A stretch of 64,000 nucleotides of DNA from IMG/VR virus record IMGVR_UViG_3300018080_000139, positions 31,868 through 95,867 of that record. One strand, 5' to 3'. Positions 1-64,000 of this stretch are shown here, piece by piece (position 1 is the stretch's first letter; each line of letters begins with the position of its first letter). The notes under the pieces are model-generated. The model was not told the DNA's origin. It made no database searches and saw only the letters and a list, made by a program, of their open reading frames with translations. Made by a program: the position numbers and the translations under genes. This DNA is from a virus.

Positions 1-3000
1 ATTCGGGATAAAGAGAGTCGCGGCGGTTATCTGGCCATTTTCGCGTCCGGGGCAACCTCACAGATCACGCGGCACACACCCAAACAAAATTTCGTTTCCC
101 TGAAAGACGGAACCCCGTTCAACTGGGGTTTCCCGCCGGAGGAAAAGAAGGCTCCGGCGTCGAAGGTTGTCTTGACTCCGGAGGGCAAAAGCCTGTCAGG
201 GGAAGTCCAGGACTTTCTTCAGAAAATCGACGAAAAGCAGAAAGTAGCTCTCTTGGTCGCCGCAATCCCAGAAATTTGGAGTAAAGCGAACGCTCGGGAC
301 TACAAAGAGGCAGTTTATCTCGAGGCTACCGGGGGAGACGATGAGGACTACTGGAGGCAGATAAGCAGGCTCGAGGAGCTGGGGGGGACCGATTCGCATG
401 GCGTGGTGACGGAATTCGGGGCCGAGGTGGTCAAAGGCATCACCGGCGGGAGGAGCCCGATTGAATTTCTACATTACAACAAGGGGGTAACGTGGCGGGT
501 GTCTCACTATTTCTACGGCGAGACCTTGCCTCCCCGGCTGGGCCCTGCGATTTTGGCGATCCTGCTTTCTCGCAGCAGTCCGCGCGACGAGTTCCAAAAA
601 ATGAAGTGGAGCATCGAGTGGGTGGAGTACGGGAACAAGTACTTGCGTGAGCAAAACCTCCTGGACTCCTCCAACAAATTGACTAAAGAGGGGATGTTTA
701 CGGCCTACGAGATTTTCGCCTCCGCGGGGACCAGCAAACTTTCGGAAATTCTTGCGAGGCTCGACCGGCAACTGCGTTTGGACTCAAAGCCAGGGCACGA
801 TTACGCCGTCGAAGTGGCGGCCCCTCCGGGGTCTTTCGAGATGGGCATGGGAAAAATGAAGCTTCGTAAGGGTTTCTCTTCCCCCGTTTCCGTAATGCGA
901 AAAAAAGAAGGGGAACTCCCCTTGCCGAAGGAACTGGAAGGGTTCAAGTTGTCCGGCAAGCTTGCAAGCGTGCCAAAGCTTGTGGCTCAGATGTTCCGAA
1001 TAAAGAGACCACTCAAGAAACGGAAAGAGATCTATGAGAAGCTGCATGTAATCTTGCGTGAGGAACTGGAAGACCGGCTCAACGACGCCGGTGTGCATTC
1101 GGCCTATTACGCCGGCGGGAAGATGTCCGATTACCGGGGTGGGGTTTACAGTGGGCTCCTCCGCGTCCTGACTCGTAAGGATGCGCTGGGAAAGCCGGAG
1201 ACCGAAAAAGATATATTGATGAATGCGCGTTCCGTGCTGTGGAGTGCGGAAAAGGCCCAAGCCATGGTGGACGATCTTATCGCAAAGTACGGCAAGAAAC
1301 AAAAGGAAGGCCTGGAGAGCATTTTGCCGCACGAGGAGCCGAAGTCCGTACCTCTCGCCGATGTCTTGAAGGCCTCGTACCTCAAGATAGTTGCCGGCCA
1401 ACCGTACTCGGCCGCGGTCTACCTGTCCGAACTGTTCCGGGAGGCCCGCAAGCTTAACGCTACCTTGTCCGTGGAAGAGTTCAAAAAAACAATCGAGGAC
1501 CTGGAAAAGCAGGTCGTAATCGACGCCGTTCCGGTGAACGATCGGACGATGGTGAAAAGTGGCGAGTACGCGATCACGCAGGCCGACGGAGGCATCATAG
1601 ACTTTATCATGTGGCGGGAGACAGCGCAAAAGCGGGCGCAAAAGTCTTCGGTTCCCCCGCAGACATCGAAAGAGCCGGAGCTTTCCAGGGAAGAACAGGT
1701 TGCCTTGCTCGTGCTGACGCTGAAGGCCTTAAATCCCATCCAAAAGAAGGAGAAGGCCTACCTGTACGGGCTTCCTCACGGCAAGTTCGAAGACACCCTT
1801 CTCTCTCTCAGGGAAAAGGGGTATGTCGCCCAGGGGACGAGCGCGAATACGGCCGGAAAAGACCGCGCCACAGCGATCGCGAAGGAACTCAAGGCGAAGG
1901 ACGCTATAGGCGCCCTCGAAAAGATCTCGGAGGCGCGACCGGACCTCTCTCCGACGGCCGCGGCCGTTTCTGCAATCGGCGCGCCTTCGCCAAAACTGGC
2001 GTCCGTGGGCAGCCTCTCGTGGGAGGAGAAAGTTGCGCTCCTGCTTATCTACTCGACGAAGGGGAGCGCGCGGCCCGGCGCTGGGGAGCGCATGGCCGGA
2101 CTCAAACGAGATGCCTTCTTTGCCGCTGAGAAGACTCTCATCGACAAAGGCTTTGCCCAGGCGGCTCCCGGGGAAAAATCGGCCCTCATGACCGAAGAAG
2201 GCGTCAAGGCCGTAGAGCGTATGATCGCCGATTCCGGGCTGCAATACGCCGAACAGCTCATCAAGCAGATGTCCCGAAAGGATGAGGGCCTGGAGTTCTC
2301 CCGGCGGAGCTATTCGGATCCGGAAGCCTTTCCCACATTGCACCGGCTTTACATCGAGGAAGCCGAAAAGCAACCCATGATGGCGGGAAATCTTACTATC
2401 TCAGAACTTTACGATGGCATGGTTGCCAAGGGCTTTTCGAATGACGTCGAAAAGTTTAAATCGGCTTTGCTCGGATGGATGAAGGAGCGAAAACTCACAC
2501 TCTGGGTGGTCGACTCTCCCCGCCTCGAGCCGAGATCGAAGACGGATGGCATACCCAGTGATCGGGGCCTTTTGTATTTTGTTCGGATGCCGCGCGAAGG
2601 CACCCCTGGCGCGCCGGCGCCGGCGCCATCGGCACCCACAAGTCAACCGACGGACCCCGACGCAAGCAAGCCTTCAGTTTCCGCAGCAAAGAAGAAGTAC
2701 ACTTTGGATTTCGATAAGGCCGGCGATAAACGGAAGAGTTTTCCATATGTTGCACGTCTGTTCCTCGACGACCGCGGGGCGGTGAAGCGGGACTTCAAGG
2801 ACCTCAATCGAGAGTATTTGGGAAAATATGATGTCCGCGTGTACGGTAGGTACACCGTGGAAGAGGGGGAGGTGCTGGAAATCCAAGAAGGGGAGGGATC
2901 GTGGAGAGATAAGGACCGGCATATTTACATCGTATTGGCCGGCGAAGAGCGTTACGTGGGGAAGGCGACAGACGTTAAAGTACATCGTCAGATCACAGAA

Positions 3001-3090
3001 TATTTGGGCGGCAAGATAGAAGTGGAAGATATTGCGTTTAAGAGGCCTCTTATACAACCACCACAGGAGGACCCCAGATTGGAAGATTAG
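1..3090 (+). CDS. Large multidomain protein with repeated winged-helix-like modules (5' truncated)
   Basis: Frame is open from base 1; repeated KVALL...L..KG...(L/M)TxxG modules and two xSEL(F/Y)...FK modules. Confidence 0.8.
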   Translation: MRDKESRGGYLAIFASGATSQITRHTPKQNFVSLKDGTPFNWGFPPEEKKAPASKVVLTPEGKSLSGEVQDFLQKIDEKQKVALLVAAIPEIWSKANARDYKEAVYLEATGGDDEDYWRQISRLEELGGTDSHGVVTEFGAEVVKGITGGRSPIEFLHYNKGVTWRVSHYFYGETLPPRLGPAILAILLSRSSPRDEFQKMKWSIEWVEYGNKYLREQNLLDSSNKLTKEGMFTAYEIFASAGTSKLSEILARLDRQLRLDSKPGHDYAVEVAAPPGSFEMGMGKMKLRKGFSSPVSVMRKKEGELPLPKELEGFKLSGKLASVPKLVAQMFRIKRPLKKRKEIYEKLHVILREELEDRLNDAGVHSAYYAGGKMSDYRGGVYSGLLRVLTRKDALGKPETEKDILMNARSVLWSAEKAQAMVDDLIAKYGKKQKEGLESILPHEEPKSVPLADVLKASYLKIVAGQPYSAAVYLSELFREARKLNATLSVEEFKKTIEDLEKQVVIDAVPVNDRTMVKSGEYAITQADGGIIDFIMWRETAQKRAQKSSVPPQTSKEPELSREEQVALLVLTLKALNPIQKKEKAYLYGLPHGKFEDTLLSLREKGYVAQGTSANTAGKDRATAIAKELKAKDAIGALEKISEARPDLSPTAAAVSAIGAPSPKLASVGSLSWEEKVALLLIYSTKGSARPGAGERMAGLKRDAFFAAEKTLIDKGFAQAAPGEKSALMTEEGVKAVERMIADSGLQYAEQLIKQMSRKDEGLEFSRRSYSDPEAFPTLHRLYIEEAEKQPMMAGNLTISELYDGMVAKGFSNDVEKFKSALLGWMKERKLTLWVVDSPRLEPRSKTDGIPSDRGLLYFVRMPREGTPGAPAPAPSAPTSQPTDPDASKPSVSAAKKKYTLDFDKAGDKRKSFPYVARLFLDDRGAVKRDFKDLNREYLGKYDVRVYGRYTVEEGEVLEIQEGEGSWRDKDRHIYIVLAGEERYVGKATDVKVHRQITEYLGGKIEVEDIAFKRPLIQPPQEDPRLED

Positions 3091-3350
3091 AAGCGGACAT
3101 CCGTGACTATTACACCAAAACTTATTGGGGACACAACGGCCAGCTGCGATTGAGTGAGTTGTGGCCTCATCTGGAAAGTTTGGGATACACACGAGAGTGG
3201 GCTAAACCGAAGGTGCTGGAGCTGAAGAACTCGGGGAAGCTTAGACTACGGGCTGCTATCAATATGTCAGGGCTGCAAGAAGCGGACATCATTCGGGAGC
3301 GTAACGAGATCTATTTTGCTCTGCAAATCCCGGATCTTATGGATTTCTAA
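3078..3350 (+). CDS. Single winged-helix-like domain, paralog of the C-terminus of 3367-4164; start uncertain
   Basis: ADIRDYYTKTY...IYFALQIPDL matches GDIRDFYSRTY...IYFALQIPDL; similarity begins upstream of the TTG at 3150. Confidence 0.7.
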   Translation: MGRLEADIRDYYTKTYWGHNGQLRLSELWPHLESLGYTREWAKPKVLELKNSGKLRLRAAINMSGLQEADIIRERNEIYFALQIPDLMDF

Positions 3351-3366
3351 GCAGAGGGAAGTTAGC

Positions 3367-4164
3367 ATGGAAGATTTGAAGAAGTTTTTCGAGGCCGAAC
3401 TGAGTTTAGACTTGCCTGGCTTTGCTCGACGCCGAAAAGAGTTTTGGGCCCGGATACGCAATGCTTGGGAGTCCTTCCCCTCCTTGGGCAGGGAAACCAT
3501 CAAAAAGATCGAGGATGAAACTAGAAAATTTGCGGACAAGGAAAAACATCCCGCGGCTAAAATAGCGGCGAAGATAGCTGGAATACGGGCTATACAAGGG
3601 CTGTGGGACATCGACGGCGGAGACGCTTGGCGGAAGCATCGAATCGAAAAATACAACCCCGTCGGGAGAGCGGAGATTTTGATTAGAAAAGAAGCGGGGA
3701 GCATACTGAGGGACGTTTTCGAGCTTGTCTACAACACACCACATCCAACTGGGAGCCGGGAGGCTATAGCATATAAAATCCCGCGTGACGCTCAGAAGGT
3801 AAAGCCTCTTTATCCAAAGTTCAGGACGGATTTCGTGGAACCAAAACCGCCAGGGCGCTCTCCCTCCTCGCCAACCCCTCGACCGAATAAACCTGCCTTG
3901 GATTTTGTTGGGGACATCCGGGACTTTTACTCACGGACTTACCGGGATCACCGAGGGCTAATGCTGCTATCCCAGGCTTTGGATTACGCCGAGAGGCGTT
4001 TAAAGCTTAATCGCGGCGACGCTAAAAAGTTGCTTCTGCAGTACACCAACCAAGGCAAGTTTCGCCTGGTAAAGGCGTTTGAGATTACCGGACTACAAGA
4101 AAAAGATGTGATCCGCGAGGGAGGCAAGATTTACTTCGCGCTCCAGATTCCGGACTTGCGGTAG
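3367..4164 (+). CDS. Hypothetical protein with C-terminal winged-helix-like domain
   Basis: ATG 3367 after GAGGGA; Pro-rich linker then paralogous domain. Confidence 0.8.
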   Translation: MEDLKKFFEAELSLDLPGFARRRKEFWARIRNAWESFPSLGRETIKKIEDETRKFADKEKHPAAKIAAKIAGIRAIQGLWDIDGGDAWRKHRIEKYNPVGRAEILIRKEAGSILRDVFELVYNTPHPTGSREAIAYKIPRDAQKVKPLYPKFRTDFVEPKPPGRSPSSPTPRPNKPALDFVGDIRDFYSRTYRDHRGLMLLSQALDYAERRLKLNRGDAKKLLLQYTNQGKFRLVKAFEITGLQEKDVIREGGKIYFALQIPDLR

Positions 4165-4172
4165 GAGGACTT

Positions 4173-4556
4173 ATGGAACCTGACATAAAGACGCTGAAAA
4201 AACTGGTGGAGGACTTCGACACCCTGTTTTCGTTTTTCACGCCACTTGCTCCGCAAAAGGCCGGGTCCTACATGCTTCAACTCAAGACGGCCGTCGGAGA
4301 GCCGGAGATGAAGCGGGCCTTGGACTATTACGCGCAGAAGTTCTCCTCCCCTTCTTCAGAAGAAATTCGTGACGCAGCCGAGAACGTCCGGACGTCGCTT
4401 GCTGTTCTCAACAAGCGCCTGGACCGGGCTTTCGACATCGTTTCTTCCAGGGCCTACGAGCGGGAGTACGAGGCCCGATATGGGGAGCCGCCGGCGGACG
4501 CTCGCTTCTCGAAAAAAATAAGAGAGGCTATTGACAGACTGACTTGTAGGGGATAG
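4173..4556 (+). CDS. Hypothetical protein
   Basis: AGGAGG RBS, tight packing. Confidence 0.75.
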   Translation: MEPDIKTLKKLVEDFDTLFSFFTPLAPQKAGSYMLQLKTAVGEPEMKRALDYYAQKFSSPSSEEIRDAAENVRTSLAVLNKRLDRAFDIVSSRAYEREYEARYGEPPADARFSKKIREAIDRLTCRG

Positions 4557-4560
4557 ACTT

Positions 4561-5070
4561 ATGATGGAAGACTTTAAACCGATCTTTTTCGAAAGCGCGC
4601 GCCGAAGTCTGACGGAAGACTACAAAGCCGAGAATACCAAGAATTTCGGGCGTGTGATGAACCTCGGCGCGAGCTTGGCGGCCGATTTTCGGGGGATCGC
4701 AAACTTACCAGAGGTGGCCGCCGAAGACAAAGGAGACTATCTGCAGGCCGCGGAAAAGCTGAAGCGTGTGGCGGCCGCGGAAAGCGAGTTTATCTTGGCA
4801 TTGGAGAGGCTGATGGAGGTTCACGGGATTCTTGTGGAAGAAGAAGACGACTTGTTTCGCTTTTCGAACCCGATAAAGAAGGCTTTCGGTTATGGTGGAA
4901 AAGACGAGCGCCCGGTTTTTTTCCCCAAACGTAAGAAAATTCTCGAGCGCATACGTAAAGGCCGCGACAGGATGATGGCGGCTTTTGTGCAGGGTGTGAG
5001 GTCGTGGGCAAAAGAAAAATACGACAGGTATGAGGACCTCCGCCCGGCCCCCCCTGGAGGATGGAGATGA
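4561..5070 (+). CDS. Hypothetical protein
   Basis: Operon packing, helical charged sequence. Confidence 0.75.
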   Translation: MMEDFKPIFFESARRSLTEDYKAENTKNFGRVMNLGASLAADFRGIANLPEVAAEDKGDYLQAAEKLKRVAAAESEFILALERLMEVHGILVEEEDDLFRFSNPIKKAFGYGGKDERPVFFPKRKKILERIRKGRDRMMAAFVQGVRSWAKEKYDRYEDLRPAPPGGWR

Positions 5071-5095
5071 CACGGGAAGCTTTTCCGCGGCGGTG

Positions 5096-5962
5096 ATGGA
5101 GCCAGCCCCTCTCGTTTTCAGTGGTGGTGGCTCGAAAGTGCCAATCCATGTCGGAGCGCTGCAGGCGGTCGAAGACGTTGGAGTTGAAGTCTCCTCCTAC
5201 TTGGGGACATCGGCCGGCGCGATCGTGGCCGCCCTGGCGGCCGACGGGATGAAAGCGCGGGAAATGTGGTCTCTTGTTCGTACTCTCGACTTTTCGAAGT
5301 TTGTGAAGAGGACCTGGCCGGAAGTGGTCGCTAATTTTTTCTTCGGCCGCGGTCTCGTGTCCGGAGCGTATCGCCATGATTTTTTTCGGGAGTTGTTCGG
5401 CATCAAGACTATGGCGGACTTGCGAAATCTTAAGGTTTTCGGGCATTCGCTGGCGCGGCGGCGATGGGTGGAAATCTCGGCGACCTCGTACCCGGGGATG
5501 CCGGTTGCCTTGGCTTTGCAGATTTCCACGGCAATTCCGATCCTGTTCAGCCCCGTTGGCATTGGCAAGGTCTCTCGGAAGACAAAGCGGGAATTCGACC
5601 GGGATTGGCTGGTTGATGGAGGGGTCTCCAAGAATTTTCCGGTCGATCGCGCTGGCCGTCGCTTTGTCGGTCATCTGATAGACTCACCGGAAGGCCCGGA
5701 TTGGCAGGACATCTCTGTGCGCTCACTATTTCGCGAGACGTTTTCTCAGCTTGTGGGCGCCAACGCCGAGGAGTCTATCCGTAACGCCAGCCCGAATGGG
5801 CTCGTTGTCCGCTCGACTTATCGAAAATCCGTAACCGATTTTTCGGTGAGCGCGCAGGAAAAAGAAAATATGTTTGATCTCGGTTACGCCGGGATGTCTG
5901 AAAGCTTGAAAATATGGCTCAAGGAGGAGTGTTATGATAAAAGGCCCGCAGAAGCCCGGTGA
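5096..5962 (+). CDS. Patatin-like phospholipase
   Basis: FSGGGSK oxyanion loop, GTSAG nucleophile elbow, DGG catalytic Asp; start could be as early as 5030. Confidence 0.92.
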   Translation: MEPAPLVFSGGGSKVPIHVGALQAVEDVGVEVSSYLGTSAGAIVAALAADGMKAREMWSLVRTLDFSKFVKRTWPEVVANFFFGRGLVSGAYRHDFFRELFGIKTMADLRNLKVFGHSLARRRWVEISATSYPGMPVALALQISTAIPILFSPVGIGKVSRKTKREFDRDWLVDGGVSKNFPVDRAGRRFVGHLIDSPEGPDWQDISVRSLFRETFSQLVGANAEESIRNASPNGLVVRSTYRKSVTDFSVSAQEKENMFDLGYAGMSESLKIWLKEECYDKRPAEAR

Positions 5963-6311
5963 CGCCCCGGTCAAAGCGCCGGCGGAAGACAGCGACGTCA
6001 AGCGAGACGGGAACCGCTTCATCGACGCGATTTTGGCCGCCATGCAAAAGCAGGTGGATGAAGACCTCGCTTCGATACGCGAGGAGATGAACGAGATGCG
6101 GAAGCAATTCGAGGATTTGAAGTCAGAGAACGCGACGAAGCGGACGGAGCTGCTCAAGCAAGTGGACGAGAAGAACGCGGCTGCGCGAAAAGACGTCGAC
6201 GACTCGATGGCACAGTATCAAACCTCGATAGACAACAGCGTTCAGGCCGTCGCGAATCTCGAGCGACGGCTGACAGGGCTGAAAGTGAGTCTCGAAGTCC
6301 CCTCGGCGTAA
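5934..6311 (+). CDS. Coiled-coil protein
   Basis: AAGGAGGAG RBS; heptad-rich charged sequence. Confidence 0.75.
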   Translation: MIKGPQKPGDAPVKAPAEDSDVKRDGNRFIDAILAAMQKQVDEDLASIREEMNEMRKQFEDLKSENATKRTELLKQVDEKNAAARKDVDDSMAQYQTSIDNSVQAVANLERRLTGLKVSLEVPSA

Positions 6312-6332
6312 AAGCAGTGAAGGAGGTTTGCC

Positions 6333-6776
6333 ATGGAGAACGGCGGAAACAAAGAGCCGGACAGCCAAATAAAAAGCCTGGAAGACTTGAAATCTGGAGT
6401 GGATGACGACCTTCCTAAGGGGGATCCAGACACTTACGTTCGTGAGTATCAAACGAAGACGCGAGAGGGACGCTGGACAACGCTTATCGAGACCGCGCGA
6501 GAGGGTGTGAAGATCACGAAGCGGATAAGCCGAACGCTCGACGAAATAAGCTCACGGCTTGAGTTCATGTCGGACCTGGGGGTTCTTCTGTGCGCCGTAA
6601 TGCTGGGGGCAAAGATCGTCACTCTCGGGATGGAGACAGTCACCGGCTGGACCGACGTCCTGTTCGCGCTGACTTGTACAATTATGTGGATGAACAACGG
6701 CGCGCGCCTTCCAAAATCCAAGACGGCCGTGGTCGCGAAGAAGATCAAGGACACCTTCACGAACTTGCAGGATTAG
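6333..6776 (+). CDS. Two-transmembrane protein (holin-like candidate)
   Basis: Two hydrophobic segments LGVLLCAVMLGAKIVTLG and VLFALTCTIMW, basic C-terminal tail. Confidence 0.65.
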   Translation: MENGGNKEPDSQIKSLEDLKSGVDDDLPKGDPDTYVREYQTKTREGRWTTLIETAREGVKITKRISRTLDEISSRLEFMSDLGVLLCAVMLGAKIVTLGMETVTGWTDVLFALTCTIMWMNNGARLPKSKTAVVAKKIKDTFTNLQD

Positions 6777-6789
6777 GATTGAGGTGGAA

Positions 6790-8304
6790 ATGCCCGAATT
6801 ATTATATCTCGACAAGTACGGGGAGAAGAAGACTCTCGAAGTCAAGGAGCGTGCGACAATCGGCACTTTCGACGACTGCGATGTGTGCTTGTCTTCCTCA
6901 GCGCTCGACGAAAGGCATGTTCTGATTTTCAGCGCGGAGTGTGGCTGGGAGGACGAATTTTCCGAGGCGGACGCCGGCAAGTACTTCGTGAAAAACGTGG
7001 GGTCCCGCCCTGTTTTCGTCCACCATGTAATCCGGAGAGCTAGCGAAGTGCTGGAGCCTGGAGCGAGATCAGGCCTGTCCGCAAAAGTTTCCATTTCGGT
7101 TGGGACTGCACGCGAGGGAGACCAGGTTACGGTCGTGTGGATGAATGCCGAAGCGGAATACGCCGACGAAGATTACCGGATTGTCCGGCTGAAAGCCAGC
7201 AGTGGAAAAGACGAGCTTCTCGATCTCGAGGTGCGAAGGCATCTCGAAAATTACTATCTGCGCTTGCGAGGGGTGGCCGCGAAGCCTGGGGATGTCGCGC
7301 GGGCGACGGCTCTTTTTCTGCGAGAGTCTTTCGACGTGTCCATGGCCGCCATCTATCGCCGGACCGGGCCGAAATGGAAGTCCGCGGCCGTGTCCCGGAG
7401 GCTGAAGAGCGATGAGTACGTACCGTCGACGACGATTTTCCGTCGGGCCATCGAGGAAAAGACGCCACTCCTCGTTCGTTTCGAAGACGGCGTGGTAAAA
7501 ATCGACGAAGAGGCCTCGACACCTTCGCTTTCCGTTGTGGCGTCGCCGGCAAAGCGCGCCGTACTAATCCCTCTCTTTCAGGGGGATAGCGTTTTCGGAA
7601 TGCTGTACTTGGACACGCGCGACGAGACCATCTTGACACAAAAGGACTATGACGTTCTGGTCCGGATGGTTCACCGCGGGGGGGTGGGAGCCGTTCTCGC
7701 CGGCTATCTCGCCGAGGACGCGGAGGCGAAGCAGTTTTTGCTTTTTCGGGATTCTCCACCGCGTGGTGAATACTGGCGTTACGTTTTCGCGGCGGAGAGG
7801 GCGCCTTACCCCCTTACGGGAGTTAAGGTTGACAAGGACCGCGGGATTATGCGCTTTCTTTTCGGACACGTTTCCGATAAGCTCTCTACGGTCTGCCGGG
7901 TCAAGAGCTTTTGCGCGGGGGCGATGGCCGCCGGCGTCGAGGATTTGCTCACCATCGCCACCAGGTACTCGGTTTCGATCGACGACTCCGTCGATCTGCT
8001 TAAAGCTGGGCTGTCGCACATAACAGTGGCTTTCCCGGATGAGGGGGATATACTCGACGACACGGACGCCGAGACGCGGACCGTTCGCGTCGGCCTTTTC
8101 GGGGACGTGTATGCCTACATGCGGAAAGACGGTAAGGTGTATGAGTTTCGAGACGACGAGGAAGGCTACAGGGATTTCGAATTCGCCGTCGGGGACTACT
8201 TGGTGATTTCTCTTCGCCGCATTCCCGATAGATTTCTCACCGATCGAGTCCGAGAGCTGAAAAAGCACAGTCGCGACTTCTTTTTGCTCGCAAGGGAGAG
8301 ATGA
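6790..8304 (+). CDS. FHA-GAF-degenerate PP2C/SpoIIE-like signalling protein
   Basis: N-terminal IGT..DCDVCL...ERH (FHA-like); STTIFRRAI...IPLF...GMLYLDT...DYDVL (GAF); C-terminal FGHVSDK and GDYLVI resemble SpoIIE motifs. Confidence 0.75.
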   Translation: MPELLYLDKYGEKKTLEVKERATIGTFDDCDVCLSSSALDERHVLIFSAECGWEDEFSEADAGKYFVKNVGSRPVFVHHVIRRASEVLEPGARSGLSAKVSISVGTAREGDQVTVVWMNAEAEYADEDYRIVRLKASSGKDELLDLEVRRHLENYYLRLRGVAAKPGDVARATALFLRESFDVSMAAIYRRTGPKWKSAAVSRRLKSDEYVPSTTIFRRAIEEKTPLLVRFEDGVVKIDEEASTPSLSVVASPAKRAVLIPLFQGDSVFGMLYLDTRDETILTQKDYDVLVRMVHRGGVGAVLAGYLAEDAEAKQFLLFRDSPPRGEYWRYVFAAERAPYPLTGVKVDKDRGIMRFLFGHVSDKLSTVCRVKSFCAGAMAAGVEDLLTIATRYSVSIDDSVDLLKAGLSHITVAFPDEGDILDDTDAETRTVRVGLFGDVYAYMRKDGKVYEFRDDEEGYRDFEFAVGDYLVISLRRIPDRFLTDRVRELKKHSRDFFLLARER

Positions 8305-9356
8305 TGCAGCCTACGCAGCAACCGGCTTTAGACGAGTTTCTGTCGACGGTAGACGCGATTGCTGGAGGAGACCACTCCCCGGACACGCTGCAAAAGATGT
8401 GCGTTCTGTGTTCGCCTGACTATGAGCCCACGCGCGAAGACAAGGTTCGATTGGGTGGCGAAGCGATTGTCCTAAAAGTATCAAATACTGTGCTTGATCG
8501 CGCAGAAGTATTAAAAATACCCCGACGCGCACTGGTCGAGAATAAGAGGCTTCTGGCACGGTATTTTCGGGGAATGCAACTGCAAAGCCGTGTCCACCGC
8601 TACGTTCGCGCCGGAGTCCCAGAAGTGTACGCAGCACGATATAATGCCCCGTTTGTCAGCATGGAGTGGATTCGCGGGCTGGCACTACTCCGCTTCCTCG
8701 AGCAAGCGGGCCAGCGAGAGTCCGCCCGGTTTTTTGTTAGCATCTTGGACTTGGTAGCCAGCCTGCATGATCGAATGGTGATTCATCGGGATCTTACACC
8801 CTCTAATATACTCGTGGGGGTGGATCCTGTAACGGAAGCTCTTTGCCCTTACCTTTTGGATTTCGGCCTCGCAAAGCGCGTGCAAGGCGAATCAACGCTT
8901 ACGGGAATTGGAGCAAAGCTGGGGACGAACGGCTGGGCGAGTCCGGACCAGCTCGATGATGCCGCGCGTGCTGATTTCCTGGACGACGTGTACACGGCGG
9001 GGCGTTTGCTCTACGTGATGGCTACTTATGCCACGACAAAAGCCTGTCCGCGGAAAGATCGCGATTATGACGAGCGGCTTTTACCTGGGGAGTGGCTTCC
9101 AATTTTTCAGGCGGCGACCGCTCCACGAGAGGCTCGCTACCAATCTATCAGGGAGCTTCGGGCTGCCGTCGCTCGTGTCGTGGGGATCGAGGACGTAAGT
9201 ATTGTTAGGGTGCCCGACCCCATTTCGGTTTTCTCAGAAGATCTACGGTCGACCAGAAAGATTCGGAAAGTTTCGCCCCCTCCCGAGAGTACGGAAGGGG
9301 ATGACCTCGTAGACCTTTTCGTAAAAGCGGTAAGGTCTGCAATTTATAACTCGTAG
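8301..9356 (+). CDS. Hanks-type Ser/Thr protein kinase
   Basis: VLKIP, MEWI, HRDLTPSNIL, DFGLAK, GTNGWASPDQ, DVYTAG. Confidence 0.93.
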   Translation: MMQPTQQPALDEFLSTVDAIAGGDHSPDTLQKMCVLCSPDYEPTREDKVRLGGEAIVLKVSNTVLDRAEVLKIPRRALVENKRLLARYFRGMQLQSRVHRYVRAGVPEVYAARYNAPFVSMEWIRGLALLRFLEQAGQRESARFFVSILDLVASLHDRMVIHRDLTPSNILVGVDPVTEALCPYLLDFGLAKRVQGESTLTGIGAKLGTNGWASPDQLDDAARADFLDDVYTAGRLLYVMATYATTKACPRKDRDYDERLLPGEWLPIFQAATAPREARYQSIRELRAAVARVVGIEDVSIVRVPDPISVFSEDLRSTRKIRKVSPPPESTEGDDLVDLFVKAVRSAIYNS

Positions 9357-9368
9357 GAGGGACGGCAA

Positions 9369-9977
9369 GTGACGATAGGAAATTACGGTTTGGAATTTAC
9401 TTTCACCAATGAAACGGACGGGATCGTGTCCGCCAATCAGCTCGGGATCCCCGGCCTGGCCCCGGGAGAGACGGTAACGATTTATGAAAACAAGTTGCGC
9501 CCGGGGCATTTCGGCATGGTCGATGGGGGGAAACTCTCGGTGTCTCCGGAGCTTCCCCCCGACCTCGTGACGCGCGCGGCGTCGCTGAACTGGCAGGACT
9601 CGGAGTGGAGGAAACTCCTCGAGATGCTGGCCGCCAGCAAAGACAGCCTGGCTTTCGCTTCGGACGCACCGGCCACCGCCGACGTCGACGCCGAAGTCGA
9701 GGTGGAGCTTTTCCTGCTCGACGCGGCGGGAGTACCGATCCTGCTCGACTCCGAAGAGGAAGTGGACATCAGCGTGGACACCGGGCTGATCGTGGACGTG
9801 TCCGGTTACGTGTCCGGAGACTTGAACGACGTCGGGCCGATTCGCGCGAAGTGCGCGTCCGGGCTTATCACGATCACCGTGACCGACGACGCGGCCGAAG
9901 CGCAAACGATTTCGCTCGCAAACCCGTCGACCGCCGGACTGACCGTCACCGACACGCACGTCGTAACTTACAGTTAA
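9369..9977 (+). CDS. Acidic beta-rich protein, possible virion/head decoration protein
   Basis: AGGAGG RBS; V/T/D-rich C-terminal half; upstream of head genes. Confidence 0.6.
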   Translation: MTIGNYGLEFTFTNETDGIVSANQLGIPGLAPGETVTIYENKLRPGHFGMVDGGKLSVSPELPPDLVTRAASLNWQDSEWRKLLEMLAASKDSLAFASDAPATADVDAEVEVELFLLDAAGVPILLDSEEEVDISVDTGLIVDVSGYVSGDLNDVGPIRAKCASGLITITVTDDAAEAQTISLANPSTAGLTVTDTHVVTYS

Positions 9978-9990
9978 TAGGGAGCGCGGG

Positions 9991-10341
9991 ATGATGACGA
10001 TTTCCGTCAAGGGGGCCGTGCAGGTAAAAAACGAGCAGGGGCGCGTCGAATACTCGGAGCTGCTGGCGAAGGATTTTTCTGTTGCTGAACACTATATTCG
10101 GCATTTGAAAATAGCCGCCGGCTCCATAGACGCCAACCTGGACTTGGGCGGGGTGAGCGACATCACTTTCGCCCTGATCCTCTCTGATCTGCCCGTGGCC
10201 CCGAAAATAAACGGAGCCCTGTCGGCTCTCCCGGCCGGAAACATGTTTGTTTTCAGCGGATCGACGGGAAGCTACATCACAGACATTAAGCTGTCGAACG
10301 CGGCCGGCACGGACGCTAACTTGCGCGTTATTTTGGGGTAA
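9991..10341 (+). CDS. Small beta-rich protein, possible virion protein
   Basis: RBS, packing, alternating hydrophobic pattern. Confidence 0.65.
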   Translation: MMTISVKGAVQVKNEQGRVEYSELLAKDFSVAEHYIRHLKIAAGSIDANLDLGGVSDITFALILSDLPVAPKINGALSALPAGNMFVFSGSTGSYITDIKLSNAAGTDANLRVILG

Positions 10342-10345
10342 TGCC

Positions 10346-10627
10346 ATGAGTAGCAGCTTGACATATTACTACTACCTACAGGCCTTCCCGTACCCCCGCG
10401 CGGGATCGTATCCTCGGAGACCGCGAGACGAGGCGTTCGAGGAGAAAGTGGATCGTCCAATGTCCCCCAGCGCCAGAATGATAAATGAGAATTTGGCGAC
10501 GACCAAGGGGGCTATGCTGTGGTGGTATTGGGGGCTCGGTGCTTATCCGTACCCGACCGCCGGGCAATACAACAAGAAGAAAAAAAAGAAGCGAAAGGGG
10601 ATAAGCCCATGGGACTCGCTAACGTAA
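10346..10627 (+). CDS. Small aromatic/basic protein with internal repeat
   Basis: AFPYPRAGSY / AYPYPTAGQY repeat, poly-Lys; fills the gap between flanking genes. Confidence 0.55.
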   Translation: MSSSLTYYYYLQAFPYPRAGSYPRRPRDEAFEEKVDRPMSPSARMINENLATTKGAMLWWYWGLGAYPYPTAGQYNKKKKKKRKGISPWDSLT

Positions 10628-11019
10628 AAGTGGGGGGCTTCGCGTTCAAGGCGGACGTGGAGTTCAACGCGGACCCGCGCCAGAATATCGCATACATCTT
10701 GAAGATTTTGGGCGAGCCGGCGAGCAAGCTGTATCCGTCAGTGCCTTCGAACTCAGCCCCCCCTCCCGGACGCGGTTTGCAGTTCGACGTCCGCCCGGAG
10801 AGTGGGGACCCGATTCCCGGCGGCGTGGGCTTGCGCGCTGTCGGAATTCGCGAAGTCGTTACGGCTCCGCCGGGGGCGCTGGGGATTAACGATCCTTTCC
10901 CGGAGGATTACGGGACCCTCGAGGTTTTCGATCCGAACGACTCGGGCTACGAAGCCCCGTATCCTAATGACAGGTTTCCTTCAACCCCTCCGGAGCTTCC
11001 GGAAAAGACGTTTCCGTAA
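10609..11019 (+). CDS. Pro-rich hypothetical protein
   Basis: ATG 10609 after AAGGGG. Confidence 0.65.
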   Translation: MGLANVKVGGFAFKADVEFNADPRQNIAYILKILGEPASKLYPSVPSNSAPPPGRGLQFDVRPESGDPIPGGVGLRAVGIREVVTAPPGALGINDPFPEDYGTLEVFDPNDSGYEAPYPNDRFPSTPPELPEKTFP

Positions 11020-11028
11020 GGGGGGAAT

Positions 11029-11280
11029 TTGCTCGAGACAAAGATTTTTCCACCGAAAGATGCGGAGGCCTATGACTTCCATCGCGAGGCGTACTCGCCT
11101 TTTGTCAAGGTCTCTCTGCCTGGGGGCGGCGATGAGTACTCGTTGCTGTGGGAAGAGTTCGTCTCGTGGTTTCGTCGCGTGTGCCCGGCCTATTGGCCGC
11201 GCGATCGCGCGCAAACATATCTTTTCAACTTTCGAAAGTTGCGGTTTTTCCTTGAGACTCAGGATTTTATACCGCTGTAA
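11029..11280 (+). CDS. Hypothetical protein
   Basis: RBS AAGGGGG, packing. Confidence 0.6.
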   Translation: MLETKIFPPKDAEAYDFHREAYSPFVKVSLPGGGDEYSLLWEEFVSWFRRVCPAYWPRDRAQTYLFNFRKLRFFLETQDFIPL

Positions 11281-11292
11281 AGGAGAAAAATC

Positions 11293-11553
11293 ATGCCTAC
11301 CGGAATGGTTCGCGACTTGAAAATCATCCCGTCGCGTAAAGAGAACGGGAATGTCGACATCACCACGCCGCACGGAGACGAGATGGACGCCGTCTTCTCG
11401 GGCACTCCGGCCGCCGCCGCCGAATATCTCGTGGACAACCACGGGTTGACATTGCAGGCGGCTCAGGAGTGGATAGCCCGGGCGCGTGAGGTTCGAGGCA
11501 TCACGAAAGGCGTGGGATACACGCAGGTACACCCCGCCGTAGGCCTCGGCTAA
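11293..11553 (+). CDS. Hypothetical protein
   Basis: AAGGAG RBS. Confidence 0.65.
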   Translation: MPTGMVRDLKIIPSRKENGNVDITTPHGDEMDAVFSGTPAAAAEYLVDNHGLTLQAAQEWIARAREVRGITKGVGYTQVHPAVGLG

Positions 11554-11563
11554 CGGCGGCGGC

Positions 11564-13381
11564 GTGATGACTACGACAACGCCGAAATGGTTTCTCTACG
11601 ACTCGGTTCTACTGGATTACTCCATTACCGAGAGCGCTGAAGGGCTCTTGATTTTGCGCGGGAAGGTGCAGCACGCCGACATAAAAAACGACAACAACCG
11701 GGTGTATCGTTACTCCGTGCTGGACAAGGTTTTGAAAGCGCAAAAGGTAAGAGACCGGCTGCGTCGGCGTCTCATGGTCGGGGAGCTGGAGCATCCTGAA
11801 GACGGCATCACGAAATTCTATCGAGTTTCGCATCTGGTGACGGATCTCCGTTGGGGAGAGGGAAAGGTCGTCTTGGGCTCCTTCGAGATTTTCGATGACG
11901 TTCCGCATGGAATAATCGTGGCGCGCCTGATCCGTCGGGGGGTTCCTGTGGGAGCCTCCACGCGCGGGAAGGGGACGTCTCACGAGCAGGATGACGTCGA
12001 ATTCGTGGACGACAACTATGATCTGGAGACGGTCGACATTGTCTACAACCCTTCGACTCCGGGAGCGTACCCCAAGCCCGTGAAAGTTGCCATGTCCGGG
12101 GAACTTCCGACCTGGGAGCGAGATGAGGAGAAGACATCCAGAAAACTCGTGAGCCTGGCCGATGATGCGGGTCGGGTTCGCGTGGCCGCTTCACGCGGAA
12201 AAGCTAGCGATGAGGAGATACGGCGTTGTGAGAGGGACCTCTCGGGGGTGTCCGGACATGGCGACGCGCTCCTCGAGAAGTTTTGTGAGTTAATCAACAG
12301 GGACTTGAAGGAGGCCAGAAAAATGGCGAAAAGCAAGTTGACCGTCCCCGTCCAAGCGGTGAGCCAGATGATAGAGGCGATCCGGTCAGACGAGGAGGAA
12401 TACAAACCCCCCACCGAGGAGCGAAAGAAGCGGCGTAAGACCGAGCAGGAGGGGGACGAGTACGAAGAGCGGAAAAAGCGCCGGCGCAAATCGGAGCAGG
12501 CCGAATACGAAGACGAGTACGAAGAGCAAGATGACGAAGAAGGCTTGGACGACGAGGAGTACGAAGAGCGCAAGCGGCGTCGGAAAATGGAGGCGAAGAA
12601 GAAACGCCAGCGCAAATCGGAGCAGGCCGAATACGAAGACGAGTATGAGGAGCAAGATGACGAAGAAGGCTTGGACGACGAGGACGAGTACGAGGAGCAG
12701 GACGAGCCCGAAGAGGAGTACGAAGAGCAGGACGACGAAGAAGAAAAGCCCGCTCCTCCTCCCCCCGTCGAAAAGAAAAGCTTTCTCTCTCGCAAGGAGA
12801 GGAAATGCGAATCCGCCGGCGTGCTGAGAAAGGCTCTCGTCCGCGAGCGCAAGCTCAAAAACGCGCTCGTCGAGCGCGCGCGTCAGCTTCGCGCGGCAAA
12901 CTCCGTGTTGGCGTCGAAGCTCGACAGCTCTGTGGACTTGATCGCAAAAGTGGTCGAGCGGGTGGAGGCGGAGAAAAAGCGCCGTATCCTCTCGCGGGCG
13001 ACGGCCGAAAACCCGGAGATGGGAAATCTGCTCCCGGTGCTGGAGCGGTGCAGCGCACGCGAACTCGAAGAGGCTGTCCGTTTGGTGCAGGAAAGCAGGG
13101 AAACCAAAATGCGGGAAGAGGAAAGCCGTCGTCAGGAGGAAGCAGCTCGACGTACCCCGCCTTCGCGCAGAAGGTACACACCGCCGCCGGCCAGAACGCG
13201 AGAACTGATGGTCGAATCTCAGGATCTCCCCGCCGAGGACCTTCCGAAAAAGCAAGTGAAGGAAAACAAACTGTCTTTGGGAAGGATTCTCGAGGAGAGC
13301 CGCCACGGGGCGGATAGCGACTATTCGCGAATGGCCGATAACCTGATCGACGGCGGGCACCTTCCGCCCGGATGGATGTAG
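11564..13381 (+). CDS. Prohead protease (T4 gp21-like) fused to acidic/coiled-coil scaffolding region
   Basis: NDNNRVY, GELEHP, RVSH, GASTRGKG, DIVYNPSTPGAYP; directly upstream of the capsid gene. Confidence 0.9.
   Translation: MMTTTTPKWFLYDSVLLDYSITESAEGLLILRGKVQHADIKNDNNRVYRYSVLDKVLKAQKVRDRLRRRLMVGELEHPEDGITKFYRVSHLVTDLRWGEGKVVLGSFEIFDDVPHGIIVARLIRRGVPVGASTRGKGTSHEQDDVEFVDDNYDLETVDIVYNPSTPGAYPKPVKVAMSGELPTWERDEEKTSRKLVSLADDAGRVRVAASRGKASDEEIRRCERDLSGVSGHGDALLEKFCELINRDLKEARKMAKSKLTVPVQAVSQMIEAIRSDEEEYKPPTEERKKRRKTEQEGDEYEERKKRRRKSEQAEYEDEYEEQDDEEGLDDEEYEERKRRRKMEAKKKRQRKSEQAEYEDEYEEQDDEEGLDDEDEYEEQDEPEEEYEEQDDEEEKPAPPPPVEKKSFLSRKERKCESAGVLRKALVRERKLKNALVERARQLRAANSVLASKLDSSVDLIAKVVERVEAEKKRRILSRATAENPEMGNLLPVLERCSARELEEAVRLVQESRETKMREEESRRQEEAARRTPPSRRRYTPPPARTRELMVESQDLPAEDLPKKQVKENKLSLGRILEESRHGADSDYSRMADNLIDGGHLPPGWM
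12484..12684 (+). repeat. Two 75-nt direct repeats (12484-12558, 12610-12684) encoding RKSEQAEYEDEYEEQDDEEGLDDE
   Basis: Near-identical copies, two synonymous mismatches. Confidence 0.9.
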
Positions 13382-13419
13382 ACGACGCGCTACAAAGCGC
13401 AAAACGAAAGGAGAAAAGC

Positions 13420-14856
13420 ATGTTGATGCCACAGATAGAGGGGGTCCCCCCCATTGCCAACCTGGCGGAAAATCTCCAGATGGGCGGCCAGACAATCCTG
13501 GAACGCACCCAGGAGAAGGGAGCCAAGCTCGCCGCCGAGGATTGGAGTCACCTTTGCCGCCGCCTCCCGAAAAACATGCGGTGGCGAACCGCCATCCTGC
13601 TGGAAAACACGAAGTCTTACTTCAAGAACTTCAACGAGACCGTGCGCCAGCAAGCAATCGGGAACTTCGACAAGTTCGCCTTCCCGCTGATCCGGGCCAT
13701 ATACCCGAACCTGGTGGCCCAGGAACTCGTTTCCGTACAGCCCATGACCGGGCCCATCTCCCTGATTTTCTATCTCGACGCTTTGTACGGCTCGAACAAG
13801 GGGAGCGTCCAGGCGGGACAGGCCGCGTTCGATGCGGTCTCCGGCCCCAACGAAAACCCGTCTTACAGCTCCGAAGACGTCGAGCTGGAGCCGCTCGGCG
13901 CCGGCGACGACGCGGAGACGAACTTCACGGGAAACGTAGGATACACCCCCATATACCAGGGGACTGTGCAGGTGGCCGCCGGCGATGTCGTTGGTTGGGA
14001 CGATGGGGACGGCAACATAACCGGAACCGGGATTGCGGCGGGAAGCATCGACTACGACACCGGAGCCTACGACATCACTTTCTCTGTGGCCCCGGTGGGC
14101 GGGACGATCATCACGGCCTCGTACCGTTTCGACATGGAAGGCTCGGAACTGGTGCCGCAAATGGACATCGGGATGGTCTCCACCCCTGTCGTTGCCCAGC
14201 ACCACAAGCTGAGAATCCGCTGGTCGATCGAGGCTCAGGCTTCGGCCAGATCCCTCCACGGCCTGGACGCGCAAAGTGAACTCATGGCATTCACGGCGGA
14301 GGAACTCAAATTCGAAATCGACCGCCGTGTCATAAGGGACTTGTACAACATCGCCCTCGCCGGACACGTTTTCTGGCAGATCACCCAGCCGGCCGGCGTG
14401 AGCTTTACCGAACACAAGCTGTCTTACATCGACGCTTTGATCGAGCTGGGCAACTTGATTTTCCGTGCAACTCGGCGTGGGAACATGAATTTCATCGTGA
14501 CGTCCGTGGAGGTGGCAAATATCATCGAAAGCCTCCCCACTTTCGTCGCCGAGCCGAACGCTTTTTCGGTCCAGAGGACGGCGGGCGTGGTCAAGGTCGG
14601 CGTGCTCAACAACAGGTGGACCGTCTACAAAGACCCCTTCCTCGGTAACGGACAGCCGAACCCGAGAGTGTTTTTCGGCGGCTACAAAGGCGGGAGCTGG
14701 ATGGACGCCGGCTATGTCTTCGCTCCGTATCTCCCCCTGTACACGACTCCTACGATCTTTTTGGATGACTTCTTGGGGAGGAAAGGTTTGGGCATCGCCT
14801 ACGGAAAAAAGACGATCAACCCCAGATTTTACGGCACCGGCGAAGTCACCGCGTGA
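13420..14856 (+). CDS. Major capsid protein (T4 gp23 family)
   Basis: TAILLEN, PLIRAIYPNLVA.ELVSVQPMTGP, EIDR.VI, GYKG..W.DAGYVFAPY.PL. Confidence 0.95.
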   Translation: MLMPQIEGVPPIANLAENLQMGGQTILERTQEKGAKLAAEDWSHLCRRLPKNMRWRTAILLENTKSYFKNFNETVRQQAIGNFDKFAFPLIRAIYPNLVAQELVSVQPMTGPISLIFYLDALYGSNKGSVQAGQAAFDAVSGPNENPSYSSEDVELEPLGAGDDAETNFTGNVGYTPIYQGTVQVAAGDVVGWDDGDGNITGTGIAAGSIDYDTGAYDITFSVAPVGGTIITASYRFDMEGSELVPQMDIGMVSTPVVAQHHKLRIRWSIEAQASARSLHGLDAQSELMAFTAEELKFEIDRRVIRDLYNIALAGHVFWQITQPAGVSFTEHKLSYIDALIELGNLIFRATRRGNMNFIVTSVEVANIIESLPTFVAEPNAFSVQRTAGVVKVGVLNNRWTVYKDPFLGNGQPNPRVFFGGYKGGSWMDAGYVFAPYLPLYTTPTIFLDDFLGRKGLGIAYGKKTINPRFYGTGEVTA

Positions 14857-14867
14857 TTCGGGCAATC

Positions 14868-14891
14868 GCGGGGAGGGCTTTTCCTCCCCGC
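14868..14891 (+). terminator. 9-bp GC hairpin after the capsid gene (no U-tract; terminator or mRNA stabiliser)
   Basis: GCGGGGAGG-GCTTTT-CCTCCCCGC. Confidence 0.5.
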
Positions 14892-14940
14892 ACGCCCATA
14901 CACTAATTAGCCTGGAAAGCAGAAGAAAAGGAGAAGAGAA

Positions 14941-15423
14941 ATGACGCAGCAAACCCAACAGAAATTCATCAATAACCGACCGTACAGGGTGGTAGGCCTC
15001 AACGGAGCCGGCGGGCGGAAAGAAGTGGCCCCCGGGGCCGTGGTAGGCCCAGAGTTCGCAAGCCTCGTCAACCAGCGAAAAGGCCTCGTACCTTACGACG
15101 GGCCGCGCCCTCTCGGCCAGATGCAAAAAAGCGGAAAGGGAGCGCCCAAGCGCCCCAAATTCGCTCAGATGCTCGGGGCGAACGACGACGCGAAAGAGGC
15201 GCGCGACCGCGCCCAGAAAGCCAAGGCCATAGCCGGAGGTGAAGCCTATATGGATCAGAGTTATGAAGAGTGGTGCGACGTCGCCGCGCAAGGAAAACTC
15301 GAATCGTTTTCGCGTTCCCAACTTTTAGGACTCGGGCGTTTTGTGGGGATCGACTTTGCGGAGGCGACCGCGAAAAAAGACATCATAGGCACGCTCAGAA
15401 CCAAGCTCGCTCCCGGAAAGTAG
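14941..15423 (+). CDS. Hypothetical protein with C-terminal Rho-N/HeH-like domain
   Basis: LESFSRSQLLGLGRFVGI...KKDIIGTL; common position after the capsid gene. Confidence 0.65.
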   Translation: MTQQTQQKFINNRPYRVVGLNGAGGRKEVAPGAVVGPEFASLVNQRKGLVPYDGPRPLGQMQKSGKGAPKRPKFAQMLGANDDAKEARDRAQKAKAIAGGEAYMDQSYEEWCDVAAQGKLESFSRSQLLGLGRFVGIDFAEATAKKDIIGTLRTKLAPGK

Positions 15424-15430
15424 GTAGACG

Positions 15431-16486
15431 ATGGCAGAAGTAGTGCAGCGCTCCTCCTCTTTCAGCCCGCAAGGAAACTCGGCGCCAGACCTGCTGGTAA
15501 TTGAAACCAGTTTTCAGCGGGGCGGCCGGGCTGTCGCCGTGAGCGACCTGGTTTTGCGTGTGTTTTCGGATGGAGTGCAAATACTCCCAGACATTACGGC
15601 AAGCACGGAACCAGCAATCGAGCGTAAAGTGTCCGGGTGTGGAACGTACTACTTCGTCCGCCTCAATCCCGATGGTTTGGGGGAATCACCGCTGGAAGCC
15701 CGATGGTATGCCACCTACGACGGAAAGCCCTGGTGCCCCTCCCCCCAGATCACCATGGTCGCCACACAGTCGACCATGGATGGCGTCTTGCTATCGTCAG
15801 AGCTTCGCGACTGGATTTTGCGTAAGTTGGGCTGGCCGAAGCAGGGGGTGGAGCTGGACGAATCACAGATTTGCGATTCTATCGCAGACGCGCTTGCCGA
15901 ATACAATCAATACGTGCCGAGGTGGAAATATGGCGAGATCCGTCTCGTCACCGGGCGGAAAGCATACACTATAACCGAATTCGGCCGCGGGGTTTATGAT
16001 GTCCAATTTCGTCGGAAAGAAGGAACTCCGATCATCTCAGACCCTCTATTTGGTCGTCACTACCCCAGGTTTTCGCAGTTGGCTTTCGATGACTTCGTTT
16101 TGTCACAATCGCATTACGGGACGGTCCTTCGTGTCACTGGACAAGAGCCAATTTGGCGTTGGGATCCGGGGACCCCGACAAAAATTTTTATTGACACGGG
16201 TGAGTGGGATCGCTCCTTCTACGAGGTCACATATGCTTACGGGGTAGACCACCGCCTGGGAGACATCACGCCGGCGCACCAGCAAACTTTGAAACGTCTT
16301 GCCCTGGCGCGCGCCAAGATCGTTCTTGGAGAGATCCGCGAAAAATTCGGGGACTCTGTAATCACTCCAGGCGGGAACGTGCAGCTCAACGGCGGGAAGC
16401 TGAAGGATGAGGGGTTTCGGGAGGCGGAGGCCTTACAGGAGATACTGCAAGGCCTCGCCATCCCAATGTGGCCGATCTATGGCTAA
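15431..16486 (+). CDS. Neck/head-tail adaptor (T4 gp13-like) with N-terminal extension
   Basis: ELRDWILRKLGWP..VELDESQI; LGEIREKF...PGGNVQLNG. Confidence 0.85.
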   Translation: MAEVVQRSSSFSPQGNSAPDLLVIETSFQRGGRAVAVSDLVLRVFSDGVQILPDITASTEPAIERKVSGCGTYYFVRLNPDGLGESPLEARWYATYDGKPWCPSPQITMVATQSTMDGVLLSSELRDWILRKLGWPKQGVELDESQICDSIADALAEYNQYVPRWKYGEIRLVTGRKAYTITEFGRGVYDVQFRRKEGTPIISDPLFGRHYPRFSQLAFDDFVLSQSHYGTVLRVTGQEPIWRWDPGTPTKIFIDTGEWDRSFYEVTYAYGVDHRLGDITPAHQQTLKRLALARAKIVLGEIREKFGDSVITPGGNVQLNGGKLKDEGFREAEALQEILQGLAIPMWPIYG

Positions 16487-17032
16487 ATGTGGATAAGTGG
16501 GGGAAAAGCCGTGTACGACGCGGAGCTACCTGTAGACTTTACAGGCAATTACGACATAGAAGTATATCGCGCGCTCCATCTGGAAAACTGGAAGCGTGAT
16601 GTATCTTTTATGTGGTGGCGCCGCTTGATCCGTGATCCCCGCCTTGTCTACGATGCTGGCTACAGGTACGACGCACAATACAAGTACGACGAATACGATT
16701 CGGTAGACCCCCTCTACAACGAGGCAATGGAAAAACGCTACCACCCACCTGTTCGCATCAGGATTTTCTTTCAGGAGCAGGGGAACCAGGCGGACCTGTT
16801 CAAGCTTGGGATTATCGAGAGCCGGCCGGCAATCTGCAAGTTTTCGGTTTTCGCGCTGGAAGAGGCGGGCTTCTCCTCGGACGCTGTAGCTCCAGGGGAT
16901 TTGATTCTGTACGAGCAGCACGAGTACGAGATTTCGACTGTAATTGGGGATGTCGAGGCTCAGTGGTTGTCAAGCTCTATCCCATTCATCCTGCTTTGCA
17001 AACTCAACGTGGTTGACAGGATTTCAGCGTAA
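16487..17032 (+). CDS. Neck/head-closure protein (T4 gp14-like)
   Basis: Position; DPLYNE, KLGI, PGDLI...YEI. Confidence 0.7.
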   Translation: MWISGGKAVYDAELPVDFTGNYDIEVYRALHLENWKRDVSFMWWRRLIRDPRLVYDAGYRYDAQYKYDEYDSVDPLYNEAMEKRYHPPVRIRIFFQEQGNQADLFKLGIIESRPAICKFSVFALEEAGFSSDAVAPGDLILYEQHEYEISTVIGDVEAQWLSSSIPFILLCKLNVVDRISA

Positions 17033-17667
17033 TGGCGAAAAAACTGAAAATGGGAGTCTCCTTTCGGGGGGACACGCACAAGATGAAGCGCTACGTCGCG
17101 AAAGTCGCTCGGGAAGCCGGAATGAAGGCCGCCCGGGAATTTCTCCTCGAGCTGGGAGGAAGCTTTCTCTTCCGGCTGCAAGAGGCGATTTTGCGTCAGG
17201 ACCTCGATCTTGCAGCTCTCAGCAAGCCTTACGTGGAGTTCAAAAAGCGGGCCGACCTCGATCCTAGAACACTGATAGCTACAGGGGAATACGTCGAGTC
17301 AATCGAGATACAGGAACGGATGCGCGGTGAAAACTACATGGTTGTGGTCACTGTGCCTGACCGAGAGCATGAGACGTCAGGAGTGAATCTGCAGCTACTC
17401 GCGCGCGTGCTGGAGTACGGGAGCGTCAAAAACAACATACCTCCAAGGCCTCACTGGCGCGCAATCAAGGAGATGTTTTTGCTGCAAGAGGATATGATCT
17501 CTCGACGCGCCGAGGAGAAGATCGCGCGCGAAGTTCGTGAGGCGATAAAACGCGGGCGCGTCGAGGCGGCTTATCGCAAAGCCAGCGAGCAGTGGAAGGA
17601 GTTGAATCCAGCGGAGGAAGCGCGTCTGCACGGTGTGGCGGAGTCTTTTCGGAGTGGTCGTATATGA
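17032..17667 (+). CDS. Virion morphogenesis protein (HK97 gp10/Mu G-like)
   Basis: LIATG, ARVLEYGS..IPPRPHW. Confidence 0.75.
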   Translation: MAKKLKMGVSFRGDTHKMKRYVAKVAREAGMKAAREFLLELGGSFLFRLQEAILRQDLDLAALSKPYVEFKKRADLDPRTLIATGEYVESIEIQERMRGENYMVVVTVPDREHETSGVNLQLLARVLEYGSVKNNIPPRPHWRAIKEMFLLQEDMISRRAEEKIAREVREAIKRGRVEAAYRKASEQWKELNPAEEARLHGVAESFRSGRI

Positions 17668-18533
17668 GCATAAACAACCCACCCCCAGGAATCGAGTTTC
17701 TGTCCTCGTTCACAGAGGCAAATCCGGTAGACCAGCTCCGGCTTTATGACGACCAGATTAAGCGCTGGGTGCTTACTTTCAGCCATCCAGACATCAAGAC
17801 GCGATCGACAAGCGAGTGCGCGCCCAACGGACAGCCCGGGCCGATGTTTACTCAGATCGCGACGCCTGACCGGCCTTTCGCCGAGATGCGAAACCTGTAC
17901 AACAAGCAGCTTCCGGAGAGGGAGCGCCGGCGCGACCCGATTATCCGCCCGGACTTTCCGGCTTGTTCGATAACTCGCATGGGGCCGCAAAAAGACATGG
18001 GGCGCCGGCGTCACCGCGGGGTTTTTCGGCGTGCCGGGTGGGTTAGCGACCAGCAAAAAGAGGTATATCAGATTCCTTACCCGGACCCCTGGAATATACC
18101 CTATCAGGTCGACGTCACTGCGATAAACCGGCGCACGCTTAACCTCGTGCAGACATGGATGATGTTACAATTTGACGACGATCGCTTTTACGTCACTGTG
18201 GATTTTCGTCAGGTCCACGCCGAGGCCTACAAGTATCCTTATGTATTTCCGGTTCGCTTTGACTCTCTTGACGACACGAGCGATCTCGAGGTGGGGGATG
18301 GCGAGAGATTTTTTAGGCTGACCTTGACCGTGACGGTTGAGGCCATGCTCATGCGCCCGGTACGCAAAGTGCCGGTCGTGCATACCTACAACTACGATTT
18401 TTACGAGTACGAGGAGGCGAGGATTTCGCAGGCCGCGGAGAGGATGCCTGAATTCACGTTGGCGCCCCCTGTAGTTGCGGCGGAGCCTCCCGACGCGGTT
18501 ATCCTGGAAATCCAAACTGGAGGGATTCCCTAA
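17664..18533 (+). CDS. Tail terminator/sheath stabiliser (T4 gp15-like)
   Basis: Position before sheath; FPACSITR, PYPDPWNIPYQV, DTSDLE..ERFFR. Confidence 0.7.
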   Translation: MSINNPPPGIEFLSSFTEANPVDQLRLYDDQIKRWVLTFSHPDIKTRSTSECAPNGQPGPMFTQIATPDRPFAEMRNLYNKQLPERERRRDPIIRPDFPACSITRMGPQKDMGRRRHRGVFRRAGWVSDQQKEVYQIPYPDPWNIPYQVDVTAINRRTLNLVQTWMMLQFDDDRFYVTVDFRQVHAEAYKYPYVFPVRFDSLDDTSDLEVGDGERFFRLTLTVTVEAMLMRPVRKVPVVHTYNYDFYEYEEARISQAAERMPEFTLAPPVVAAEPPDAVILEIQTGGIP

Positions 18534-18724
18534 TGCCACACACGATCAAAAACAAGCTCCGGCAAATGCAGCCGGTGCTGGTAAAAGACACCGCCACCGG
18601 GAGATCGAAGGTCTTAAACCTCCTCCCGCGCGCGACGGTGGAGGTGGACAGCGCCGCCGTGACAGCGGACGTTGAGAAGAGGCATACGGCCGGCCTGGTC
18701 GTATTGACAGAGATCGGAGGTTAA
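18533..18724 (+). CDS. Small hypothetical protein
   Basis: Coupled between tail terminator and sheath. Confidence 0.6.
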   Translation: MPHTIKNKLRQMQPVLVKDTATGRSKVLNLLPRATVEVDSAAVTADVEKRHTAGLVVLTEIGG

Positions 18725-18728
18725 GAAC

Positions 18729-20597
18729 ATGGCCGAATACATTTCCCCGGGGGTCTACTCGCGCGAGATAGATCTCTCTCAGTACGCGCCGGCGCTCGCC
18801 ACCGCAATTTTCGCTGTAGTCGGAACGGCCCAGAAAGGCCCAGTGAACGACCCTACTCCGGTTACAAGCGCTCTGGAATTGCAAAACAAGTTCGGCGTGG
18901 GGGCGCTCACGCATTACGCCGTGTACGCGATGGAGCAGTACTTGCGAAATGGCCGTCAAGGGCTCTTTGTGCGCGTGACCGACGGGACGGAGTCGGCAGC
19001 CTCGAAAGCCGTCGCTGGGGCGGCGCAAATCGCGTTCTTCAAGGGGTTCAAAAACCTGTCCGGCGGAATCGACTTGAGCGTGCGCTATCGGATTCGCGTC
19101 ACCATCGACGGGAGCAGTCACGACATCAACCTGCGCGACAGCTACACCGGGGACCTCACCGACGTCCCGATCGAGCAGATAATCACGGCGATAAACAATA
19201 CGGTTGCTGGCGCCGCGGCGAAAGACAATCTCAATGCCTACCCAATAATCCGAGGTACGGTGGCGGGGGAGGCGTCGGGAGAGGTGACAATAGAGGCCTA
19301 CGCCGACCCCCTGACCGACGCCGGCCAGCATGTTTTCGGCGTGCCGTCCATCCCCTACACCGTCACTGGGATTGACGCCGAAGCGGCGGCTCTCACCGTG
19401 TACGCGGAGAGTCCGGGGACTTTCGCCAACGGCTTGCAAATCCGGATAGAGAACGGGACTACGACGGGGACCTTCAAGCTTTCGGTCTGGGACGTCCAAA
19501 GCAATCTGCTCGAGACCTACGACAACCTGACCAAAGCGAACGTGGAAAAGACGATAAACGGTGTCAGTGCTTACATCGTGGTGGACGACGAAGGGAACGA
19601 CAGCCTTCCGGACCCGGCGACTTACTTGGCGACCCCCCCGACTCCCGTCTCCTACTCTCTCGCCGGAGGGGCCGACGGAATTTCTACCATTTCAGACGCC
19701 GACTACATCGGGACCGTCACGGGCGGCGTGAAGACCGGGCTGAAAACGCTGAACAATCCGGAAATCATCGACGTCAACATCGTTGCCACTCCTGGGGTTT
19801 CCAGCGGCCCGGTCGTCCTGGAGCTGCTCGAGCTTTGCCGCTCCCGCGGCGATTGTCTCGCGATCGTCGACCCCCCGATGGGGCTCGACTACGACGACGT
19901 GATAGATTGGCACAACGGGAACGGGGCCTACGACGGCTTGCATCCCACGTTCAACTCGTCCTACGGGGCCACCTATTGGCCGTGGGTCGAGCAGTACGAC
20001 CCGAACGCCGAAGAGCGGGTTTTCACGCCACCGTCCGGCTGGGTGGCCGCTCAGATGGCCTTCACCGACTACCTGAACGATCCCTGGTATGCTCCGGCCG
20101 GCCTCACGCGGGGGCGGCTTAACACTGCCCTTCGGCTCGAAAAGCCTTCTCCCGATCTGGGACAGAGAGACTTTTTGTATGGCAATGGAAACGCCGTCAA
20201 CCCCATCGTCGACTTCCCGCGTGATGGGATCTTGATTTACGGCCAGCGCACCCTGCAGCGGACGGCGAGCGCGCTCGATCGAGTAAACGTCCGAAGGATG
20301 TTGCTCTTCGCGCGAAAGCTCATCGCTACCGTATCGCAGATACTCGTTTTCGAGCCGAATGACTCCACTTTGTGGCGTCGCGCGACGAATCTTATCAATC
20401 CGATTTTGAACAGAATCAAAGCCGGCCGTGGAATAGAAGAGTTTCAGGTGAGGATCGACTCCAGCACCAATCCGCCCGATGTCCGGAACAGAAACGAGAT
20501 GCACGGGAAACTCTTTATCATCCCGACAAAGGCCGCGGAAAAAATCGTACTCGATTTTGTGATTTTGCCCTCGGGGGCCGAATTCTCCGAAGGTTAA
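18729..20597 (+). CDS. Tail sheath protein (gp18 family)
   Basis: YISPGVYSREID, YWPW, PPSG, PWYAPAGLTRG, GQRTLQ...DRVNVRR, FEPND. Confidence 0.96.
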   Translation: MAEYISPGVYSREIDLSQYAPALATAIFAVVGTAQKGPVNDPTPVTSALELQNKFGVGALTHYAVYAMEQYLRNGRQGLFVRVTDGTESAASKAVAGAAQIAFFKGFKNLSGGIDLSVRYRIRVTIDGSSHDINLRDSYTGDLTDVPIEQIITAINNTVAGAAAKDNLNAYPIIRGTVAGEASGEVTIEAYADPLTDAGQHVFGVPSIPYTVTGIDAEAAALTVYAESPGTFANGLQIRIENGTTTGTFKLSVWDVQSNLLETYDNLTKANVEKTINGVSAYIVVDDEGNDSLPDPATYLATPPTPVSYSLAGGADGISTISDADYIGTVTGGVKTGLKTLNNPEIIDVNIVATPGVSSGPVVLELLELCRSRGDCLAIVDPPMGLDYDDVIDWHNGNGAYDGLHPTFNSSYGATYWPWVEQYDPNAEERVFTPPSGWVAAQMAFTDYLNDPWYAPAGLTRGRLNTALRLEKPSPDLGQRDFLYGNGNAVNPIVDFPRDGILIYGQRTLQRTASALDRVNVRRMLLFARKLIATVSQILVFEPNDSTLWRRATNLINPILNRIKAGRGIEEFQVRIDSSTNPPDVRNRNEMHGKLFIIPTKAAEKIVLDFVILPSGAEFSEG

Positions 20598-20608
20598 GGA
20601 GGTAAATT

Positions 20609-21190
20609 ATGCCTATAACTCCAATGACGAGCAATCATCTCGCCTCTCAGCTCGGAACCTTCGAGCCTCAGCGGCGAAACCACTATCAAATCCGATTTTT
20701 CTTGGGCAACTTCCTGGATGAGGAAATGCTCACACTCGGAATCGTCGGAGGCTTCATGCCGTCCGAGGGCAATGAGGAAATTCAGATCCCGCACAAGAAC
20801 GAAGACGTTTGGGTGGCCGGACGGCGAACGCTCGAAAGCGGAACGATCCGCGTTCGCGATTACGTCGACCGCGAAACGCTGGCGGCCATCCTCCGTTGGC
20901 GCCAGCAAGTCTACAATCCTTTGACGGGCGGCGTGGGCTTCGCAAGCCTCTACAAAAAATCCGGGGAAATTCTGCTCACGGCTCCGGATGGAATCAGCAA
21001 CGAACGCATTTGGCAACTTATCGGGTGCTGGCCGACGCAGGCGAACCCCGGGGAGCTGGCCGACGACCAGAACGATGTCGTCGTTGCCGACGTCACGATC
21101 CGATTCGACAAAGCCATTCCGCTTTTTGCAATCTCGGCGGAATCGAGTTTGGCCGCTTCGATTCCTTCGGTAGCCGGCGGCCTGGTCTAA
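20609..21190 (+). CDS. Tail tube protein (gp19 family)
   Basis: FEPQRRNHY, W.LIGCWP, TIRFD; follows sheath. Confidence 0.9.
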   Translation: MPITPMTSNHLASQLGTFEPQRRNHYQIRFFLGNFLDEEMLTLGIVGGFMPSEGNEEIQIPHKNEDVWVAGRRTLESGTIRVRDYVDRETLAAILRWRQQVYNPLTGGVGFASLYKKSGEILLTAPDGISNERIWQLIGCWPTQANPGELADDQNDVVVADVTIRFDKAIPLFAISAESSLAASIPSVAGGLV

Positions 21191-21215
21191 AAAGTAAACA
21201 GAAAGGAAGTCTGCC

Positions 21216-22007
21216 TTGGAAAATATACCTGAAAGTACTATCTTTGAGGACGTTGTCCTACCGTCTCGTGGTTATCTCTACAAGACGGACGCCGGGGAGC
21301 TGATAATTCCCGATGGCAAGATACGGATACATGCCATGACCGGCAAGGCGGAGAAAATCCTGTACGGAAGCGCCGGCGAAGGGAAAATAGACGCCTTGAT
21401 TCGACTCTGCACGACCCTTCCCGGCGCTCTCTCCCCAGCCGAATTGACGATGGGGGATCGAAATTACATCCTGGTAAAACTCCGAATACTCTCCTTGGGG
21501 GAGGCCTACCCGGTGCGCTGTCGTTGCGAATCTTGCCGAGAGCAATTCGCCTATCAGGTGGACCTGTCAAGGCTTGACGTGAACAGTTTCGGGGACGAAG
21601 CGGAGGCCGAACCGTTCAAAGTTACGTTACCTCTGAAAGGCTGCGAGGTGGGGTTTCGGCTTCTCCGCGGTCGGGATGAAGAGGTTGTCCGAAAGTTTCG
21701 CCGGCGGTGCCAGCTCGAGGGAAAGCAAGAAGGCGGAGGGGACGCTTACATCTTCTCACTTTCCCGCCGGATTGTGTCAGTAAACGGACACGCTTCCGAG
21801 GGGGCAGCATCCTTCGACTTCGTGGAAAACCTAGTGTCACGAGACTTGACAGCTTTTCGTCACGCATACGACGAAAAGAATGTCGGGGTGAACATGGAGC
21901 TGAAAGTGGTGTGCCCTTCGTGCTTGTACGAGTCCGAAGAGACACTTCCTTTCAGCGATGAGTTTTTTCGCCCAAAGCGTCGACATGTACCGGAGCGTGC
22001 TTTTTGA
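21216..22007 (+). CDS. Baseplate hub assembly/tail chaperone (T4 gp26-like)
   Basis: LPSRGYLY, GDRNYILVKLRILSLG, CxxC motifs, C-terminal EFFRP. Confidence 0.85.
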   Translation: MENIPESTIFEDVVLPSRGYLYKTDAGELIIPDGKIRIHAMTGKAEKILYGSAGEGKIDALIRLCTTLPGALSPAELTMGDRNYILVKLRILSLGEAYPVRCRCESCREQFAYQVDLSRLDVNSFGDEAEAEPFKVTLPLKGCEVGFRLLRGRDEEVVRKFRRRCQLEGKQEGGGDAYIFSLSRRIVSVNGHASEGAASFDFVENLVSRDLTAFRHAYDEKNVGVNMELKVVCPSCLYESEETLPFSDEFFRPKRRHVPERAF

Positions 22008-22164
22008 GCAGTTCAACCTGATCCACCATTCAGGTTTTGATTATGGATCTCTGGAGAACATGCCGACGCCCGAGCGCCGGTTTTTCCACAAAACGCTGGT
22101 CGACCTGCTCGAAAAACAGAAAAACGAAATTGAGCGGGCGGCCGCAAAAAGGAGCAAAGGGTAA
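21958..22164 (+). CDS. Small baseplate assembly protein (T4 gp51-like); start 21958 or 21985
   Basis: ENMPTPERRFF motif; between gp26-like gene and tape measure. Confidence 0.7.
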   Translation: MSFFAQSVDMYRSVLFEQFNLIHHSGFDYGSLENMPTPERRFFHKTLVDLLEKQKNEIERAAAKRSKG

Positions 22165-22168
22165 ATAG

Positions 22169-24304
22169 ATGCCTCGCGAGCATGATCTTGGATTTATGCT
22201 TTCCCTCAAAGACAACATGTCAAAATCCATAAAGGGGATCGAGGGAGCTATTGACGACCTGACGGAGTCCATCGAAAAGGCTGAAAGGCAGACGGAGAAG
22301 GACTTCGATGGTGTCGGCGGGGCAATCGAGAAGATGGGACGCAAACTCGAGGAGGGACATAAAGAGGCAAAGACATTTCGTGAGCGCTTATCGGGAGCGC
22401 GTAACAGTGTGCTTTCTGGCTTGAAGGACACTCGCGGCGGCATGTCAGACCTTGCCAATATGACCGACGACCTTATAACCTCGATGCGTTCGATTTTTTC
22501 GATCGAGGGTGCCGTGGGGATGGCTAACCGTTTTGTCGCGGCCGCCTCGACAGTCGAGGAAAGCCTTGTCGCGATGCACCGCCGAATCGACCTGATTGGG
22601 GAAACCAGGTCCGATGTGAGTGGTCTTACGGCAACCTTCGCGGACATGCGAGAAGAAGTCCTGGACGTGCAGAGGGAGCTTCGAATCGGGTTTGAGCGCA
22701 CCGACGCGCTCGTGCGAACGCTCTCGATCGACCAGATGCGCCTGGCGCGCGGGCCCATGCGCGAGTACATCGCATCCGTTTCAGCTTTGTCCTTTGCGAC
22801 CGAGCTTTCGGAGGGGGAAGCGGCAAATGCCTTACAAACATATCAAGTCTGGTACGGGGCCGAGGATGGCTTCCGCCAACTGTCCAACCAAATTCGGTTT
22901 CTCGCCGCGACAACGCGCATGTCCGCAAGCGAGGCCGTCGACGCGGCCCGCTCGTTTCAGGACGTGGCTCTTGCAATGGAAATGCGTGGGCGTGGGGGAA
23001 CAGGGCTTGCAGCGCAAATAAACACGATAACGGCGATGGTCCGGGAGACACGAGGGGACGTGTCCGAATACGCCGGGCTCATGACAAGACTCACGAGTCC
23101 GGACATGGCGACCATGCGCCAGGCCCGGGCGCAACTGCGGGCCTTCTTCCAGCAAGCGGGGATGACCGTAAATCTTGACGACCTGATAGACCGTCAGGGG
23201 GATCTCGTTGAAGTCTTTCTGCAGATGCAGGAGGCCACGCGCGCGCTCAGCCAAGACAGGTTCATGCTGCTCAACAAGTCCATGGAAGACCTGACAGGGG
23301 TCTCGGGCCGAAACCTCTTGCTGATGCGCCAATACGAAGGATCCCTCCGGGGGATTTCGGAGGAGTCTGCTGAGGCTGCAACCAGGACGGACGATCTCGA
23401 CGCCGCGGCGGAGAGGTCGCGGCAAACTCTCCGCGAGCAGGCGGACCAGATGCGCGCGGCCTTCGCGCCAATGATGGCCGAGCTGGGAGAAAACATCCGG
23501 GAAGTCGTCGTCTACATGGGGGACCATCTAATCCCTGTAATTTCTGAGATAGCTGATAATTTCTCTTCTGTCGATCGCTTTGTCGAGTCCATCGGCGCCG
23601 GTATCGACGCTTGGGCTGAAAAATATCCCGCGTTCGGGACGCACCTTGAGGGTCTAAAAGAAGTGTTGTCTTGGGCATGGGAGACAATACAGCAAATAGG
23701 GAGCTACCTTTCGGGGATTGGAGAGGACTTTGGGCATTACATAGAAGGTATAGAATCCGACATCGAGAGGATTCAGCACATTTTAGATGCATTGGTTGAG
23801 ACCTGGCACAGGATAAAGGCCTTTCTCGGCGCGGAAGACACCCAGCTTCGCGCGGATCTGCCTGAAAGCTTTCGCGAAGAAATACGTGGGATGACAACGG
23901 GAGAACTCCCGATGGGGGTGGGCCCTCACGAGTTCGAGCCTATGGCCGGCGGCGGAATAATCCGGCGCCCCCTCCTTCTTGGGGAGGGAGGAGAAGAAGC
24001 TGTAATCCCTTTTGACGACCTGGGAGCGCTTTTCGCGGATACGCTTGACACCATGAGCCGAAGCCGGGTCACGCGCGCGGCGGCCGAACACGTTCGCGCC
24101 GTGACGGCTCCCGCGGTCGTGCAGATGGGTGGAAGGTCGGCCGTTCCGTCGACGGGAACTCCGGCCGTCCGCCTCGATGCGCGCAAAGTCGTAAACGTGC
24201 TTCGTGAGCTTCTGGCTGAGGTAAAGCGGGGGGGCGGCCAGATGCGCGCCGGCAAAATTGAGATGTCCGACGAGGAAAAGCTCCTCTATCAGTGGGGGAT
24301 ATAA
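22169..24304 (+). CDS. Tape measure protein
   Basis: Long helical Ala/Glu/Arg-rich protein; C-terminal AGGGII...GEGGEEAVIP. Confidence 0.85.
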   Translation: MPREHDLGFMLSLKDNMSKSIKGIEGAIDDLTESIEKAERQTEKDFDGVGGAIEKMGRKLEEGHKEAKTFRERLSGARNSVLSGLKDTRGGMSDLANMTDDLITSMRSIFSIEGAVGMANRFVAAASTVEESLVAMHRRIDLIGETRSDVSGLTATFADMREEVLDVQRELRIGFERTDALVRTLSIDQMRLARGPMREYIASVSALSFATELSEGEAANALQTYQVWYGAEDGFRQLSNQIRFLAATTRMSASEAVDAARSFQDVALAMEMRGRGGTGLAAQINTITAMVRETRGDVSEYAGLMTRLTSPDMATMRQARAQLRAFFQQAGMTVNLDDLIDRQGDLVEVFLQMQEATRALSQDRFMLLNKSMEDLTGVSGRNLLLMRQYEGSLRGISEESAEAATRTDDLDAAAERSRQTLREQADQMRAAFAPMMAELGENIREVVVYMGDHLIPVISEIADNFSSVDRFVESIGAGIDAWAEKYPAFGTHLEGLKEVLSWAWETIQQIGSYLSGIGEDFGHYIEGIESDIERIQHILDALVETWHRIKAFLGAEDTQLRADLPESFREEIRGMTTGELPMGVGPHEFEPMAGGGIIRRPLLLGEGGEEAVIPFDDLGALFADTLDTMSRSRVTRAAAEHVRAVTAPAVVQMGGRSAVPSTGTPAVRLDARKVVNVLRELLAEVKRGGGQMRAGKIEMSDEEKLLYQWGI

Positions 24305-25020
24305 TGGCCGTACAAAACGCAGACGCCAGCCAACCAGAAATAGCGGACGCCTTTATCAAGATCGTTGTTCCCCCCAATCCACGCGATTTCGGAGTACAGC
24401 GAGACCAGCTTAATTTCACTTCGACCCCGATAATTTCTGGGGTGGCCTCGAACGCACAGTACATGAGCCAAGACGTATTCGGGGGGTCCGAGCCGATAAA
24501 GCTCTGGCAACATACGGGGATGAAAACTTTTGCGCTGGCGACTAAGTTTTTCGTGCAGAACAACCCACAAAGAGACGTGATAGATCGCGTGCGCTGGTGC
24601 GAGGCGCTGCAGTACCCTATTTCTGTCGAGGGGGGGTCGAACGCTTTTCACCCCCCGATCGTGCTTGTCCGGATAGGCTCGTGGTTTCGGGCCCGCTGCG
24701 TGGTTACTCAGGTTTCTTACGACCCGAATTTAATGGCTACTGTGGGGGATTTCCCTGGGAACACGCGATTTGATCGCCGGAACTTTTTCGATCTCCTCTC
24801 GGACGTCGTTTCCGGAGTCCAAAACCCGGAGGCGGCGCCGGCGCCCCTGGCGACATATCCGGTTTCGGTCGATGTGTCTTTGATGTTCGAGGTGACAACG
24901 CAGATCCTGAACCGCGCACAAGCGGACGCGAACGAGCAGGGGACTATGCAGCCGTCGCGTTACACTTTTCAAACGGTGGCCTCTGGCCTGCAGGGCTTCA
25001 ACCCGGAGGATATACGATGA
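24304..25020 (+). CDS. Tail tube initiator/baseplate junction protein (gp48/54-like)
   Basis: Position; LQYP....HPPIVLVRIG.WF. Confidence 0.7.
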   Translation: MAVQNADASQPEIADAFIKIVVPPNPRDFGVQRDQLNFTSTPIISGVASNAQYMSQDVFGGSEPIKLWQHTGMKTFALATKFFVQNNPQRDVIDRVRWCEALQYPISVEGGSNAFHPPIVLVRIGSWFRARCVVTQVSYDPNLMATVGDFPGNTRFDRRNFFDLLSDVVSGVQNPEAAPAPLATYPVSVDVSLMFEVTTQILNRAQADANEQGTMQPSRYTFQTVASGLQGFNPEDIR

Positions 25021-25367
25021 GCCGGCGCCTACTTCTAAGCGCAAACAGCAGGTATCAACTCACTCCGTATTTCTCGCGCCGAATCTCTGAGAAAACCCCA
25101 TCGACAGGAAGCGTCCAGTTTTTTGGAACCTTTGTAGCACCGGAAATATCTCCAGGAAACGACGACGCACTATACACCATGCGCGAAAGCGACAACGGCC
25201 GCCTCGATCTCGTAGCGTACAGGTATTATGGGACTTCGGAGCTGTGGTGGGTTATCGCGCTCGTGAACGGGATTGCTGATCCCCTGCAAGGGGTGGACGC
25301 CGGGACAGTCCTCACCATCCCCCGGCTTAAGAAAGTGTTTTCCGCGCTCACGGAAGGGGAGTTCTGA
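25017..25367 (+). CDS. LysM-like baseplate wedge protein (gp53/P2 X-like)
   Basis: RLDLVAYRYYGTSELWWVIALVN...GTVLTIP. Confidence 0.88.
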   Translation: MSRRLLLSANSRYQLTPYFSRRISEKTPSTGSVQFFGTFVAPEISPGNDDALYTMRESDNGRLDLVAYRYYGTSELWWVIALVNGIADPLQGVDAGTVLTIPRLKKVFSALTEGEF

Positions 25368-26575
25368 TGCCAAGGAGCTTGACGTCGCCGCCGGTCCTCG
25401 AGTATCGAATAGGAGACCAGGACGTGATTTCCCCGGCCAGCGTCGTTGAGAGTTTCGAATTCTCCTCTGTGATCTCGCCACCAGGGGCCGACGTCCACCA
25501 GGTGACGATAGCAAACCCGCAATTCCAGGGGTTCAACGCACAGCGGATACAAGAGCGCCAGGAGATCTCCTTTCGTTTTGGCTGGGCCGGCGAAATCGAC
25601 CGGGCCCCTATTCGGCGCGCGCTATTGGTCGACTACGACGTGGTTTTCGAAGGCAGAAGCTCACGACTTACAATCACGGGGGCGGACAAAAGCGTTGAGA
25701 TCAATAGGGGGACAAGAAACCAGGCCTACGTGGAAAAGCCTATATCCTCGATAGTGCAAGAAATTGCTGGACGAAACGGGGTCTCGGCCGACATAGAAGA
25801 AACGAGGGGGGCTTACACCCTACGGCAGGTTTGGATTTCGGACATCCAGTTCATAACTCGTGTCCTTCTCCCTAAAGCAATTTCGGCAAAAACCGGCCGG
25901 GGGGACTATGATTTGTATTTCGATGGCAAGGGGGTTCTGCACTTCCACCCCCCAAAGCTTGGAAATCAGGTCTACAAAAAGTACACCCTGAGCGACGGCG
26001 GGGGTCCGATCTCGAAATTTCGCGTGTTTTTCCGCGGTGAATACTCGAATGCGGCTGGGGGACTGTCAACGACGGCTTTCGGCTACGACCCCTTCGAGAA
26101 GCGGACATTGCAGTTCACGGCGCGGGACACGACGACGCGGGAGAAGGACCCCCAAGGAACAAAGTCGTTCCTTTTCAGCCTCCCGCGCGCGGCGACAGAT
26201 GGGAGGTTTTTGCACAACGGCTATCCGATCACTCAAAGCGGCGTCGAGAACGAGGCGAAAGCCCAATTTTACGCGGCGCACCGGAAACGGTATGGGGCTG
26301 TGGCGGTCATGACTGGGGACCCCTTTATCGAGCCCGGGAAGCAAGTCTCTATCCAGATCCCCACGGACGCTGGAGGGAGGTTCCACCTGCTCTCCGGCCG
26401 CTATCTCGTCGAAGGTGTGCGCCATCTGATCGACGCCGACAAATTCGTCTCGGTCTTGTCGCTCACGAAATCGGCTGCAGCCGACGGGGAGGAGACGGTT
26501 TCGGGCGTGCGTCCGGGAGTGATCCAAGAAGAGGTGACGAGCGCAACCGTGAGAGAGGCGGTGGAGTTGCCATGA
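25367..26575 (+). CDS. Baseplate hub (P2 gpD/gp27-like)
   Basis: FRFGW, ISSIVQEIA..NG, SDIQFI, GDPFIEPG, SGRYLV..VRH. Confidence 0.85.
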   Translation: MPRSLTSPPVLEYRIGDQDVISPASVVESFEFSSVISPPGADVHQVTIANPQFQGFNAQRIQERQEISFRFGWAGEIDRAPIRRALLVDYDVVFEGRSSRLTITGADKSVEINRGTRNQAYVEKPISSIVQEIAGRNGVSADIEETRGAYTLRQVWISDIQFITRVLLPKAISAKTGRGDYDLYFDGKGVLHFHPPKLGNQVYKKYTLSDGGGPISKFRVFFRGEYSNAAGGLSTTAFGYDPFEKRTLQFTARDTTTREKDPQGTKSFLFSLPRAATDGRFLHNGYPITQSGVENEAKAQFYAAHRKRYGAVAVMTGDPFIEPGKQVSIQIPTDAGGRFHLLSGRYLVEGVRHLIDADKFVSVLSLTKSAAADGEETVSGVRPGVIQEEVTSATVREAVELP

Positions 26576-27636
26576 TAGGTGGAAACACGAAGCCGGCCCG
26601 GTTCCAACGGGATCAGCAAGTATTCCCCGGGCTTTACCGGGCTTCGGTTGTCGACAACAACGACCCGGACCAACTTTGTCGGCTGAAAGTGAAAGTTTTC
26701 GACCTCTACCGGGACATCCCACCGGAAGGACTTCCGTGGGCATGGCCTTGCTACCCCGACGGCGGAGGAAACGACTACGGGCACGTTTTCATCCCGGAAA
26801 TCGGGTCCACAGTCTGGGTGATGTTCGAGCAGGGTAACGTCGACCGCCCGGTTTGGATGGGGACTTTTTACGGCTCCCCGGAGGGACAAAAAGAAACTCC
26901 GGCCGTTTTCCGGGGAGACCCCTCCGACCCGGCCGCTCAGGACTCGGAACCGCTGATCGACGAGCCATCATCCTGGGCGGCCGAATACCCGAAAAACCGA
27001 GGAATTCGCACGAAAAATGGAATCGTGATCGAGTACGACGACACGGACGGGGCCGAGAGGATTCACCTGTATCACCCCTCCGGATCGCACATGGAATTCC
27101 GGGCAAACGGTGATGTGGTTTTGCACGTCGTTGGAGACTATCACGTTGTAGTCGATGGCGATGTGGAGGAGTACTACAAACAGAATCACCACCAGGAAGT
27201 GGATGAGGACCAGTTAAAGGAAATCCACGGGAGTCGTGAGGAGACCATCGACGTCGACAAGACCCTCGAGGTTTTGGGGGAGAAGACCGAAGAGGTTGTG
27301 GGCCCCGTAACGCACCAGTATTTGAACACGTTGACAGAGACTGTCGTCTTACAGGTTCTGCAGAACTTCCTCAACACCTACACGCGCACGGTCACGCTCC
27401 CGGGAACCGAAAACTACCAGGCTACCTACACGCGCGCGGTCACGCTCGACGCGATCGAGACGTATTTGGCGAACTACACGAAAACCGTGAACCTGCAAAT
27501 ACTCGTGCAGTCTCTCCTGGATAACATTCGAATCACGAACGAGACCGCACCTGAGAAGAAAATTTTCATCACGGCGCACCCGGATTCGGGCCAGATTATC
27601 TTGTCGGCCGGCGGCGACACGTCGGTTATCGGATAA
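26572..27636 (+). CDS. Baseplate central spike (gp5/gpV/VgrG-like)
   Basis: VVDNNDP...RLKV, WAWP, PEIGSTVWVMFEQG...PVWMG, EYDDTDGAERIHLYHPSG, beta-helix repeats. Confidence 0.92.
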   Translation: MIGGNTKPARFQRDQQVFPGLYRASVVDNNDPDQLCRLKVKVFDLYRDIPPEGLPWAWPCYPDGGGNDYGHVFIPEIGSTVWVMFEQGNVDRPVWMGTFYGSPEGQKETPAVFRGDPSDPAAQDSEPLIDEPSSWAAEYPKNRGIRTKNGIVIEYDDTDGAERIHLYHPSGSHMEFRANGDVVLHVVGDYHVVVDGDVEEYYKQNHHQEVDEDQLKEIHGSREETIDVDKTLEVLGEKTEEVVGPVTHQYLNTLTETVVLQVLQNFLNTYTRTVTLPGTENYQATYTRAVTLDAIETYLANYTKTVNLQILVQSLLDNIRITNETAPEKKIFITAHPDSGQIILSAGGDTSVIG

Positions 27637-27645
27637 GGAGGCGAA

Positions 27646-28050
27646 ATGCCTACGATCCCCTCTATCCCTCAGCCGATAAAAAGGCGGACACGGGGGTATT
27701 TTTCCCCCCAGGACGGCCTGGCGACCATACGCGATTCCATCGTGACAATTCTCGTTACGAGGATCGGGGAGCGCGTCCACCTCCCGGAGTTCGGGTCTCG
27801 TCTCCACGAGCTGGTTTTCGAGCAGCAAGACGAGGCTTTTCAGGTCCTCGCCCAGGAGTATGTTTTCGAGGCGCTCAGGACGTGGGAGCCACGAATTGAT
27901 CTCATATCGGCCGTGGTGTCTTTTTCGAAACACAGGGAGCATACGGCCGAGCTGGCAATACAATTTCGTGTTCGCCAGCCAATCCCGGCTGAATCGAGCT
28001 TGACATTGGCAATCAACCGAGACACTGGATTTATTGAGTTAGGGAGGTAG
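27646..28050 (+). CDS. Baseplate wedge/sheath initiator (gp25 family)
   Basis: ILVTRIGERV..PEFGS.L..LVFE, WEPRI. Confidence 0.92.
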   Translation: MPTIPSIPQPIKRRTRGYFSPQDGLATIRDSIVTILVTRIGERVHLPEFGSRLHELVFEQQDEAFQVLAQEYVFEALRTWEPRIDLISAVVSFSKHREHTAELAIQFRVRQPIPAESSLTLAINRDTGFIELGR

Positions 28051-28055
28051 GAAAT

Positions 28056-29846
28056 ATGCCAGCTCCGAGCATACCGAATCCAACAGCGGATCCTAATGAC
28101 CGCTATCCGGCAATAGACTATTCGTCTCGGGACTTCCCGACCGTCAAGCAAGCGCTCATCGAATTCATAAAGGCTCGTTTCCCCGCAACATTCACGGACT
28201 TTACGGAATCTAACTTGTCGGTGATGCTCCTCGAAGTGTGTGCGTGGGTGGCCGACATGTTGAGCTTTACAATCGACATGGCCGCGAACGAATGCTACCT
28301 CCCCACGCTGCGTCAGCGGGAAAATGCTGTAAATTTGGTGAAGCTTATAGGCTACGAGCCATCGCCACCGGCTGCGGCCTCGGCCGAGTTGCTTGTGGAC
28401 ACGAATATTGTCGGCGGCCTCGCTCAGGACGCCACTATTTCGGCGGGGGCGTCGATTTCCGTTCAAGGTCTGACCTTCGAGCTTCTCGAAGATTTTGTTC
28501 TACTCGCCGGCAACCGCGACGCTGGCCCGGGAAGCACTACCGGGCTGCCTGGGCCCACGTTCGCCGAAGGCGTGAGCTACGACGAATCATTTACGGTTCC
28601 GGCGTCGACACCGAATCAAATCTACACCTTGGGAAACTATCCCGTAATTCGGGGGAGCGTGGAAGTCAGGGTCAACGGCTCCTTGTGGAATGAAGTGGAG
28701 GCCTTGGTCTTTGCTGGGCAAGCGAATTCATACGCTCTCGATTTCGATGGTGACAACAGGCCGACCATTCGCTTCGGGGACGGCGTAAGCGGTAACATCC
28801 CGCTGGCCGGGTCGCTTATCGAGGTCTATTCGCGCGTTGGCGGGGGGGAGGCCGGGAACATCGGGGCCGGTCTCATTTCCACCCAGCTTTCGGCGACCAC
28901 GATTTCGGGGACCGTTCAGCTCGCCGCGACCAACCCGAACCCGGCAAGCGGAGGAGCTGAGGAGGAGTCCCTCGATTCGATCAAATTCAACGCTCCTCGG
29001 TATGTCCGGACACATGGCAATGCCATATCGAAACTCGACTATGACACCTTGATTCCGATTTTTGTAGACCCCACTTACGGAGCTATCGCAAAGGGTGTGG
29101 CCTTTCCGCGCGTTGGGAAAACGAACTCGAGCGCTAACGAGATTGACGTGTTCGTGTGGACCCGAACGGCCGGCGCTCTCGTTGGTGGAGCCAGCCAGGG
29201 GCTCAAAGAGGCCTTGCTCGACTACCTGAACATCAGGAAAGTGCTTAACCTCGACATTTTTATCAACGACGGTCTCTTGAAGGACATCGACATGGTAGTC
29301 ACGCTTTTCGTCGACCAGCGCGTCAAGCTCGCCGATGAAATCGTTGCCGATGTCGAGACGGCCTTGCAGGATTTCTTCGACCGGGACAGCCTGGAGCCGG
29401 CGCAAACTTTTTTTGTCTCGGAAGTCTACTACCTGTTGATGGGCCTTGCCGGAGTTCAGCAGGTGAATCTGGGGGTTCCAGGAACGGAAGACACGGCCAG
29501 CGACAGCGTGGACGGGTTTTTCATCGCAGGCCTCACCACGGAGGTTACGTTGACGGCCGGCGGATTGGTCCCGAACGCTTACGCGGGCGGGAGAATCGTC
29601 TACACGTCCGGAGCCTTGAACGGGAGGCAGTTCCCTATTTTGCGAAACACCGCTAGCGTGGTCACGGTCGACGGAATAAATTCGCTCCTCGCCCCCGGGG
29701 ACACTTTCGACTTGTTTTCGTTGTACGATCCGCTAAACGACATCGCGGTGGCGGACAACGAAATCTATCGGCTCGGGTCGTACACAGTGGCCGCCTACGA
29801 GCGCAGCCAGGACACGCGCGAGAGCTTCCTGATAACCTACGTGTAA
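28056..29846 (+). CDS. Baseplate wedge protein (gp6/P2 gpJ-like)
   Basis: DYSSRDF, IRFGDGVSGNIP, GGAEEESLDSIK.NAP. Confidence 0.92.
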   Translation: MPAPSIPNPTADPNDRYPAIDYSSRDFPTVKQALIEFIKARFPATFTDFTESNLSVMLLEVCAWVADMLSFTIDMAANECYLPTLRQRENAVNLVKLIGYEPSPPAAASAELLVDTNIVGGLAQDATISAGASISVQGLTFELLEDFVLLAGNRDAGPGSTTGLPGPTFAEGVSYDESFTVPASTPNQIYTLGNYPVIRGSVEVRVNGSLWNEVEALVFAGQANSYALDFDGDNRPTIRFGDGVSGNIPLAGSLIEVYSRVGGGEAGNIGAGLISTQLSATTISGTVQLAATNPNPASGGAEEESLDSIKFNAPRYVRTHGNAISKLDYDTLIPIFVDPTYGAIAKGVAFPRVGKTNSSANEIDVFVWTRTAGALVGGASQGLKEALLDYLNIRKVLNLDIFINDGLLKDIDMVVTLFVDQRVKLADEIVADVETALQDFFDRDSLEPAQTFFVSEVYYLLMGLAGVQQVNLGVPGTEDTASDSVDGFFIAGLTTEVTLTAGGLVPNAYAGGRIVYTSGALNGRQFPILRNTASVVTVDGINSLLAPGDTFDLFSLYDPLNDIAVADNEIYRLGSYTVAAYERSQDTRESFLITYV

Positions 29847-29893
29847 GGATTTTTCGGATTTTACTCTATCCTGGATAGAGGAGGGATTTTTTC

Positions 29894-31348
29894 GTGGTAG
29901 ACCAGTTTGATTTTTACGCGCGGCTTATACCGTTTCGGCATCGCGCGGCGGACGTCGATGAGGCCCTGAAGGCCATCGTTGACGCTTTTCAGGGGGAAAT
30001 TCTATCCCTGAAGGCCTCCGCGATAGCTTTGCCAGAGCTACAATCTCTTGACGACGTGCCCTGCGACTATCTGGCCTACCTCGCGAATTTGATCGGGCTG
30101 CAAACCGAGGATTGCGACCCGTGCGCCCTCATCCGAGAGCAAATCCGCGCGGCTGTGCCGATTTACGGGATAAAAGGGACCACGCTGAGCTTTGAGGCTC
30201 TCATGCGAACGCTAGGGTTCCAAGCTACCGTGATCCCCCTCTTCGAAGACAGCCCGGACAGCGCAATAACGATCGACGAGAGCGCCGCGATAACCGGATT
30301 CAACACGCGCCTCCCCGGCTGGCATATGTCCTCGAGAATAAGGCTGGAACTCGAGAGACTTCCGGAAGCCGAGCTTCTCTCGATTTGCGGCTTTGAAGGG
30401 GGTTTGCTCACCCCATTCCTCCTCGCGCGCTTGTTGAAGAAGCTTCGAGAAATCACGCCCATTCACATCGAACTCGATATGAACACGGTCTACTCGTTTT
30501 CAGACGTCATTGGCGTTGATGATGCCGTTTTGATTGCGATAGACTACTTGACGCGCGTCAAAATGGGTTGCTGCTGTTACCACGGCAAGGGCGCGCGCGT
30601 CGAGAACTACCACACTGTCGTAAGGTATGACGCTGGGTTCAAGTATGACGAAAGCCCTCCGAGAATCTACGATGAGCCTGGGGAGCATTCGCGCGCGCCA
30701 GAGATGGATTACCCCCCGTTTTATTACGATACGGTCTACTCGCACGAATGCCAATATCCCGACCATATCTATGATCCTTTTCGCTATCGGCTTTCCGGGA
30801 TATATTGCCGGCGCGACGAAAGCAATGCCTTCGCGCTGCAGCGTTATGGCTACAACAAAGGCGGTGGCGCGGACATGTCAATCTCTACGCTTCTCGACAC
30901 GGTTTCAGCCCCGTCCGCAAAATTCGTCTCCAATATGCACGTAATCGTAGGGGATTTCGTGCGGATCAATCACGAGTACCGCAAGGTGGAAGAGGTCCTG
31001 GGAGAAACGAGCCTTCGCATAGTCGCTCCGTTCTCCTGGCCCGATGGAATTTACGACTACGAGATTATCTTTTCTGACGCCTACCACAGACGCGAAGCAA
31101 CGCACAAAGACCCTTTAAACTTCACGGTGCCGACATATTACCATCGCATCGAGCTTACTATATATAACCTGTTCGACACGGGATTACTTTTCGACGACGG
31201 GCTATTTTTCGATGACGGAGGGCTGAAGCACAATTGCTGTATATCCGAAAAGCTCGTGTCTGAGGAAGACGGAAGTGGGGTGGAGGAAGTACACTACCCC
31301 GATGAAACAATTATCCCCGGAAGTGAGGGAATACTTCTGAAGCCGTAA
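29894..31348 (+). CDS. Baseplate wedge protein (gp7/P2 gpI-like) with Tyr/Asp/Cys-rich C-terminus
   Basis: YLAYLANLIG...R..I..A..IY..KGT; P.HI. Confidence 0.8.
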   Translation: MVDQFDFYARLIPFRHRAADVDEALKAIVDAFQGEILSLKASAIALPELQSLDDVPCDYLAYLANLIGLQTEDCDPCALIREQIRAAVPIYGIKGTTLSFEALMRTLGFQATVIPLFEDSPDSAITIDESAAITGFNTRLPGWHMSSRIRLELERLPEAELLSICGFEGGLLTPFLLARLLKKLREITPIHIELDMNTVYSFSDVIGVDDAVLIAIDYLTRVKMGCCCYHGKGARVENYHTVVRYDAGFKYDESPPRIYDEPGEHSRAPEMDYPPFYYDTVYSHECQYPDHIYDPFRYRLSGIYCRRDESNAFALQRYGYNKGGGADMSISTLLDTVSAPSAKFVSNMHVIVGDFVRINHEYRKVEEVLGETSLRIVAPFSWPDGIYDYEIIFSDAYHRREATHKDPLNFTVPTYYHRIELTIYNLFDTGLLFDDGLFFDDGGLKHNCCISEKLVSEEDGSGVEEVHYPDETIIPGSEGILLKP

Positions 31349-31349
31349 G

Positions 31350-31865
31350 ATGGCTGGAAAGGGATTTGACGTTATGCCACAAGAATTCAACAAGGCCTAT
31401 CCGGAGTATAACGCCGACGTCGTTTCCTCCAGGTTGCGCGCCCAGTTTAATGCCTTGGCGTCCCAGAGTGAGGGCGCAAGCGAGCCCCCCGACCTGCAGC
31501 GCGGAATGCTCTGGCTGGACATGGCCGAAACTTTGAACTGGAAGCTGAAAATGCGAATCGAGGGGGACGGCGCCAACCCGGATCGCTGGGTGGTCCTCTT
31601 CGAAAACGTGAACACCCTGCTCGGGTCCCCCACAGCTCCTGGCGGATCCAGCCAGTACGAACATGACCAAGCCGTGGCGGCGAATCCGTGGGCCGTAAAT
31701 CACGCGCTGGGCCGACAATTCGTAAGCGTCGAAATAATCGACACGTCGGCGTCCCCGCCGAAAAACGTGGACCCGAGCGCTTACACCGTGGAGTATGACG
31801 ACGAGGACAACTGCACTATCACTTTTGTCACGGGAGCCACCAGTGGAAAAGCCATTGTTTCTTGA
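31350..31865 (+). CDS. Tail fibre-associated protein
   Basis: GMLWLD; W.VNHALG...SGKA beta domain. Confidence 0.65.
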   Translation: MAGKGFDVMPQEFNKAYPEYNADVVSSRLRAQFNALASQSEGASEPPDLQRGMLWLDMAETLNWKLKMRIEGDGANPDRWVVLFENVNTLLGSPTAPGGSSQYEHDQAVAANPWAVNHALGRQFVSVEIIDTSASPPKNVDPSAYTVEYDDEDNCTITFVTGATSGKAIVS

Positions 31866-32319
31866 CCGGCTACCGATCAAGCTCAACGTCGAAATAATCG
31901 AGTATCGGCAGGGTGGCGTGATCCCGCAAAAGGTATGGCGCAAGAAAAACGTCGTCGTCAATGTCGGGCGTGAGCAAATCGGTCTGATGCTCGCCACAGG
32001 AATTTCAAACCAGATCACGGAAATCGCCTGGGGGGACGGCGGACACGACGTCGGGGACCCCTCGCAGTACACGCCGGCGTCCTTGACCGATACGGCCTTG
32101 GTCAACGAGATTTTCCGGAAGGCCATAACAAGCGTTACGGCTCCGTCTCAGACGTCCGTAAGATTTACGGGACTCCTGGAATCCTCCGACATTGTAGGTC
32201 AAGGAATCTCAGAAATGGGCTTGTTTCACGATGCTGGGGAGATGTTCGCGCGGCTGGCTTTCCCACTGATATACAAGGGGCCTGTGCCGTTGGAATTTCG
32301 CTGGACGATAGAGATATAA
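31843..32319 (+). CDS. Tail collar/fibre-attachment protein
   Basis: NVVVNVGRE, IAWGDG, DTALVNEI, ISEMGLF. Confidence 0.75.
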   Translation: MEKPLFLDRLPIKLNVEIIEYRQGGVIPQKVWRKKNVVVNVGREQIGLMLATGISNQITEIAWGDGGHDVGDPSQYTPASLTDTALVNEIFRKAITSVTAPSQTSVRFTGLLESSDIVGQGISEMGLFHDAGEMFARLAFPLIYKGPVPLEFRWTIEI

Positions 32320-32331
32320 GGAGCTGAGACG

Positions 32332-33351
32332 ATGGGAGTACCTCCTCCGAATGGCGACCTGGACGTCAATGGCCTTACAGCCGTAAGATTTTACGACGTT
32401 CATGATCCTGTTTATGCTGACGTGGACAACCGTCCCCTCTCCGACCTTCGTCAGCGCGACGTCGAAGTGCAAACGATAGCGGAAGGGGCCGCCTCCGCGG
32501 CCGCAACCGTAGCCTCTGGACTGTCCACGCTGGCCGATAAAGTCGGTGAAGACACGACCACCCCCAAAGGGACCCCCCCTTCCGGGCCGCCGACGTACCG
32601 AGCAACTCCTTACACGGTGGCGAACGGAGACGATCACACAACCGCGATCGGGAAAGTAGACTTGAAGCAGGAGCTTCAGGACGTCGACATAGCCGCGCTT
32701 CAAGCGGCTGTGGTTGCCTCCTCCGTGCCGGCCGGCACGGTCCTGTTCATCGACGCCGACACGCCCCCGTCCGGTTATCTGGAGGCGAACGGGGCCTCGG
32801 TTTCGCCGACGACCTATTATGCTCTCGCCGCGGCTCTCGCCGGAAGACATGGATTTTTCGATACGAACGCGGTTGCCGTGGATTATACGACGGACACCTT
32901 CACGTTTGCCTCGCACGGGCTGGTAGACGACGACGTAATTTTTTTGTCGGCAACGGCCATGCCAACAGGGTTAAGCGCAGGAGTCCCTTACTTTATCGTT
33001 AACGCCTCCCTGACCACCTTTCAGGTTTCCCTCACAGAGGGGGGGAGCCCGGTCGATTTTTCCGACAATGGGACTGCAGTCAACTTTCACACACTGCTTT
33101 ACCTGCCAGATCTCCGGGCCGAATTTATTCGTGGATGGGACAATGGGCGTGGGGTGGATTCCGGGCGCGTTTTAGGGTCGTTCCAGGCTGACCTGCTTAA
33201 GTCACATGCCCACTCTGTGACCTATGCTTCTGGAGGCTTTTGGGTCGAAAGCGGAAATGACATCCCTTGGGGTGGCAGTTCGACCGGATCTACTGGTGGG
33301 GTCGAAACCAGACCGCGAAACGTGGCTTTGCTCCCCGTAATTAAGATTTAA
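32332..33351 (+). CDS. Tail fibre protein with tail-collar domain
   Basis: VPAGTV...PSGYLEANG...LPDLRAEFIRGWDNGRGVDSGR.LGSFQ...ETRPRNVA. Confidence 0.88.
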   Translation: MGVPPPNGDLDVNGLTAVRFYDVHDPVYADVDNRPLSDLRQRDVEVQTIAEGAASAAATVASGLSTLADKVGEDTTTPKGTPPSGPPTYRATPYTVANGDDHTTAIGKVDLKQELQDVDIAALQAAVVASSVPAGTVLFIDADTPPSGYLEANGASVSPTTYYALAAALAGRHGFFDTNAVAVDYTTDTFTFASHGLVDDDVIFLSATAMPTGLSAGVPYFIVNASLTTFQVSLTEGGSPVDFSDNGTAVNFHTLLYLPDLRAEFIRGWDNGRGVDSGRVLGSFQADLLKSHAHSVTYASGGFWVESGNDIPWGGSSTGSTGGVETRPRNVALLPVIKI

Positions 33352-33365
33352 AGGAGGGCCGAGGA

Positions 33366-34007
33366 GTGACACAGTTATTCAACAAGGCCTTTCCAGCTTT
33401 TAAGCAGGGGATCACGTCCGAAGAGTTTCGAAACATCTTCGCGTCTTTGGTATCACACCACGCGGGCCCCTCTCCGCCAGGAGGCACGATTGACACCGAT
33501 CCTGAAGGTGGGTGGTTGTGGTACAAGGACGACACCGACGAGTGGTTTTATTATCGGGCTCCCACCGCCTCGTGGGTGGCATGGACAATCGGCGGAGGGG
33601 GTGGGGAATCCGTCTTAGGGCCGATGCGCCTGGCGCATTTTGGCGCCTTCCCTCAGTCGACGGTGCGCGACTTGTACGACGCGGAGGGTGCCTACTCTGG
33701 AGTTGAGATGCCCAGCCTGGGGTCGGTAATCGCTGTTGTGCTTAAAACCACAAACCCACGGACGGCGGGGTCCCTGTCGGCACGGCTGACGAAAAACGGT
33801 AGCCCATTAGCTGCTGGTGGGCTCGACGTCGCTTTGAATGCGACGAACCCAACGAGAGCGGCCGCGATCGTCTTACCCAATACGGCACCGTATACGTTTG
33901 TCGCCTGGGATACAATTGGCGTGAGGCTCACGAGCGACGGGGTTTGGCTTCCAAACACGGGACTGGAGAAATTGATAACTTTCGATTTCTTTGCGAGCCT
34001 GACGTAA
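33366..34007 (+). CDS. Tail fibre-associated protein
   Basis: N-terminus paralogous to 31350, C-terminus paralogous to 38566. Confidence 0.7.
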   Translation: MTQLFNKAFPAFKQGITSEEFRNIFASLVSHHAGPSPPGGTIDTDPEGGWLWYKDDTDEWFYYRAPTASWVAWTIGGGGGESVLGPMRLAHFGAFPQSTVRDLYDAEGAYSGVEMPSLGSVIAVVLKTTNPRTAGSLSARLTKNGSPLAAGGLDVALNATNPTRAAAIVLPNTAPYTFVAWDTIGVRLTSDGVWLPNTGLEKLITFDFFASLT

Positions 34008-34023
34008 TCGAGGAGGGAATATT

Positions 34024-35319
34024 TTGGCAAGCAAAATAGCAAAAGTGTCGAGTGGTCGAAGAGCCTTTGCGGAGCTGTCCCCCTCGGATTTTACGGACCT
34101 TACGCGCTCGACGATGCTTGTTTCTGCTGCGAGTGAGTCGGCATTTGAGACCGCTATAGGGCGCTCGGCCCAGGAGAAAGACGAATATTGGAATTCAGCG
34201 GCGAAGGTCAGAGGCTGGCATGACGGCACCCAATGGAATTACGAAGAACGAAGCTATATCCGCAGAGATGGGGCGGCTGGGTTCACACGAACTTCGACTT
34301 CGACATTCACAGTAACGGATAATTCCGACAATCAGGGTATCTTCAAACCTGGCTTACCTCTCGCCTACAGGACATCCGCAGGGTCAGGGGCCTTTTCCTA
34401 CGGCATCATCAAGTCTTATTCTTCCGGGACCGTGACCATAATGGGTGTAGCCCTGCCGTCTACTGTCGGTGAGCTTCGAGTAGGGCCCTCGCATAAGGTC
34501 GTGCAAGTCTCGTTACAGGTGGCTGGAGAGCTTGCCGTTGGTGACGACCAACTTAAAACTGTCATGGCTACAGCCTTCCGTTGGTTATTGGCCTCTGGGT
34601 ATCTGGTAGGGGTCCGGGCCTGGGTAGAAACAGCGGCTGCTGGTGCCAACCTGCTTATCCAACTTGGTATAGGGGCTGCTGGACAAGACCTGCTATCTTC
34701 GCAACTTTCTCTAGGACAGGCCACAACCGAGGTAGACAGCGGAGTCACCATCTCTAACACTTATTACAACGTAGATTTCTTAGACAAGGTTTTTCTTAAT
34801 GTAGATCAGGTGGGGAGCACGACTGCTGGCGAAGATCTAACCGTTGAACTTATCAGCGTCTTGCCAGAGCTTGGGTCTATGCCTGGAACGCCGATGGAGG
34901 CAGACACCTACCCACACGTTGTTACTTGCTTCCAAGATGAGGCCGTGGCAGAAGTAGGGACGCTTGCCGTTGCATCTAACAATGACTCTTATTACGAGTA
35001 TTCCGTCTGGAATGATAGTGCCAACGACCTTGATGAGCGAAGTCACGAGATCCTCCTACGAGCAGGCTCATGGACAATCTATGTTATGGGAAAGACTTTT
35101 ACTTCGCGACCCTATGTGGATATAATGCTGGATTCTACTGTCAAGGGTACTCAGGACTGGTATGGTGGCGATGCTAACAACGTAGTAAAAACAACTTCGT
35201 TCACTGTGTCAAAGTCCAACAGGTACAAACTGCGTCTGAAAATCAACGGGAACAACCCCTCAAGCAGTGGTTACATATTTTTCGCCACCAAGGTCTGGCT
35301 TATAAGAACAGGAGACTAA
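34024..35319 (+). CDS. Putative receptor-binding/fibre protein
   Basis: Ser/Thr/Gly-rich beta domains within the fibre cluster. Confidence 0.65.
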   Translation: MASKIAKVSSGRRAFAELSPSDFTDLTRSTMLVSAASESAFETAIGRSAQEKDEYWNSAAKVRGWHDGTQWNYEERSYIRRDGAAGFTRTSTSTFTVTDNSDNQGIFKPGLPLAYRTSAGSGAFSYGIIKSYSSGTVTIMGVALPSTVGELRVGPSHKVVQVSLQVAGELAVGDDQLKTVMATAFRWLLASGYLVGVRAWVETAAAGANLLIQLGIGAAGQDLLSSQLSLGQATTEVDSGVTISNTYYNVDFLDKVFLNVDQVGSTTAGEDLTVELISVLPELGSMPGTPMEADTYPHVVTCFQDEAVAEVGTLAVASNNDSYYEYSVWNDSANDLDERSHEILLRAGSWTIYVMGKTFTSRPYVDIMLDSTVKGTQDWYGGDANNVVKTTSFTVSKSNRYKLRLKINGNNPSSSGYIFFATKVWLIRTGD

Positions 35320-35321
35320 TA

Positions 35322-35588
35322 ATGGCAGTAACAGATAAAAGAAATAGAAACAACTCCCCACATGAAACGCATGACGCGAATTGCACTCCTGGCTTTATTT
35401 ACGAGGAGCAGGAAGGCGAAATGGTGGACGTTACTTCGCAGGCCGCTCTCGAAAAGATAGACTACCTGGCCGACGTCAAGATCGACGGCGGAGACTGGAC
35501 TCCGAGCCGCTGCAACGCTTACACCTGGAGAAACGGCACCACCGAGCAAAAGGACACGGAATTAGAAAACAGAGTCGGGAGCGTCTAA
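35322..35588 (+). CDS. Hypothetical protein
   Basis: AGGAG RBS, coupled. Confidence 0.6.
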   Translation: MAVTDKRNRNNSPHETHDANCTPGFIYEEQEGEMVDVTSQAALEKIDYLADVKIDGGDWTPSRCNAYTWRNGTTEQKDTELENRVGSV

Positions 35589-35926
35589 TGTTAAGGCTAA
35601 AATATAAGCTTTATAACGGGACTCAGCCGCAGGACGCTATCGTGGCTGCCGTCCCGTCGATAGACCAGGCTACAGACCTGTTCATGGGCCAATGGCCTTC
35701 TGGAGATTGGATGTATGGAGAGATAGATACAAGCTCCGAGAACCAAAGCACTCTAGAGTCGGCGCTCACTAATTGGGAAGGCACTTTTCTGACCGATCAG
35801 CAAGCGTTAGACTATGTTGACTCTGTATTACCCACTGACACGGTTGTTGTGAAGCGTGTAACGGCTTTGGCAGCAGAAATAGACGGTAATGGAAATGTGG
35901 TTAAGCAGGTGGTGGAAGAGGCATAA
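35588..35926 (+). CDS. Hypothetical protein
   Basis: TAATG coupling on both sides. Confidence 0.65.
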   Translation: MLRLKYKLYNGTQPQDAIVAAVPSIDQATDLFMGQWPSGDWMYGEIDTSSENQSTLESALTNWEGTFLTDQQALDYVDSVLPTDTVVVKRVTALAAEIDGNGNVVKQVVEEA

Positions 35927-36876
35927 TGGTTCCAATTCTTTGTCGCGTTCCTTTTGCGCGCTTGTTGGGGTCTCTACCAGCAAGAGTTATCGGCCTTAGT
36001 TTAGGCGGTTACACAGGTTCAGCAGACACTAACTCCATTTCCTATCACGACACAACCGCTACAACTGGAAATGCAGCCAGCAAAGGGGCTCTTACTGTAG
36101 CACGCCGCGGGGCTTCCGGACAGGCCTGGTCGTCTATTTATGGGTTTCCTTGCGGTGGAAACGCAGGCGGAACGTTATACAGTATCATAGAGTACGTCGA
36201 TCACACTACCACCTCCGGTGGGGCTACCAACCGCGGGGCAATTAGTAGCGGCTCCCGTACCTACCTGGCTATGGGGCATGGTACTGTTTATGGGTTCATC
36301 TATGATGGGTCGGCAGACGCCACCATGGGAACTGTCCGCAATTACTTTGATTGGATCAATCTTACGACGGCTACAGCCAACTCGTCTTCGAAGGGAACGG
36401 ATATTTTAGGGCGCGCAGGATTGGCTGCGGTATCAAGGCCTGCGACATACAACTGGTTATGTGGGGGACAATACCCCTCCAATAACTATGTCAACACAAT
36501 TTCCTATGTGGACGCAACAACCACAAGCGGCGGTGCCACGGATGGCGGAGATTTGACAGGGGCAAGCACGGGGACCGGGGCTGTATGGAGTGACACATAT
36601 GGGTTTGTGTCTCGTTGGATTCCGTCTACATCCTCTACGAACTGGTTGGATTTGACCACAGCAAGCACCAACGGAACCAACAAAGGAGGCTTGAGCGTCA
36701 ATCGCGCATGGTGTGCGGGAAATAGCGGTAGTGTCTATGGTTACTTTTTAGGTGGTTTGTACAACGTTATTACTTTGTACAACGTGATTGATCGGATTGA
36801 CTTGACCACCACGGTCCAGACGGCGGCGGATAAAGGTGATCTGCTTTCCAACTTAGGGTTTCCGGGAGGTATGTAG
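35926..36876 (+). CDS. Six-repeat kelch-like beta-propeller protein
   Basis: About 50-aa repeats YG..GG...I.Y.D.TT..G.A...G.L. Confidence 0.75.
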   Translation: MVPILCRVPFARLLGSLPARVIGLSLGGYTGSADTNSISYHDTTATTGNAASKGALTVARRGASGQAWSSIYGFPCGGNAGGTLYSIIEYVDHTTTSGGATNRGAISSGSRTYLAMGHGTVYGFIYDGSADATMGTVRNYFDWINLTTATANSSSKGTDILGRAGLAAVSRPATYNWLCGGQYPSNNYVNTISYVDATTTSGGATDGGDLTGASTGTGAVWSDTYGFVSRWIPSTSSTNWLDLTTASTNGTNKGGLSVNRAWCAGNSGSVYGYFLGGLYNVITLYNVIDRIDLTTTVQTAADKGDLLSNLGFPGGM

Positions 36877-37652
36877 TGAGTGGTAGAAAAGAGATTTGGG
36901 CCCAGATAAAAGAGATGGGCCAGATAAAATCTGACTTCGACACGGAGAAGTACACTGTCGCCCACGAAGGTAATTTTATTGCCAATCAGTTTCACTTCCT
37001 GATGCGTCAGTATAGATTTGCTCTGGAAGAAATCGAGCGATGGGAGATCGAGCTGGAGCGTATAGAAAGGGGACTGAAAGCGTATAGTGCCATTATTGAA
37101 AACCCTCTGGCTTCGGCAAGGTATTCTGGTGAACTTCGTGCGGCCCTGGAGAAAGAGTCTCATCCAGACCTGAAAATCAGAGAACTGGAACTACGGAAAC
37201 GTAGTCTGGAAATTGACCTCTGGGGAAAGAAGCAAACCGTAAAGCACTTTGAGAAGATGCGTCTTGCTCTAATCGAGATGAACGGCGGAAAGCCTTACAC
37301 TAACGAGCAGTACCAAGAAGAACAAGCAGCATACTGGCACTGGTTTCTGTCCTCCCGTGCGCGTTACCAAATGCTCTCCAGGGCAACAGGTATTTCGGAA
37401 GGGGTCCTGATGAATTTCGATCATGCCTCCAGAAGGCCTGTTCTTGAAGACTCTAAGCATGTTACTCCTCCAGTATTCACGCCGGATGGGCAAGCCATTT
37501 TTCTCGGAGAGATTTTCAAAAGCGGCGTGTTACCGGAAGACGGTACTATCGAGATAGAGAAAGCCCCGGACCCCCCGAAGATAACCGGACCGGGACCGGA
37601 GCTTTTCCGATCGCTAGGGGAGGCGGGACTTTTGCAGGAAAGGAAAATCTGA
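36876..37652 (+). CDS. Coiled-coil protein
   Basis: Heptad-rich core, coupled to the propeller gene. Confidence 0.75.
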   Translation: MSGRKEIWAQIKEMGQIKSDFDTEKYTVAHEGNFIANQFHFLMRQYRFALEEIERWEIELERIERGLKAYSAIIENPLASARYSGELRAALEKESHPDLKIRELELRKRSLEIDLWGKKQTVKHFEKMRLALIEMNGGKPYTNEQYQEEQAAYWHWFLSSRARYQMLSRATGISEGVLMNFDHASRRPVLEDSKHVTPPVFTPDGQAIFLGEIFKSGVLPEDGTIEIEKAPDPPKITGPGPELFRSLGEAGLLQERKI

Positions 37653-38545
37653 TGGAATCAGTAGCCGTGTATCTTTACGCCGCCGATGGCTATTATCTCG
37701 GTGAGGGGGGGGCGGCACGCGATGAGAGACATTTCGAGCGGACTGGACAAACACGTTATCTCATCCCCAGGAATGCAACTACAAGCTATCCCGGGACGAT
37801 TCCCGAAGGACAGCGTGCAAGGTGGAACGGATCGAGCTGGAACCTCGAGGACCTCCCCCCAGACGATTACGTCGAAATTTCCGGAGTTACCAAGCAAATA
37901 GCGGCGAGTTTTGCGTCTGAGGTCGCGTCTGAATTCCCGGGGTCCGCCGTCACCGAGATGGGGGAGCTGGATTGGAATTCAACAGATTCGAAAACTTTTC
38001 GATTCGACGGGGTGGAGGGCACGTCCGCAAACAGCACGACTTTGCAGGGGCTTATAGACTCCCACGACTACAGCGCCGGGAAAATGCTGGAAGTCCGCGA
38101 GGAAAGAGACTTAAGGCTGTGGTCGACGGATTGGAAAATCAGACGGCATGAGGACCAGACAGAACTCGTTTCCGCTGGGGTTCTCACGGACACCGATTTC
38201 TCCGCCGGCGAGTATGTCGACTGGCTGAAATACCGGCAAGCTCTCCGAGACTTCCCGTCTGTCTGTGACCCCACAAGCCCAAGCTGGCCCCTCGAGCCTG
38301 ACGCCTGGCACGAATGCGCCGCCGACGCGGGGGGTGACACGATAATCGACGCCGGGCATGGCTTGTCCGACGATGACCTGGTAGAATTTCGCGCGGGGAC
38401 GCTCCCCGGCGGTCTCGCCGTCGACACCACGTACTACGTGGTAGCCGCCACGACGGACACGTACAAAGTATCCACATCTCTGGGAGGGGCCGCCGCGGAC
38501 CTGACAAGCGCGGGATCCGGCGTTACCTACCGCAAACGCTACTAA
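37652..38545 (+). CDS. Tail fibre assembly chaperone-like protein (multi-domain)
   Basis: YLIPRNAT; VREERDLRL..TDW...W..YRQALRDFP...WP. Confidence 0.75.
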   Translation: MESVAVYLYAADGYYLGEGGAARDERHFERTGQTRYLIPRNATTSYPGTIPEGQRARWNGSSWNLEDLPPDDYVEISGVTKQIAASFASEVASEFPGSAVTEMGELDWNSTDSKTFRFDGVEGTSANSTTLQGLIDSHDYSAGKMLEVREERDLRLWSTDWKIRRHEDQTELVSAGVLTDTDFSAGEYVDWLKYRQALRDFPSVCDPTSPSWPLEPDAWHECAADAGGDTIIDAGHGLSDDDLVEFRAGTLPGGLAVDTTYYVVAATTDTYKVSTSLGGAAADLTSAGSGVTYRKRY

Positions 38546-38565
38546 TCAATAAGGAGTAAGGTTAG

Positions 38566-39807
38566 ATGGCAAACATAACGATTATCAGAATCGCGAACGG
38601 CCGAAAGGTGATCGACACGCAGATCGACCCGAGCAACATCCCGACGACCGACCAAGCGGCGAGTTTCCCTACCGGCGCGTCCGGAGCGGACCAGCTCGTA
38701 AAGGCCTCCGCGGTGGGAGGGTACGTCACTTATGGAAACCTGGACACGAACGGAGACGTCGGCACGACGGCCTCCACCGTCGCCGCCGGAAACGACTCTC
38801 GCTTTCCGACGAGCGACGAAAAGGCGGGCCTCGGGGCGGCCCCGAACGCATTGTCGGCCGCCAATCCGGTCGCCGACAAGACGTATGTCGACAACCTGGT
38901 GGACGGTATCGAGTGGTATCCGTCCGTGGACGACGAGGTGAATTACGTCAAGACCACGGCCGGGGCCCCGACCGGGACGGCGACGAGCGGCGAGAAATGC
39001 CTCAATACGAATGAGGCCAAACTCTACACCTACACCACAAGTTGGGACGCCGGGGTAGCCGTAAGCAGTGGCGAACGGCTCGTCTTCAAGGAGGACGGAG
39101 ACGACACGTCCGGTGGCTCGGGGACTTACACGGCCGACATGAAAATCTACGACTACAACGGCTCGACCTTCGACGAGACGACCCCGACCTTGGGGGGTAC
39201 TTTCAACCTGGACACGGACGGCCTGGACTATCGCTACACCGGATCCGTCTGGGCCGCGAAATCCTCCACCGTCAGCCACAACAATACCTCCGGACTGCAA
39301 GGCGGGACGACCGGGGAGTACTACCACATCACCGCGAACCAGGAAGCCGGACTCGACGCGGCCACCGCGATCACCGCGAGCAATCCGCCCCAGACTCTGG
39401 CGGACAGGGACAAACTCCCTCAGCGTATTTCGTTCGCGTACTTCGGCGGCTTCGCCGTGAGCCAGACCGACGTCGAGTTCTACGACGTCGAGGGTGTGGT
39501 GCAAAGAGTCCAGCCCAAGGCGGCGGGGTCCATCGTCGGCCACACCGTACAGCTCGAAAGCGATCGGACAGCCGGCACGCTCACCCTGGAACCGACGATA
39601 GACGGGACGAAAGTCACTCCGAGTGACCTCGACGTCACCATCGACGGAACGACCCCGAACGACGCGCACCTGGAGGCGGCCCCGGACACGAGCGGTCTCA
39701 CGTTCACTGCATCGAACAAGCTCGGGATCAAGGCCACGAGCGATGCTTCCTGGGCGCCGACCACGGCCACCGTTCGTTCGGACCTGCACCTGGTCTACAA
39801 CACCTAA
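38566..39807 (+). CDS. Tail fibre/whisker-like structural protein
   Basis: VGTTASTVAAGNDSRF, KTYVD, HNNTSGLQGG...YYH fibre motifs. Confidence 0.75.
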   Translation: MANITIIRIANGRKVIDTQIDPSNIPTTDQAASFPTGASGADQLVKASAVGGYVTYGNLDTNGDVGTTASTVAAGNDSRFPTSDEKAGLGAAPNALSAANPVADKTYVDNLVDGIEWYPSVDDEVNYVKTTAGAPTGTATSGEKCLNTNEAKLYTYTTSWDAGVAVSSGERLVFKEDGDDTSGGSGTYTADMKIYDYNGSTFDETTPTLGGTFNLDTDGLDYRYTGSVWAAKSSTVSHNNTSGLQGGTTGEYYHITANQEAGLDAATAITASNPPQTLADRDKLPQRISFAYFGGFAVSQTDVEFYDVEGVVQRVQPKAAGSIVGHTVQLESDRTAGTLTLEPTIDGTKVTPSDLDVTIDGTTPNDAHLEAAPDTSGLTFTASNKLGIKATSDASWAPTTATVRSDLHLVYNT

Positions 39808-39833
39808 GATCAACTGCCTGAAAAGGAGCAGAA

Positions 39834-40340
39834 ATGAGACTCATCGTTTTTCTTTTGTTGCCTCTTCTCCTGGTAGCGTGCGCTCACCAGGGGGGGCAAC
39901 CGATTATGACTTTCTCCACGGCCGAGGCCCTCCTCGTTTCTTCAGTGAGGATAGGCCTTCCGTTCGCGCTCGACCAGATCGAGGACGAGAGCGGACGGGC
40001 CGAGGTCGTAAAGCACGCACAAGCCGGCGTCCTTCTCGCCGATCACGTCCTCGCCATATTAGCAAACGAAAGCGGGGTGACGAGATCCGAGATCGACGGG
40101 GCTATAGCCACGTTCGATTCGGGATTGACGCGGACGGAGCGGTCCGTGATCCAGGAGGGAATCAACGTCGTCCTGACTTTCGCGCGTGAACAGTTACAGC
40201 CCGTCGAGGGCACGGAGACAGTAAGACTGTTCCGCTCGTTGTTTTCCGCGGCGCGCGACGTGTTCGAGAGTTTCGCCGCGGAGGAGCCGGCCGCTCTCGG
40301 GATCCCCGCGCCGGAACCGGCCGGGGAGCAAATAGAGTGA
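39834..40340 (+). CDS. Lipoprotein
   Basis: Signal peptide with lipobox LLVAC. Confidence 0.75.
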   Translation: MRLIVFLLLPLLLVACAHQGGQPIMTFSTAEALLVSSVRIGLPFALDQIEDESGRAEVVKHAQAGVLLADHVLAILANESGVTRSEIDGAIATFDSGLTRTERSVIQEGINVVLTFAREQLQPVEGTETVRLFRSLFSAARDVFESFAAEEPAALGIPAPEPAGEQIE

Positions 40341-40852
40341 AGAACTCACGTTCACAAGCAGTACAACAAGGCCTGTCTCGGTCCTCCGGAGGACCGGGAA
40401 GGCTTATTTTCGAAGCGACCGCGCGCGAAATCCTGGCGAAGGCCGACCAAAAGCGCGCCGCGTCCTCTCGCGACGTGACTTCGCGTCTGGTAAAACTGAA
40501 GGCGTCTCGCCTCCCCGGGACGCATCTGTTCTATTCCAGCAAATCAAAAGGCAAGCCGCAAACGTGGCTTCAGGTCGTGCGTCTAAATGTGCGGGAAAAG
40601 CAGACTCTTTACGGAATCCGAAAGGCCATCTCGAGCCAGGACGTACATGTTTATTGCAATTGCCCGGACTTTAAATTCGGCGGTTTTGCTTATCTCATGA
40701 CACGAGAGAGATCAGCCCTATCTGGTTTTGAGGAGCCACGCTTCCCGAAAAAAAGTAACCCGAAGGCGCTCGGGAGTGTGTGCAAACACCTGGTCAATGT
40801 TTTGCGCCAGTTACCAGGAGAGGCGCGCGAAATCTATAATCGCTTGAACTAA
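40337..40852 (+). CDS. SWIM zinc-finger protein
   Basis: VYCNCPDF...CKHL. Confidence 0.8.
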   Translation: MKNSRSQAVQQGLSRSSGGPGRLIFEATAREILAKADQKRAASSRDVTSRLVKLKASRLPGTHLFYSSKSKGKPQTWLQVVRLNVREKQTLYGIRKAISSQDVHVYCNCPDFKFGGFAYLMTRERSALSGFEEPRFPKKSNPKALGSVCKHLVNVLRQLPGEAREIYNRLN

Positions 40853-40863
40853 GGAGAAAACTC

Positions 40864-41007
40864 ATGGAGTGTCCGAATTGCAAAAAGCTCCTGCAGGAGT
40901 CAAAAATACTGAAAGAGGATGGGTCCCCCTCCATCCTCACGGGGGATTACATGTGCCCGTCTTGCGGTTTTACGCAGAAAGCCGAAAGGAAGGTGCTGAA
41001 TGGATGA
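40864..41007 (+). CDS. 47-aa zinc-ribbon protein (not in ORF track)
   Basis: AAGGAG RBS; MECPNC...CPSCG. Confidence 0.7.
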   Translation: MECPNCKKLLQESKILKEDGSPSILTGDYMCPSCGFTQKAERKVLNG

Positions 41008-41503
41008 GCAGATTTTTGCTCAGAGCATTCAAAACTCGTCCCTGCTGAAAAACGAGGTGGACACGGCCTTGTACTTGTGGGGCAAGATAACCGGCTTCGA
41101 CGCCGAGCCGACGTCTATGGCTCTTCGCGCCTCTCCGCGCCTGGTGGCTGTGGCCCGGCATCTCGCCGACACGGTCGAACTGCGTGTGGAGGAGAAAGAG
41201 GAGAGCCTTGCCAGCTACCGGGAAAAAATCGAGCGCGACGCGCGCCGGCAACTCGCTGTTGCCCTCAAGGGGGAGAAAGTCACCCCCGATATGGTTGAGC
41301 GGGCCGTGAAAGCCAATACTGACTTGGTCTTCGAGGTGACAGCCTTGAGAAAAGTGAAGGCCGATAGCGCTATTTGCCGCGCGCTCGCAGCCGGAGCCGA
41401 GGCCTACGTTCAGGCCGCGGTCGAGCTGGCAAAGCGAGGAGAAGAGAAAACTCCGCGCGAGGAGGAGGAGCTGCAAACGTGTTCGACATCCGAAAGCGTT
41501 TAG
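41000..41503 (+). CDS. Helical protein, possibly UvsY-like
   Basis: KVTPDMVERAV pattern in an all-helical protein; weak resemblance only. Confidence 0.5.
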   Translation: MDEQIFAQSIQNSSLLKNEVDTALYLWGKITGFDAEPTSMALRASPRLVAVARHLADTVELRVEEKEESLASYREKIERDARRQLAVALKGEKVTPDMVERAVKANTDLVFEVTALRKVKADSAICRALAAGAEAYVQAAVELAKRGEEKTPREEEELQTCSTSESV

Positions 41504-42243
41504 GTTGGAAGCCGGAACCCCCTGACCGGAGGGACTTTCGTCTGGGCGCCCACCCCTTTTTCAGAAAAGTGGGGAAGCTCCCACGCAAGGTCTCATTGCG
41601 GGAGTGTATGCCCGATGTGCGCGACCAGGGGGAGACCAATTCTTGCACAGGCTTTGCGATCGCCGCCCTGCGGGGGGCCCTCGAGCTGCAGGACTCCCCG
41701 GAGAAAAAAGACGTCCTGGCCCCCCCGCTATCCCCGCTTTTCGTGTACTACCATGAGCGCGTGAAGGAGGGGACCTGGCCGGCCGATTGTGGGGCGTATA
41801 TTCGGACAGGAATGAAAGTTCTGCACAAGCTGGGGTGCTCACAGGAAAGCCGGTTTCCTTTTTCACCGGACTCAATTTCGGCTGGGGTCCCAAAAGTCGA
41901 CATCGAGGCCGACCGGGGCGCCATCACTGCTTACCTCCGGGTCTCGACTATAGACGAAATGCGCGTAGCTATCGCCAGGCGCCTCCCTGTCGTGGGGGGT
42001 TTGACGATTTATCGGAACTGGGAGCGCCCCCACGTTTGGAGGACCGGACAGATTCCGGACCCTTCCGGGAGGGCGATCGGCGGTCATGCCGTCGTCGCCA
42101 TGGGCTACGACGACGAGAAGGAAGTTTTCGAGTGGCAAAACTCGTGGGGGAAAGAGTGGGGGGACAGCGGGTTTTTTTGGACTTCCTACGACTATCCGAA
42201 TCATAGTGGGTGCGATTTCTGGGTAGTGCTGAAATGGAGGTGA
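41479..42243 (+). CDS. Papain-like (C1 family) cysteine peptidase
   Basis: DQG..NSC, GGHAV...GYDD, NSWG..WG..G; GTG start after GGAGGAGGAG. Confidence 0.92.
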   Translation: MFDIRKRLGWKPEPPDRRDFRLGAHPFFRKVGKLPRKVSLRECMPDVRDQGETNSCTGFAIAALRGALELQDSPEKKDVLAPPLSPLFVYYHERVKEGTWPADCGAYIRTGMKVLHKLGCSQESRFPFSPDSISAGVPKVDIEADRGAITAYLRVSTIDEMRVAIARRLPVVGGLTIYRNWERPHVWRTGQIPDPSGRAIGGHAVVAMGYDDEKEVFEWQNSWGKEWGDSGFFWTSYDYPNHSGCDFWVVLKWR

Positions 42244-42246
42244 TTT

Positions 42247-42642
42247 TTGTTCGTTGCACGTAAGTACCCCTGGAAGGATGCAGAGAGGAACGCGGCCGCC
42301 AAACGGCTCCGTGAATCCCTCGAAGAGATGCCAAGTTATGTCGAAAAAGAGATCGAGGCTTACCTTGCCAGTCGGGGCTTGAAAGTGACCGAGCGAAGGC
42401 ATGTCCTTCGTGTGTGTGAGGCTCTCCTCAAAAACGAGCCGTTTACCCGATCTTCGACGCGGCGGGGTCGATTCCTGGACGGTCTGGCAAAAGTACTCGT
42501 GCGCGACGGGGCCCGGCGCTTTTTGAATACCTTCGCGGGGAGTGGGTGGCGATATTCGGCCATCTCTGATGACCCTCTGGGTTACATCTTGTCGAATCGA
42601 AAAACCGGCTTTGTCTACCATGGGAGGAAGGTGAAGCGATGA
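42247..42642 (+). CDS. Hypothetical basic protein
   Basis: GGAGG RBS, packing. Confidence 0.6.
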   Translation: MFVARKYPWKDAERNAAAKRLRESLEEMPSYVEKEIEAYLASRGLKVTERRHVLRVCEALLKNEPFTRSSTRRGRFLDGLAKVLVRDGARRFLNTFAGSGWRYSAISDDPLGYILSNRKTGFVYHGRKVKR

Positions 42643-43019
42643 CGACCACAGCGCAAGACTTGTCGAGCAACAAATTTTCAACGGCTTACGAGGTGGAGTT
42701 GTTCACGCTGTTGCTCGTACATTATGGCGAGTACACGCTCATACCCGAGCTAGTGCGTATCTTCGGGCCTCAGGGGGCCCTCGATTTCTGTGAGTGTTTC
42801 GCCGGCGTTACGATCGAAGTGCCGAAAGAAAACACGGTATTCCGGGCGGCCCGCGATGCCGTTGTTTTTTCTTGTATGGAGCAGGCGCATAACAAGGACT
42901 CCGAGGCGGAAAGGCTGGCGAGCTGGCTCGAGTACAGTGTTTCAGAAGTGCATGAAGTCTACGAGAAAGTCAAGAACCTGGAGAGAATCCAATGGGAAAA
43001 GGACGAAGACAAAGGGTAG
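42639..43019 (+). CDS. Mor-like DNA-binding protein candidate
   Basis: EL..IFG...ALDF...FAGVTIEVP plus C-terminal helix-turn-helix-like segment. Confidence 0.55.
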   Translation: MTTTAQDLSSNKFSTAYEVELFTLLLVHYGEYTLIPELVRIFGPQGALDFCECFAGVTIEVPKENTVFRAARDAVVFSCMEQAHNKDSEAERLASWLEYSVSEVHEVYEKVKNLERIQWEKDEDKG

Positions 43020-43447
43020 TCGGGCACACCCTGCTCGAAACGTCCTCGCGCTGGCTCGCTGGGGAGAGCAACGCACTCGAAACGTCCGCACCCCTGGTTG
43101 AGGACGTTTTGAAAGAGCGGGAGGTGCGAACGAACGTGGTTAGGGCCTTATTTTCCATTCACCAAACGCAGAGGCTCGCCAGGCTCCTAAAATTTACCAG
43201 CATCGTAGAAAATCGCCTCTTTTCCGAAGAAAGTCTAAACTCGTTGGAACCTAAAGACCTTCTCCGCGCGCTGCAGCTCCTTCACTCGTCGGTGGCCGAA
43301 GCAAAAGAATTCGTCTACGACGATCCCCCGGCCGTGGCGGATCCGTCCGAGGCGATGAGAAGAAAAGAGGCTACCGGGAAAGTGTCCCTCTCCCCGGCCG
43401 AGAGGGAACGGATTTACAAGGTTTTTCAGCCTTTCTTGAGGGGGTAG
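42992..43447 (+). CDS. Hypothetical protein, possible terminase small subunit
   Basis: Directly upstream of the large terminase. Confidence 0.5.
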   Translation: MGKGRRQRVVGHTLLETSSRWLAGESNALETSAPLVEDVLKEREVRTNVVRALFSIHQTQRLARLLKFTSIVENRLFSEESLNSLEPKDLLRALQLLHSSVAEAKEFVYDDPPAVADPSEAMRRKEATGKVSLSPAERERIYKVFQPFLRG

Positions 43448-43449
43448 GG

Positions 43450-45429
43450 TTGATCGACACAAGCATTCTCGCCGGGCTGAACGCGAACGAGCGCGCGGCC
43501 GCCTCTCTTATACTACAAGAAATGAGAGGCTCCGGGACATCACGAACGCTGCAAGAAATTGCAAATGTCGATTACGCACGAATCCCGGTAGGCCCGCGGG
43601 AGTTTTTCACGTCGGACTATTTCATGGGGACGGAAGCCCGAAAGAGATTGTACCCGACCTGGCTTGAGGAGTTGTCCTACGTTTGCGACCCCAAAAACGG
43701 CATAACGGAGTGGATTATAACGGGGCCCATCGGTGGCGGCAAAACGGCCGCCGCGTCAATGGCCGTATACTATAAGGCCTACGTTTTGTCCTGCCTCCAA
43801 AATCCTCAGGACTACTATGGCTTAATGCCCGGGCACCGGATTGTATTCGGATTGTTCACGATTTTTAAATATAAAGTTCGGACGACGTCATTCCACTACC
43901 TTAACGCCTTAATCGAAGGGTCTCCCTACTTCCGGGAGCATTTCCCGAAGAACCCCAAGCTCACGGCGGCGATCGAATTTCCATCAAATGTGGGCGTGGT
44001 CGCCGGGTCGAAAGAAGCCCATCAACTCTCGGAAAATATCTATGTCTTCGTGATCGACGAAGCGAATTTCATGCTGACAAAGGATTCCGCTGAGGAGGAG
44101 GGGCAAGCTTATGAACTGTACTCGTCCGGACTTCTCCGCATGAAAAGCCGATTCCTGGGGCCCCGTGGAATAATGCCCTGGCTTATGGTTGTGGTCTCCT
44201 CAAAAAAACGTGAATCAGACTTTACAGCGCGACGAATCAAACAGGCAAAGGGGAACCCCAGGACGCACGTCAGCAACTTTCCAATCTGGAAGCTCAAGCC
44301 GGCCGGCACGTTCCCTAGCGGTAAATTTTTCTCGGTGCAGGTGGGGGATTGCTTCAAAAAGTCGAAAGTTCTTGGCGACGGGGAGAAAGCCGAGGAGGGG
44401 ACGCGCGAAATCTCCGTCCCTGTAGAATACCGGGAAGAGTTCGAGATGAACCTTGAAAAGTCGCTTGCAGACATTGCTGGCGAGGTCTTGACAGGCGAAA
44501 ACCCGCTAATCACGAGGCCAGAACGAATAATGGACTGTCTTGACAACTCACGCGCGCACCCCTGCAAAGTCGACGTCGTGGAAAGCGACTTTCGCGATGT
44601 AGTCGATCCAGGAGACATAATTTTACCTCAGTTTATCGTCCGCGTCCGCCAATCCCGTCGCGAGCCGCGCGTAAATCCAGGGATTGCGCGCTATATGCAT
44701 GTAGACATCGGGCTTACAGGTGATTCGGCCGGCGTCGCGATCGGGCACCCGGCCGGCATCGTCCAGGTGCCGACACTTTTGCAGTCTGGGGAGAAGGGGT
44801 TTCGCGAGGAGGCCTTAGTTTACATCGACTTCATGCTTCGCGTCGTGCCCAGCGAAGAAATCGACATCTCGTTTTTGCGCGATTTGGCCGTTTATTTTCG
44901 CGACCGCTTAGGATATGTCTTCGCCGCTGTAACCTATGATGGCTTCCAGTCTCGAGGGTCCCTGCAGGAACTTCGGCGGCTGAACTTCGACGTCGACCTG
45001 CTCTCTGTCGACACAAACCAGGATATTTACGCTAGGCTGCAGAGAGCCGTGCTCGAACGCCGCGTCTCGTACTATTTTTACGAGCCGTTTTTCGAGGAGC
45101 TTCGCGCCCTCGAAGTGGTTCGACGGAAGATGACGTCCGGAGCCGTCCGCGTCCGGGTCGACCATCCCCGAAAAAACAAGGACGGGACTCCGGGACGGAA
45201 GGACGTTTGCGACGCCGTAGCAGCCGTGGTGTACCAATGCTCTTGCGGAATTGTTTCGGCGCACGAGCCTCCGGGGGGAGTCGAAATCCGGACGGCCGAA
45301 AGCTGGTCGGGGTATGGGAAGGTGAAAGAGGACCTCGAGGATTTCTCGTGGGTTATCCCCGACAGCAGCCCAGAATCAAAAGCCTATATAAAAAACGTGA
45401 TCGAGGCCGAAAGGAGTAAACTACGATGA
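43450..45429 (+). CDS. terL: Terminase large subunit
   Basis: Walker A GPIGGGKT, Walker B FVIDE, nuclease HVDIG..GD, YDGFQS, DHP...KDVCDA. Confidence 0.93.
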   Translation: MIDTSILAGLNANERAAASLILQEMRGSGTSRTLQEIANVDYARIPVGPREFFTSDYFMGTEARKRLYPTWLEELSYVCDPKNGITEWIITGPIGGGKTAAASMAVYYKAYVLSCLQNPQDYYGLMPGHRIVFGLFTIFKYKVRTTSFHYLNALIEGSPYFREHFPKNPKLTAAIEFPSNVGVVAGSKEAHQLSENIYVFVIDEANFMLTKDSAEEEGQAYELYSSGLLRMKSRFLGPRGIMPWLMVVVSSKKRESDFTARRIKQAKGNPRTHVSNFPIWKLKPAGTFPSGKFFSVQVGDCFKKSKVLGDGEKAEEGTREISVPVEYREEFEMNLEKSLADIAGEVLTGENPLITRPERIMDCLDNSRAHPCKVDVVESDFRDVVDPGDIILPQFIVRVRQSRREPRVNPGIARYMHVDIGLTGDSAGVAIGHPAGIVQVPTLLQSGEKGFREEALVYIDFMLRVVPSEEIDISFLRDLAVYFRDRLGYVFAAVTYDGFQSRGSLQELRRLNFDVDLLSVDTNQDIYARLQRAVLERRVSYYFYEPFFEELRALEVVRRKMTSGAVRVRVDHPRKNKDGTPGRKDVCDAVAAVVYQCSCGIVSAHEPPGGVEIRTAESWSGYGKVKEDLEDFSWVIPDSSPESKAYIKNVIEAERSKLR

Positions 45430-47114
45430 GCTTTTCGAAACGGCTTGCGGCAAGCCTCCGCTCTTTGGTGGGCGCCGGAAGAAGTCACCCCATCCAAAAC
45501 CAGCCCGAGCAATTTATGCAGCAACAGTGGATGGACGGAGTTCTGGGCTGGTACGGCCGGCACACGACACTACAACGGGACCGCCGGAGCGCTTACTACG
45601 ATTTCGAGCAGATCGGGGATTTCGTGTTGGGCGCGAGCGCCCTGGACATGTACACTGAGGACGCTTTTCCCTACGACCATCAAAAAAATGCCACTATCTG
45701 GGTGTCGTCCCAGAATCCAAAAGTGTCGGCGGAACTCAACAAGCTTATGAACCGAATCGACGTCAACACTCTCGTCCCCTCCATGGCCTACACTACGGCC
45801 CTGTACGGGGACGAATTCTCGTACCTACTTTTTTCAGACAGGGGGATAGAGGCCGTCCGCCAAATATTTCCGTACCTGCTGACGCGGATCGAGGACCAGT
45901 ACGGCCGGCTCCGGGGATTTACCCCCGGCATCCACGATTTCGTGGACGGTCGAGACCCGGAGCCAAATCCCATATCGCAGCCTTACGAAGTGATACACAC
46001 CAGGCTCCCCTCAGCCTTCATGCGCCACACCGGACACGGACTGTCGATGCTGAATCCAGTGAGGTACATCTGGAGACAGCTAAAAATCATGCTCGACGGG
46101 CTTGTCCTTTACAGGTGGACAAAGGGGGTGGACAGAACCGTGTACTATGTCGACACCGGCACGAACCCCCCCGAAAAACAGATGGAAATTGTTCATCGGT
46201 GGCGTCAGCAGATAAAAAAGCGAAGCCTTTTCGATCCAGCGCAAGACACCTACAAGCAGGAGTGGTATCCCGAGCAACTCGTGGACGACATCTTTTGGCC
46301 GCTTCCGAAAGGGTCGAATTCTCGGGTGGAAAAGCTTGGGGGGTCAGCGAACGTGACGGAGGTGGCCGACGTACAGTACTACACAAATCTTTTCTTTGCT
46401 GGCCTTCGAATCCCGAAAGCCCACATGGGGTTTGAGGGGGAGATCATGGCGCGCGAAGTCCTCCCGTACCAGAGTATTCGGTATGCGAATGTGGCTTACC
46501 GGCTGCAAAGAGCCGTCCTGTCCTCTCTCGCGCGAATGTTCCAAATCCACCTGCTCGTTATCGGGATAGACTCCAGGAAAAAAGAAAACGCCTTCATCGT
46601 CCATGCGCCCACGATTTCCCACCTCTACGACGTGGCACAAAACGAACTACTCACGGCAAAAATGGAGCTTCTTCAGAAACTCATCGAATTCGGCGACACC
46701 CTGACGCTCGACCGAAGCGTATGGCTTCGCTACCTCTTGCAAAACTACCTGGACATCGACGAAAACATGGTACAAGCCCTCTTGCCGGCGTCGTCCCTCG
46801 ATCAAGGAGAATTCACCGACAGCGAGGATCTGGACCGGATGCGCCCGCAGGACCGAGACGCTGTCCACAAGGCGTTCATGGACTCGCCGACCGCGCAAGG
46901 CAAGCTTCGCACGCTCCGCGAGATGCAAAAATTCTTCTCCCCGTCCTACGGTTCGGCCGACCTCCCCCACGCCGAGGAGTACGACAAGATAACGCGCGCG
47001 GTCAAGGGCTCGAGCGATTTCCGGACGTCGCTGATGGAAGTGATCGACGACAACCGGGAGCGAGTGAACGAATCCGAAGAGCGAGCGGCGAAAAGGGGAG
47101 AGAAACCAGCATGA
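45426..47114 (+). CDS. Portal protein (T4 gp20 family)
   Basis: G.SML...R.IW.QL, YR....R.VYYVDTG, DIFWP, L.G..N...ADVQY, LRIPKA. Confidence 0.9.
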   Translation: MSFSKRLAASLRSLVGAGRSHPIQNQPEQFMQQQWMDGVLGWYGRHTTLQRDRRSAYYDFEQIGDFVLGASALDMYTEDAFPYDHQKNATIWVSSQNPKVSAELNKLMNRIDVNTLVPSMAYTTALYGDEFSYLLFSDRGIEAVRQIFPYLLTRIEDQYGRLRGFTPGIHDFVDGRDPEPNPISQPYEVIHTRLPSAFMRHTGHGLSMLNPVRYIWRQLKIMLDGLVLYRWTKGVDRTVYYVDTGTNPPEKQMEIVHRWRQQIKKRSLFDPAQDTYKQEWYPEQLVDDIFWPLPKGSNSRVEKLGGSANVTEVADVQYYTNLFFAGLRIPKAHMGFEGEIMAREVLPYQSIRYANVAYRLQRAVLSSLARMFQIHLLVIGIDSRKKENAFIVHAPTISHLYDVAQNELLTAKMELLQKLIEFGDTLTLDRSVWLRYLLQNYLDIDENMVQALLPASSLDQGEFTDSEDLDRMRPQDRDAVHKAFMDSPTAQGKLRTLREMQKFFSPSYGSADLPHAEEYDKITRAVKGSSDFRTSLMEVIDDNRERVNESEERAAKRGEKPA

Positions 47115-47186
47115 ACGATTTGAGTATGCTTACCCCGCAGAAGCCGGGTGGGCCGTCTGCGGGGTAAGCCTGGAGGAACTTTTCGG

Positions 47187-47639
47187 ATGAACCCAGTAAA
47201 CATAGAAATTCGCATTCTGTCCCGCCAGCCGATCGTGGACACGACGAGCGGACAAACTCTCGTCCCGGCGGGGACGTGTGGAATCGTCACAGCCTACGAG
47301 ATCGACGCCGGGGACCCGGCATACATCCCGGTCCGTGGGGTGCCCGACAAGAGACTGACAAGGCGTATCAAGCTTTGGGTTACTTTTTCCGGTTTCGGGA
47401 GCTTTTGCGTGATGTACCCCGAGCATGTGGATTTTCAGGGGAAAGAGGACCTACTGAAACTCCTCCTGGTAGGACAAGAAATTGTCCAGGTTTCTGGACT
47501 CACGCCAGCCCCCCGTTTTCAGCAGGTTGTAGCCTACGAGCCGTTCGCCGTGACCCTGCACACGGCGGAAGTCAAAATCACATTCGGGGTAGACAATACA
47601 AGTGGGCTCCTGGACATCGAAATAGAGGCCTGCGAGTGA
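47187..47639 (+). CDS. Hypothetical protein
   Basis: GGAGG RBS before ATG 47187. Confidence 0.65.
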   Translation: MNPVNIEIRILSRQPIVDTTSGQTLVPAGTCGIVTAYEIDAGDPAYIPVRGVPDKRLTRRIKLWVTFSGFGSFCVMYPEHVDFQGKEDLLKLLLVGQEIVQVSGLTPAPRFQQVVAYEPFAVTLHTAEVKITFGVDNTSGLLDIEIEACE

Positions 47640-47692
47640 CTTTGTTTGTTGCCTGTACTGCCTAAGCAGTGTGTTTGTTCGACAAGATGGTC

Positions 47693-47723
47693 GACGGCCC
47701 CGCTTGTGGGGCCGTCTTTTTTT
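47693..47723 (+). terminator. Intrinsic terminator
   Basis: GACGGCCCC-GCTTGT-GGGGCCGTC followed by T7. Confidence 0.8.
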
Positions 47724-47736
47724 CGAGGGAAGTCTG

Positions 47737-48156
47737 ATGGAAAATGCTGGATTTACCAGGTCTGACGAGGAGAGTTTGCGGCTTACCGCAATTTCAAAAC
47801 TACCTCGCCACGATCCCGATTTCGACATGGCGAAGGTCCTTGCCGACAACCGAGAGGTATTGAGCACGGTTCGCCCTCTTGGGTCACGCCTGCTCGTTGT
47901 TGAAGACTTACGCCCCCGGAACCCGGGGAAGGTGATCCCGATAAAGCGTAAATATTTCCAGCTCAAGGGGGAGATCGTCGCCGTCGGCCCGGACGTCGAG
48001 AGCGCGCGGCTTCGCCCTGGCGCGCATATTCTCTTTGGGCTTTACAATGGGCAAAAAGTTTCCCTCGGACAGGGAGGAAGGGGCCTCCACACATGGTTTG
48101 TGAGCGAAAAACGTGTGCTGGGGGTGGTGGATCCCTCGGCGCGCTTGAGCGAATGA
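47737..48156 (+). CDS. GroES/Cpn10-like co-chaperonin
   Basis: VRPLGSRLLV, GEIVAVGP, PG..ILF..Y.G, VSEKRVLGVV. Confidence 0.85.
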   Translation: MENAGFTRSDEESLRLTAISKLPRHDPDFDMAKVLADNREVLSTVRPLGSRLLVVEDLRPRNPGKVIPIKRKYFQLKGEIVAVGPDVESARLRPGAHILFGLYNGQKVSLGQGGRGLHTWFVSEKRVLGVVDPSARLSE

Positions 48157-48473
48157 CTCTCGGTCGGTGGCTCGAAAACGGGCTCACGCCGACCTATCGG
48201 CTCAACCGCTTGGTATACGTGCGCGTATTGGTAGAGTTTTCCAATTTGCCCGGGCTTCCGGTAAAAATCGCCGTTCGCGTTCGCGATCGACAGGCGATCG
48301 TATACCGGCCTTTCGGGCTTTTCGACTGCATGATTATGCGCGTGGCAGTGGAAAGACGCCTGCTCGACGCGATCGAAAAGGCCCTCCCTCCAAGAGGGAT
48401 TTCGGCGAAAGCGCCGTACCACATAAAGGCCTTCTCATTGCCCTTTTTCGTCGTCCCCATCTCTGTCAATTAG
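48153..48473 (+). CDS. Hypothetical protein
   Basis: ATGA overlap with the GroES-like gene. Confidence 0.55.
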   Translation: MTLGRWLENGLTPTYRLNRLVYVRVLVEFSNLPGLPVKIAVRVRDRQAIVYRPFGLFDCMIMRVAVERRLLDAIEKALPPRGISAKAPYHIKAFSLPFFVVPISVN

Positions 48474-48873
48474 CGGATAGGTGATCTATCACCTGGCGAT
48501 AGCCCTTCTTGAGCTTCGCCAGGTCCTTCTCGTGCTGCGCGAGCTGCTCACGCAGCCTATCCCTATCCTCCATTTCTCGATCGCTGGTTTCTTCCCCAGT
48601 GCCAGTGCTTAATGCATAGATGTCGGCAAGTATATTGACGACACGCTCTAGACTCTCGATACGTTCTAGCACTAAGCTAAGCGCTTTCACGGCCGTCGCC
48701 CAGTTTTTTTCTTGCTCGAGCATAGCTTCGGCGAAACGGTCCACATCTACGAGGGCGACGCGCGGAGTCCCCGATACTTTTCCGCATCGCGAGCAAATTT
48801 GCACTCCCGCCGATTCGTACAAGTGTGAATGCCCCCGAAAGAGGCAGAAGACTTTTTTCAGTATCTTCTTCAT
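48466..48873 (-). CDS. Hypothetical protein with N-terminal C-H-CxxC Zn knuckle
   Basis: CLFRGHSH...CSRCGK then coiled coil. Confidence 0.7.
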   Translation of the reverse strand: MKKILKKVFCLFRGHSHLYESAGVQICSRCGKVSGTPRVALVDVDRFAEAMLEQEKNWATAVKALSLVLERIESLERVVNILADIYALSTGTGEETSDREMEDRDRLREQLAQHEKDLAKLKKGYRQVIDHLSAN

Positions 48874-49028
48874 GAGAGATCTCCCAATTTGGACTTAAGG
48901 GTCGAAAGAAAGTCGGCGTGCCTCCTCTCTCTGGCAACTTTGTCTGCGAGGGGCGTCGCCATTATTTCCGTGCTGGCCTTACATGCCGGGATATAGCCCC
49001 GGTGCCGGGCCGAAACCCGGCGCGGTTG

Positions 49029-49403
49029 TTAGTCTTCGTTTCCCCAATATTCCTCAATCCACAGGCACCCCCTCTCTCGTGCCGCAGGAGTGAGGAGCGG
49101 CAGTTTTTCGAATAGCCCTTTCGCGTCACAGTCCAGGATATAATCACGAATCTCCTCCGCTGCGTTTCCCCAGTTCGCGTTATTACAGAACAAGTGCCGC
49201 AAACTCCAGCAATCCACGCAAATTTTCATTGCGAAGAAATCGCCCTCGAACTTTCCAGCGAGCCTGGAGTACGACTCTCCTATACCAATCACTCTATAGC
49301 ACTCATCGCATTTGTGCTGCCGGACGGCCCGGTTTACCTGCTTTTCGCTGTAAAAATCGCAGGTTCCGTCGTAATCGACATACACACATGAACAACTACT
49401 CAT
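49029..49403 (-). CDS. Cys-rich (Zn-binding) phage protein
   Basis: HKCDEC...I..GESY...KIC.DC. Confidence 0.7.
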   Translation of the reverse strand: MSSCSCVYVDYDGTCDFYSEKQVNRAVRQHKCDECYRVIGIGESYSRLAGKFEGDFFAMKICVDCWSLRHLFCNNANWGNAAEEIRDYILDCDAKGLFEKLPLLTPAARERGCLWIEEYWGNED

Positions 49404-49416
49404 GATCCACCCCCCT

Positions 49417-49731
49417 CTATGCCCGGAGCACCGTTTCCGAGTAGAAACACATTCTAGCAATCCTGAGAATTTGCACCGACGCAAACAGGCTGCACGGAAA
49501 ATTCTCGCGAAATTCCCTGGACGCAGAGGCCAGGTAGACGTGTTTCTCCAGGCACTCGCCCGCATACTGTACTTTGTTCTCGCCTATTTGCTTGGCGAGA
49601 ATAAACCCGACCTCCGTAAGCATGCCGGGACCTACCCGCTCGACCCGGCACCGTGCGACGAAGTCAGGCCATTCCATGCCCCAGAACGAGGCCGCGAGCG
49701 TTTCCGCCCGCTCGTGTGTCGTCGTAATCAT
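49417..49731 (-). CDS. Hypothetical protein
   Basis: GGAGG RBS, packing. Confidence 0.55.
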   Translation of the reverse strand: MITTTHERAETLAASFWGMEWPDFVARCRVERVGPGMLTEVGFILAKQIGENKVQYAGECLEKHVYLASASREFRENFPCSLFASVQILRIARMCFYSETVLRA

Positions 49732-49732
49732 G

Positions 49733-49909
49733 TCACACCTCCCGAGGCTCGTAGATAAAACATGGCTTCCCTTTTTCCACCGAAAACACCTCAGACAGCA
49801 CACACGCGCAATCCAAATGCGGAAAGCGAAAATTCTTACACCCGGAATCGCAAACCTGGGGTTTCTTGCCTTCTAGGGCGTCCATAATTTCGCATCGAAA
49901 ATCTGCCAT
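49733..49909 (-). CDS. Small Cys-rich protein
   Basis: GGAGG RBS. Confidence 0.55.
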   Translation of the reverse strand: MADFRCEIMDALEGKKPQVCDSGCKNFRFPHLDCACVLSEVFSVEKGKPCFIYEPREV

Positions 49910-49968
49910 GTTACACCTCCCGGGGCCTTTCAGCTTTTGTTTGCCTGTCCATCGTCTAACCCTCCTCA

Positions 49969-50190
49969 CTACAAATACTCTGGCGCTCGGTCGCTTTTGA
50001 ACCACTGTGGCCTTCTTGCATCATCGGTCCTTGCTTCCCGCGTGGTTTTTTCTGTCGTTTCGCAGCATTTTTCACAATGGAATTGGTCTACCTGCCTCCA
50101 ATAGTAAAGGTATCGCCCCTCTTGTTGTCCATCGTAAAAAGTGTTGTAGTGTACCCATTTGTGATTGCACTTTTTTTCTACCATCTTCAT
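49969..50190 (-). CDS. Small Zn-binding protein
   Basis: CNHKW...CEKC. Confidence 0.55.
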   Translation of the reverse strand: MKMVEKKCNHKWVHYNTFYDGQQEGRYLYYWRQVDQFHCEKCCETTEKTTREARTDDARRPQWFKSDRAPEYL

Positions 50191-50317
50191 CCTCCTCGCA
50201 AAATTCCCACTGCGTTTCCGGCCCGCCACAGCATTTCGAGTGGCCTTCTCGTGGTCTAAAAAGTCGTTTTGCCACTCGAACGCGCTGGTGGGTTCTCTTT
50301 TTTGTCCAAACTGCTGC

Positions 50318-50461
50318 CTAGAAAGGAGGAATGTTGTCGTATTTTTTCTCGAGATCCACCAGGCGGGCCTCGAGGAACGTGATTTTAGCAAGGGCCTCAT
50401 CGAGACGGCAAGAGAATTCCTCGAGGAGGGATACTATTTCTGTCAACAGTTCTTCACTCAT
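50318..50461 (-). CDS. 47-aa coiled-coil protein (not in ORF track)
   Basis: GGAGG RBS; MSEELLTEIVSLLEEF...DNIPPF; overlaps helicase stop. Confidence 0.55.
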   Translation of the reverse strand: MSEELLTEIVSLLEEFSCRLDEALAKITFLEARLVDLEKKYDNIPPF

Positions 50462-51825
50462 ATAACCTCCATCTTGGGTGGGAACCCTTCAGACTCCCAC
50501 GCCTTTCGGCGCTCTCGCGAGTGTTTTTCCAGGTGGCGATCGCCGGCGTCAAAGAAGTCATAGACAATGACTTCGGCTTTTCCGCGATGCCGGCGCTGGC
50601 CCCGCCCGAGGCGCTGGACAAGGCGAACGGGTTCGTGGTCGCTCCCCTTCCCCCTCCCGCCGCCGGCCAGAATCAAAACGTCCACGTCGAGGTCAAGCCC
50701 AAAGTCGGCCACGGATGTCGCAATTGCAACACGCGAAGCAAAAGCTTCATCCCGTTTTTTCACAGCCACGCCCCCATGGACAAAGACGGAGCCAGGAACC
50801 AGCTCCTGAAGTGTTTCTCCGTGAGCCGTCCGCGCGACCAAGATTAAAATTCGAGCCTCCGGATGCCGGGCCGCGAGGGAGGCGATAGCCCCATTTCTCC
50901 AAGAGTTTTCCACGATCCCCCCGCGCACAGCATCCTCGTACTCTCCATAACTCCGATGCCCGGCGCGGACCATGCGGACGTCAGGGCGCGCCGTGTATCC
51001 CATCTCGACAAGACGCGCGGCCGAGATCTGGGCGATCGGCTGCGATGTTTGTCCTATGAGAAGCAGGTCTCGCACGGGGTCCCCGGTGAAGGGAGTAGCT
51101 GACAAGCCAAAGCGATTCTCGGCGGCTGTGCAAAGCAACCCGAGGAGGTGCCAAGTGTCCGACGTCGAAAGCTGGCACTCATCCAGGATGAGGGCCTGCA
51201 CCCCCTCGAGAAAGGGGAGGAACTTTCGCCGGTGCTTGTACAGCGTCGTGACGGAGGCGATCACTACACCATCCGTCAACTCCAAACGGTCTCGAAGGAC
51301 TATCCCAACGTCCGGCATAGAGCGCGAAAAGCGCGCGTAGCATTGCTTCACCAAAGAGACCCCGTAACAAAGATAAAGCACCGGGCCCGGGGCCCGGGCG
51401 AGGAAGTCTGAAGTGAAGGCAATTGCTATTTCGGTTTTGCCCGCTCCCGCCGCAAGCTCGATAATCCCGCGGCGCTTTCGTCGCATCTCCTCTACGGCAT
51501 TGACTTGGTAGTCCCGAAGCTCGGGGAGTTTTTCCGGGAGCTGCAGCGGGGGGAGGGAGCCCCCGTTTCCCTCCCCTTCCAAGTACTCAACTCTTTTTGC
51601 TGTGTGCGCGACGAACGGAACGAGCCCAGTCAGGATCTCGCCGGCCGTCCGGTCCTTTCCGCGCAAGTGCAAAAAGCACCGCTTACCGTTCCAGCGTTTC
51701 GCCCGGAACGCAAATGAGAATTGAAAGCCTGGGACGTACACCGTGACAGCCCTTCGGGCCTCCATGAGTTCCCCCGGTGTGTCTGTTTCGACCCGGCTCA
51801 TCACCGGGCCGAGAGTTACTCGCAT
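50458..51825 (-). CDS. Superfamily 2 helicase (UvsW-like)
   Basis: LRDYQ, AAGAGKT, DECQ, SAT, QRLGRGQR. Confidence 0.92.
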   Translation of the reverse strand: MRVTLGPVMSRVETDTPGELMEARRAVTVYVPGFQFSFAFRAKRWNGKRCFLHLRGKDRTAGEILTGLVPFVAHTAKRVEYLEGEGNGGSLPPLQLPEKLPELRDYQVNAVEEMRRKRRGIIELAAGAGKTEIAIAFTSDFLARAPGPVLYLCYGVSLVKQCYARFSRSMPDVGIVLRDRLELTDGVVIASVTTLYKHRRKFLPFLEGVQALILDECQLSTSDTWHLLGLLCTAAENRFGLSATPFTGDPVRDLLLIGQTSQPIAQISAARLVEMGYTARPDVRMVRAGHRSYGEYEDAVRGGIVENSWRNGAIASLAARHPEARILILVARTAHGETLQELVPGSVFVHGGVAVKKRDEAFASRVAIATSVADFGLDLDVDVLILAGGGRGKGSDHEPVRLVQRLGRGQRRHRGKAEVIVYDFFDAGDRHLEKHSRERRKAWESEGFPPKMEVI

Positions 51826-52016
51826 CACCGAAGGACGCCCGAAGTGAGAATGAGGGCCGCCCCGCCGAGGGCGAGGAGGAAAACGGCCGCGTCCAGCACG
51901 ATGTCGAGTATAGGCCTTTTTTTCTCGGGCTCCTTGCATAGGGAGGCGTCTGTAAAAACTTCCACAGGGGGGTTATTCTCCCCGCCAGCGAGGTGATCGT
52001 GATTCGTAGACAACAT
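51825..52016 (-). CDS. Small single-TM membrane protein
   Basis: C-terminal hydrophobic helix; coupled. Confidence 0.55.
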   Translation of the reverse strand: MLSTNHDHLAGGENNPPVEVFTDASLCKEPEKKRPILDIVLDAAVFLLALGGAALILTSGVLR

Positions 52017-52555
52017 TATTTTCCTCCCTGCTGCAAGTAGAGTTTTTGAGACACTTCCGGCAAACGGTTGAGGCTTTCCAGCTTTCTTGCGTCGGCCTCC
52101 GCGCGGTCGGCCATGGCGATTTCTCGCGCGGCCGAGATAACATCGAGAAAAAGCTCTTTCACGGTTGCCGAATCGAGGTCGGAATTGACGGAGAGTTCGC
52201 ACAGGCGAAAAAGACTCTCCCGCAAAAATTGTACGGTTTCCGTTCGCTTCCCCAGCTCAACGATTTGAGAGGACAGGTCGTATTTCGCTTCCCCTCCTTG
52301 CTCTTTTACCTTCGCCGAAGCCAAGAATTGACTGAGAAAGGACACGGCGGCGTCCGGGGACGGCTCCGAGCAAACTCGGATTTTCCCCTCGCCGGCGATC
52401 ACGACGGAGCCCCGCCGGGTCGCGTCGTAGTGAAACCAGTAGGATTGACCGTTTTCGAGTTTTTCCAGGCTCGCGCTGTAGCATCCGGCTGCGGCCAGGA
52501 CGGCCGAGAAGGCCAGGACGAGCGCAAAGCCCGGCTCCAATGTTTTCCAGTTCAT
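52016..52555 (-). CDS. Lipoprotein
   Basis: Signal peptide with LAAAGC lipobox. Confidence 0.75.
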   Translation of the reverse strand: MNWKTLEPGFALVLAFSAVLAAAGCYSASLEKLENGQSYWFHYDATRRGSVVIAGEGKIRVCSEPSPDAAVSFLSQFLASAKVKEQGGEAKYDLSSQIVELGKRTETVQFLRESLFRLCELSVNSDLDSATVKELFLDVISAAREIAMADRAEADARKLESLNRLPEVSQKLYLQQGGK

Positions 52556-52571
52556 GACTTCCTTTCTTTTC

Positions 52572-52949
52572 CTACTCCCCGATAGGCCGGGCTTCGAGGA
52601 TATTTCTGTACCAACTCAAAATCGGCACGCGCCAGCCGACGACGCGAAGCCGATACGTTTTTCCGGGCTCGATTTGCCCATAGACATCTGACGAATTCCA
52701 GCGCCAGAACAGCACGGAATCCGCAATCTCGAAGACTTCGTTTTGCTCCGTCCAGACGAGATAGACGCCCGGGCGATTCACCCGGGGAATTCGCTCCGCT
52801 TTCGTGACAGTGATGGTGAGGCTATCGACGGAGCCCACGTAGGCTATGCAAAACGAAAAAACCAAAAGGACAATTCCGACGACGACGGAGAGGATGACGA
52901 TATTTCGTCTTCTCTCCCCTCGCCGCGCCGCGTCAAAATATCCGTACAC
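52572..52949 (-). CDS. Membrane-anchored exported protein
   Basis: N-terminal TM; YLVWT...EVF...DS....NSSDVY...GWRVP.LS.Y.NI pattern seen in other phage proteins. Confidence 0.7.
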   Translation of the reverse strand: MYGYFDAARRGERRRNIVILSVVVGIVLLVFSFCIAYVGSVDSLTITVTKAERIPRVNRPGVYLVWTEQNEVFEIADSVLFWRWNSSDVYGQIEPGKTYRLRVVGWRVPILSWYRNILEARPIGE

Positions 52950-52997
52950 GGAAAAACCTCCAAGGGACCCCTCGATTTCGAGGGGTGGTGTGCTGTT

Positions 52998-53267
52998 TTA
53001 CAGACTTTGTCCGTCCCACAAACCTTCTTGCCGCTCGTACTCTTGGCGTTCGCCTTCAAGCCCAGCTAAAAAATCCGGAGGGAGGATGCTGCGAAGAGAT
53101 TTCAACATGTCCTCCGCTCTTTCTTTCAGTTCACGAATGAAAACACACTCCTCCTCGCAACGCTCGTTCTCCTCTTCGACTTCCCGAAGAAAGACTTCAA
53201 AGGCTGATACGGTCTCCTCCCAAGCGTCTTCAATATCCAAGTAATGCCAACCAGTCAGCCCCATCAC
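52998..53267 (-). CDS. Acidic hypothetical protein
   Basis: Coupled to the exonuclease gene. Confidence 0.6.
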   Translation of the reverse strand: MMGLTGWHYLDIEDAWEETVSAFEVFLREVEEENERCEEECVFIRELKERAEDMLKSLRSILPPDFLAGLEGERQEYERQEGLWDGQSL

Positions 53268-53842
53268 ATCAACCCCAAAAAATTAAGCACTTGCTCGTCC
53301 CGACGCCGATACATCTCTATGAAAATTTGCATAAGTACCTCTGTGTCATAAATGCTCGTATGCCTCTTGCTCTCGAGAATCGGCACCCCGTAAAAGGCCG
53401 CCGTCTCGTCGAGCGTCGGCCACTTCCATTTTTTTCGCGAGCCCAGCCATCGGGCTTTTACGATGTCTGTATTCCGGCGCATCGTGCAAAAGTATCGCCC
53501 TATTTTGCAAGGCATATGGCACCTCTCGAAATAGGCATTATGCGCTACGAACTTCCGGCACCCGGCGCAAAAGTCCACGAACCCTTTGTCCTCACGAAAA
53601 TACAGGGAGTATTTCGCGCCGGCGCGAAGTCGCATGATCTCCGGGGGGGTCATGGCGTTTATCTCGCCTTTATTTTGCCGGCAGGTCTCCCCGGGGATTG
53701 GAAAGTAATAGCGTGTCATGGTAGCTATGCGCTGAAAAGACGACCTCAAGAATTCAGCCTGGATCGCGGAGGCTGAAAGCACCGACCGGCCGCCGAAGCG
53801 GCCGTTTGTCTCAAAGTCAAGGAAGATGACTATGCTTTTCAT
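53264..53842 (-). CDS. DEDDh 3'-5' exonuclease (DnaQ-like)
   Basis: LDFETNG, AHNAYFE, CTM, KWP.L.E, H.S.YD. Confidence 0.88.
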   Translation of the reverse strand: MKSIVIFLDFETNGRFGGRSVLSASAIQAEFLRSSFQRIATMTRYYFPIPGETCRQNKGEINAMTPPEIMRLRAGAKYSLYFREDKGFVDFCAGCRKFVAHNAYFERCHMPCKIGRYFCTMRRNTDIVKARWLGSRKKWKWPTLDETAAFYGVPILESKRHTSIYDTEVLMQIFIEMYRRRDEQVLNFLGLM

Positions 53843-54027
53843 GCCTTGAAAAATCGCTTGTAAAGCTTGAAAGCTTTGAAGGTTAAAACGTCAAGCACAA
53901 CGACGACCGCCAGGAAGGCAACCCCCCGCCATCCGAATTTCGCACCAAAGCACAAAACGGCCGCGCCGGCGAGCGCCAACGTAGCCCAAAGCAAAATAAA
54001 ACCTATTACGTGGAAATACCAGGGCAT
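53839..54027 (-). CDS. Small two-TM membrane protein
   Basis: Two hydrophobic helices, GGAG RBS. Confidence 0.65.
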   Translation of the reverse strand: MPWYFHVIGFILLWATLALAGAAVLCFGAKFGWRGVAFLAVVVVLDVLTFKAFKLYKRFFKA

Positions 54028-54248
54028 GATCTCTCTCCAAAATACTGTTGCCATTTGCCGACCCCGTCCGCGCAAGTCACACACACGTTAGAGGCAGACG
54101 CCAGGAAATCTTTTGCACGCGAAAACTCTCCGATTTTGAGGGGGTTTTTTAGGTTTCTCCCGCACCAAGTACACCCCCTGCCACCATTTTTTCCGATCAC
54201 GGCGTGCGTTTTGCCCTTCAGGCTTCGATATGCGTGAAGTCTCATCAT
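54006..54248 (-). CDS. Small Zn-finger protein
   Basis: H...CTWCG...CVTC. Confidence 0.55.
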   Translation of the reverse strand: MMRLHAYRSLKGKTHAVIGKNGGRGCTWCGRNLKNPLKIGEFSRAKDFLASASNVCVTCADGVGKWQQYFGERSCPGIST

Positions 54249-55207
54249 GTCCCGGCCCTCACGCGCCACACGTCGTATTTGGAGACCTTCATAGCGTTTT
54301 CGACGGCGAGCCTCGCCCCTTCGAGGTTAGAGTTTGCATCGCCCTCCTCGAGGACGGCAACACGGACGTCTCGACACCCCCGGCGAATAAGCTCACCGCA
54401 AAGACGAATCGACTCTCTCAGCGCGTCGAAGTCAAGGAGGACTGTGTATCTATCAAAGCCCTCGTTTGCGAGTATCTCGGCCTGCTTCTCTGTTACCCCC
54501 TTCCCAAATGTGGCGACACCTCCGATAGACACGGCGTCGAACCATCCTTCGACGATCACGCAGGACCCGGAGGCCCGGGCACCGTCCAAGTTGAAGATCA
54601 AGTCTCCCTTCCCTCGCTTGACGTCCACCTTGCGAGGGTTCATATACTTTGGCTCGGCGCGCTTGGACAAAGCCCGGGCCTGAAAGTACAACAGCGCACC
54701 GTCGGGGGCCCACACAGGAAGTATTATTCTATTCCAATATGCCCCGGAGGGCGCGAACAGCACCCCGTATTCGCGCGCGGTCTCTTGCGAAATTCTCGAA
54801 AAAACGTATCTTCGCGCCCCGAATGGAGCTTTCTCGATCTCAACGAATTCGGGGATTTCGTTCCTTCGCTCCGTCTTCACCGCTGAATACGAAGGCTTTT
54901 TCCAAATCGTTTGCTTTTCGTCGCGCGCAAATTTTTTTGCGCTCGCAAGCCCTCCGGATTCTCCGCAATTGTGGCAAACCCAAAGCCCAGAAAATTCGTT
55001 GAAATACAGGCGATAGCGGGATTCCCCGCAAAGGGGACAGCACACACGCCATTCCCCACTTCCGTCACTCGCCGGCTTCGCTCCCCGGCTCCTCATCCAC
55101 GTTACGATTTTCGAAGCGCTCTCGCTCTTGCCTGAGTATTCGCTCCTGCTCTTGCGGAGATAACTGGCGTACAGGTCTCTCCTCGCGTCGTCGTGTTTCC
55201 CCATCAC
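54245..55207 (-). CDS. DNA primase (Zn finger + TOPRIM)
   Basis: CPLC...CHNC, FQAR...KY.NP, VEGWFDA, DFD. Confidence 0.9.
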   Translation of the reverse strand: MMGKHDDARRDLYASYLRKSRSEYSGKSESASKIVTWMRSRGAKPASDGSGEWRVCCPLCGESRYRLYFNEFSGLWVCHNCGESGGLASAKKFARDEKQTIWKKPSYSAVKTERRNEIPEFVEIEKAPFGARRYVFSRISQETAREYGVLFAPSGAYWNRIILPVWAPDGALLYFQARALSKRAEPKYMNPRKVDVKRGKGDLIFNLDGARASGSCVIVEGWFDAVSIGGVATFGKGVTEKQAEILANEGFDRYTVLLDFDALRESIRLCGELIRRGCRDVRVAVLEEGDANSNLEGARLAVENAMKVSKYDVWRVRAGT

Positions 55208-56507
55208 TCTCGCCCTCCTGCTCCTCTTTCTTGACTTCCGGCCTCTCCCGGTCCTCTCTCAAAATCATACGAGAGAAATCCGCGTGATAACGCAAAGTCC
55301 AACCCTTCTGACCCTCCCGAACTTTGTCGCCGGTAAGGTGGATTTCGTCCCCGGGCCCGTCGGAGGCGACCAAAACAAGGTCGGCGATCCAGTTTTTCCC
55401 CCAGCCCTCCGCGATGTGGGTCATGTTTTGAGACTTTCGTTTCGCCCCTTCTCGATTCACCTGGGACGGGGACCAGACGGCCACATTCTCGGAGAGCGAA
55501 AGCTCACGAAGCTCGACGTACACGGCTTCTACGTGGTGACGTCTTTCCGCATACTGGAAAGATAGTGGGGTCATGAGGTCTCCGTAATCCACCACCACCA
55601 TGTCGAATTTGCAGCCCTGCAGCTCGCACGTCCGCATATGCTCACGGACGACGGCCACCGTCGGGGCCGACATATATTTCACTTTCAGCACGCCTCCACG
55701 GGAGTATCTCCTTGTCGCCTCCTGTAGCTTCGCCACGGACGCCGCGGGGTGGTAACGCAACTCTTCCCACGTTAGCCCTCCTATTCGCCTGTCGGCCCGC
55801 TCGAGCAATTGGTCTCGAGACATTTCGATTGTGACATACAGGACTTTGTAGCCTGCGGCGACGGCTCCCACGGCGAAATTGAGCATCCATACGCTTTTGC
55901 CGTGCCCGGTAGCACCGAGCAGAAGATTTAATGTCCCTCGCGCGGCCCCGCCGCGCGTTCTCCGGTCAAGCTCAGGGTAAAGAGTAGGTATGCTTTCAGG
56001 TTGGTCAAGGCACCGATCGTACACGCGCCCCTCTATGTTTTCTAACACCCCCGGCTCGTCGGCCGTGTCAACTGCCTCCATGCGATAGATTTGGTCCGCA
56101 CGGTGTAGGATCTCGAATGCGTCGGATCGGTCGAATAACCCAGTTTTGTTAGACTCTAGGGCATCAGTGAGGTCGGACGTCAGTCGTTGTATCTCAGAAA
56201 ACCTGAGGAAGGAAAGGAGTGCGTCGAGTGGGAAGGGATGTGGAGGTAGGGAAAACACGTCGTCTACGATCTTTGCCGCGCGGGGGAGCGTGTCCCCGTT
56301 CATACTTGCCGACAAGAGATGTTTCAAATGTGTCGCGGTCGGAGACATCCGGTAGTCTCGCAGGTATCTCTGCGATAGTTGGCAAATCCGCGTGAGGAGG
56401 GGATCCGTAAACGCTTCGGCTGGTGTCTGGGACAGGTGTGCGGGGCTGTCAAGGACGGCGCGGAAAACTTCGAGCTGCAGGCCTTCGTCGAACGGGAATT
56501 CGTTCAT
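55065..56507 (-). CDS. Replicative DNA helicase (DnaB/gp41-like)
   Basis: GATGHGKS, TIEM, VVDYGDL, SQVNR, KVREG. Confidence 0.92.
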   Translation of the reverse strand: MNEFPFDEGLQLEVFRAVLDSPAHLSQTPAEAFTDPLLTRICQLSQRYLRDYRMSPTATHLKHLLSASMNGDTLPRAAKIVDDVFSLPPHPFPLDALLSFLRFSEIQRLTSDLTDALESNKTGLFDRSDAFEILHRADQIYRMEAVDTADEPGVLENIEGRVYDRCLDQPESIPTLYPELDRRTRGGAARGTLNLLLGATGHGKSVWMLNFAVGAVAAGYKVLYVTIEMSRDQLLERADRRIGGLTWEELRYHPAASVAKLQEATRRYSRGGVLKVKYMSAPTVAVVREHMRTCELQGCKFDMVVVDYGDLMTPLSFQYAERRHHVEAVYVELRELSLSENVAVWSPSQVNREGAKRKSQNMTHIAEGWGKNWIADLVLVASDGPGDEIHLTGDKVREGQKGWTLRYHADFSRMILREDRERPEVKKEEQEGESDGETRRREERPVRQLSPQEQERILRQERERFENRNVDEEPGSEAGE

Positions 56508-56526
56508 ATCTCTCGCCCCCCGTCAA

Positions 56527-57087
56527 TTACGTTTTTGCCGTTGCCTTGTCGAAGTTTTCCATGAAAAATTCGAGTCCGGTGATGAAAACGAGGTCGTTGT
56601 CAAAGCCGAACCTGGTGTGTATTACAACGTCGTCGCCATCCGGGATGGCGTCGAGACGCCCGATCCCGACGACTATGTAAGGCCATAGCCGTCTCTTTAG
56701 CACCAAAAGGGGCTTCTTTTTCGCCTTTTCGGCCTGTGCTTTCGCCTGGTCCCACAGCCGTTCCGCGGACGACCTTCGGTTTTTGAGGAAAATTCCATCC
56801 ATCGAGAGTTCGACGGCTTTCACCTCCACCGTGTACGGGAAATCCGGAGGAGTCCGCAGATCCCCGATCTGTTCGGGAGCGTCTTCGGCCATCGTCCCGT
56901 AAGCGCCGCTGTAAGCCGATCGTTTGAACTGCTTCCCCCACCACGCGGAAAAGATCTTTGCCGCCTCACGCTCGATGCGCGCGCCCTTGGCGCGCGCCGA
57001 CCTGGCGCGCCTGGAGCGCTCCTCGCGTTCCAGGATCCTCTCTGGCGTCCAATACGCCAGCGATGCTTCTTTTTCTTCGTCTTCCAT
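56527..57087 (-). CDS. Holliday junction resolvase (PD-(D/E)xK)
   Basis: KGARIEREAA, SGA, GD, VEVK, WDQA..QA....PLLV. Confidence 0.85.
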   Translation of the reverse strand: MEDEEKEASLAYWTPERILEREERSRRARSARAKGARIEREAAKIFSAWWGKQFKRSAYSGAYGTMAEDAPEQIGDLRTPPDFPYTVEVKAVELSMDGIFLKNRRSSAERLWDQAKAQAEKAKKKPLLVLKRRLWPYIVVGIGRLDAIPDGDDVVIHTRFGFDNDLVFITGLEFFMENFDKATAKT

Positions 57088-57179
57088 GCCTGCACCTCAT
57101 CGAGTTGGAAAAAAAGGCCCCGAGATCGTCGTTTCATGCCGTTCGTTCTCCTCGGGGCCTTGGGTTTAAGGGGCGAGAA

Positions 57180-57653
57180 TTAAGAGTGCATGTCTGTCCA
57201 ATCGAAATACAACGTGTTGAATTGGCCATCCTGGCACAAAGAGGAGCCATGCTCTTGGAGTATTCGCCTTTGAAGGCGAAAAATATTCCAGGTTGGGATG
57301 CCTATGGTTATAGCGCTCAAAATAGGCTTCAACTGTCTTGGTGAAAATATCGTAGTTAGGGCCTGCATCATATCCTTACAACTTGAAAAAGCGGATTCGT
57401 AGTGCGCCATATACTCAAAACCACAAACGTGGATCACCATAAACGTCATAAGAAGTTGCATCGAACTCGTGGATCCCAAAACCTGAAAACATCGAGAGGT
57501 ATACTTGTCGGTCCATTTTGATTGGGACAAAAGTTGGTAAACATATAGAAGAATTGGGAAGTAAATGGTAATATGGTACAAAGATGGCTCCTTTTTTTGT
57601 AGGTAGCCCTCGCTACCTTTTGTTTTTTTTTGGTTTTGGAGCCATTTTACCAA
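57180..57653 (-). CDS. Doubtful hypothetical ORF in AT-rich island
   Basis: 157-codon ORF, TTG start, no clear RBS, atypical composition. Confidence 0.3.
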   Translation of the reverse strand: MVKWLQNQKKTKGSEGYLQKKEPSLYHITIYFPILLYVYQLLSQSKWTDKYTSRCFQVLGSTSSMQLLMTFMVIHVCGFEYMAHYESAFSSCKDMMQALTTIFSPRQLKPILSAITIGIPTWNIFRLQRRILQEHGSSLCQDGQFNTLYFDWTDMHS

Positions 57654-57725
57654 ATTTTCGTCTCAGATCATATCACCATCTTTCCTTTATGTTTCCTACA
57701 ATAGAAATTTTATGCCAATTTACTG

Positions 57726-58472
57726 TTAAGTTTGCTGAGCCTTACGCTTTTTCAGCGCTTCGATGCGCTCTTTGGCACTCATGCTCTCCGGCTTCTTCTC
57801 CTCCTGTTCAGTGGGGGAGAAGGGGGGAGCATCGAGGATTCCCAGGAGGCCGGCCTTGTCCAGGAGGGTCTGAATCCTCTCGTCGGAGGGGGCGTTTTGC
57901 GTGTCGAAGCTCGGGGCGGCCTCCAGCCACTCCTCCACCCTGTCGGGGTCTTTGTGGAGGGGGCTGGGGTTTGCGGCCATCCGGACGTCGTAGCGAGTGC
58001 CCTGACGCCCGGTCCCGGTCCGCTCGATTTTCACGTCGCGACCCTTTTCGATGTCGAGGATGTCCCCGTATTCGGGGTCGCAGATGTACCCCAGAATGCC
58101 ATGCATCACGGTCCTTTTCACCTCGGCCCACTGGGGGCCCTCGTCTTCGGCTTTGCGGTCGACCGCGCGGAACAGAAAAACGGTCGAGCCGGCGATTTCG
58201 TAGGCCTCGCTCGACTCCCCCTCCTCCCGCAACTTGCTGACCACATCGCAGACGGCGCAAGGCTTGCCGAAGCTTTTGTTACAGAAGACCGGCTCGCCGG
58301 CCACGAAGTGCTTGCGCCTCTCCACGAAAAATTCCTGGTCCTCTTCGGCCGGGATGATGCGCCAGGTGGAGAGGCCGTTTCCGGGGCGGAGGGCCCCGCT
58401 TTTCTTGATTTCTTTGCCGATTCGATCTCTGGTGGCGGCGTATTTCGCCACCAGTTTGTCACTGTACGCCAT
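57726..58472 (-). CDS. Single-stranded DNA-binding protein (gp32-like)
   Basis: RIIP, H...C...CAVC, YGDILD...GRD..I...G.G..TRY. Confidence 0.8.
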   Translation of the reverse strand: MAYSDKLVAKYAATRDRIGKEIKKSGALRPGNGLSTWRIIPAEEDQEFFVERRKHFVAGEPVFCNKSFGKPCAVCDVVSKLREEGESSEAYEIAGSTVFLFRAVDRKAEDEGPQWAEVKRTVMHGILGYICDPEYGDILDIEKGRDVKIERTGTGRQGTRYDVRMAANPSPLHKDPDRVEEWLEAAPSFDTQNAPSDERIQTLLDKAGLLGILDAPPFSPTEQEEKKPESMSAKERIEALKKRKAQQT

Positions 58473-58626
58473 GGTACATCTCCTTTCTTTGGTTTTGCCG
58501 AGCCACCGCCTGCGACGGGCCACAACTTTATGGCGCCTGGCTGTCTCGGTGGCCTTAAACGACGGAAAGAGAAAATCCCACGCCCGGCAAGCGCCGGGGC
58601 GAGAAAGGAAAAAAGGATTCTTCTGC

Positions 58627-58655
58627 ATTATAACAAAATTTCCACAGCAAGTCAA
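58627..58655 (-). promoter_or_regulatory. Sigma70-type promoter for the replication operon
   Basis: TTGACT-17nt-TATAAT. Confidence 0.85.
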
Positions 58656-59087
58656 CTGCTTTGTGAGAATCCGTAAGCAATTGACTTCACTTGATTTCCA
58701 AAATTCTTCTCGCCGGAGCTACCCAAAATCTTACTCCGGAGGAAGGATTTCTTCCATGAGCGCGAGGGCCTCCTCCTCCTCATGACTCCCCGTCTTTGCC
58801 AGCGCATCGACGGGGGCGCCCATGCCTACGTTGTGGCTGGGGATTTCTGCCGTCCCGAAATCGAGATCCCGTCGAAAGAAATGGAAGTGGGGTCGGTCGG
58901 CCAGAGACGAGTTATCGCCGCATTTGATGGAGGAGATGTAACTTCGGACTCAGGAGTCCTGTTGGTCTGATATCCTATTCCCGAAGTTTTTTGACCAACA
59001 AAAAAAGCGCCGGCAATAAACCGACGCTCCAACTCCAAACAGTTCCCCCGAGCCCGGTTTGTTTCCAGGTCCAGGGGAACAAATTCA

Positions 59088-59477
59088 CTATACTTTTTCG
59101 AAGAGGACCATGCCTCCGAGAACGGAGGCAACGCGGTATTTTTCCCCGGTCCTTTTCCCCTCTTCCGTTAAAAATCCCTCTCGGCAGAAGGATCCGAGGG
59201 GCGAATGAGAAAATTCTGGGGAGGGCATAAGATAAAATGTCTCCCCCTCCACTACGGGAAGGCGTGATTTTTTCACGCCTTTCCCGTAGACGTACACCTC
59301 CATGAGCTCTTCGAGCTCTACGAGGCCGCGCCGCCCTCCCTTTCTCCACCAGGGATATTCTAGGGAATACCCCTCTGCTTCGCAGGCCGCCTTGGCGGCC
59401 TCGTAGAAGTCCGGACGGAAGCGAGAAAACTTGTTTTCTCGCTTCTTTTTTTCGCAATAATCTTTGTACGTCTTCAT
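59088..59477 (-). CDS. Hypothetical protein
   Basis: AAGGAG RBS, MKTYKDY start. Confidence 0.65.
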   Translation of the reverse strand: MKTYKDYCEKKKRENKFSRFRPDFYEAAKAACEAEGYSLEYPWWRKGGRRGLVELEELMEVYVYGKGVKKSRLPVVEGETFYLMPSPEFSHSPLGSFCREGFLTEEGKRTGEKYRVASVLGGMVLFEKV

Positions 59478-59615
59478 GGTTGACTCCTTCAGGTTTTGCC
59501 CTTGCGGGCGTTTCACGGTTCGCGGCCTACTCCAGGCCGCACGAATGAACAATCCTTGCCCGGGGGATCCGCCCGGGCTCCATCCCGTACTGCACTCCAT
59601 CACACGCGAGGCTCT

Positions 59616-59888
59616 TCAAGAGCCTCGCGTGAGTCGCTGACGGTCCTTTTCGCACTCCGGGCACTCGTGCCGGTTGTCCAGTGCGGCACTCGGCCATTCT
59701 CGGTCACAGGACACGCACAGGCGGCCCGGACCCCATCCCGGCGCGAGGTCCGCTTCCAGCCGGGACACTTCCGTGCGGGCGTCCATCCACCCGCACCTGT
59801 AGGCAATCGCGTCGAGCATCTCCGCGGCCTGGACCAGGTCGCGGGAAATTTGTTGCAATTCACTGGTTTTCGTGGTATTATACTGCAT
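59616..59888 (-). CDS. Small protein with C-terminal CxxC..CxxC
   Basis: AGGAG RBS; CVSC...CPEC. Confidence 0.6.
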   Translation of the reverse strand: MQYNTTKTSELQQISRDLVQAAEMLDAIAYRCGWMDARTEVSRLEADLAPGWGPGRLCVSCDREWPSAALDNRHECPECEKDRQRLTRGS

Positions 59889-60088
59889 GGTAACACTCCT
59901 ATGTGTTGCAAACCCCTCGGGCGTCCGCCAAGACCTGCCCGCGGGGTTTTGTTGTTTATGGTAACGTAACCCGTATCGACAGGTGAAGACTGCGAACCGG
60001 GACGGACTCCGTGCCCGCACACCGGCGCGGCGATTCCATGTCTTCCGGCATTTCGCTTTCTGCGCCGGTGTGAATTTCGGGAATCATA

Positions 60089-60511
60089 TCACTCATCCCA
60101 ATCTTCCTCTGTGACAATAAGTGCCTGGCCCCGTGAGTCATGGCACAAAAAGATTGCCCTGCACACCTGTTGAGTCTCCTCCTGTAGGCGTGGCAAGATT
60201 TTTATAGCAGATCTTGCGTCTGCCTCGCGCCATACCCACAGGTAATCCCCTGCGGGAAACTGGTGCGAAAATTTTCGTTCCCAGGAGCACTTGTCGAAAA
60301 CTTGCTCCAACAGCGTGGCCTCAGTGCCATCACCTTCTGGAGCTATAATCCCGTGCTCCTCCGCGTAGTTGTCGACGGATTTTTGGGTCACGGTCTTTTT
60401 TCTCCCCATGGACTTTCCGTTTACCAGCCGGCCCTCCTGGGCCAACTGGCTCACGCGGCGAACGGATAGAGAGAGAGTGTCCGCCGCTTCTTGGTAAGTG
60501 AGTAATTTCAT
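60089..60511 (-). CDS. Excisionase/MerR-like HTH protein
   Basis: LLTYQEAADTLSLSVRRVSQLAQEGRL. Confidence 0.8.
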   Translation of the reverse strand: MKLLTYQEAADTLSLSVRRVSQLAQEGRLVNGKSMGRKKTVTQKSVDNYAEEHGIIAPEGDGTEATLLEQVFDKCSWERKFSHQFPAGDYLWVWREADARSAIKILPRLQEETQQVCRAIFLCHDSRGQALIVTEEDWDE

Positions 60512-60602
60512 TAATAGAGTCCTTTCTGCCCGGGCGACCGGGCGGTTTTGGTTACTTGGACAGGTGTCGCAGGGTCGCCGCGGCGACACCTGTCTTTACT
60601 AT

Positions 60603-60630
60603 AGTATAGCACGATTTCCAGAAATTTCAA
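60603..60630 (-). promoter_or_regulatory. Sigma70-type promoter
   Basis: TTGAAA-16nt-TATACT with TG extension. Confidence 0.7.
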
Positions 60631-60655
60631 GAAAAATTTCCAGAAATTTCTAGAA
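60614..60655. repeat. Four ATTTCNAGAA repeats overlapping the -35 (operator candidate)
   Basis: Copies at 60614, 60624, 60636, 60646. Confidence 0.8.
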
Positions 60656-60790
60656 TTATTTTTTGCGACCGGGCGGTAACCGTGACGCGACATCGACTCT
60701 CCCCATCGCCGAGCGAAACAAAAGCAATCCCCCGCAGAGCCTCTCCACTGCATCCAGGTCCCCAAATGACCAAGACATCTCTCCCAAAAA

Positions 60791-61003
60791 TCATCTACAG
60801 TAACGCGGGAGGCTGCTCCCGGTGTTGTCCTCCTGCCAAAGCACCGCCCCCGGATGTTGTTTTTGCAGGTGGCCGCACCAGGTGCATTCGAGCACCACTC
60901 CGCTTCCGCCTGTTTCTTTCGTGCGGTGGTACTCGTGGAATGTCGGCGGCCACCTGCGACACATACCGCACAGCATCACGGTCACGGTGTACGTTTCCCC
61001 CAT
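60791..61003 (-). CDS. Small Zn-ribbon protein
   Basis: CGMC...CTWC; GGAGGAG RBS. Confidence 0.6.
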   Translation of the reverse strand: MGETYTVTVMLCGMCRRWPPTFHEYHRTKETGGSGVVLECTWCGHLQKQHPGAVLWQEDNTGSSLPRYCR

Positions 61004-61206
61004 CACTCCTCCCAAAAATCCGCGAATTCCAGGTCAAGGACATGCGCCAGGCATAGCAGGTTCGACGCTGACGGTTCGCGCTCTCCTCGTTCCCAGCGCA
61101 AAACCGCGGCCCGGTCAACTTCTACCATCGCCGCCAATGTCGCCGGCCGCATTCCGAGTTTTTCCCTTGCCCGGCGTATCGTCCCGGGTATGTCCAATTC
61201 AACCAT
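61003..61206 (-). CDS. XRE/Cro-CI family HTH regulator
   Basis: IRRAREKLGM...LA..V.V....V.RWERGEREPS...L..LA..L; AAGGAG RBS. Confidence 0.88.
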   Translation of the reverse strand: MVELDIPGTIRRAREKLGMRPATLAAMVEVDRAAVLRWERGEREPSASNLLCLAHVLDLEFADFWEE

Positions 61207-61252
61207 GGCTGGCCTACTCCTTTCAAAATCGCAATTGTTGCCACCTGTCAAC

Positions 61253-61281
61253 AGCCTACGACATGTCCCCCGGTTTGTCAA
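61253..61281 (-). promoter_or_regulatory. Sigma70-type promoter for the XRE gene
   Basis: TTGACA-17nt-TAGGCT with upstream T-rich tract. Confidence 0.7.
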
Positions 61282-61370
61282 GTTCCCCCTCCTAAAAAAA
61301 AGAAAAAGAAAAACACAACAACAACACAATCCATCCGAATAGACCGGGCTAGTGCTGTTTGCATTCATGC

Positions 61371-61398
61371 GCCCTCCCATCTCCCGGAGGGCTTTTTT
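61371..61398 (+). terminator. Intrinsic terminator-like hairpin
   Basis: GCCCTCC-8nt-GGAGGGC-T6. Confidence 0.55.
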
Positions 61399-61399
61399 C

Positions 61400-61428
61400 T
61401 TGTGTTGGCACGCCTTTTGTGGTATAAT
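61400..61428 (+). promoter_or_regulatory. Extended -10 promoter, divergent from the XRE promoter
   Basis: TTGTGT-17nt-TATAAT with TG at 61420. Confidence 0.65.
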
Positions 61429-61496
61429 ACAAGCTCTTGCAAAGTTAAGACGCCATGGCCCCCCTTCCCTCGGGGGGCTTTTAGGAGGGGAGAGCC

Positions 61497-61706
61497 GTGA
61501 GGAAATACAACCTGTCAGAGGCCGCCAAGTACCTCGGCGTGACCGATCGGACCGTCCACCGGCGCATTCGCGCGGGGGATTTCCCGGCCGGCCGGGTGAT
61601 CGGGACGATCCGCACAAAGGCGGGGACACTACAACAGCGTGAGTGGACCGAGGACGAGCTAAAAACCGTCGAGAGGCGCACGCCAGGACGCCCCAAGAAG
61701 GATTGA
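61497..61706 (+). CDS. Excisionase/MerR-like HTH protein
   Basis: YNLSEAAKYLGVTDRTVHRRIRAG.FP; C-terminal AT-hook-like PGRPKK. Confidence 0.82.
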   Translation: MRKYNLSEAAKYLGVTDRTVHRRIRAGDFPAGRVIGTIRTKAGTLQQREWTEDELKTVERRTPGRPKKD

Positions 61707-61955
61707 CAAAGTTTGTCATACGTATGACGTATTTTGTCACACTGGCGTAAAGCTTATTATGTAGGCTTTGCGTGTCGCCACAAGAGCAAAAATCAAAAAA
61801 TCGTATGACAAACTTTGTCACCTGTGATTTTTTTTCTTGCAGGCTTACATGCCAAAAACCCACCCCCAGAAAAAACTAAGCACCCTTTAGAGTCCAAATA
61901 ACATGGCGTACAGCGCTTAGGCAAAAAAAATGTCATACGTATGACGTTTTTGGCA
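61704..61955. repeat. AT-rich intergenic array of TGAC-N7-GTCA and GTCATACGTATGAC palindromes
   Basis: TGAC-N7-GTCA at 61704, 61725, 61806; 14-bp palindrome at 61715 and 61932. Confidence 0.8.
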
Positions 61956-62226
61956 CGCAGATTGCGCATAGAATACAGCGCTCTTTGATAATTATATACG
62001 CGCGACGCCGGGGGCCATGAGCCAGATCCCGGCGGGCTGTCCTGAGCCCCGGTCCGGGGCGCGCACGCTTACGGGTTTGCAAGGAGAGTCAGAGTCAAAG
62101 ACCGAGCGCGGGCGAGAATCCCGCGCGCTACCGGGCAGCCGCTTTTGCGGGGCGTCGATGCCGCGAATCGAATTCGCCGCCCGGTTTTCATGCTTGTTCG
62201 TTCCTACTATCTGAAAGGGGTTATCC

Positions 62227-62451
62227 ATGGAAACTATATTCTTCGTTCTCGGTTATGTCCTTCGCACCGTAGCACAAGACACTTTGCTCGCCGCGGCTTA
62301 CACTGGAATCCTCGTCTTCAGCTCTTGGATTCTGATTCTGGCCTTGCGTTCTCCGGAAAACGCACAGCCCGAAGAGATGGCCGGTTGTGTGTGCCGTCTC
62401 TTCCCGATGCTGGGTTTTGTTTTATCCTGGGTCCTGTGGATTTTGGTTTAG
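62227..62451 (+). CDS. Small membrane protein
   Basis: Hydrophobic helices, AAGGGG RBS. Confidence 0.65.
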   Translation: METIFFVLGYVLRTVAQDTLLAAAYTGILVFSSWILILALRSPENAQPEEMAGCVCRLFPMLGFVLSWVLWILV

Positions 62452-62461
62452 GAGTTATGCC

Positions 62462-62776
62462 GTGAGATGCAGCTTCATCGCGGAAGCCATGCTGGAGAGC
62501 ATGGAAGCTGAAATCAGGGAACATAAGGATTTTAAAGCTATGATGCGGCTCGAGGGGGCTCTCCTCGAGCTGCAGGAGGACGGCGACGGGTGCGGGATCG
62601 TCCTCGACGTCGCGATAAGGTACGCCGGGAAAGACGGGGTGGTTTTCGAGGCTTGGAGGTACGACGGGGCCTACTACCTGGACTTGCACTTGTTCGACGA
62701 GTTGTTAGAGGCCTGGAGATACGAGCGCATTCCCGCGGAGGAGCGGAGGCGTCTGGAGTATCGCCATGACGCCTGA
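62462..62776 (+). CDS. Hypothetical protein
   Basis: AGGAG RBS before GTG. Confidence 0.55.
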   Translation: MRCSFIAEAMLESMEAEIREHKDFKAMMRLEGALLELQEDGDGCGIVLDVAIRYAGKDGVVFEAWRYDGAYYLDLHLFDELLEAWRYERIPAEERRRLEYRHDA

Positions 62777-63005
62777 CGAGCGGCGGGCTCGCCGCGAGTA
62801 CTGGGAAAGGGTTGAACGGGAGGACCGGAGGCATCGTCGGAAGATGAGAGCCCGTCTCAAGGCCCACGGCTGGCACTGCTACGGCCGGTCGTGGTTCGCC
62901 CCGAAGGGTTTCTGGTTGCCGGGCCGCCACCCGGGACCCCTCTCTCTCGAGGCCGCTTACAATTTTTCCCACCACCAGGACGTCCCCCGCACGGGGGGAA
63001 GGTAG
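62766..63005 (+). CDS. Small basic hypothetical protein
   Basis: GGAG RBS, overlap with the previous gene. Confidence 0.55.
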   Translation: MTPDERRARREYWERVEREDRRHRRKMRARLKAHGWHCYGRSWFAPKGFWLPGRHPGPLSLEAAYNFSHHQDVPRTGGR

Positions 63006-63153
63006 AAGCTGGCCCCCTCCGGGGGGCCGACGGCTTGTAGTGCCGTTAATACACCATAAAACCAAAACCAACCAACCATCACAAAAGGGGTAAAACCATG
63101 AAAAACCAAACCTGCAACTGCTCCAGGCAATTTTGGAGCAACGAGGATGTGGC

Positions 63154-64000
63154 ATGAAGGATTACTGGCAAAACGAGGCCGTCCGCGCGACGGCCGAAAC
63201 GATCATTTTCGCGCATCGCGCGGCGGCCCCAGTTGAATCGCTCGACCAGCGGGCCCTCGGCGTCCTCGCCGAGAAAGGGTTTATTTCCCTGCGTCAGTAT
63301 CGGGAGTCCGATACGGGTGCCGAGTACCAGATCGCGCGGGCCGAAGACCTCTCCGGACTTCGCGACGTCATCGTATACCCTCGCATCGAAATCTTGGAAG
63401 TCTCCGACAATGGAGATTCCACTTGGCTGGAGGAGCAGGAGGACGGCCGCTTCGACCTCCGGGACTCCAGGATAGCCGGAGCCTTTCGCATTCGGCTGCG
63501 AAAGGACGGCCAAATTCCTGGAAACCGGAAACTTCCGAGTGAATACGAGGGGGAGCTGAGAAACCTCCTCGCCCGGCACTGGAAAACGAAGGACCCTGAA
63601 AGAGTAAGGGGACACTACTGCGACGGGAGCGACGCCATGCGCGTCGAGTGCCCCAGGTGCGGGGGGACCGGCCGCCATTCGTACTGCTCCCTCTTTCGTG
63701 ACGTTTGTTTCCAGTGCGAAGGCCGGCGGACCGTCCTCGTTCGTTGGAAGTCTTACGCCGAGACGAACGCGCGCCGGCGTAAATCTCTTCTCAACCGGAT
63801 TGAGAAAGCCATCGCCCTCGCCTCCGAGGAGCGCAAGGGCTTTCTGGGCGAAGTCGACCGAATTATAACTTTCGAAGCCGAAGTGATCGAGATCAAGGAA
63901 ATTGAGCCGATCGAGGGACGGCCCCCGGTGAAGCTCGTGCGGGTCTCCTCGATCCCTACAGGGCACCGGGCTGGCTTCTTCGCCCGCGCCGATGCCGCGA
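63154..64000 (+). CDS. Hypothetical protein with DnaJ-like CxxCxGxG Zn finger (3' truncated, not in ORF track)
   Basis: Open from ATG 63154 to the window end; CPRCGGTG...CFQCEG. Confidence 0.7.
   Translation, partial: MKDYWQNEAVRATAETIIFAHRAAAPVESLDQRALGVLAEKGFISLRQYRESDTGAEYQIARAEDLSGLRDVIVYPRIEILEVSDNGDSTWLEEQEDGRFDLRDSRIAGAFRIRLRKDGQIPGNRKLPSEYEGELRNLLARHWKTKDPERVRGHYCDGSDAMRVECPRCGGTGRHSYCSLFRDVCFQCEGRRTVLVRWKSYAETNARRRKSLLNRIEKAIALASEERKGFLGEVDRIITFEAEVIEIKEIEPIEGRPPVKLVRVSSIPTGHRAGFFARADAA

Follow-up and report, generated by a model that had tools for sequence, protein, structure and literature searches.

The window analyzed here is a 64,000-nucleotide stretch of an IMG/VR contig from a large tailed, myovirus-like phage. 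Just upstream of its head genes lie two overlapping genes, which encode a three-domain protein (P0001) and a Ser/Thr kinase (P0002) (Table 1). For gene 1, the preferred start is the ATG at 6790, located behind a GAGGTGG sequence, with the GTG at 6784 as an alternative; the N terminus of P0001, MPELLYLD, agrees with that of its relatives, hereafter the partner family. At the junction, the stop codon of gene 1 (TGA, 8302 to 8304) overlaps the ATG of the kinase gene (8301 to 8303), and the Shine-Dalgarno-like AAGGGAGAG precedes it at 8292 to 8300. The open reading frames and the positions of the protease, head, and sheath genes agree with the initial annotation, which described two genes with an ATGA overlap just upstream of the head genes, and all the motifs it quoted (IGT, DERH, GHVSDKL, GDYLVISLRR, RYFRGMQ, HRD..N, DFG, and SPDQ) are present. 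The head protease and capsid genes follow 2.2 kb downstream of the pair, which belongs to a 48-kb co-directional block that also holds virion structural genes, and the contig appears to be that of a lytic-type phage. A scan of positions 3000 to 12000 for promoters and terminators yielded none above shuffled sequences. We also considered the pair as capsid-targeted injected cargo and set this idea aside, as neither protein carries the N-terminal leader proposed for genes upstream and the N terminus of P0001 is the conserved first strand of its FHA domain.

Table 1. Positions in the window of the gene pair, its domains and junction, and the neighboring virion genes
Feature	Coordinates	Strand	Basis
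Gene 1 (P0001), 504-506 aa FHA-GAF-PPM-fold protein	6790..8304	+	ORF, RBS-like GAGGTGG, AF2, relatives
FHA-like domain of P0001, residues 1-120	6784..7143	+	Pfam FHA in relatives, CHFR profile match
GAF domain of P0001, residues about 143-312	7210..7719	+	Pfam GAF/GAF_2, Foldseek
PPM/PP2C-fold domain of P0001, SpoIIE/RsbU type, residues about 325-506	7756..8301	+	AF2, Foldseek, VIA-align
Translational-coupling junction, AAGGGAGAG then ATGA stop/start overlap	8292..8304	+	Direct sequence reading
Gene 2 (P0002), 351 aa Hanks-type Ser/Thr kinase	8301..9356	+	Pfam, phrog_2361, PDB alignments
Head maturation protease gene	11564-13381		
Major head protein gene	13372-14856		
Sheath gene	18729-20597		

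We analyzed the three domains of P0001, beginning with the FHA-like domain. Canonical FHA domains bind phosphothreonine through an Arg and a Ser. In P0001, these residues are replaced by Thr (IGT) and Asp (DERH), respectively, while the structural Gly, His, and Asn are retained. The Pfam FHA model gave 14.1 bits on P0001, under its cut-off of 20.7, and matched 6 of 11 members of the partner family (best E value, 6.9e-6). The family profile aligned residue by residue with the FHA domain of CHFR (E value, 0.008), and this HMMER alignment placed the family residue that follows the Gly under the canonical Arg and the family Asp under the canonical Ser. The N-terminal beta domain was modeled by AF2 with a pLDDT of 83 to 94. 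Across the family, the residue after G27 is T, Y, S, F, W, K, or N but never R, and the Ser position of SxxH is occupied by D in most members and by C, N, or E in the others, with the His kept in 9/11 members and the Asn (N71) in 10/11. The CHFR alignment and the family columns thus bear out the claimed loss of the phosphothreonine-binding residues, and we predict that this domain is unable to bind phosphothreonine in the canonical way.

The GAF domain was detected in P0001 by Pfam with an E value of 0.0045 (17.9 bits, under the cut-off of 22.4), and GAF_2 matched 7 of the 11 family members. Foldseek matched this domain of P0001 to phytochrome GAF domains and to GAF-only structures, with E values from 2e-8 to 7e-7. 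It is also the best-conserved part of the protein, since it holds five of the seven columns that are invariant across 11 relatives (R205, P263, G272, Y275, and G300).

A C-terminal PPM fold, the absence of which had been set beforehand as a refutation of the initial annotation, was found by AF2, Foldseek, and VIA-align. The full-length AF2 model of P0001 has a mean pLDDT of 78, and the C-terminal domain alone was modeled with a pLDDT of 81.3 and a pTM of 0.81. VIA-align superimposed this domain on 3ke6_B, the RsbU domain of Rv1364c, with a Z score of 15.3 and an rmsd of 2.6 A over 167 residues, and all 37 of its best 37 chains were PPM proteins; further matches included Pseudomonas aeruginosa RssB (Z score, 13.8) and the pseudophosphatase TAB1 (Z score, 9.7). 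The Foldseek matches listed at E values of 1e-3 or less were likewise all PPM folds, with E values down to 1.1e-5. The FHA-GAF-SpoIIE-like layout is therefore recovered as three folds from AF2 and structure searches. At the level of sequence profiles, Pfam SpoIIE (PF07228) had no match in the record even at an E value of 10 and none in scans of 11 partner-family members, hhalign of the family against Escherichia coli PphC gave a probability of 2%, and a regular-expression search of the gathered loci for a PP2C reference found none.

In PP2C phosphatases, Asp residues bind the catalytic metal. We mapped these residues by motif and secondary-structure register rather than by residue-level structural alignment. 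The metal-binding Asp of the GDxxGxG motif is replaced by His362 in P0001 (GHVSDKL), a position we assigned using the motif register together with the boundary between strand and helix in the models, and by F, Y, T, I, or S in eight relatives. At the (T)DG motif, which reads GDYLVISLRR in P0001 and GDFxxxSP in relatives, the strand is not followed by any conserved Asp. The only conserved Asp residues of the PPM-like domain are D471 and D498, which are kept in eight of the nine full-length relatives and are invariant in the seven-sequence alignment A2; D498 (R/K-D-F) is located where the last strand begins in the models, is an Asn in P0127, and could be a metal ligand that has been retained. 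These motif columns uphold the earlier claim that the canonical metal-binding residues are lost. Judged from its sequence, the PPM domain of P0001 should be unable to hold the canonical two-metal center, and we predict a loss of phosphatase activity. Gene 1 might instead encode a phosphatase with a noncanonical active site, acting as an ordinary antagonist of the kinase, as the fold is intact, the two Asp residues are so widely kept, and a YGxCGxDL motif is common to most relatives. We consider this very improbable, because at three of the four positions that are canonically acidic all relatives have nonacidic residues, P0001 lacks even the family Cys at GHVSDKL, and the SpoIIE model gives no signal at an E value of 10.

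An exhaustive HMMER search retrieved nine full-length relatives of P0001 (P0123 to P0131), which are intact and of similar length, with about 30% identity, and most of the substitutions listed in the initial annotation are common to all nine. Any capture from a host must then be old, since the substitutions are family-wide. Two shorter relatives (P0132 and P0133) have FHA and GAF domains without a PPM domain, so the PPM-like domain is dispensable in some lineages. Among the nine full-length relatives, pairwise identity is 0.26 in the PPM-like domain, against 0.31 in the FHA domain and 0.32 in the GAF domain. Given nine intact relatives and a PPM-like domain conserved almost to the degree of the other two, we saw no sign of the neutral decay that had been named as a refutation, and the sequences indicate a conserved, noncatalytic family rather than a decaying copy.

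The closest look-alikes of P0001 are bacterial, in keeping with what had been proposed: by language-model features, 27 of its 30 nearest ESM-Atlas clusters consist of FHA/GAF/SpoIIE proteins from bacteria, about 550 aa long (score, 0.94). P0001 had no match in a word-indexed search of 5.8 billion proteins or, with phmmer, among PDB sequences at E values up to 10. Searches of viral databases for relatives of P0001 came back empty: tblastn with P0001 and P0131 gave no match in 50,697 GenBank phages, and IMG/VR pattern scans with P0001, P0123, P0127, P0129, and alignment A5, which require exact short peptides, retrieved no relative of the partner family. Pattern scans of JGI metagenome contigs (P0128 and P0124) and of 185,579 GTDB species genomes (P0131 and A5) were also negative for the family; they too demand exact short peptides, so absence from these collections is weak evidence. 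An HMM built from alignment A1 matched only the window's own gene among the gathered loci, and BFVD contained matches to single domains (FHA, GAF, or PPM alone) and no viral equivalent with all three. The partner family is rare and so far confined to metagenomes.

The kinase is readily recognized, with a Pfam Pkinase E value of 4.5e-15 and a score of 56.2 bits (cut-off, 31.7), a match to phrog_2361 (E value, 1.3e-22), and PDB alignments to Stk1, StkP, and PknB (E values, 2e-13 to 1e-10). Its sequence and that of its one close relative, P0004 (39% identity), were aligned with 16 bacterial kinases. In this 18-sequence alignment, K72, H162-R163-D164, N169, and D187-F188-G189 of P0002 fall in columns invariant with the 16 bacterial kinases. 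The alphaC Glu, which forms the Lys-Glu salt bridge that normally locks the active kinase conformation, is replaced by Gly in both P0002 (Gly90) and P0004, whereas the 16 other kinases all have Glu or Asp; the alignment to Staphylococcus aureus Stk1 likewise places Gly90 under this Glu. Both alignments agree with the kinase described earlier, one with HRD..N and DFG in place and a Gly for the alphaC Glu. The APE motif is SPD in P0002. Two further features were absent from the initial annotation, namely, a Thr166 in place of the catalytic-loop Lys (HRDLTPSN) and a Gly-rich loop reduced to LGGEAIV.

The loss of the alphaC Glu could mean that the kinase is weak or inactive. In another reading, both proteins are catalytically dead scaffolds, P0002 being a pseudokinase and the pair working by binding alone; Gly90 in both subfamily members, Thr166, the degenerate Gly-rich loop, and the SPD motif would all fit. 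We regard this as quite improbable, because the residues usually consulted to call pseudokinases (beta3 Lys, HRD Asp, and DFG Asp) are intact together with the Asn, P0004 retains HRDIKPDN, and the aligned bacterial kinases include two others with Ser at the Lys position and others with degenerate Gly-rich loops.

We found few relatives of the kinase. A profile search with the P0002/P0004 alignment retrieved no further member of the subfamily, the scan of IMG/VR with P0004 returned generic kinases only, mostly from giant viruses, and that with alignment A6 found nothing of the subfamily. Among the 50,697 GenBank phage records, P0002 matched sequences in 21 only, all below 30% identity. Evaluation with PADLOC gave PD-T4-6 models as the best matches of P0002 (E value, 1.9e-28), followed by Stk2 (E value, 1.2e-11), with mad6 and MkoA also matching; the match covers the generic kinase domain alone, and the PD-T4-6 models are profiles of bacterial Hanks kinases. 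Upstream of the pair, at a distance of 0.8 kb, is a gene for a patatin phospholipase. These matches and this neighbor could be read as an exclusion or abortive-infection module directed against competing phages, in which a kinase effector, as with Stk2 and PD-T4-6, would be restrained or triggered by the FHA-GAF-PPM-like sensor. Such a module seems improbable to us: any bacterial-type kinase would score against PD-T4-6, gene 1 and seven neighbors have no PADLOC match at all, the patatin and coiled-coil genes have weak matches only, and the pair sits in a co-directional block that includes the structural genes rather than in a prophage moron or a defense island.

We then looked at the two proteins as a pair. 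When the full-length proteins were submitted with their alignments to complex prediction, the median ipSAE was 0.37 (0.37, 0.41, and 0.14 in the individual runs; best control, 0.00), with a partner pLDDT of at least 68 and runs agreeing in at least 34% of contacts, which the method rates as weak support; among solved complexes, 58 of 80 reach the mark for such predictions, as do 2 of 110 mismatched pairs, and since scores of 0.60 or under comprise 7 of the 80 solved complexes and both passing mismatches, we do not count this score as evidence of binding. P0123, the best relative of gene 1, and P0142, a member of the P0004 cluster, are each found on two Logan contigs, the longest being 10,996 bp, and probably share a contig. 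None of the other partner-family contigs matches in size any kinase contig listed, including those from the P0002/P0004 profile search. With one other cluster in the kinase subfamily and nine or more in the partner family, the pairing may not be general.

The wider spread of the partner family (nine or more clusters, against two for the kinase subfamily) also fits a reading in which gene 1 acts independently, as a decoy or inhibitor that docks on host Hanks kinases, FHA partners, or PPM substrates or as a GAF-based binder of a host signaling nucleotide, the kinase being a separate takeover or antidefense enzyme of the T7 gp0.7 kind. The FHA-GAF-only relatives and the conservation of the GAF domain above all other parts are compatible with this, as is the broad action of the T7 phage kinase against defenses described in PMC13645617. 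We nevertheless consider independent action unlikely, because the ATGA coupling argues for stoichiometric coproduction, P0123 and P0142 probably sit together, and no host target is identifiable.

The explanation that best accounts for the whole, to which we give somewhat less than even confidence, is that gene 1 encodes a coupled pseudoenzyme serving as a regulatory or sensor subunit of the kinase. The folds, the residue losses, the family-wide conservation, and the gene coupling are its basis; the binding, the activation, and the target are what we infer from them. The gene 1 product would have descended from a bacterial FHA-GAF-SpoIIE phosphatase, keeping the three folds as a noncatalytic protein, and translational coupling through the ATGA overlap would ensure that it is made together with the downstream kinase. 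Because it is phosphatase-like but lacks the catalytic residues, its most likely role would be to regulate P0002. The cue, a small molecule or a protein, would be sensed by the well-conserved GAF domain, with the FHA and PPM-like domains offering surfaces for docking. Since the kinase has the phosphotransfer residues but not the alphaC Glu, it may need this partner for activation, and the active pair would phosphorylate host or phage proteins during infection. The joint capture of the two genes from a host and the roles put forward in the initial annotation, namely, rewiring of host signaling, blocking of defense, and timing of lysis, are hypothetical. A more specific version, which we find unlikely in its full detail, is a phage-specific holoenzyme in which a scaffold derived from a bacterial phosphatase, with FHA, GAF, and PPM domains all "dead," allosterically activates the alphaC-Glu-less Hanks kinase upon binding of a ligand read by the GAF domain.

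We compared the pair with known systems. Bacterial FHA-GAF-SpoIIE (PP2C-type) phosphatases, of about 540 to 570 aa, are common in Acidobacteriota, Zixibacteria, and Planctomycetota. P0001 is similar in length and has these three domains in an identical arrangement, and its C-terminal fold is closest to RsbU/SpoIIE-type PPMs; the phage family differs from these enzymes in every member, with no Pfam SpoIIE match, neither the Arg nor the Ser of the FHA domain, and no aspartate at PPM motif II or TDG. E. coli RssB, in which a receiver domain is joined to a PPM-like domain, is an adaptor for RpoS degradation and provides a bacterial precedent for a PPM-fold domain that functions as an adaptor rather than as an enzyme. 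The PPM domain of P0001 resembles that of P. aeruginosa RssB in structure, as noted above, whereas RssB has a different N-terminal module, has no kinase partner, and is not phage encoded. A Hanks kinase is encoded beside a PP2C phosphatase and an FHA reader in the PknB-PstP-FhaA/FhaB and PpkA-PppA-Fha modules. The same parts (kinase, PPM fold, and FHA) are neighbors here, but the phosphatase and the FHA protein of those modules are functional and separate, whereas the phage protein joins the two to a GAF domain and no longer has their canonical functional residues. Among kinases of solved structure, P0002 comes closest to Stk1, StkP, and PknB, and it differs from the kinases of these modules in having no membrane or sensor domains.

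Like T7 gp0.7/T7K and the phrog_2361 kinases, P0002 is a phage-encoded Ser/Thr kinase. T7K, for which PMC13645617 indicates that such enzymes can serve both host takeover and antidefense, belongs to a distinct lineage with DPV instead of DFG, and a text search of PMC13645617 found no pseudophosphatase partner for it. TAB1 is a PPM-fold protein that binds TAK1 and p38alpha and activates them. It is regarded as a pseudophosphatase in PMC8622459 and as a regulatory subunit of TAK1 in PMC3245275. P0001 likewise has a PPM fold without predicted catalysis, matches TAB1 in structure, and is a proposed kinase regulator; TAB1 differs in being eukaryotic and in having neither FHA nor GAF domain, and kinase binding by the phage protein is so far a proposal.

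A kinase with a PPM-fold regulatory partner is a known kind of pairing, of which the phage pair would be a variant. Eukaryotes provide well-known examples of kinase-regulating pseudoenzymes, which are, to our knowledge, barely described in bacteria or phages. The partner family brings together three signaling domains in a common bacterial phosphatase architecture, with the folds kept and the canonical chemistry lost, and, at least in this phage, its gene is translationally coupled to that of a kinase without the hallmark activation residue. If the two proteins cooperate, they would show how a phage repurposes parts of host phosphosignaling, offer a compact model of partner-dependent kinase activation, and add to the recent evidence for phage kinases as antidefense tools. 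If the holoenzyme version proves true, the pair would give the phage a conditional, signal-gated weapon for host phosphorylation or antidefense and would represent the first analogue, in bacteria or phages, of a pseudophosphatase-activated kinase of the TAB1-TAK1 type.

Both of the overlapping genes described in the initial annotation are present, and all of the motifs quoted there were found in the sequence. Gene 1, which encodes P0001, most likely starts at the ATG at position 6790, preceded by GAGGTGG, and the resulting N terminus (MPELLYLD) agrees with the consensus of its family. The stop codon of gene 1 overlaps the start of gene 2, which encodes the kinase P0002, in an ATGA with AAGGGAGAG just upstream, and this junction reads as a classic arrangement for translational coupling of the two genes.

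We then analyzed the domains of P0001. As a single sequence, it gave Pfam matches to GAF (E value, 0.0045) and FHA (0.067), both under the Pfam cut-offs, and Pfam detected nothing in its C-terminal third. HMMER, run exhaustively over 1.84 billion cluster representatives, returned nine full-length relatives (483 to 534 aa, 21 to 33% identity), two shorter proteins with FHA and GAF only, and a fragment identical to P0001. With nine clusters among so many representatives, the family is rare, and none of the contig collections scanned contained it. Pfam recognized FHA in 6/11 family members and GAF_2 in 7/11, and the family profile aligns with the FHA domain of CHFR. AlphaFold2, run with the family alignment, gave a three-domain model (mean pLDDT, 78) in which the GAF domain has matches to phytochrome structures and to other structures of GAF domains. 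A separate model of the C-terminal 187 residues (pLDDT, 81; pTM, 0.81) was searched with Foldseek; among the matches to the PDB listed at an E value of ≤1e-3, all have the PPM fold and nearly all are PPM phosphatases, including PstP, tPphA, SpoIIE, RsbX, RssB, and Stp1. VIA-align against representative structures placed the RsbU domain of Rv1364c first (Z score, 15.3; root mean square deviation, 2.6 Å over 167 residues), followed by 36 chains that are all PPM, after which the score falls to a Z of 6.7. The PPM fold proposed for this domain from sequence was thus recovered by two structural searches of the model. Among the ESM Atlas clusters nearest in language-model features, 27/30 consist of FHA/GAF/SpoIIE proteins from bacteria, about 550 aa long (score, 0.94).

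The replacement of functional residues noted initially in the FHA and PP2C regions of P0001 extends to the whole family. The residue following the invariant Gly27 of the FHA domain is T, Y, S, F, W, K, or N and never Arg, and Asp stands in for the Ser of SxxH in most members. The structural His and Asn71 are retained by most of the family. In the PPM-like domain, where catalytic positions were assigned by motif and secondary-structure register rather than by residue-level structural alignment, the motif-II Asp position (where the third strand ends, ahead of the first long helix) holds His in P0001 and F, Y, T, I, or S in relatives, and the TDG motif is replaced, the strand GD(F/Y)xxx(S) being followed by Pro or other residues. 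In hhalign, the family did not align with E. coli PphC (probability, 2%). The only conserved Asp residues of the domain, both invariant in a seven-sequence alignment, are D471, which corresponds to the structural "GD" in enzymes of the SpoIIE type, and D498, located where the last strand begins. D498 may be one surviving metal ligand. Residual phosphatase activity of the gene 1 protein appears highly improbable. The retained Pro343, Gly361, GD471, D498, and R504 are the scaffold residues in the consensus of SpoIIE-type phosphatases, and their retention argues for descent from such a phosphatase and not for convergence. The picture is the opposite of neutral decay, a possibility raised at the outset: the relatives are all intact and of similar length, and conservation of the PPM-like domain falls only slightly short of that of the other two (mean pairwise identity of 0.26, versus 0.31 in FHA and 0.32 in GAF). 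Loss of the canonical chemistry, as judged from the residues above, is a family trait. Two short relatives, P0132 (360 aa) and P0133 (341 aa), keep FHA and GAF and lack the PPM-like domain entirely, so that the third domain is optional in part of the family. Of the seven columns that do not vary across the 11 sequences, five also fall in the GAF domain, which therefore looks like the functional core.

P0002 is, by sequence, clearly a Hanks-type kinase (Pfam Pkinase, 56 bits; phrog_2361, E value of 1.3e-22), and its best solved relatives are Staphylococcus aureus Stk1, StkP, and PknB. In an alignment with 16 bacterial kinases, P0002 retains K72, HRD (D164), N169, and DFG (D187), as well as an activation segment rich in Thr and the GT...SP(D/E)Q P+1 region; by the usual criteria (Lys, HRD Asp, and DFG Asp), it should be active. 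The Gly reported at the αC Glu position is indeed there (Gly90; Glu or Asp in 16/16 other kinases), which removes the Lys-Glu salt bridge that marks the active state. In addition, the catalytic-loop Lys is Thr166, the Gly-rich loop is reduced, and SPD replaces SPE. The sole close relative among 5.8 billion proteins, P0004 (39% identity; P0142 belongs to its cluster), shares the αC Gly (RFFRG) and the loop LGGEA, so loss of the αC Glu is a conserved subfamily trait; unlike P0002, it retains HRDIKPDN and SPEQ, and the Lys-to-Thr change is thus private to this phage. That the two proteins form a fully dead scaffold pair seems distinctly unlikely. Kinase residues 1 to 46 (window 8301-8440) form an N-terminal extension with a motif, (M/L)Q(K/E)(M/L)C(V/E)LC..P.Y, common to P0002 and P0004.

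We tentatively propose, at somewhat below even confidence for the mechanism as a whole, that the product of gene 1 is a pseudo-enzyme serving as regulatory subunit, with the gene 2 kinase as its catalytic partner. In this model, a cue would be sensed by the GAF domain; the FHA-like and PPM-like domains, having lost phospho-recognition and catalysis, would keep their ancestral surfaces for kinases and phosphoproteins and dock the kinase or its substrates; and a kinase without the αC Glu could plausibly depend on such docking to reach its active conformation. Complex prediction for P0001 and P0002 gave a weak pass and is not counted in favour of the proposal. P0123, the best relative of P0001, and P0142 each occur on two Logan contigs, the longest of 10,996 bp, and these identical figures suggest that they share a contig. 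Against strict pairing, the gene 1 family outnumbers the kinase subfamily several-fold, and none of its other contigs matched the size of a listed kinase contig. A gene 1 protein acting independently, as a decoy or sponge, is the likeliest of the alternatives, though still unlikely.

The source IMG/VR record (linear, 95,867 bp, 63% complete by CheckV), of which the window covers bases 31868-95867, is a myovirus-like phage. Over roughly the first 48 kb of the window, nearly all genes are on the + strand.

Features of the phage genome around the kinase pair (window positions unless stated)
Feature	Position	Strand	Basis or remark
Two adjacent giant ORFs (2422 and 2579 aa)	record 19962-34957, reaching window 1-3090		directly upstream of cassette
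Patatin-like phospholipase	5030-5962		Pfam, E 7e-27
Head maturation protease	11564-13381		PHROG match
Major head protein	13372-14856		PHROG match
Adaptor and neck proteins			PHROG matches
Tail sheath	18729-20597		PHROG match
Tape measure	22169-24304		PHROG match
Baseplate wedge	28056-29846		PHROG match
Portal	45426-47114		phrog_213, E 4.6e-31
Helicases	beyond 50 kb	-	PHROG matches

The pair sits within a tightly packed run of unnamed genes downstream of the giant ORFs, and head genes are nearby as first described, the protease gene starting 2.2 kb downstream. GC content around the pair (0.57) is in line with the rest of the window and thus bears no mark of recent insertion. The sole matches of the giant ORFs are weak (wHTH-PRTase-associated, EarA-like, and HEAT); these ORFs may encode repeat-built proteins that bind DNA or lie inside the virion. 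In window 5030-6776, the patatin gene, whose single, weak PADLOC match is to a generic phospholipase effector (E value, 2.9e-5), shares an overlap with a gene for a 125-aa coiled-coil protein; next comes an ORF of 147 aa, and gene 1 follows immediately. Between kinase and protease (9369-11553), four to five small ORFs (202, 116, about 166, and 86 aa) had no Pfam, PHROG, or PADLOC match. The PHROG match of the 605-aa protease spans residues 23 to 364 only; a scaffold or some other domain may be fused to the protease in the long C-terminal stretch that remains. The order of the head module is unusual, with the portal downstream of tail and baseplate genes and about 32 kb past the genes for protease and capsid. 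Just before the portal gene is an ORF of 659 aa without a PHROG match (region 43450-47114), possibly the terminase.

Each component is known separately: kinases of phages, FHA-GAF-SpoIIE phosphatases of bacteria, and pseudophosphatases with the PPM fold. In the literature searched, we found no account of a phage-borne FHA-GAF-PPM family that is conserved and degenerate in all three domains, nor of the coupling of such a family to an αC-Glu-less kinase; neither was found in the BFVD viral structure library, where each matching entry covers just one of the P0001 domains. The nearest functional analogy for the gene 1 protein as a kinase regulator would be TAB1, a pseudophosphatase with the PPM fold that activates TAK1 and p38α, and in bacteria RssB provides a precedent for basing an adaptor on a PPM-like domain; TAB1 and RssB are both among the VIA-align matches of the P0001 domain. 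As to what the pair does for the phage, an exclusion module seems rather improbable, and the natural guess, by analogy with T7K (PMC13645617), is that its downstream role would be host takeover or anti-defence.
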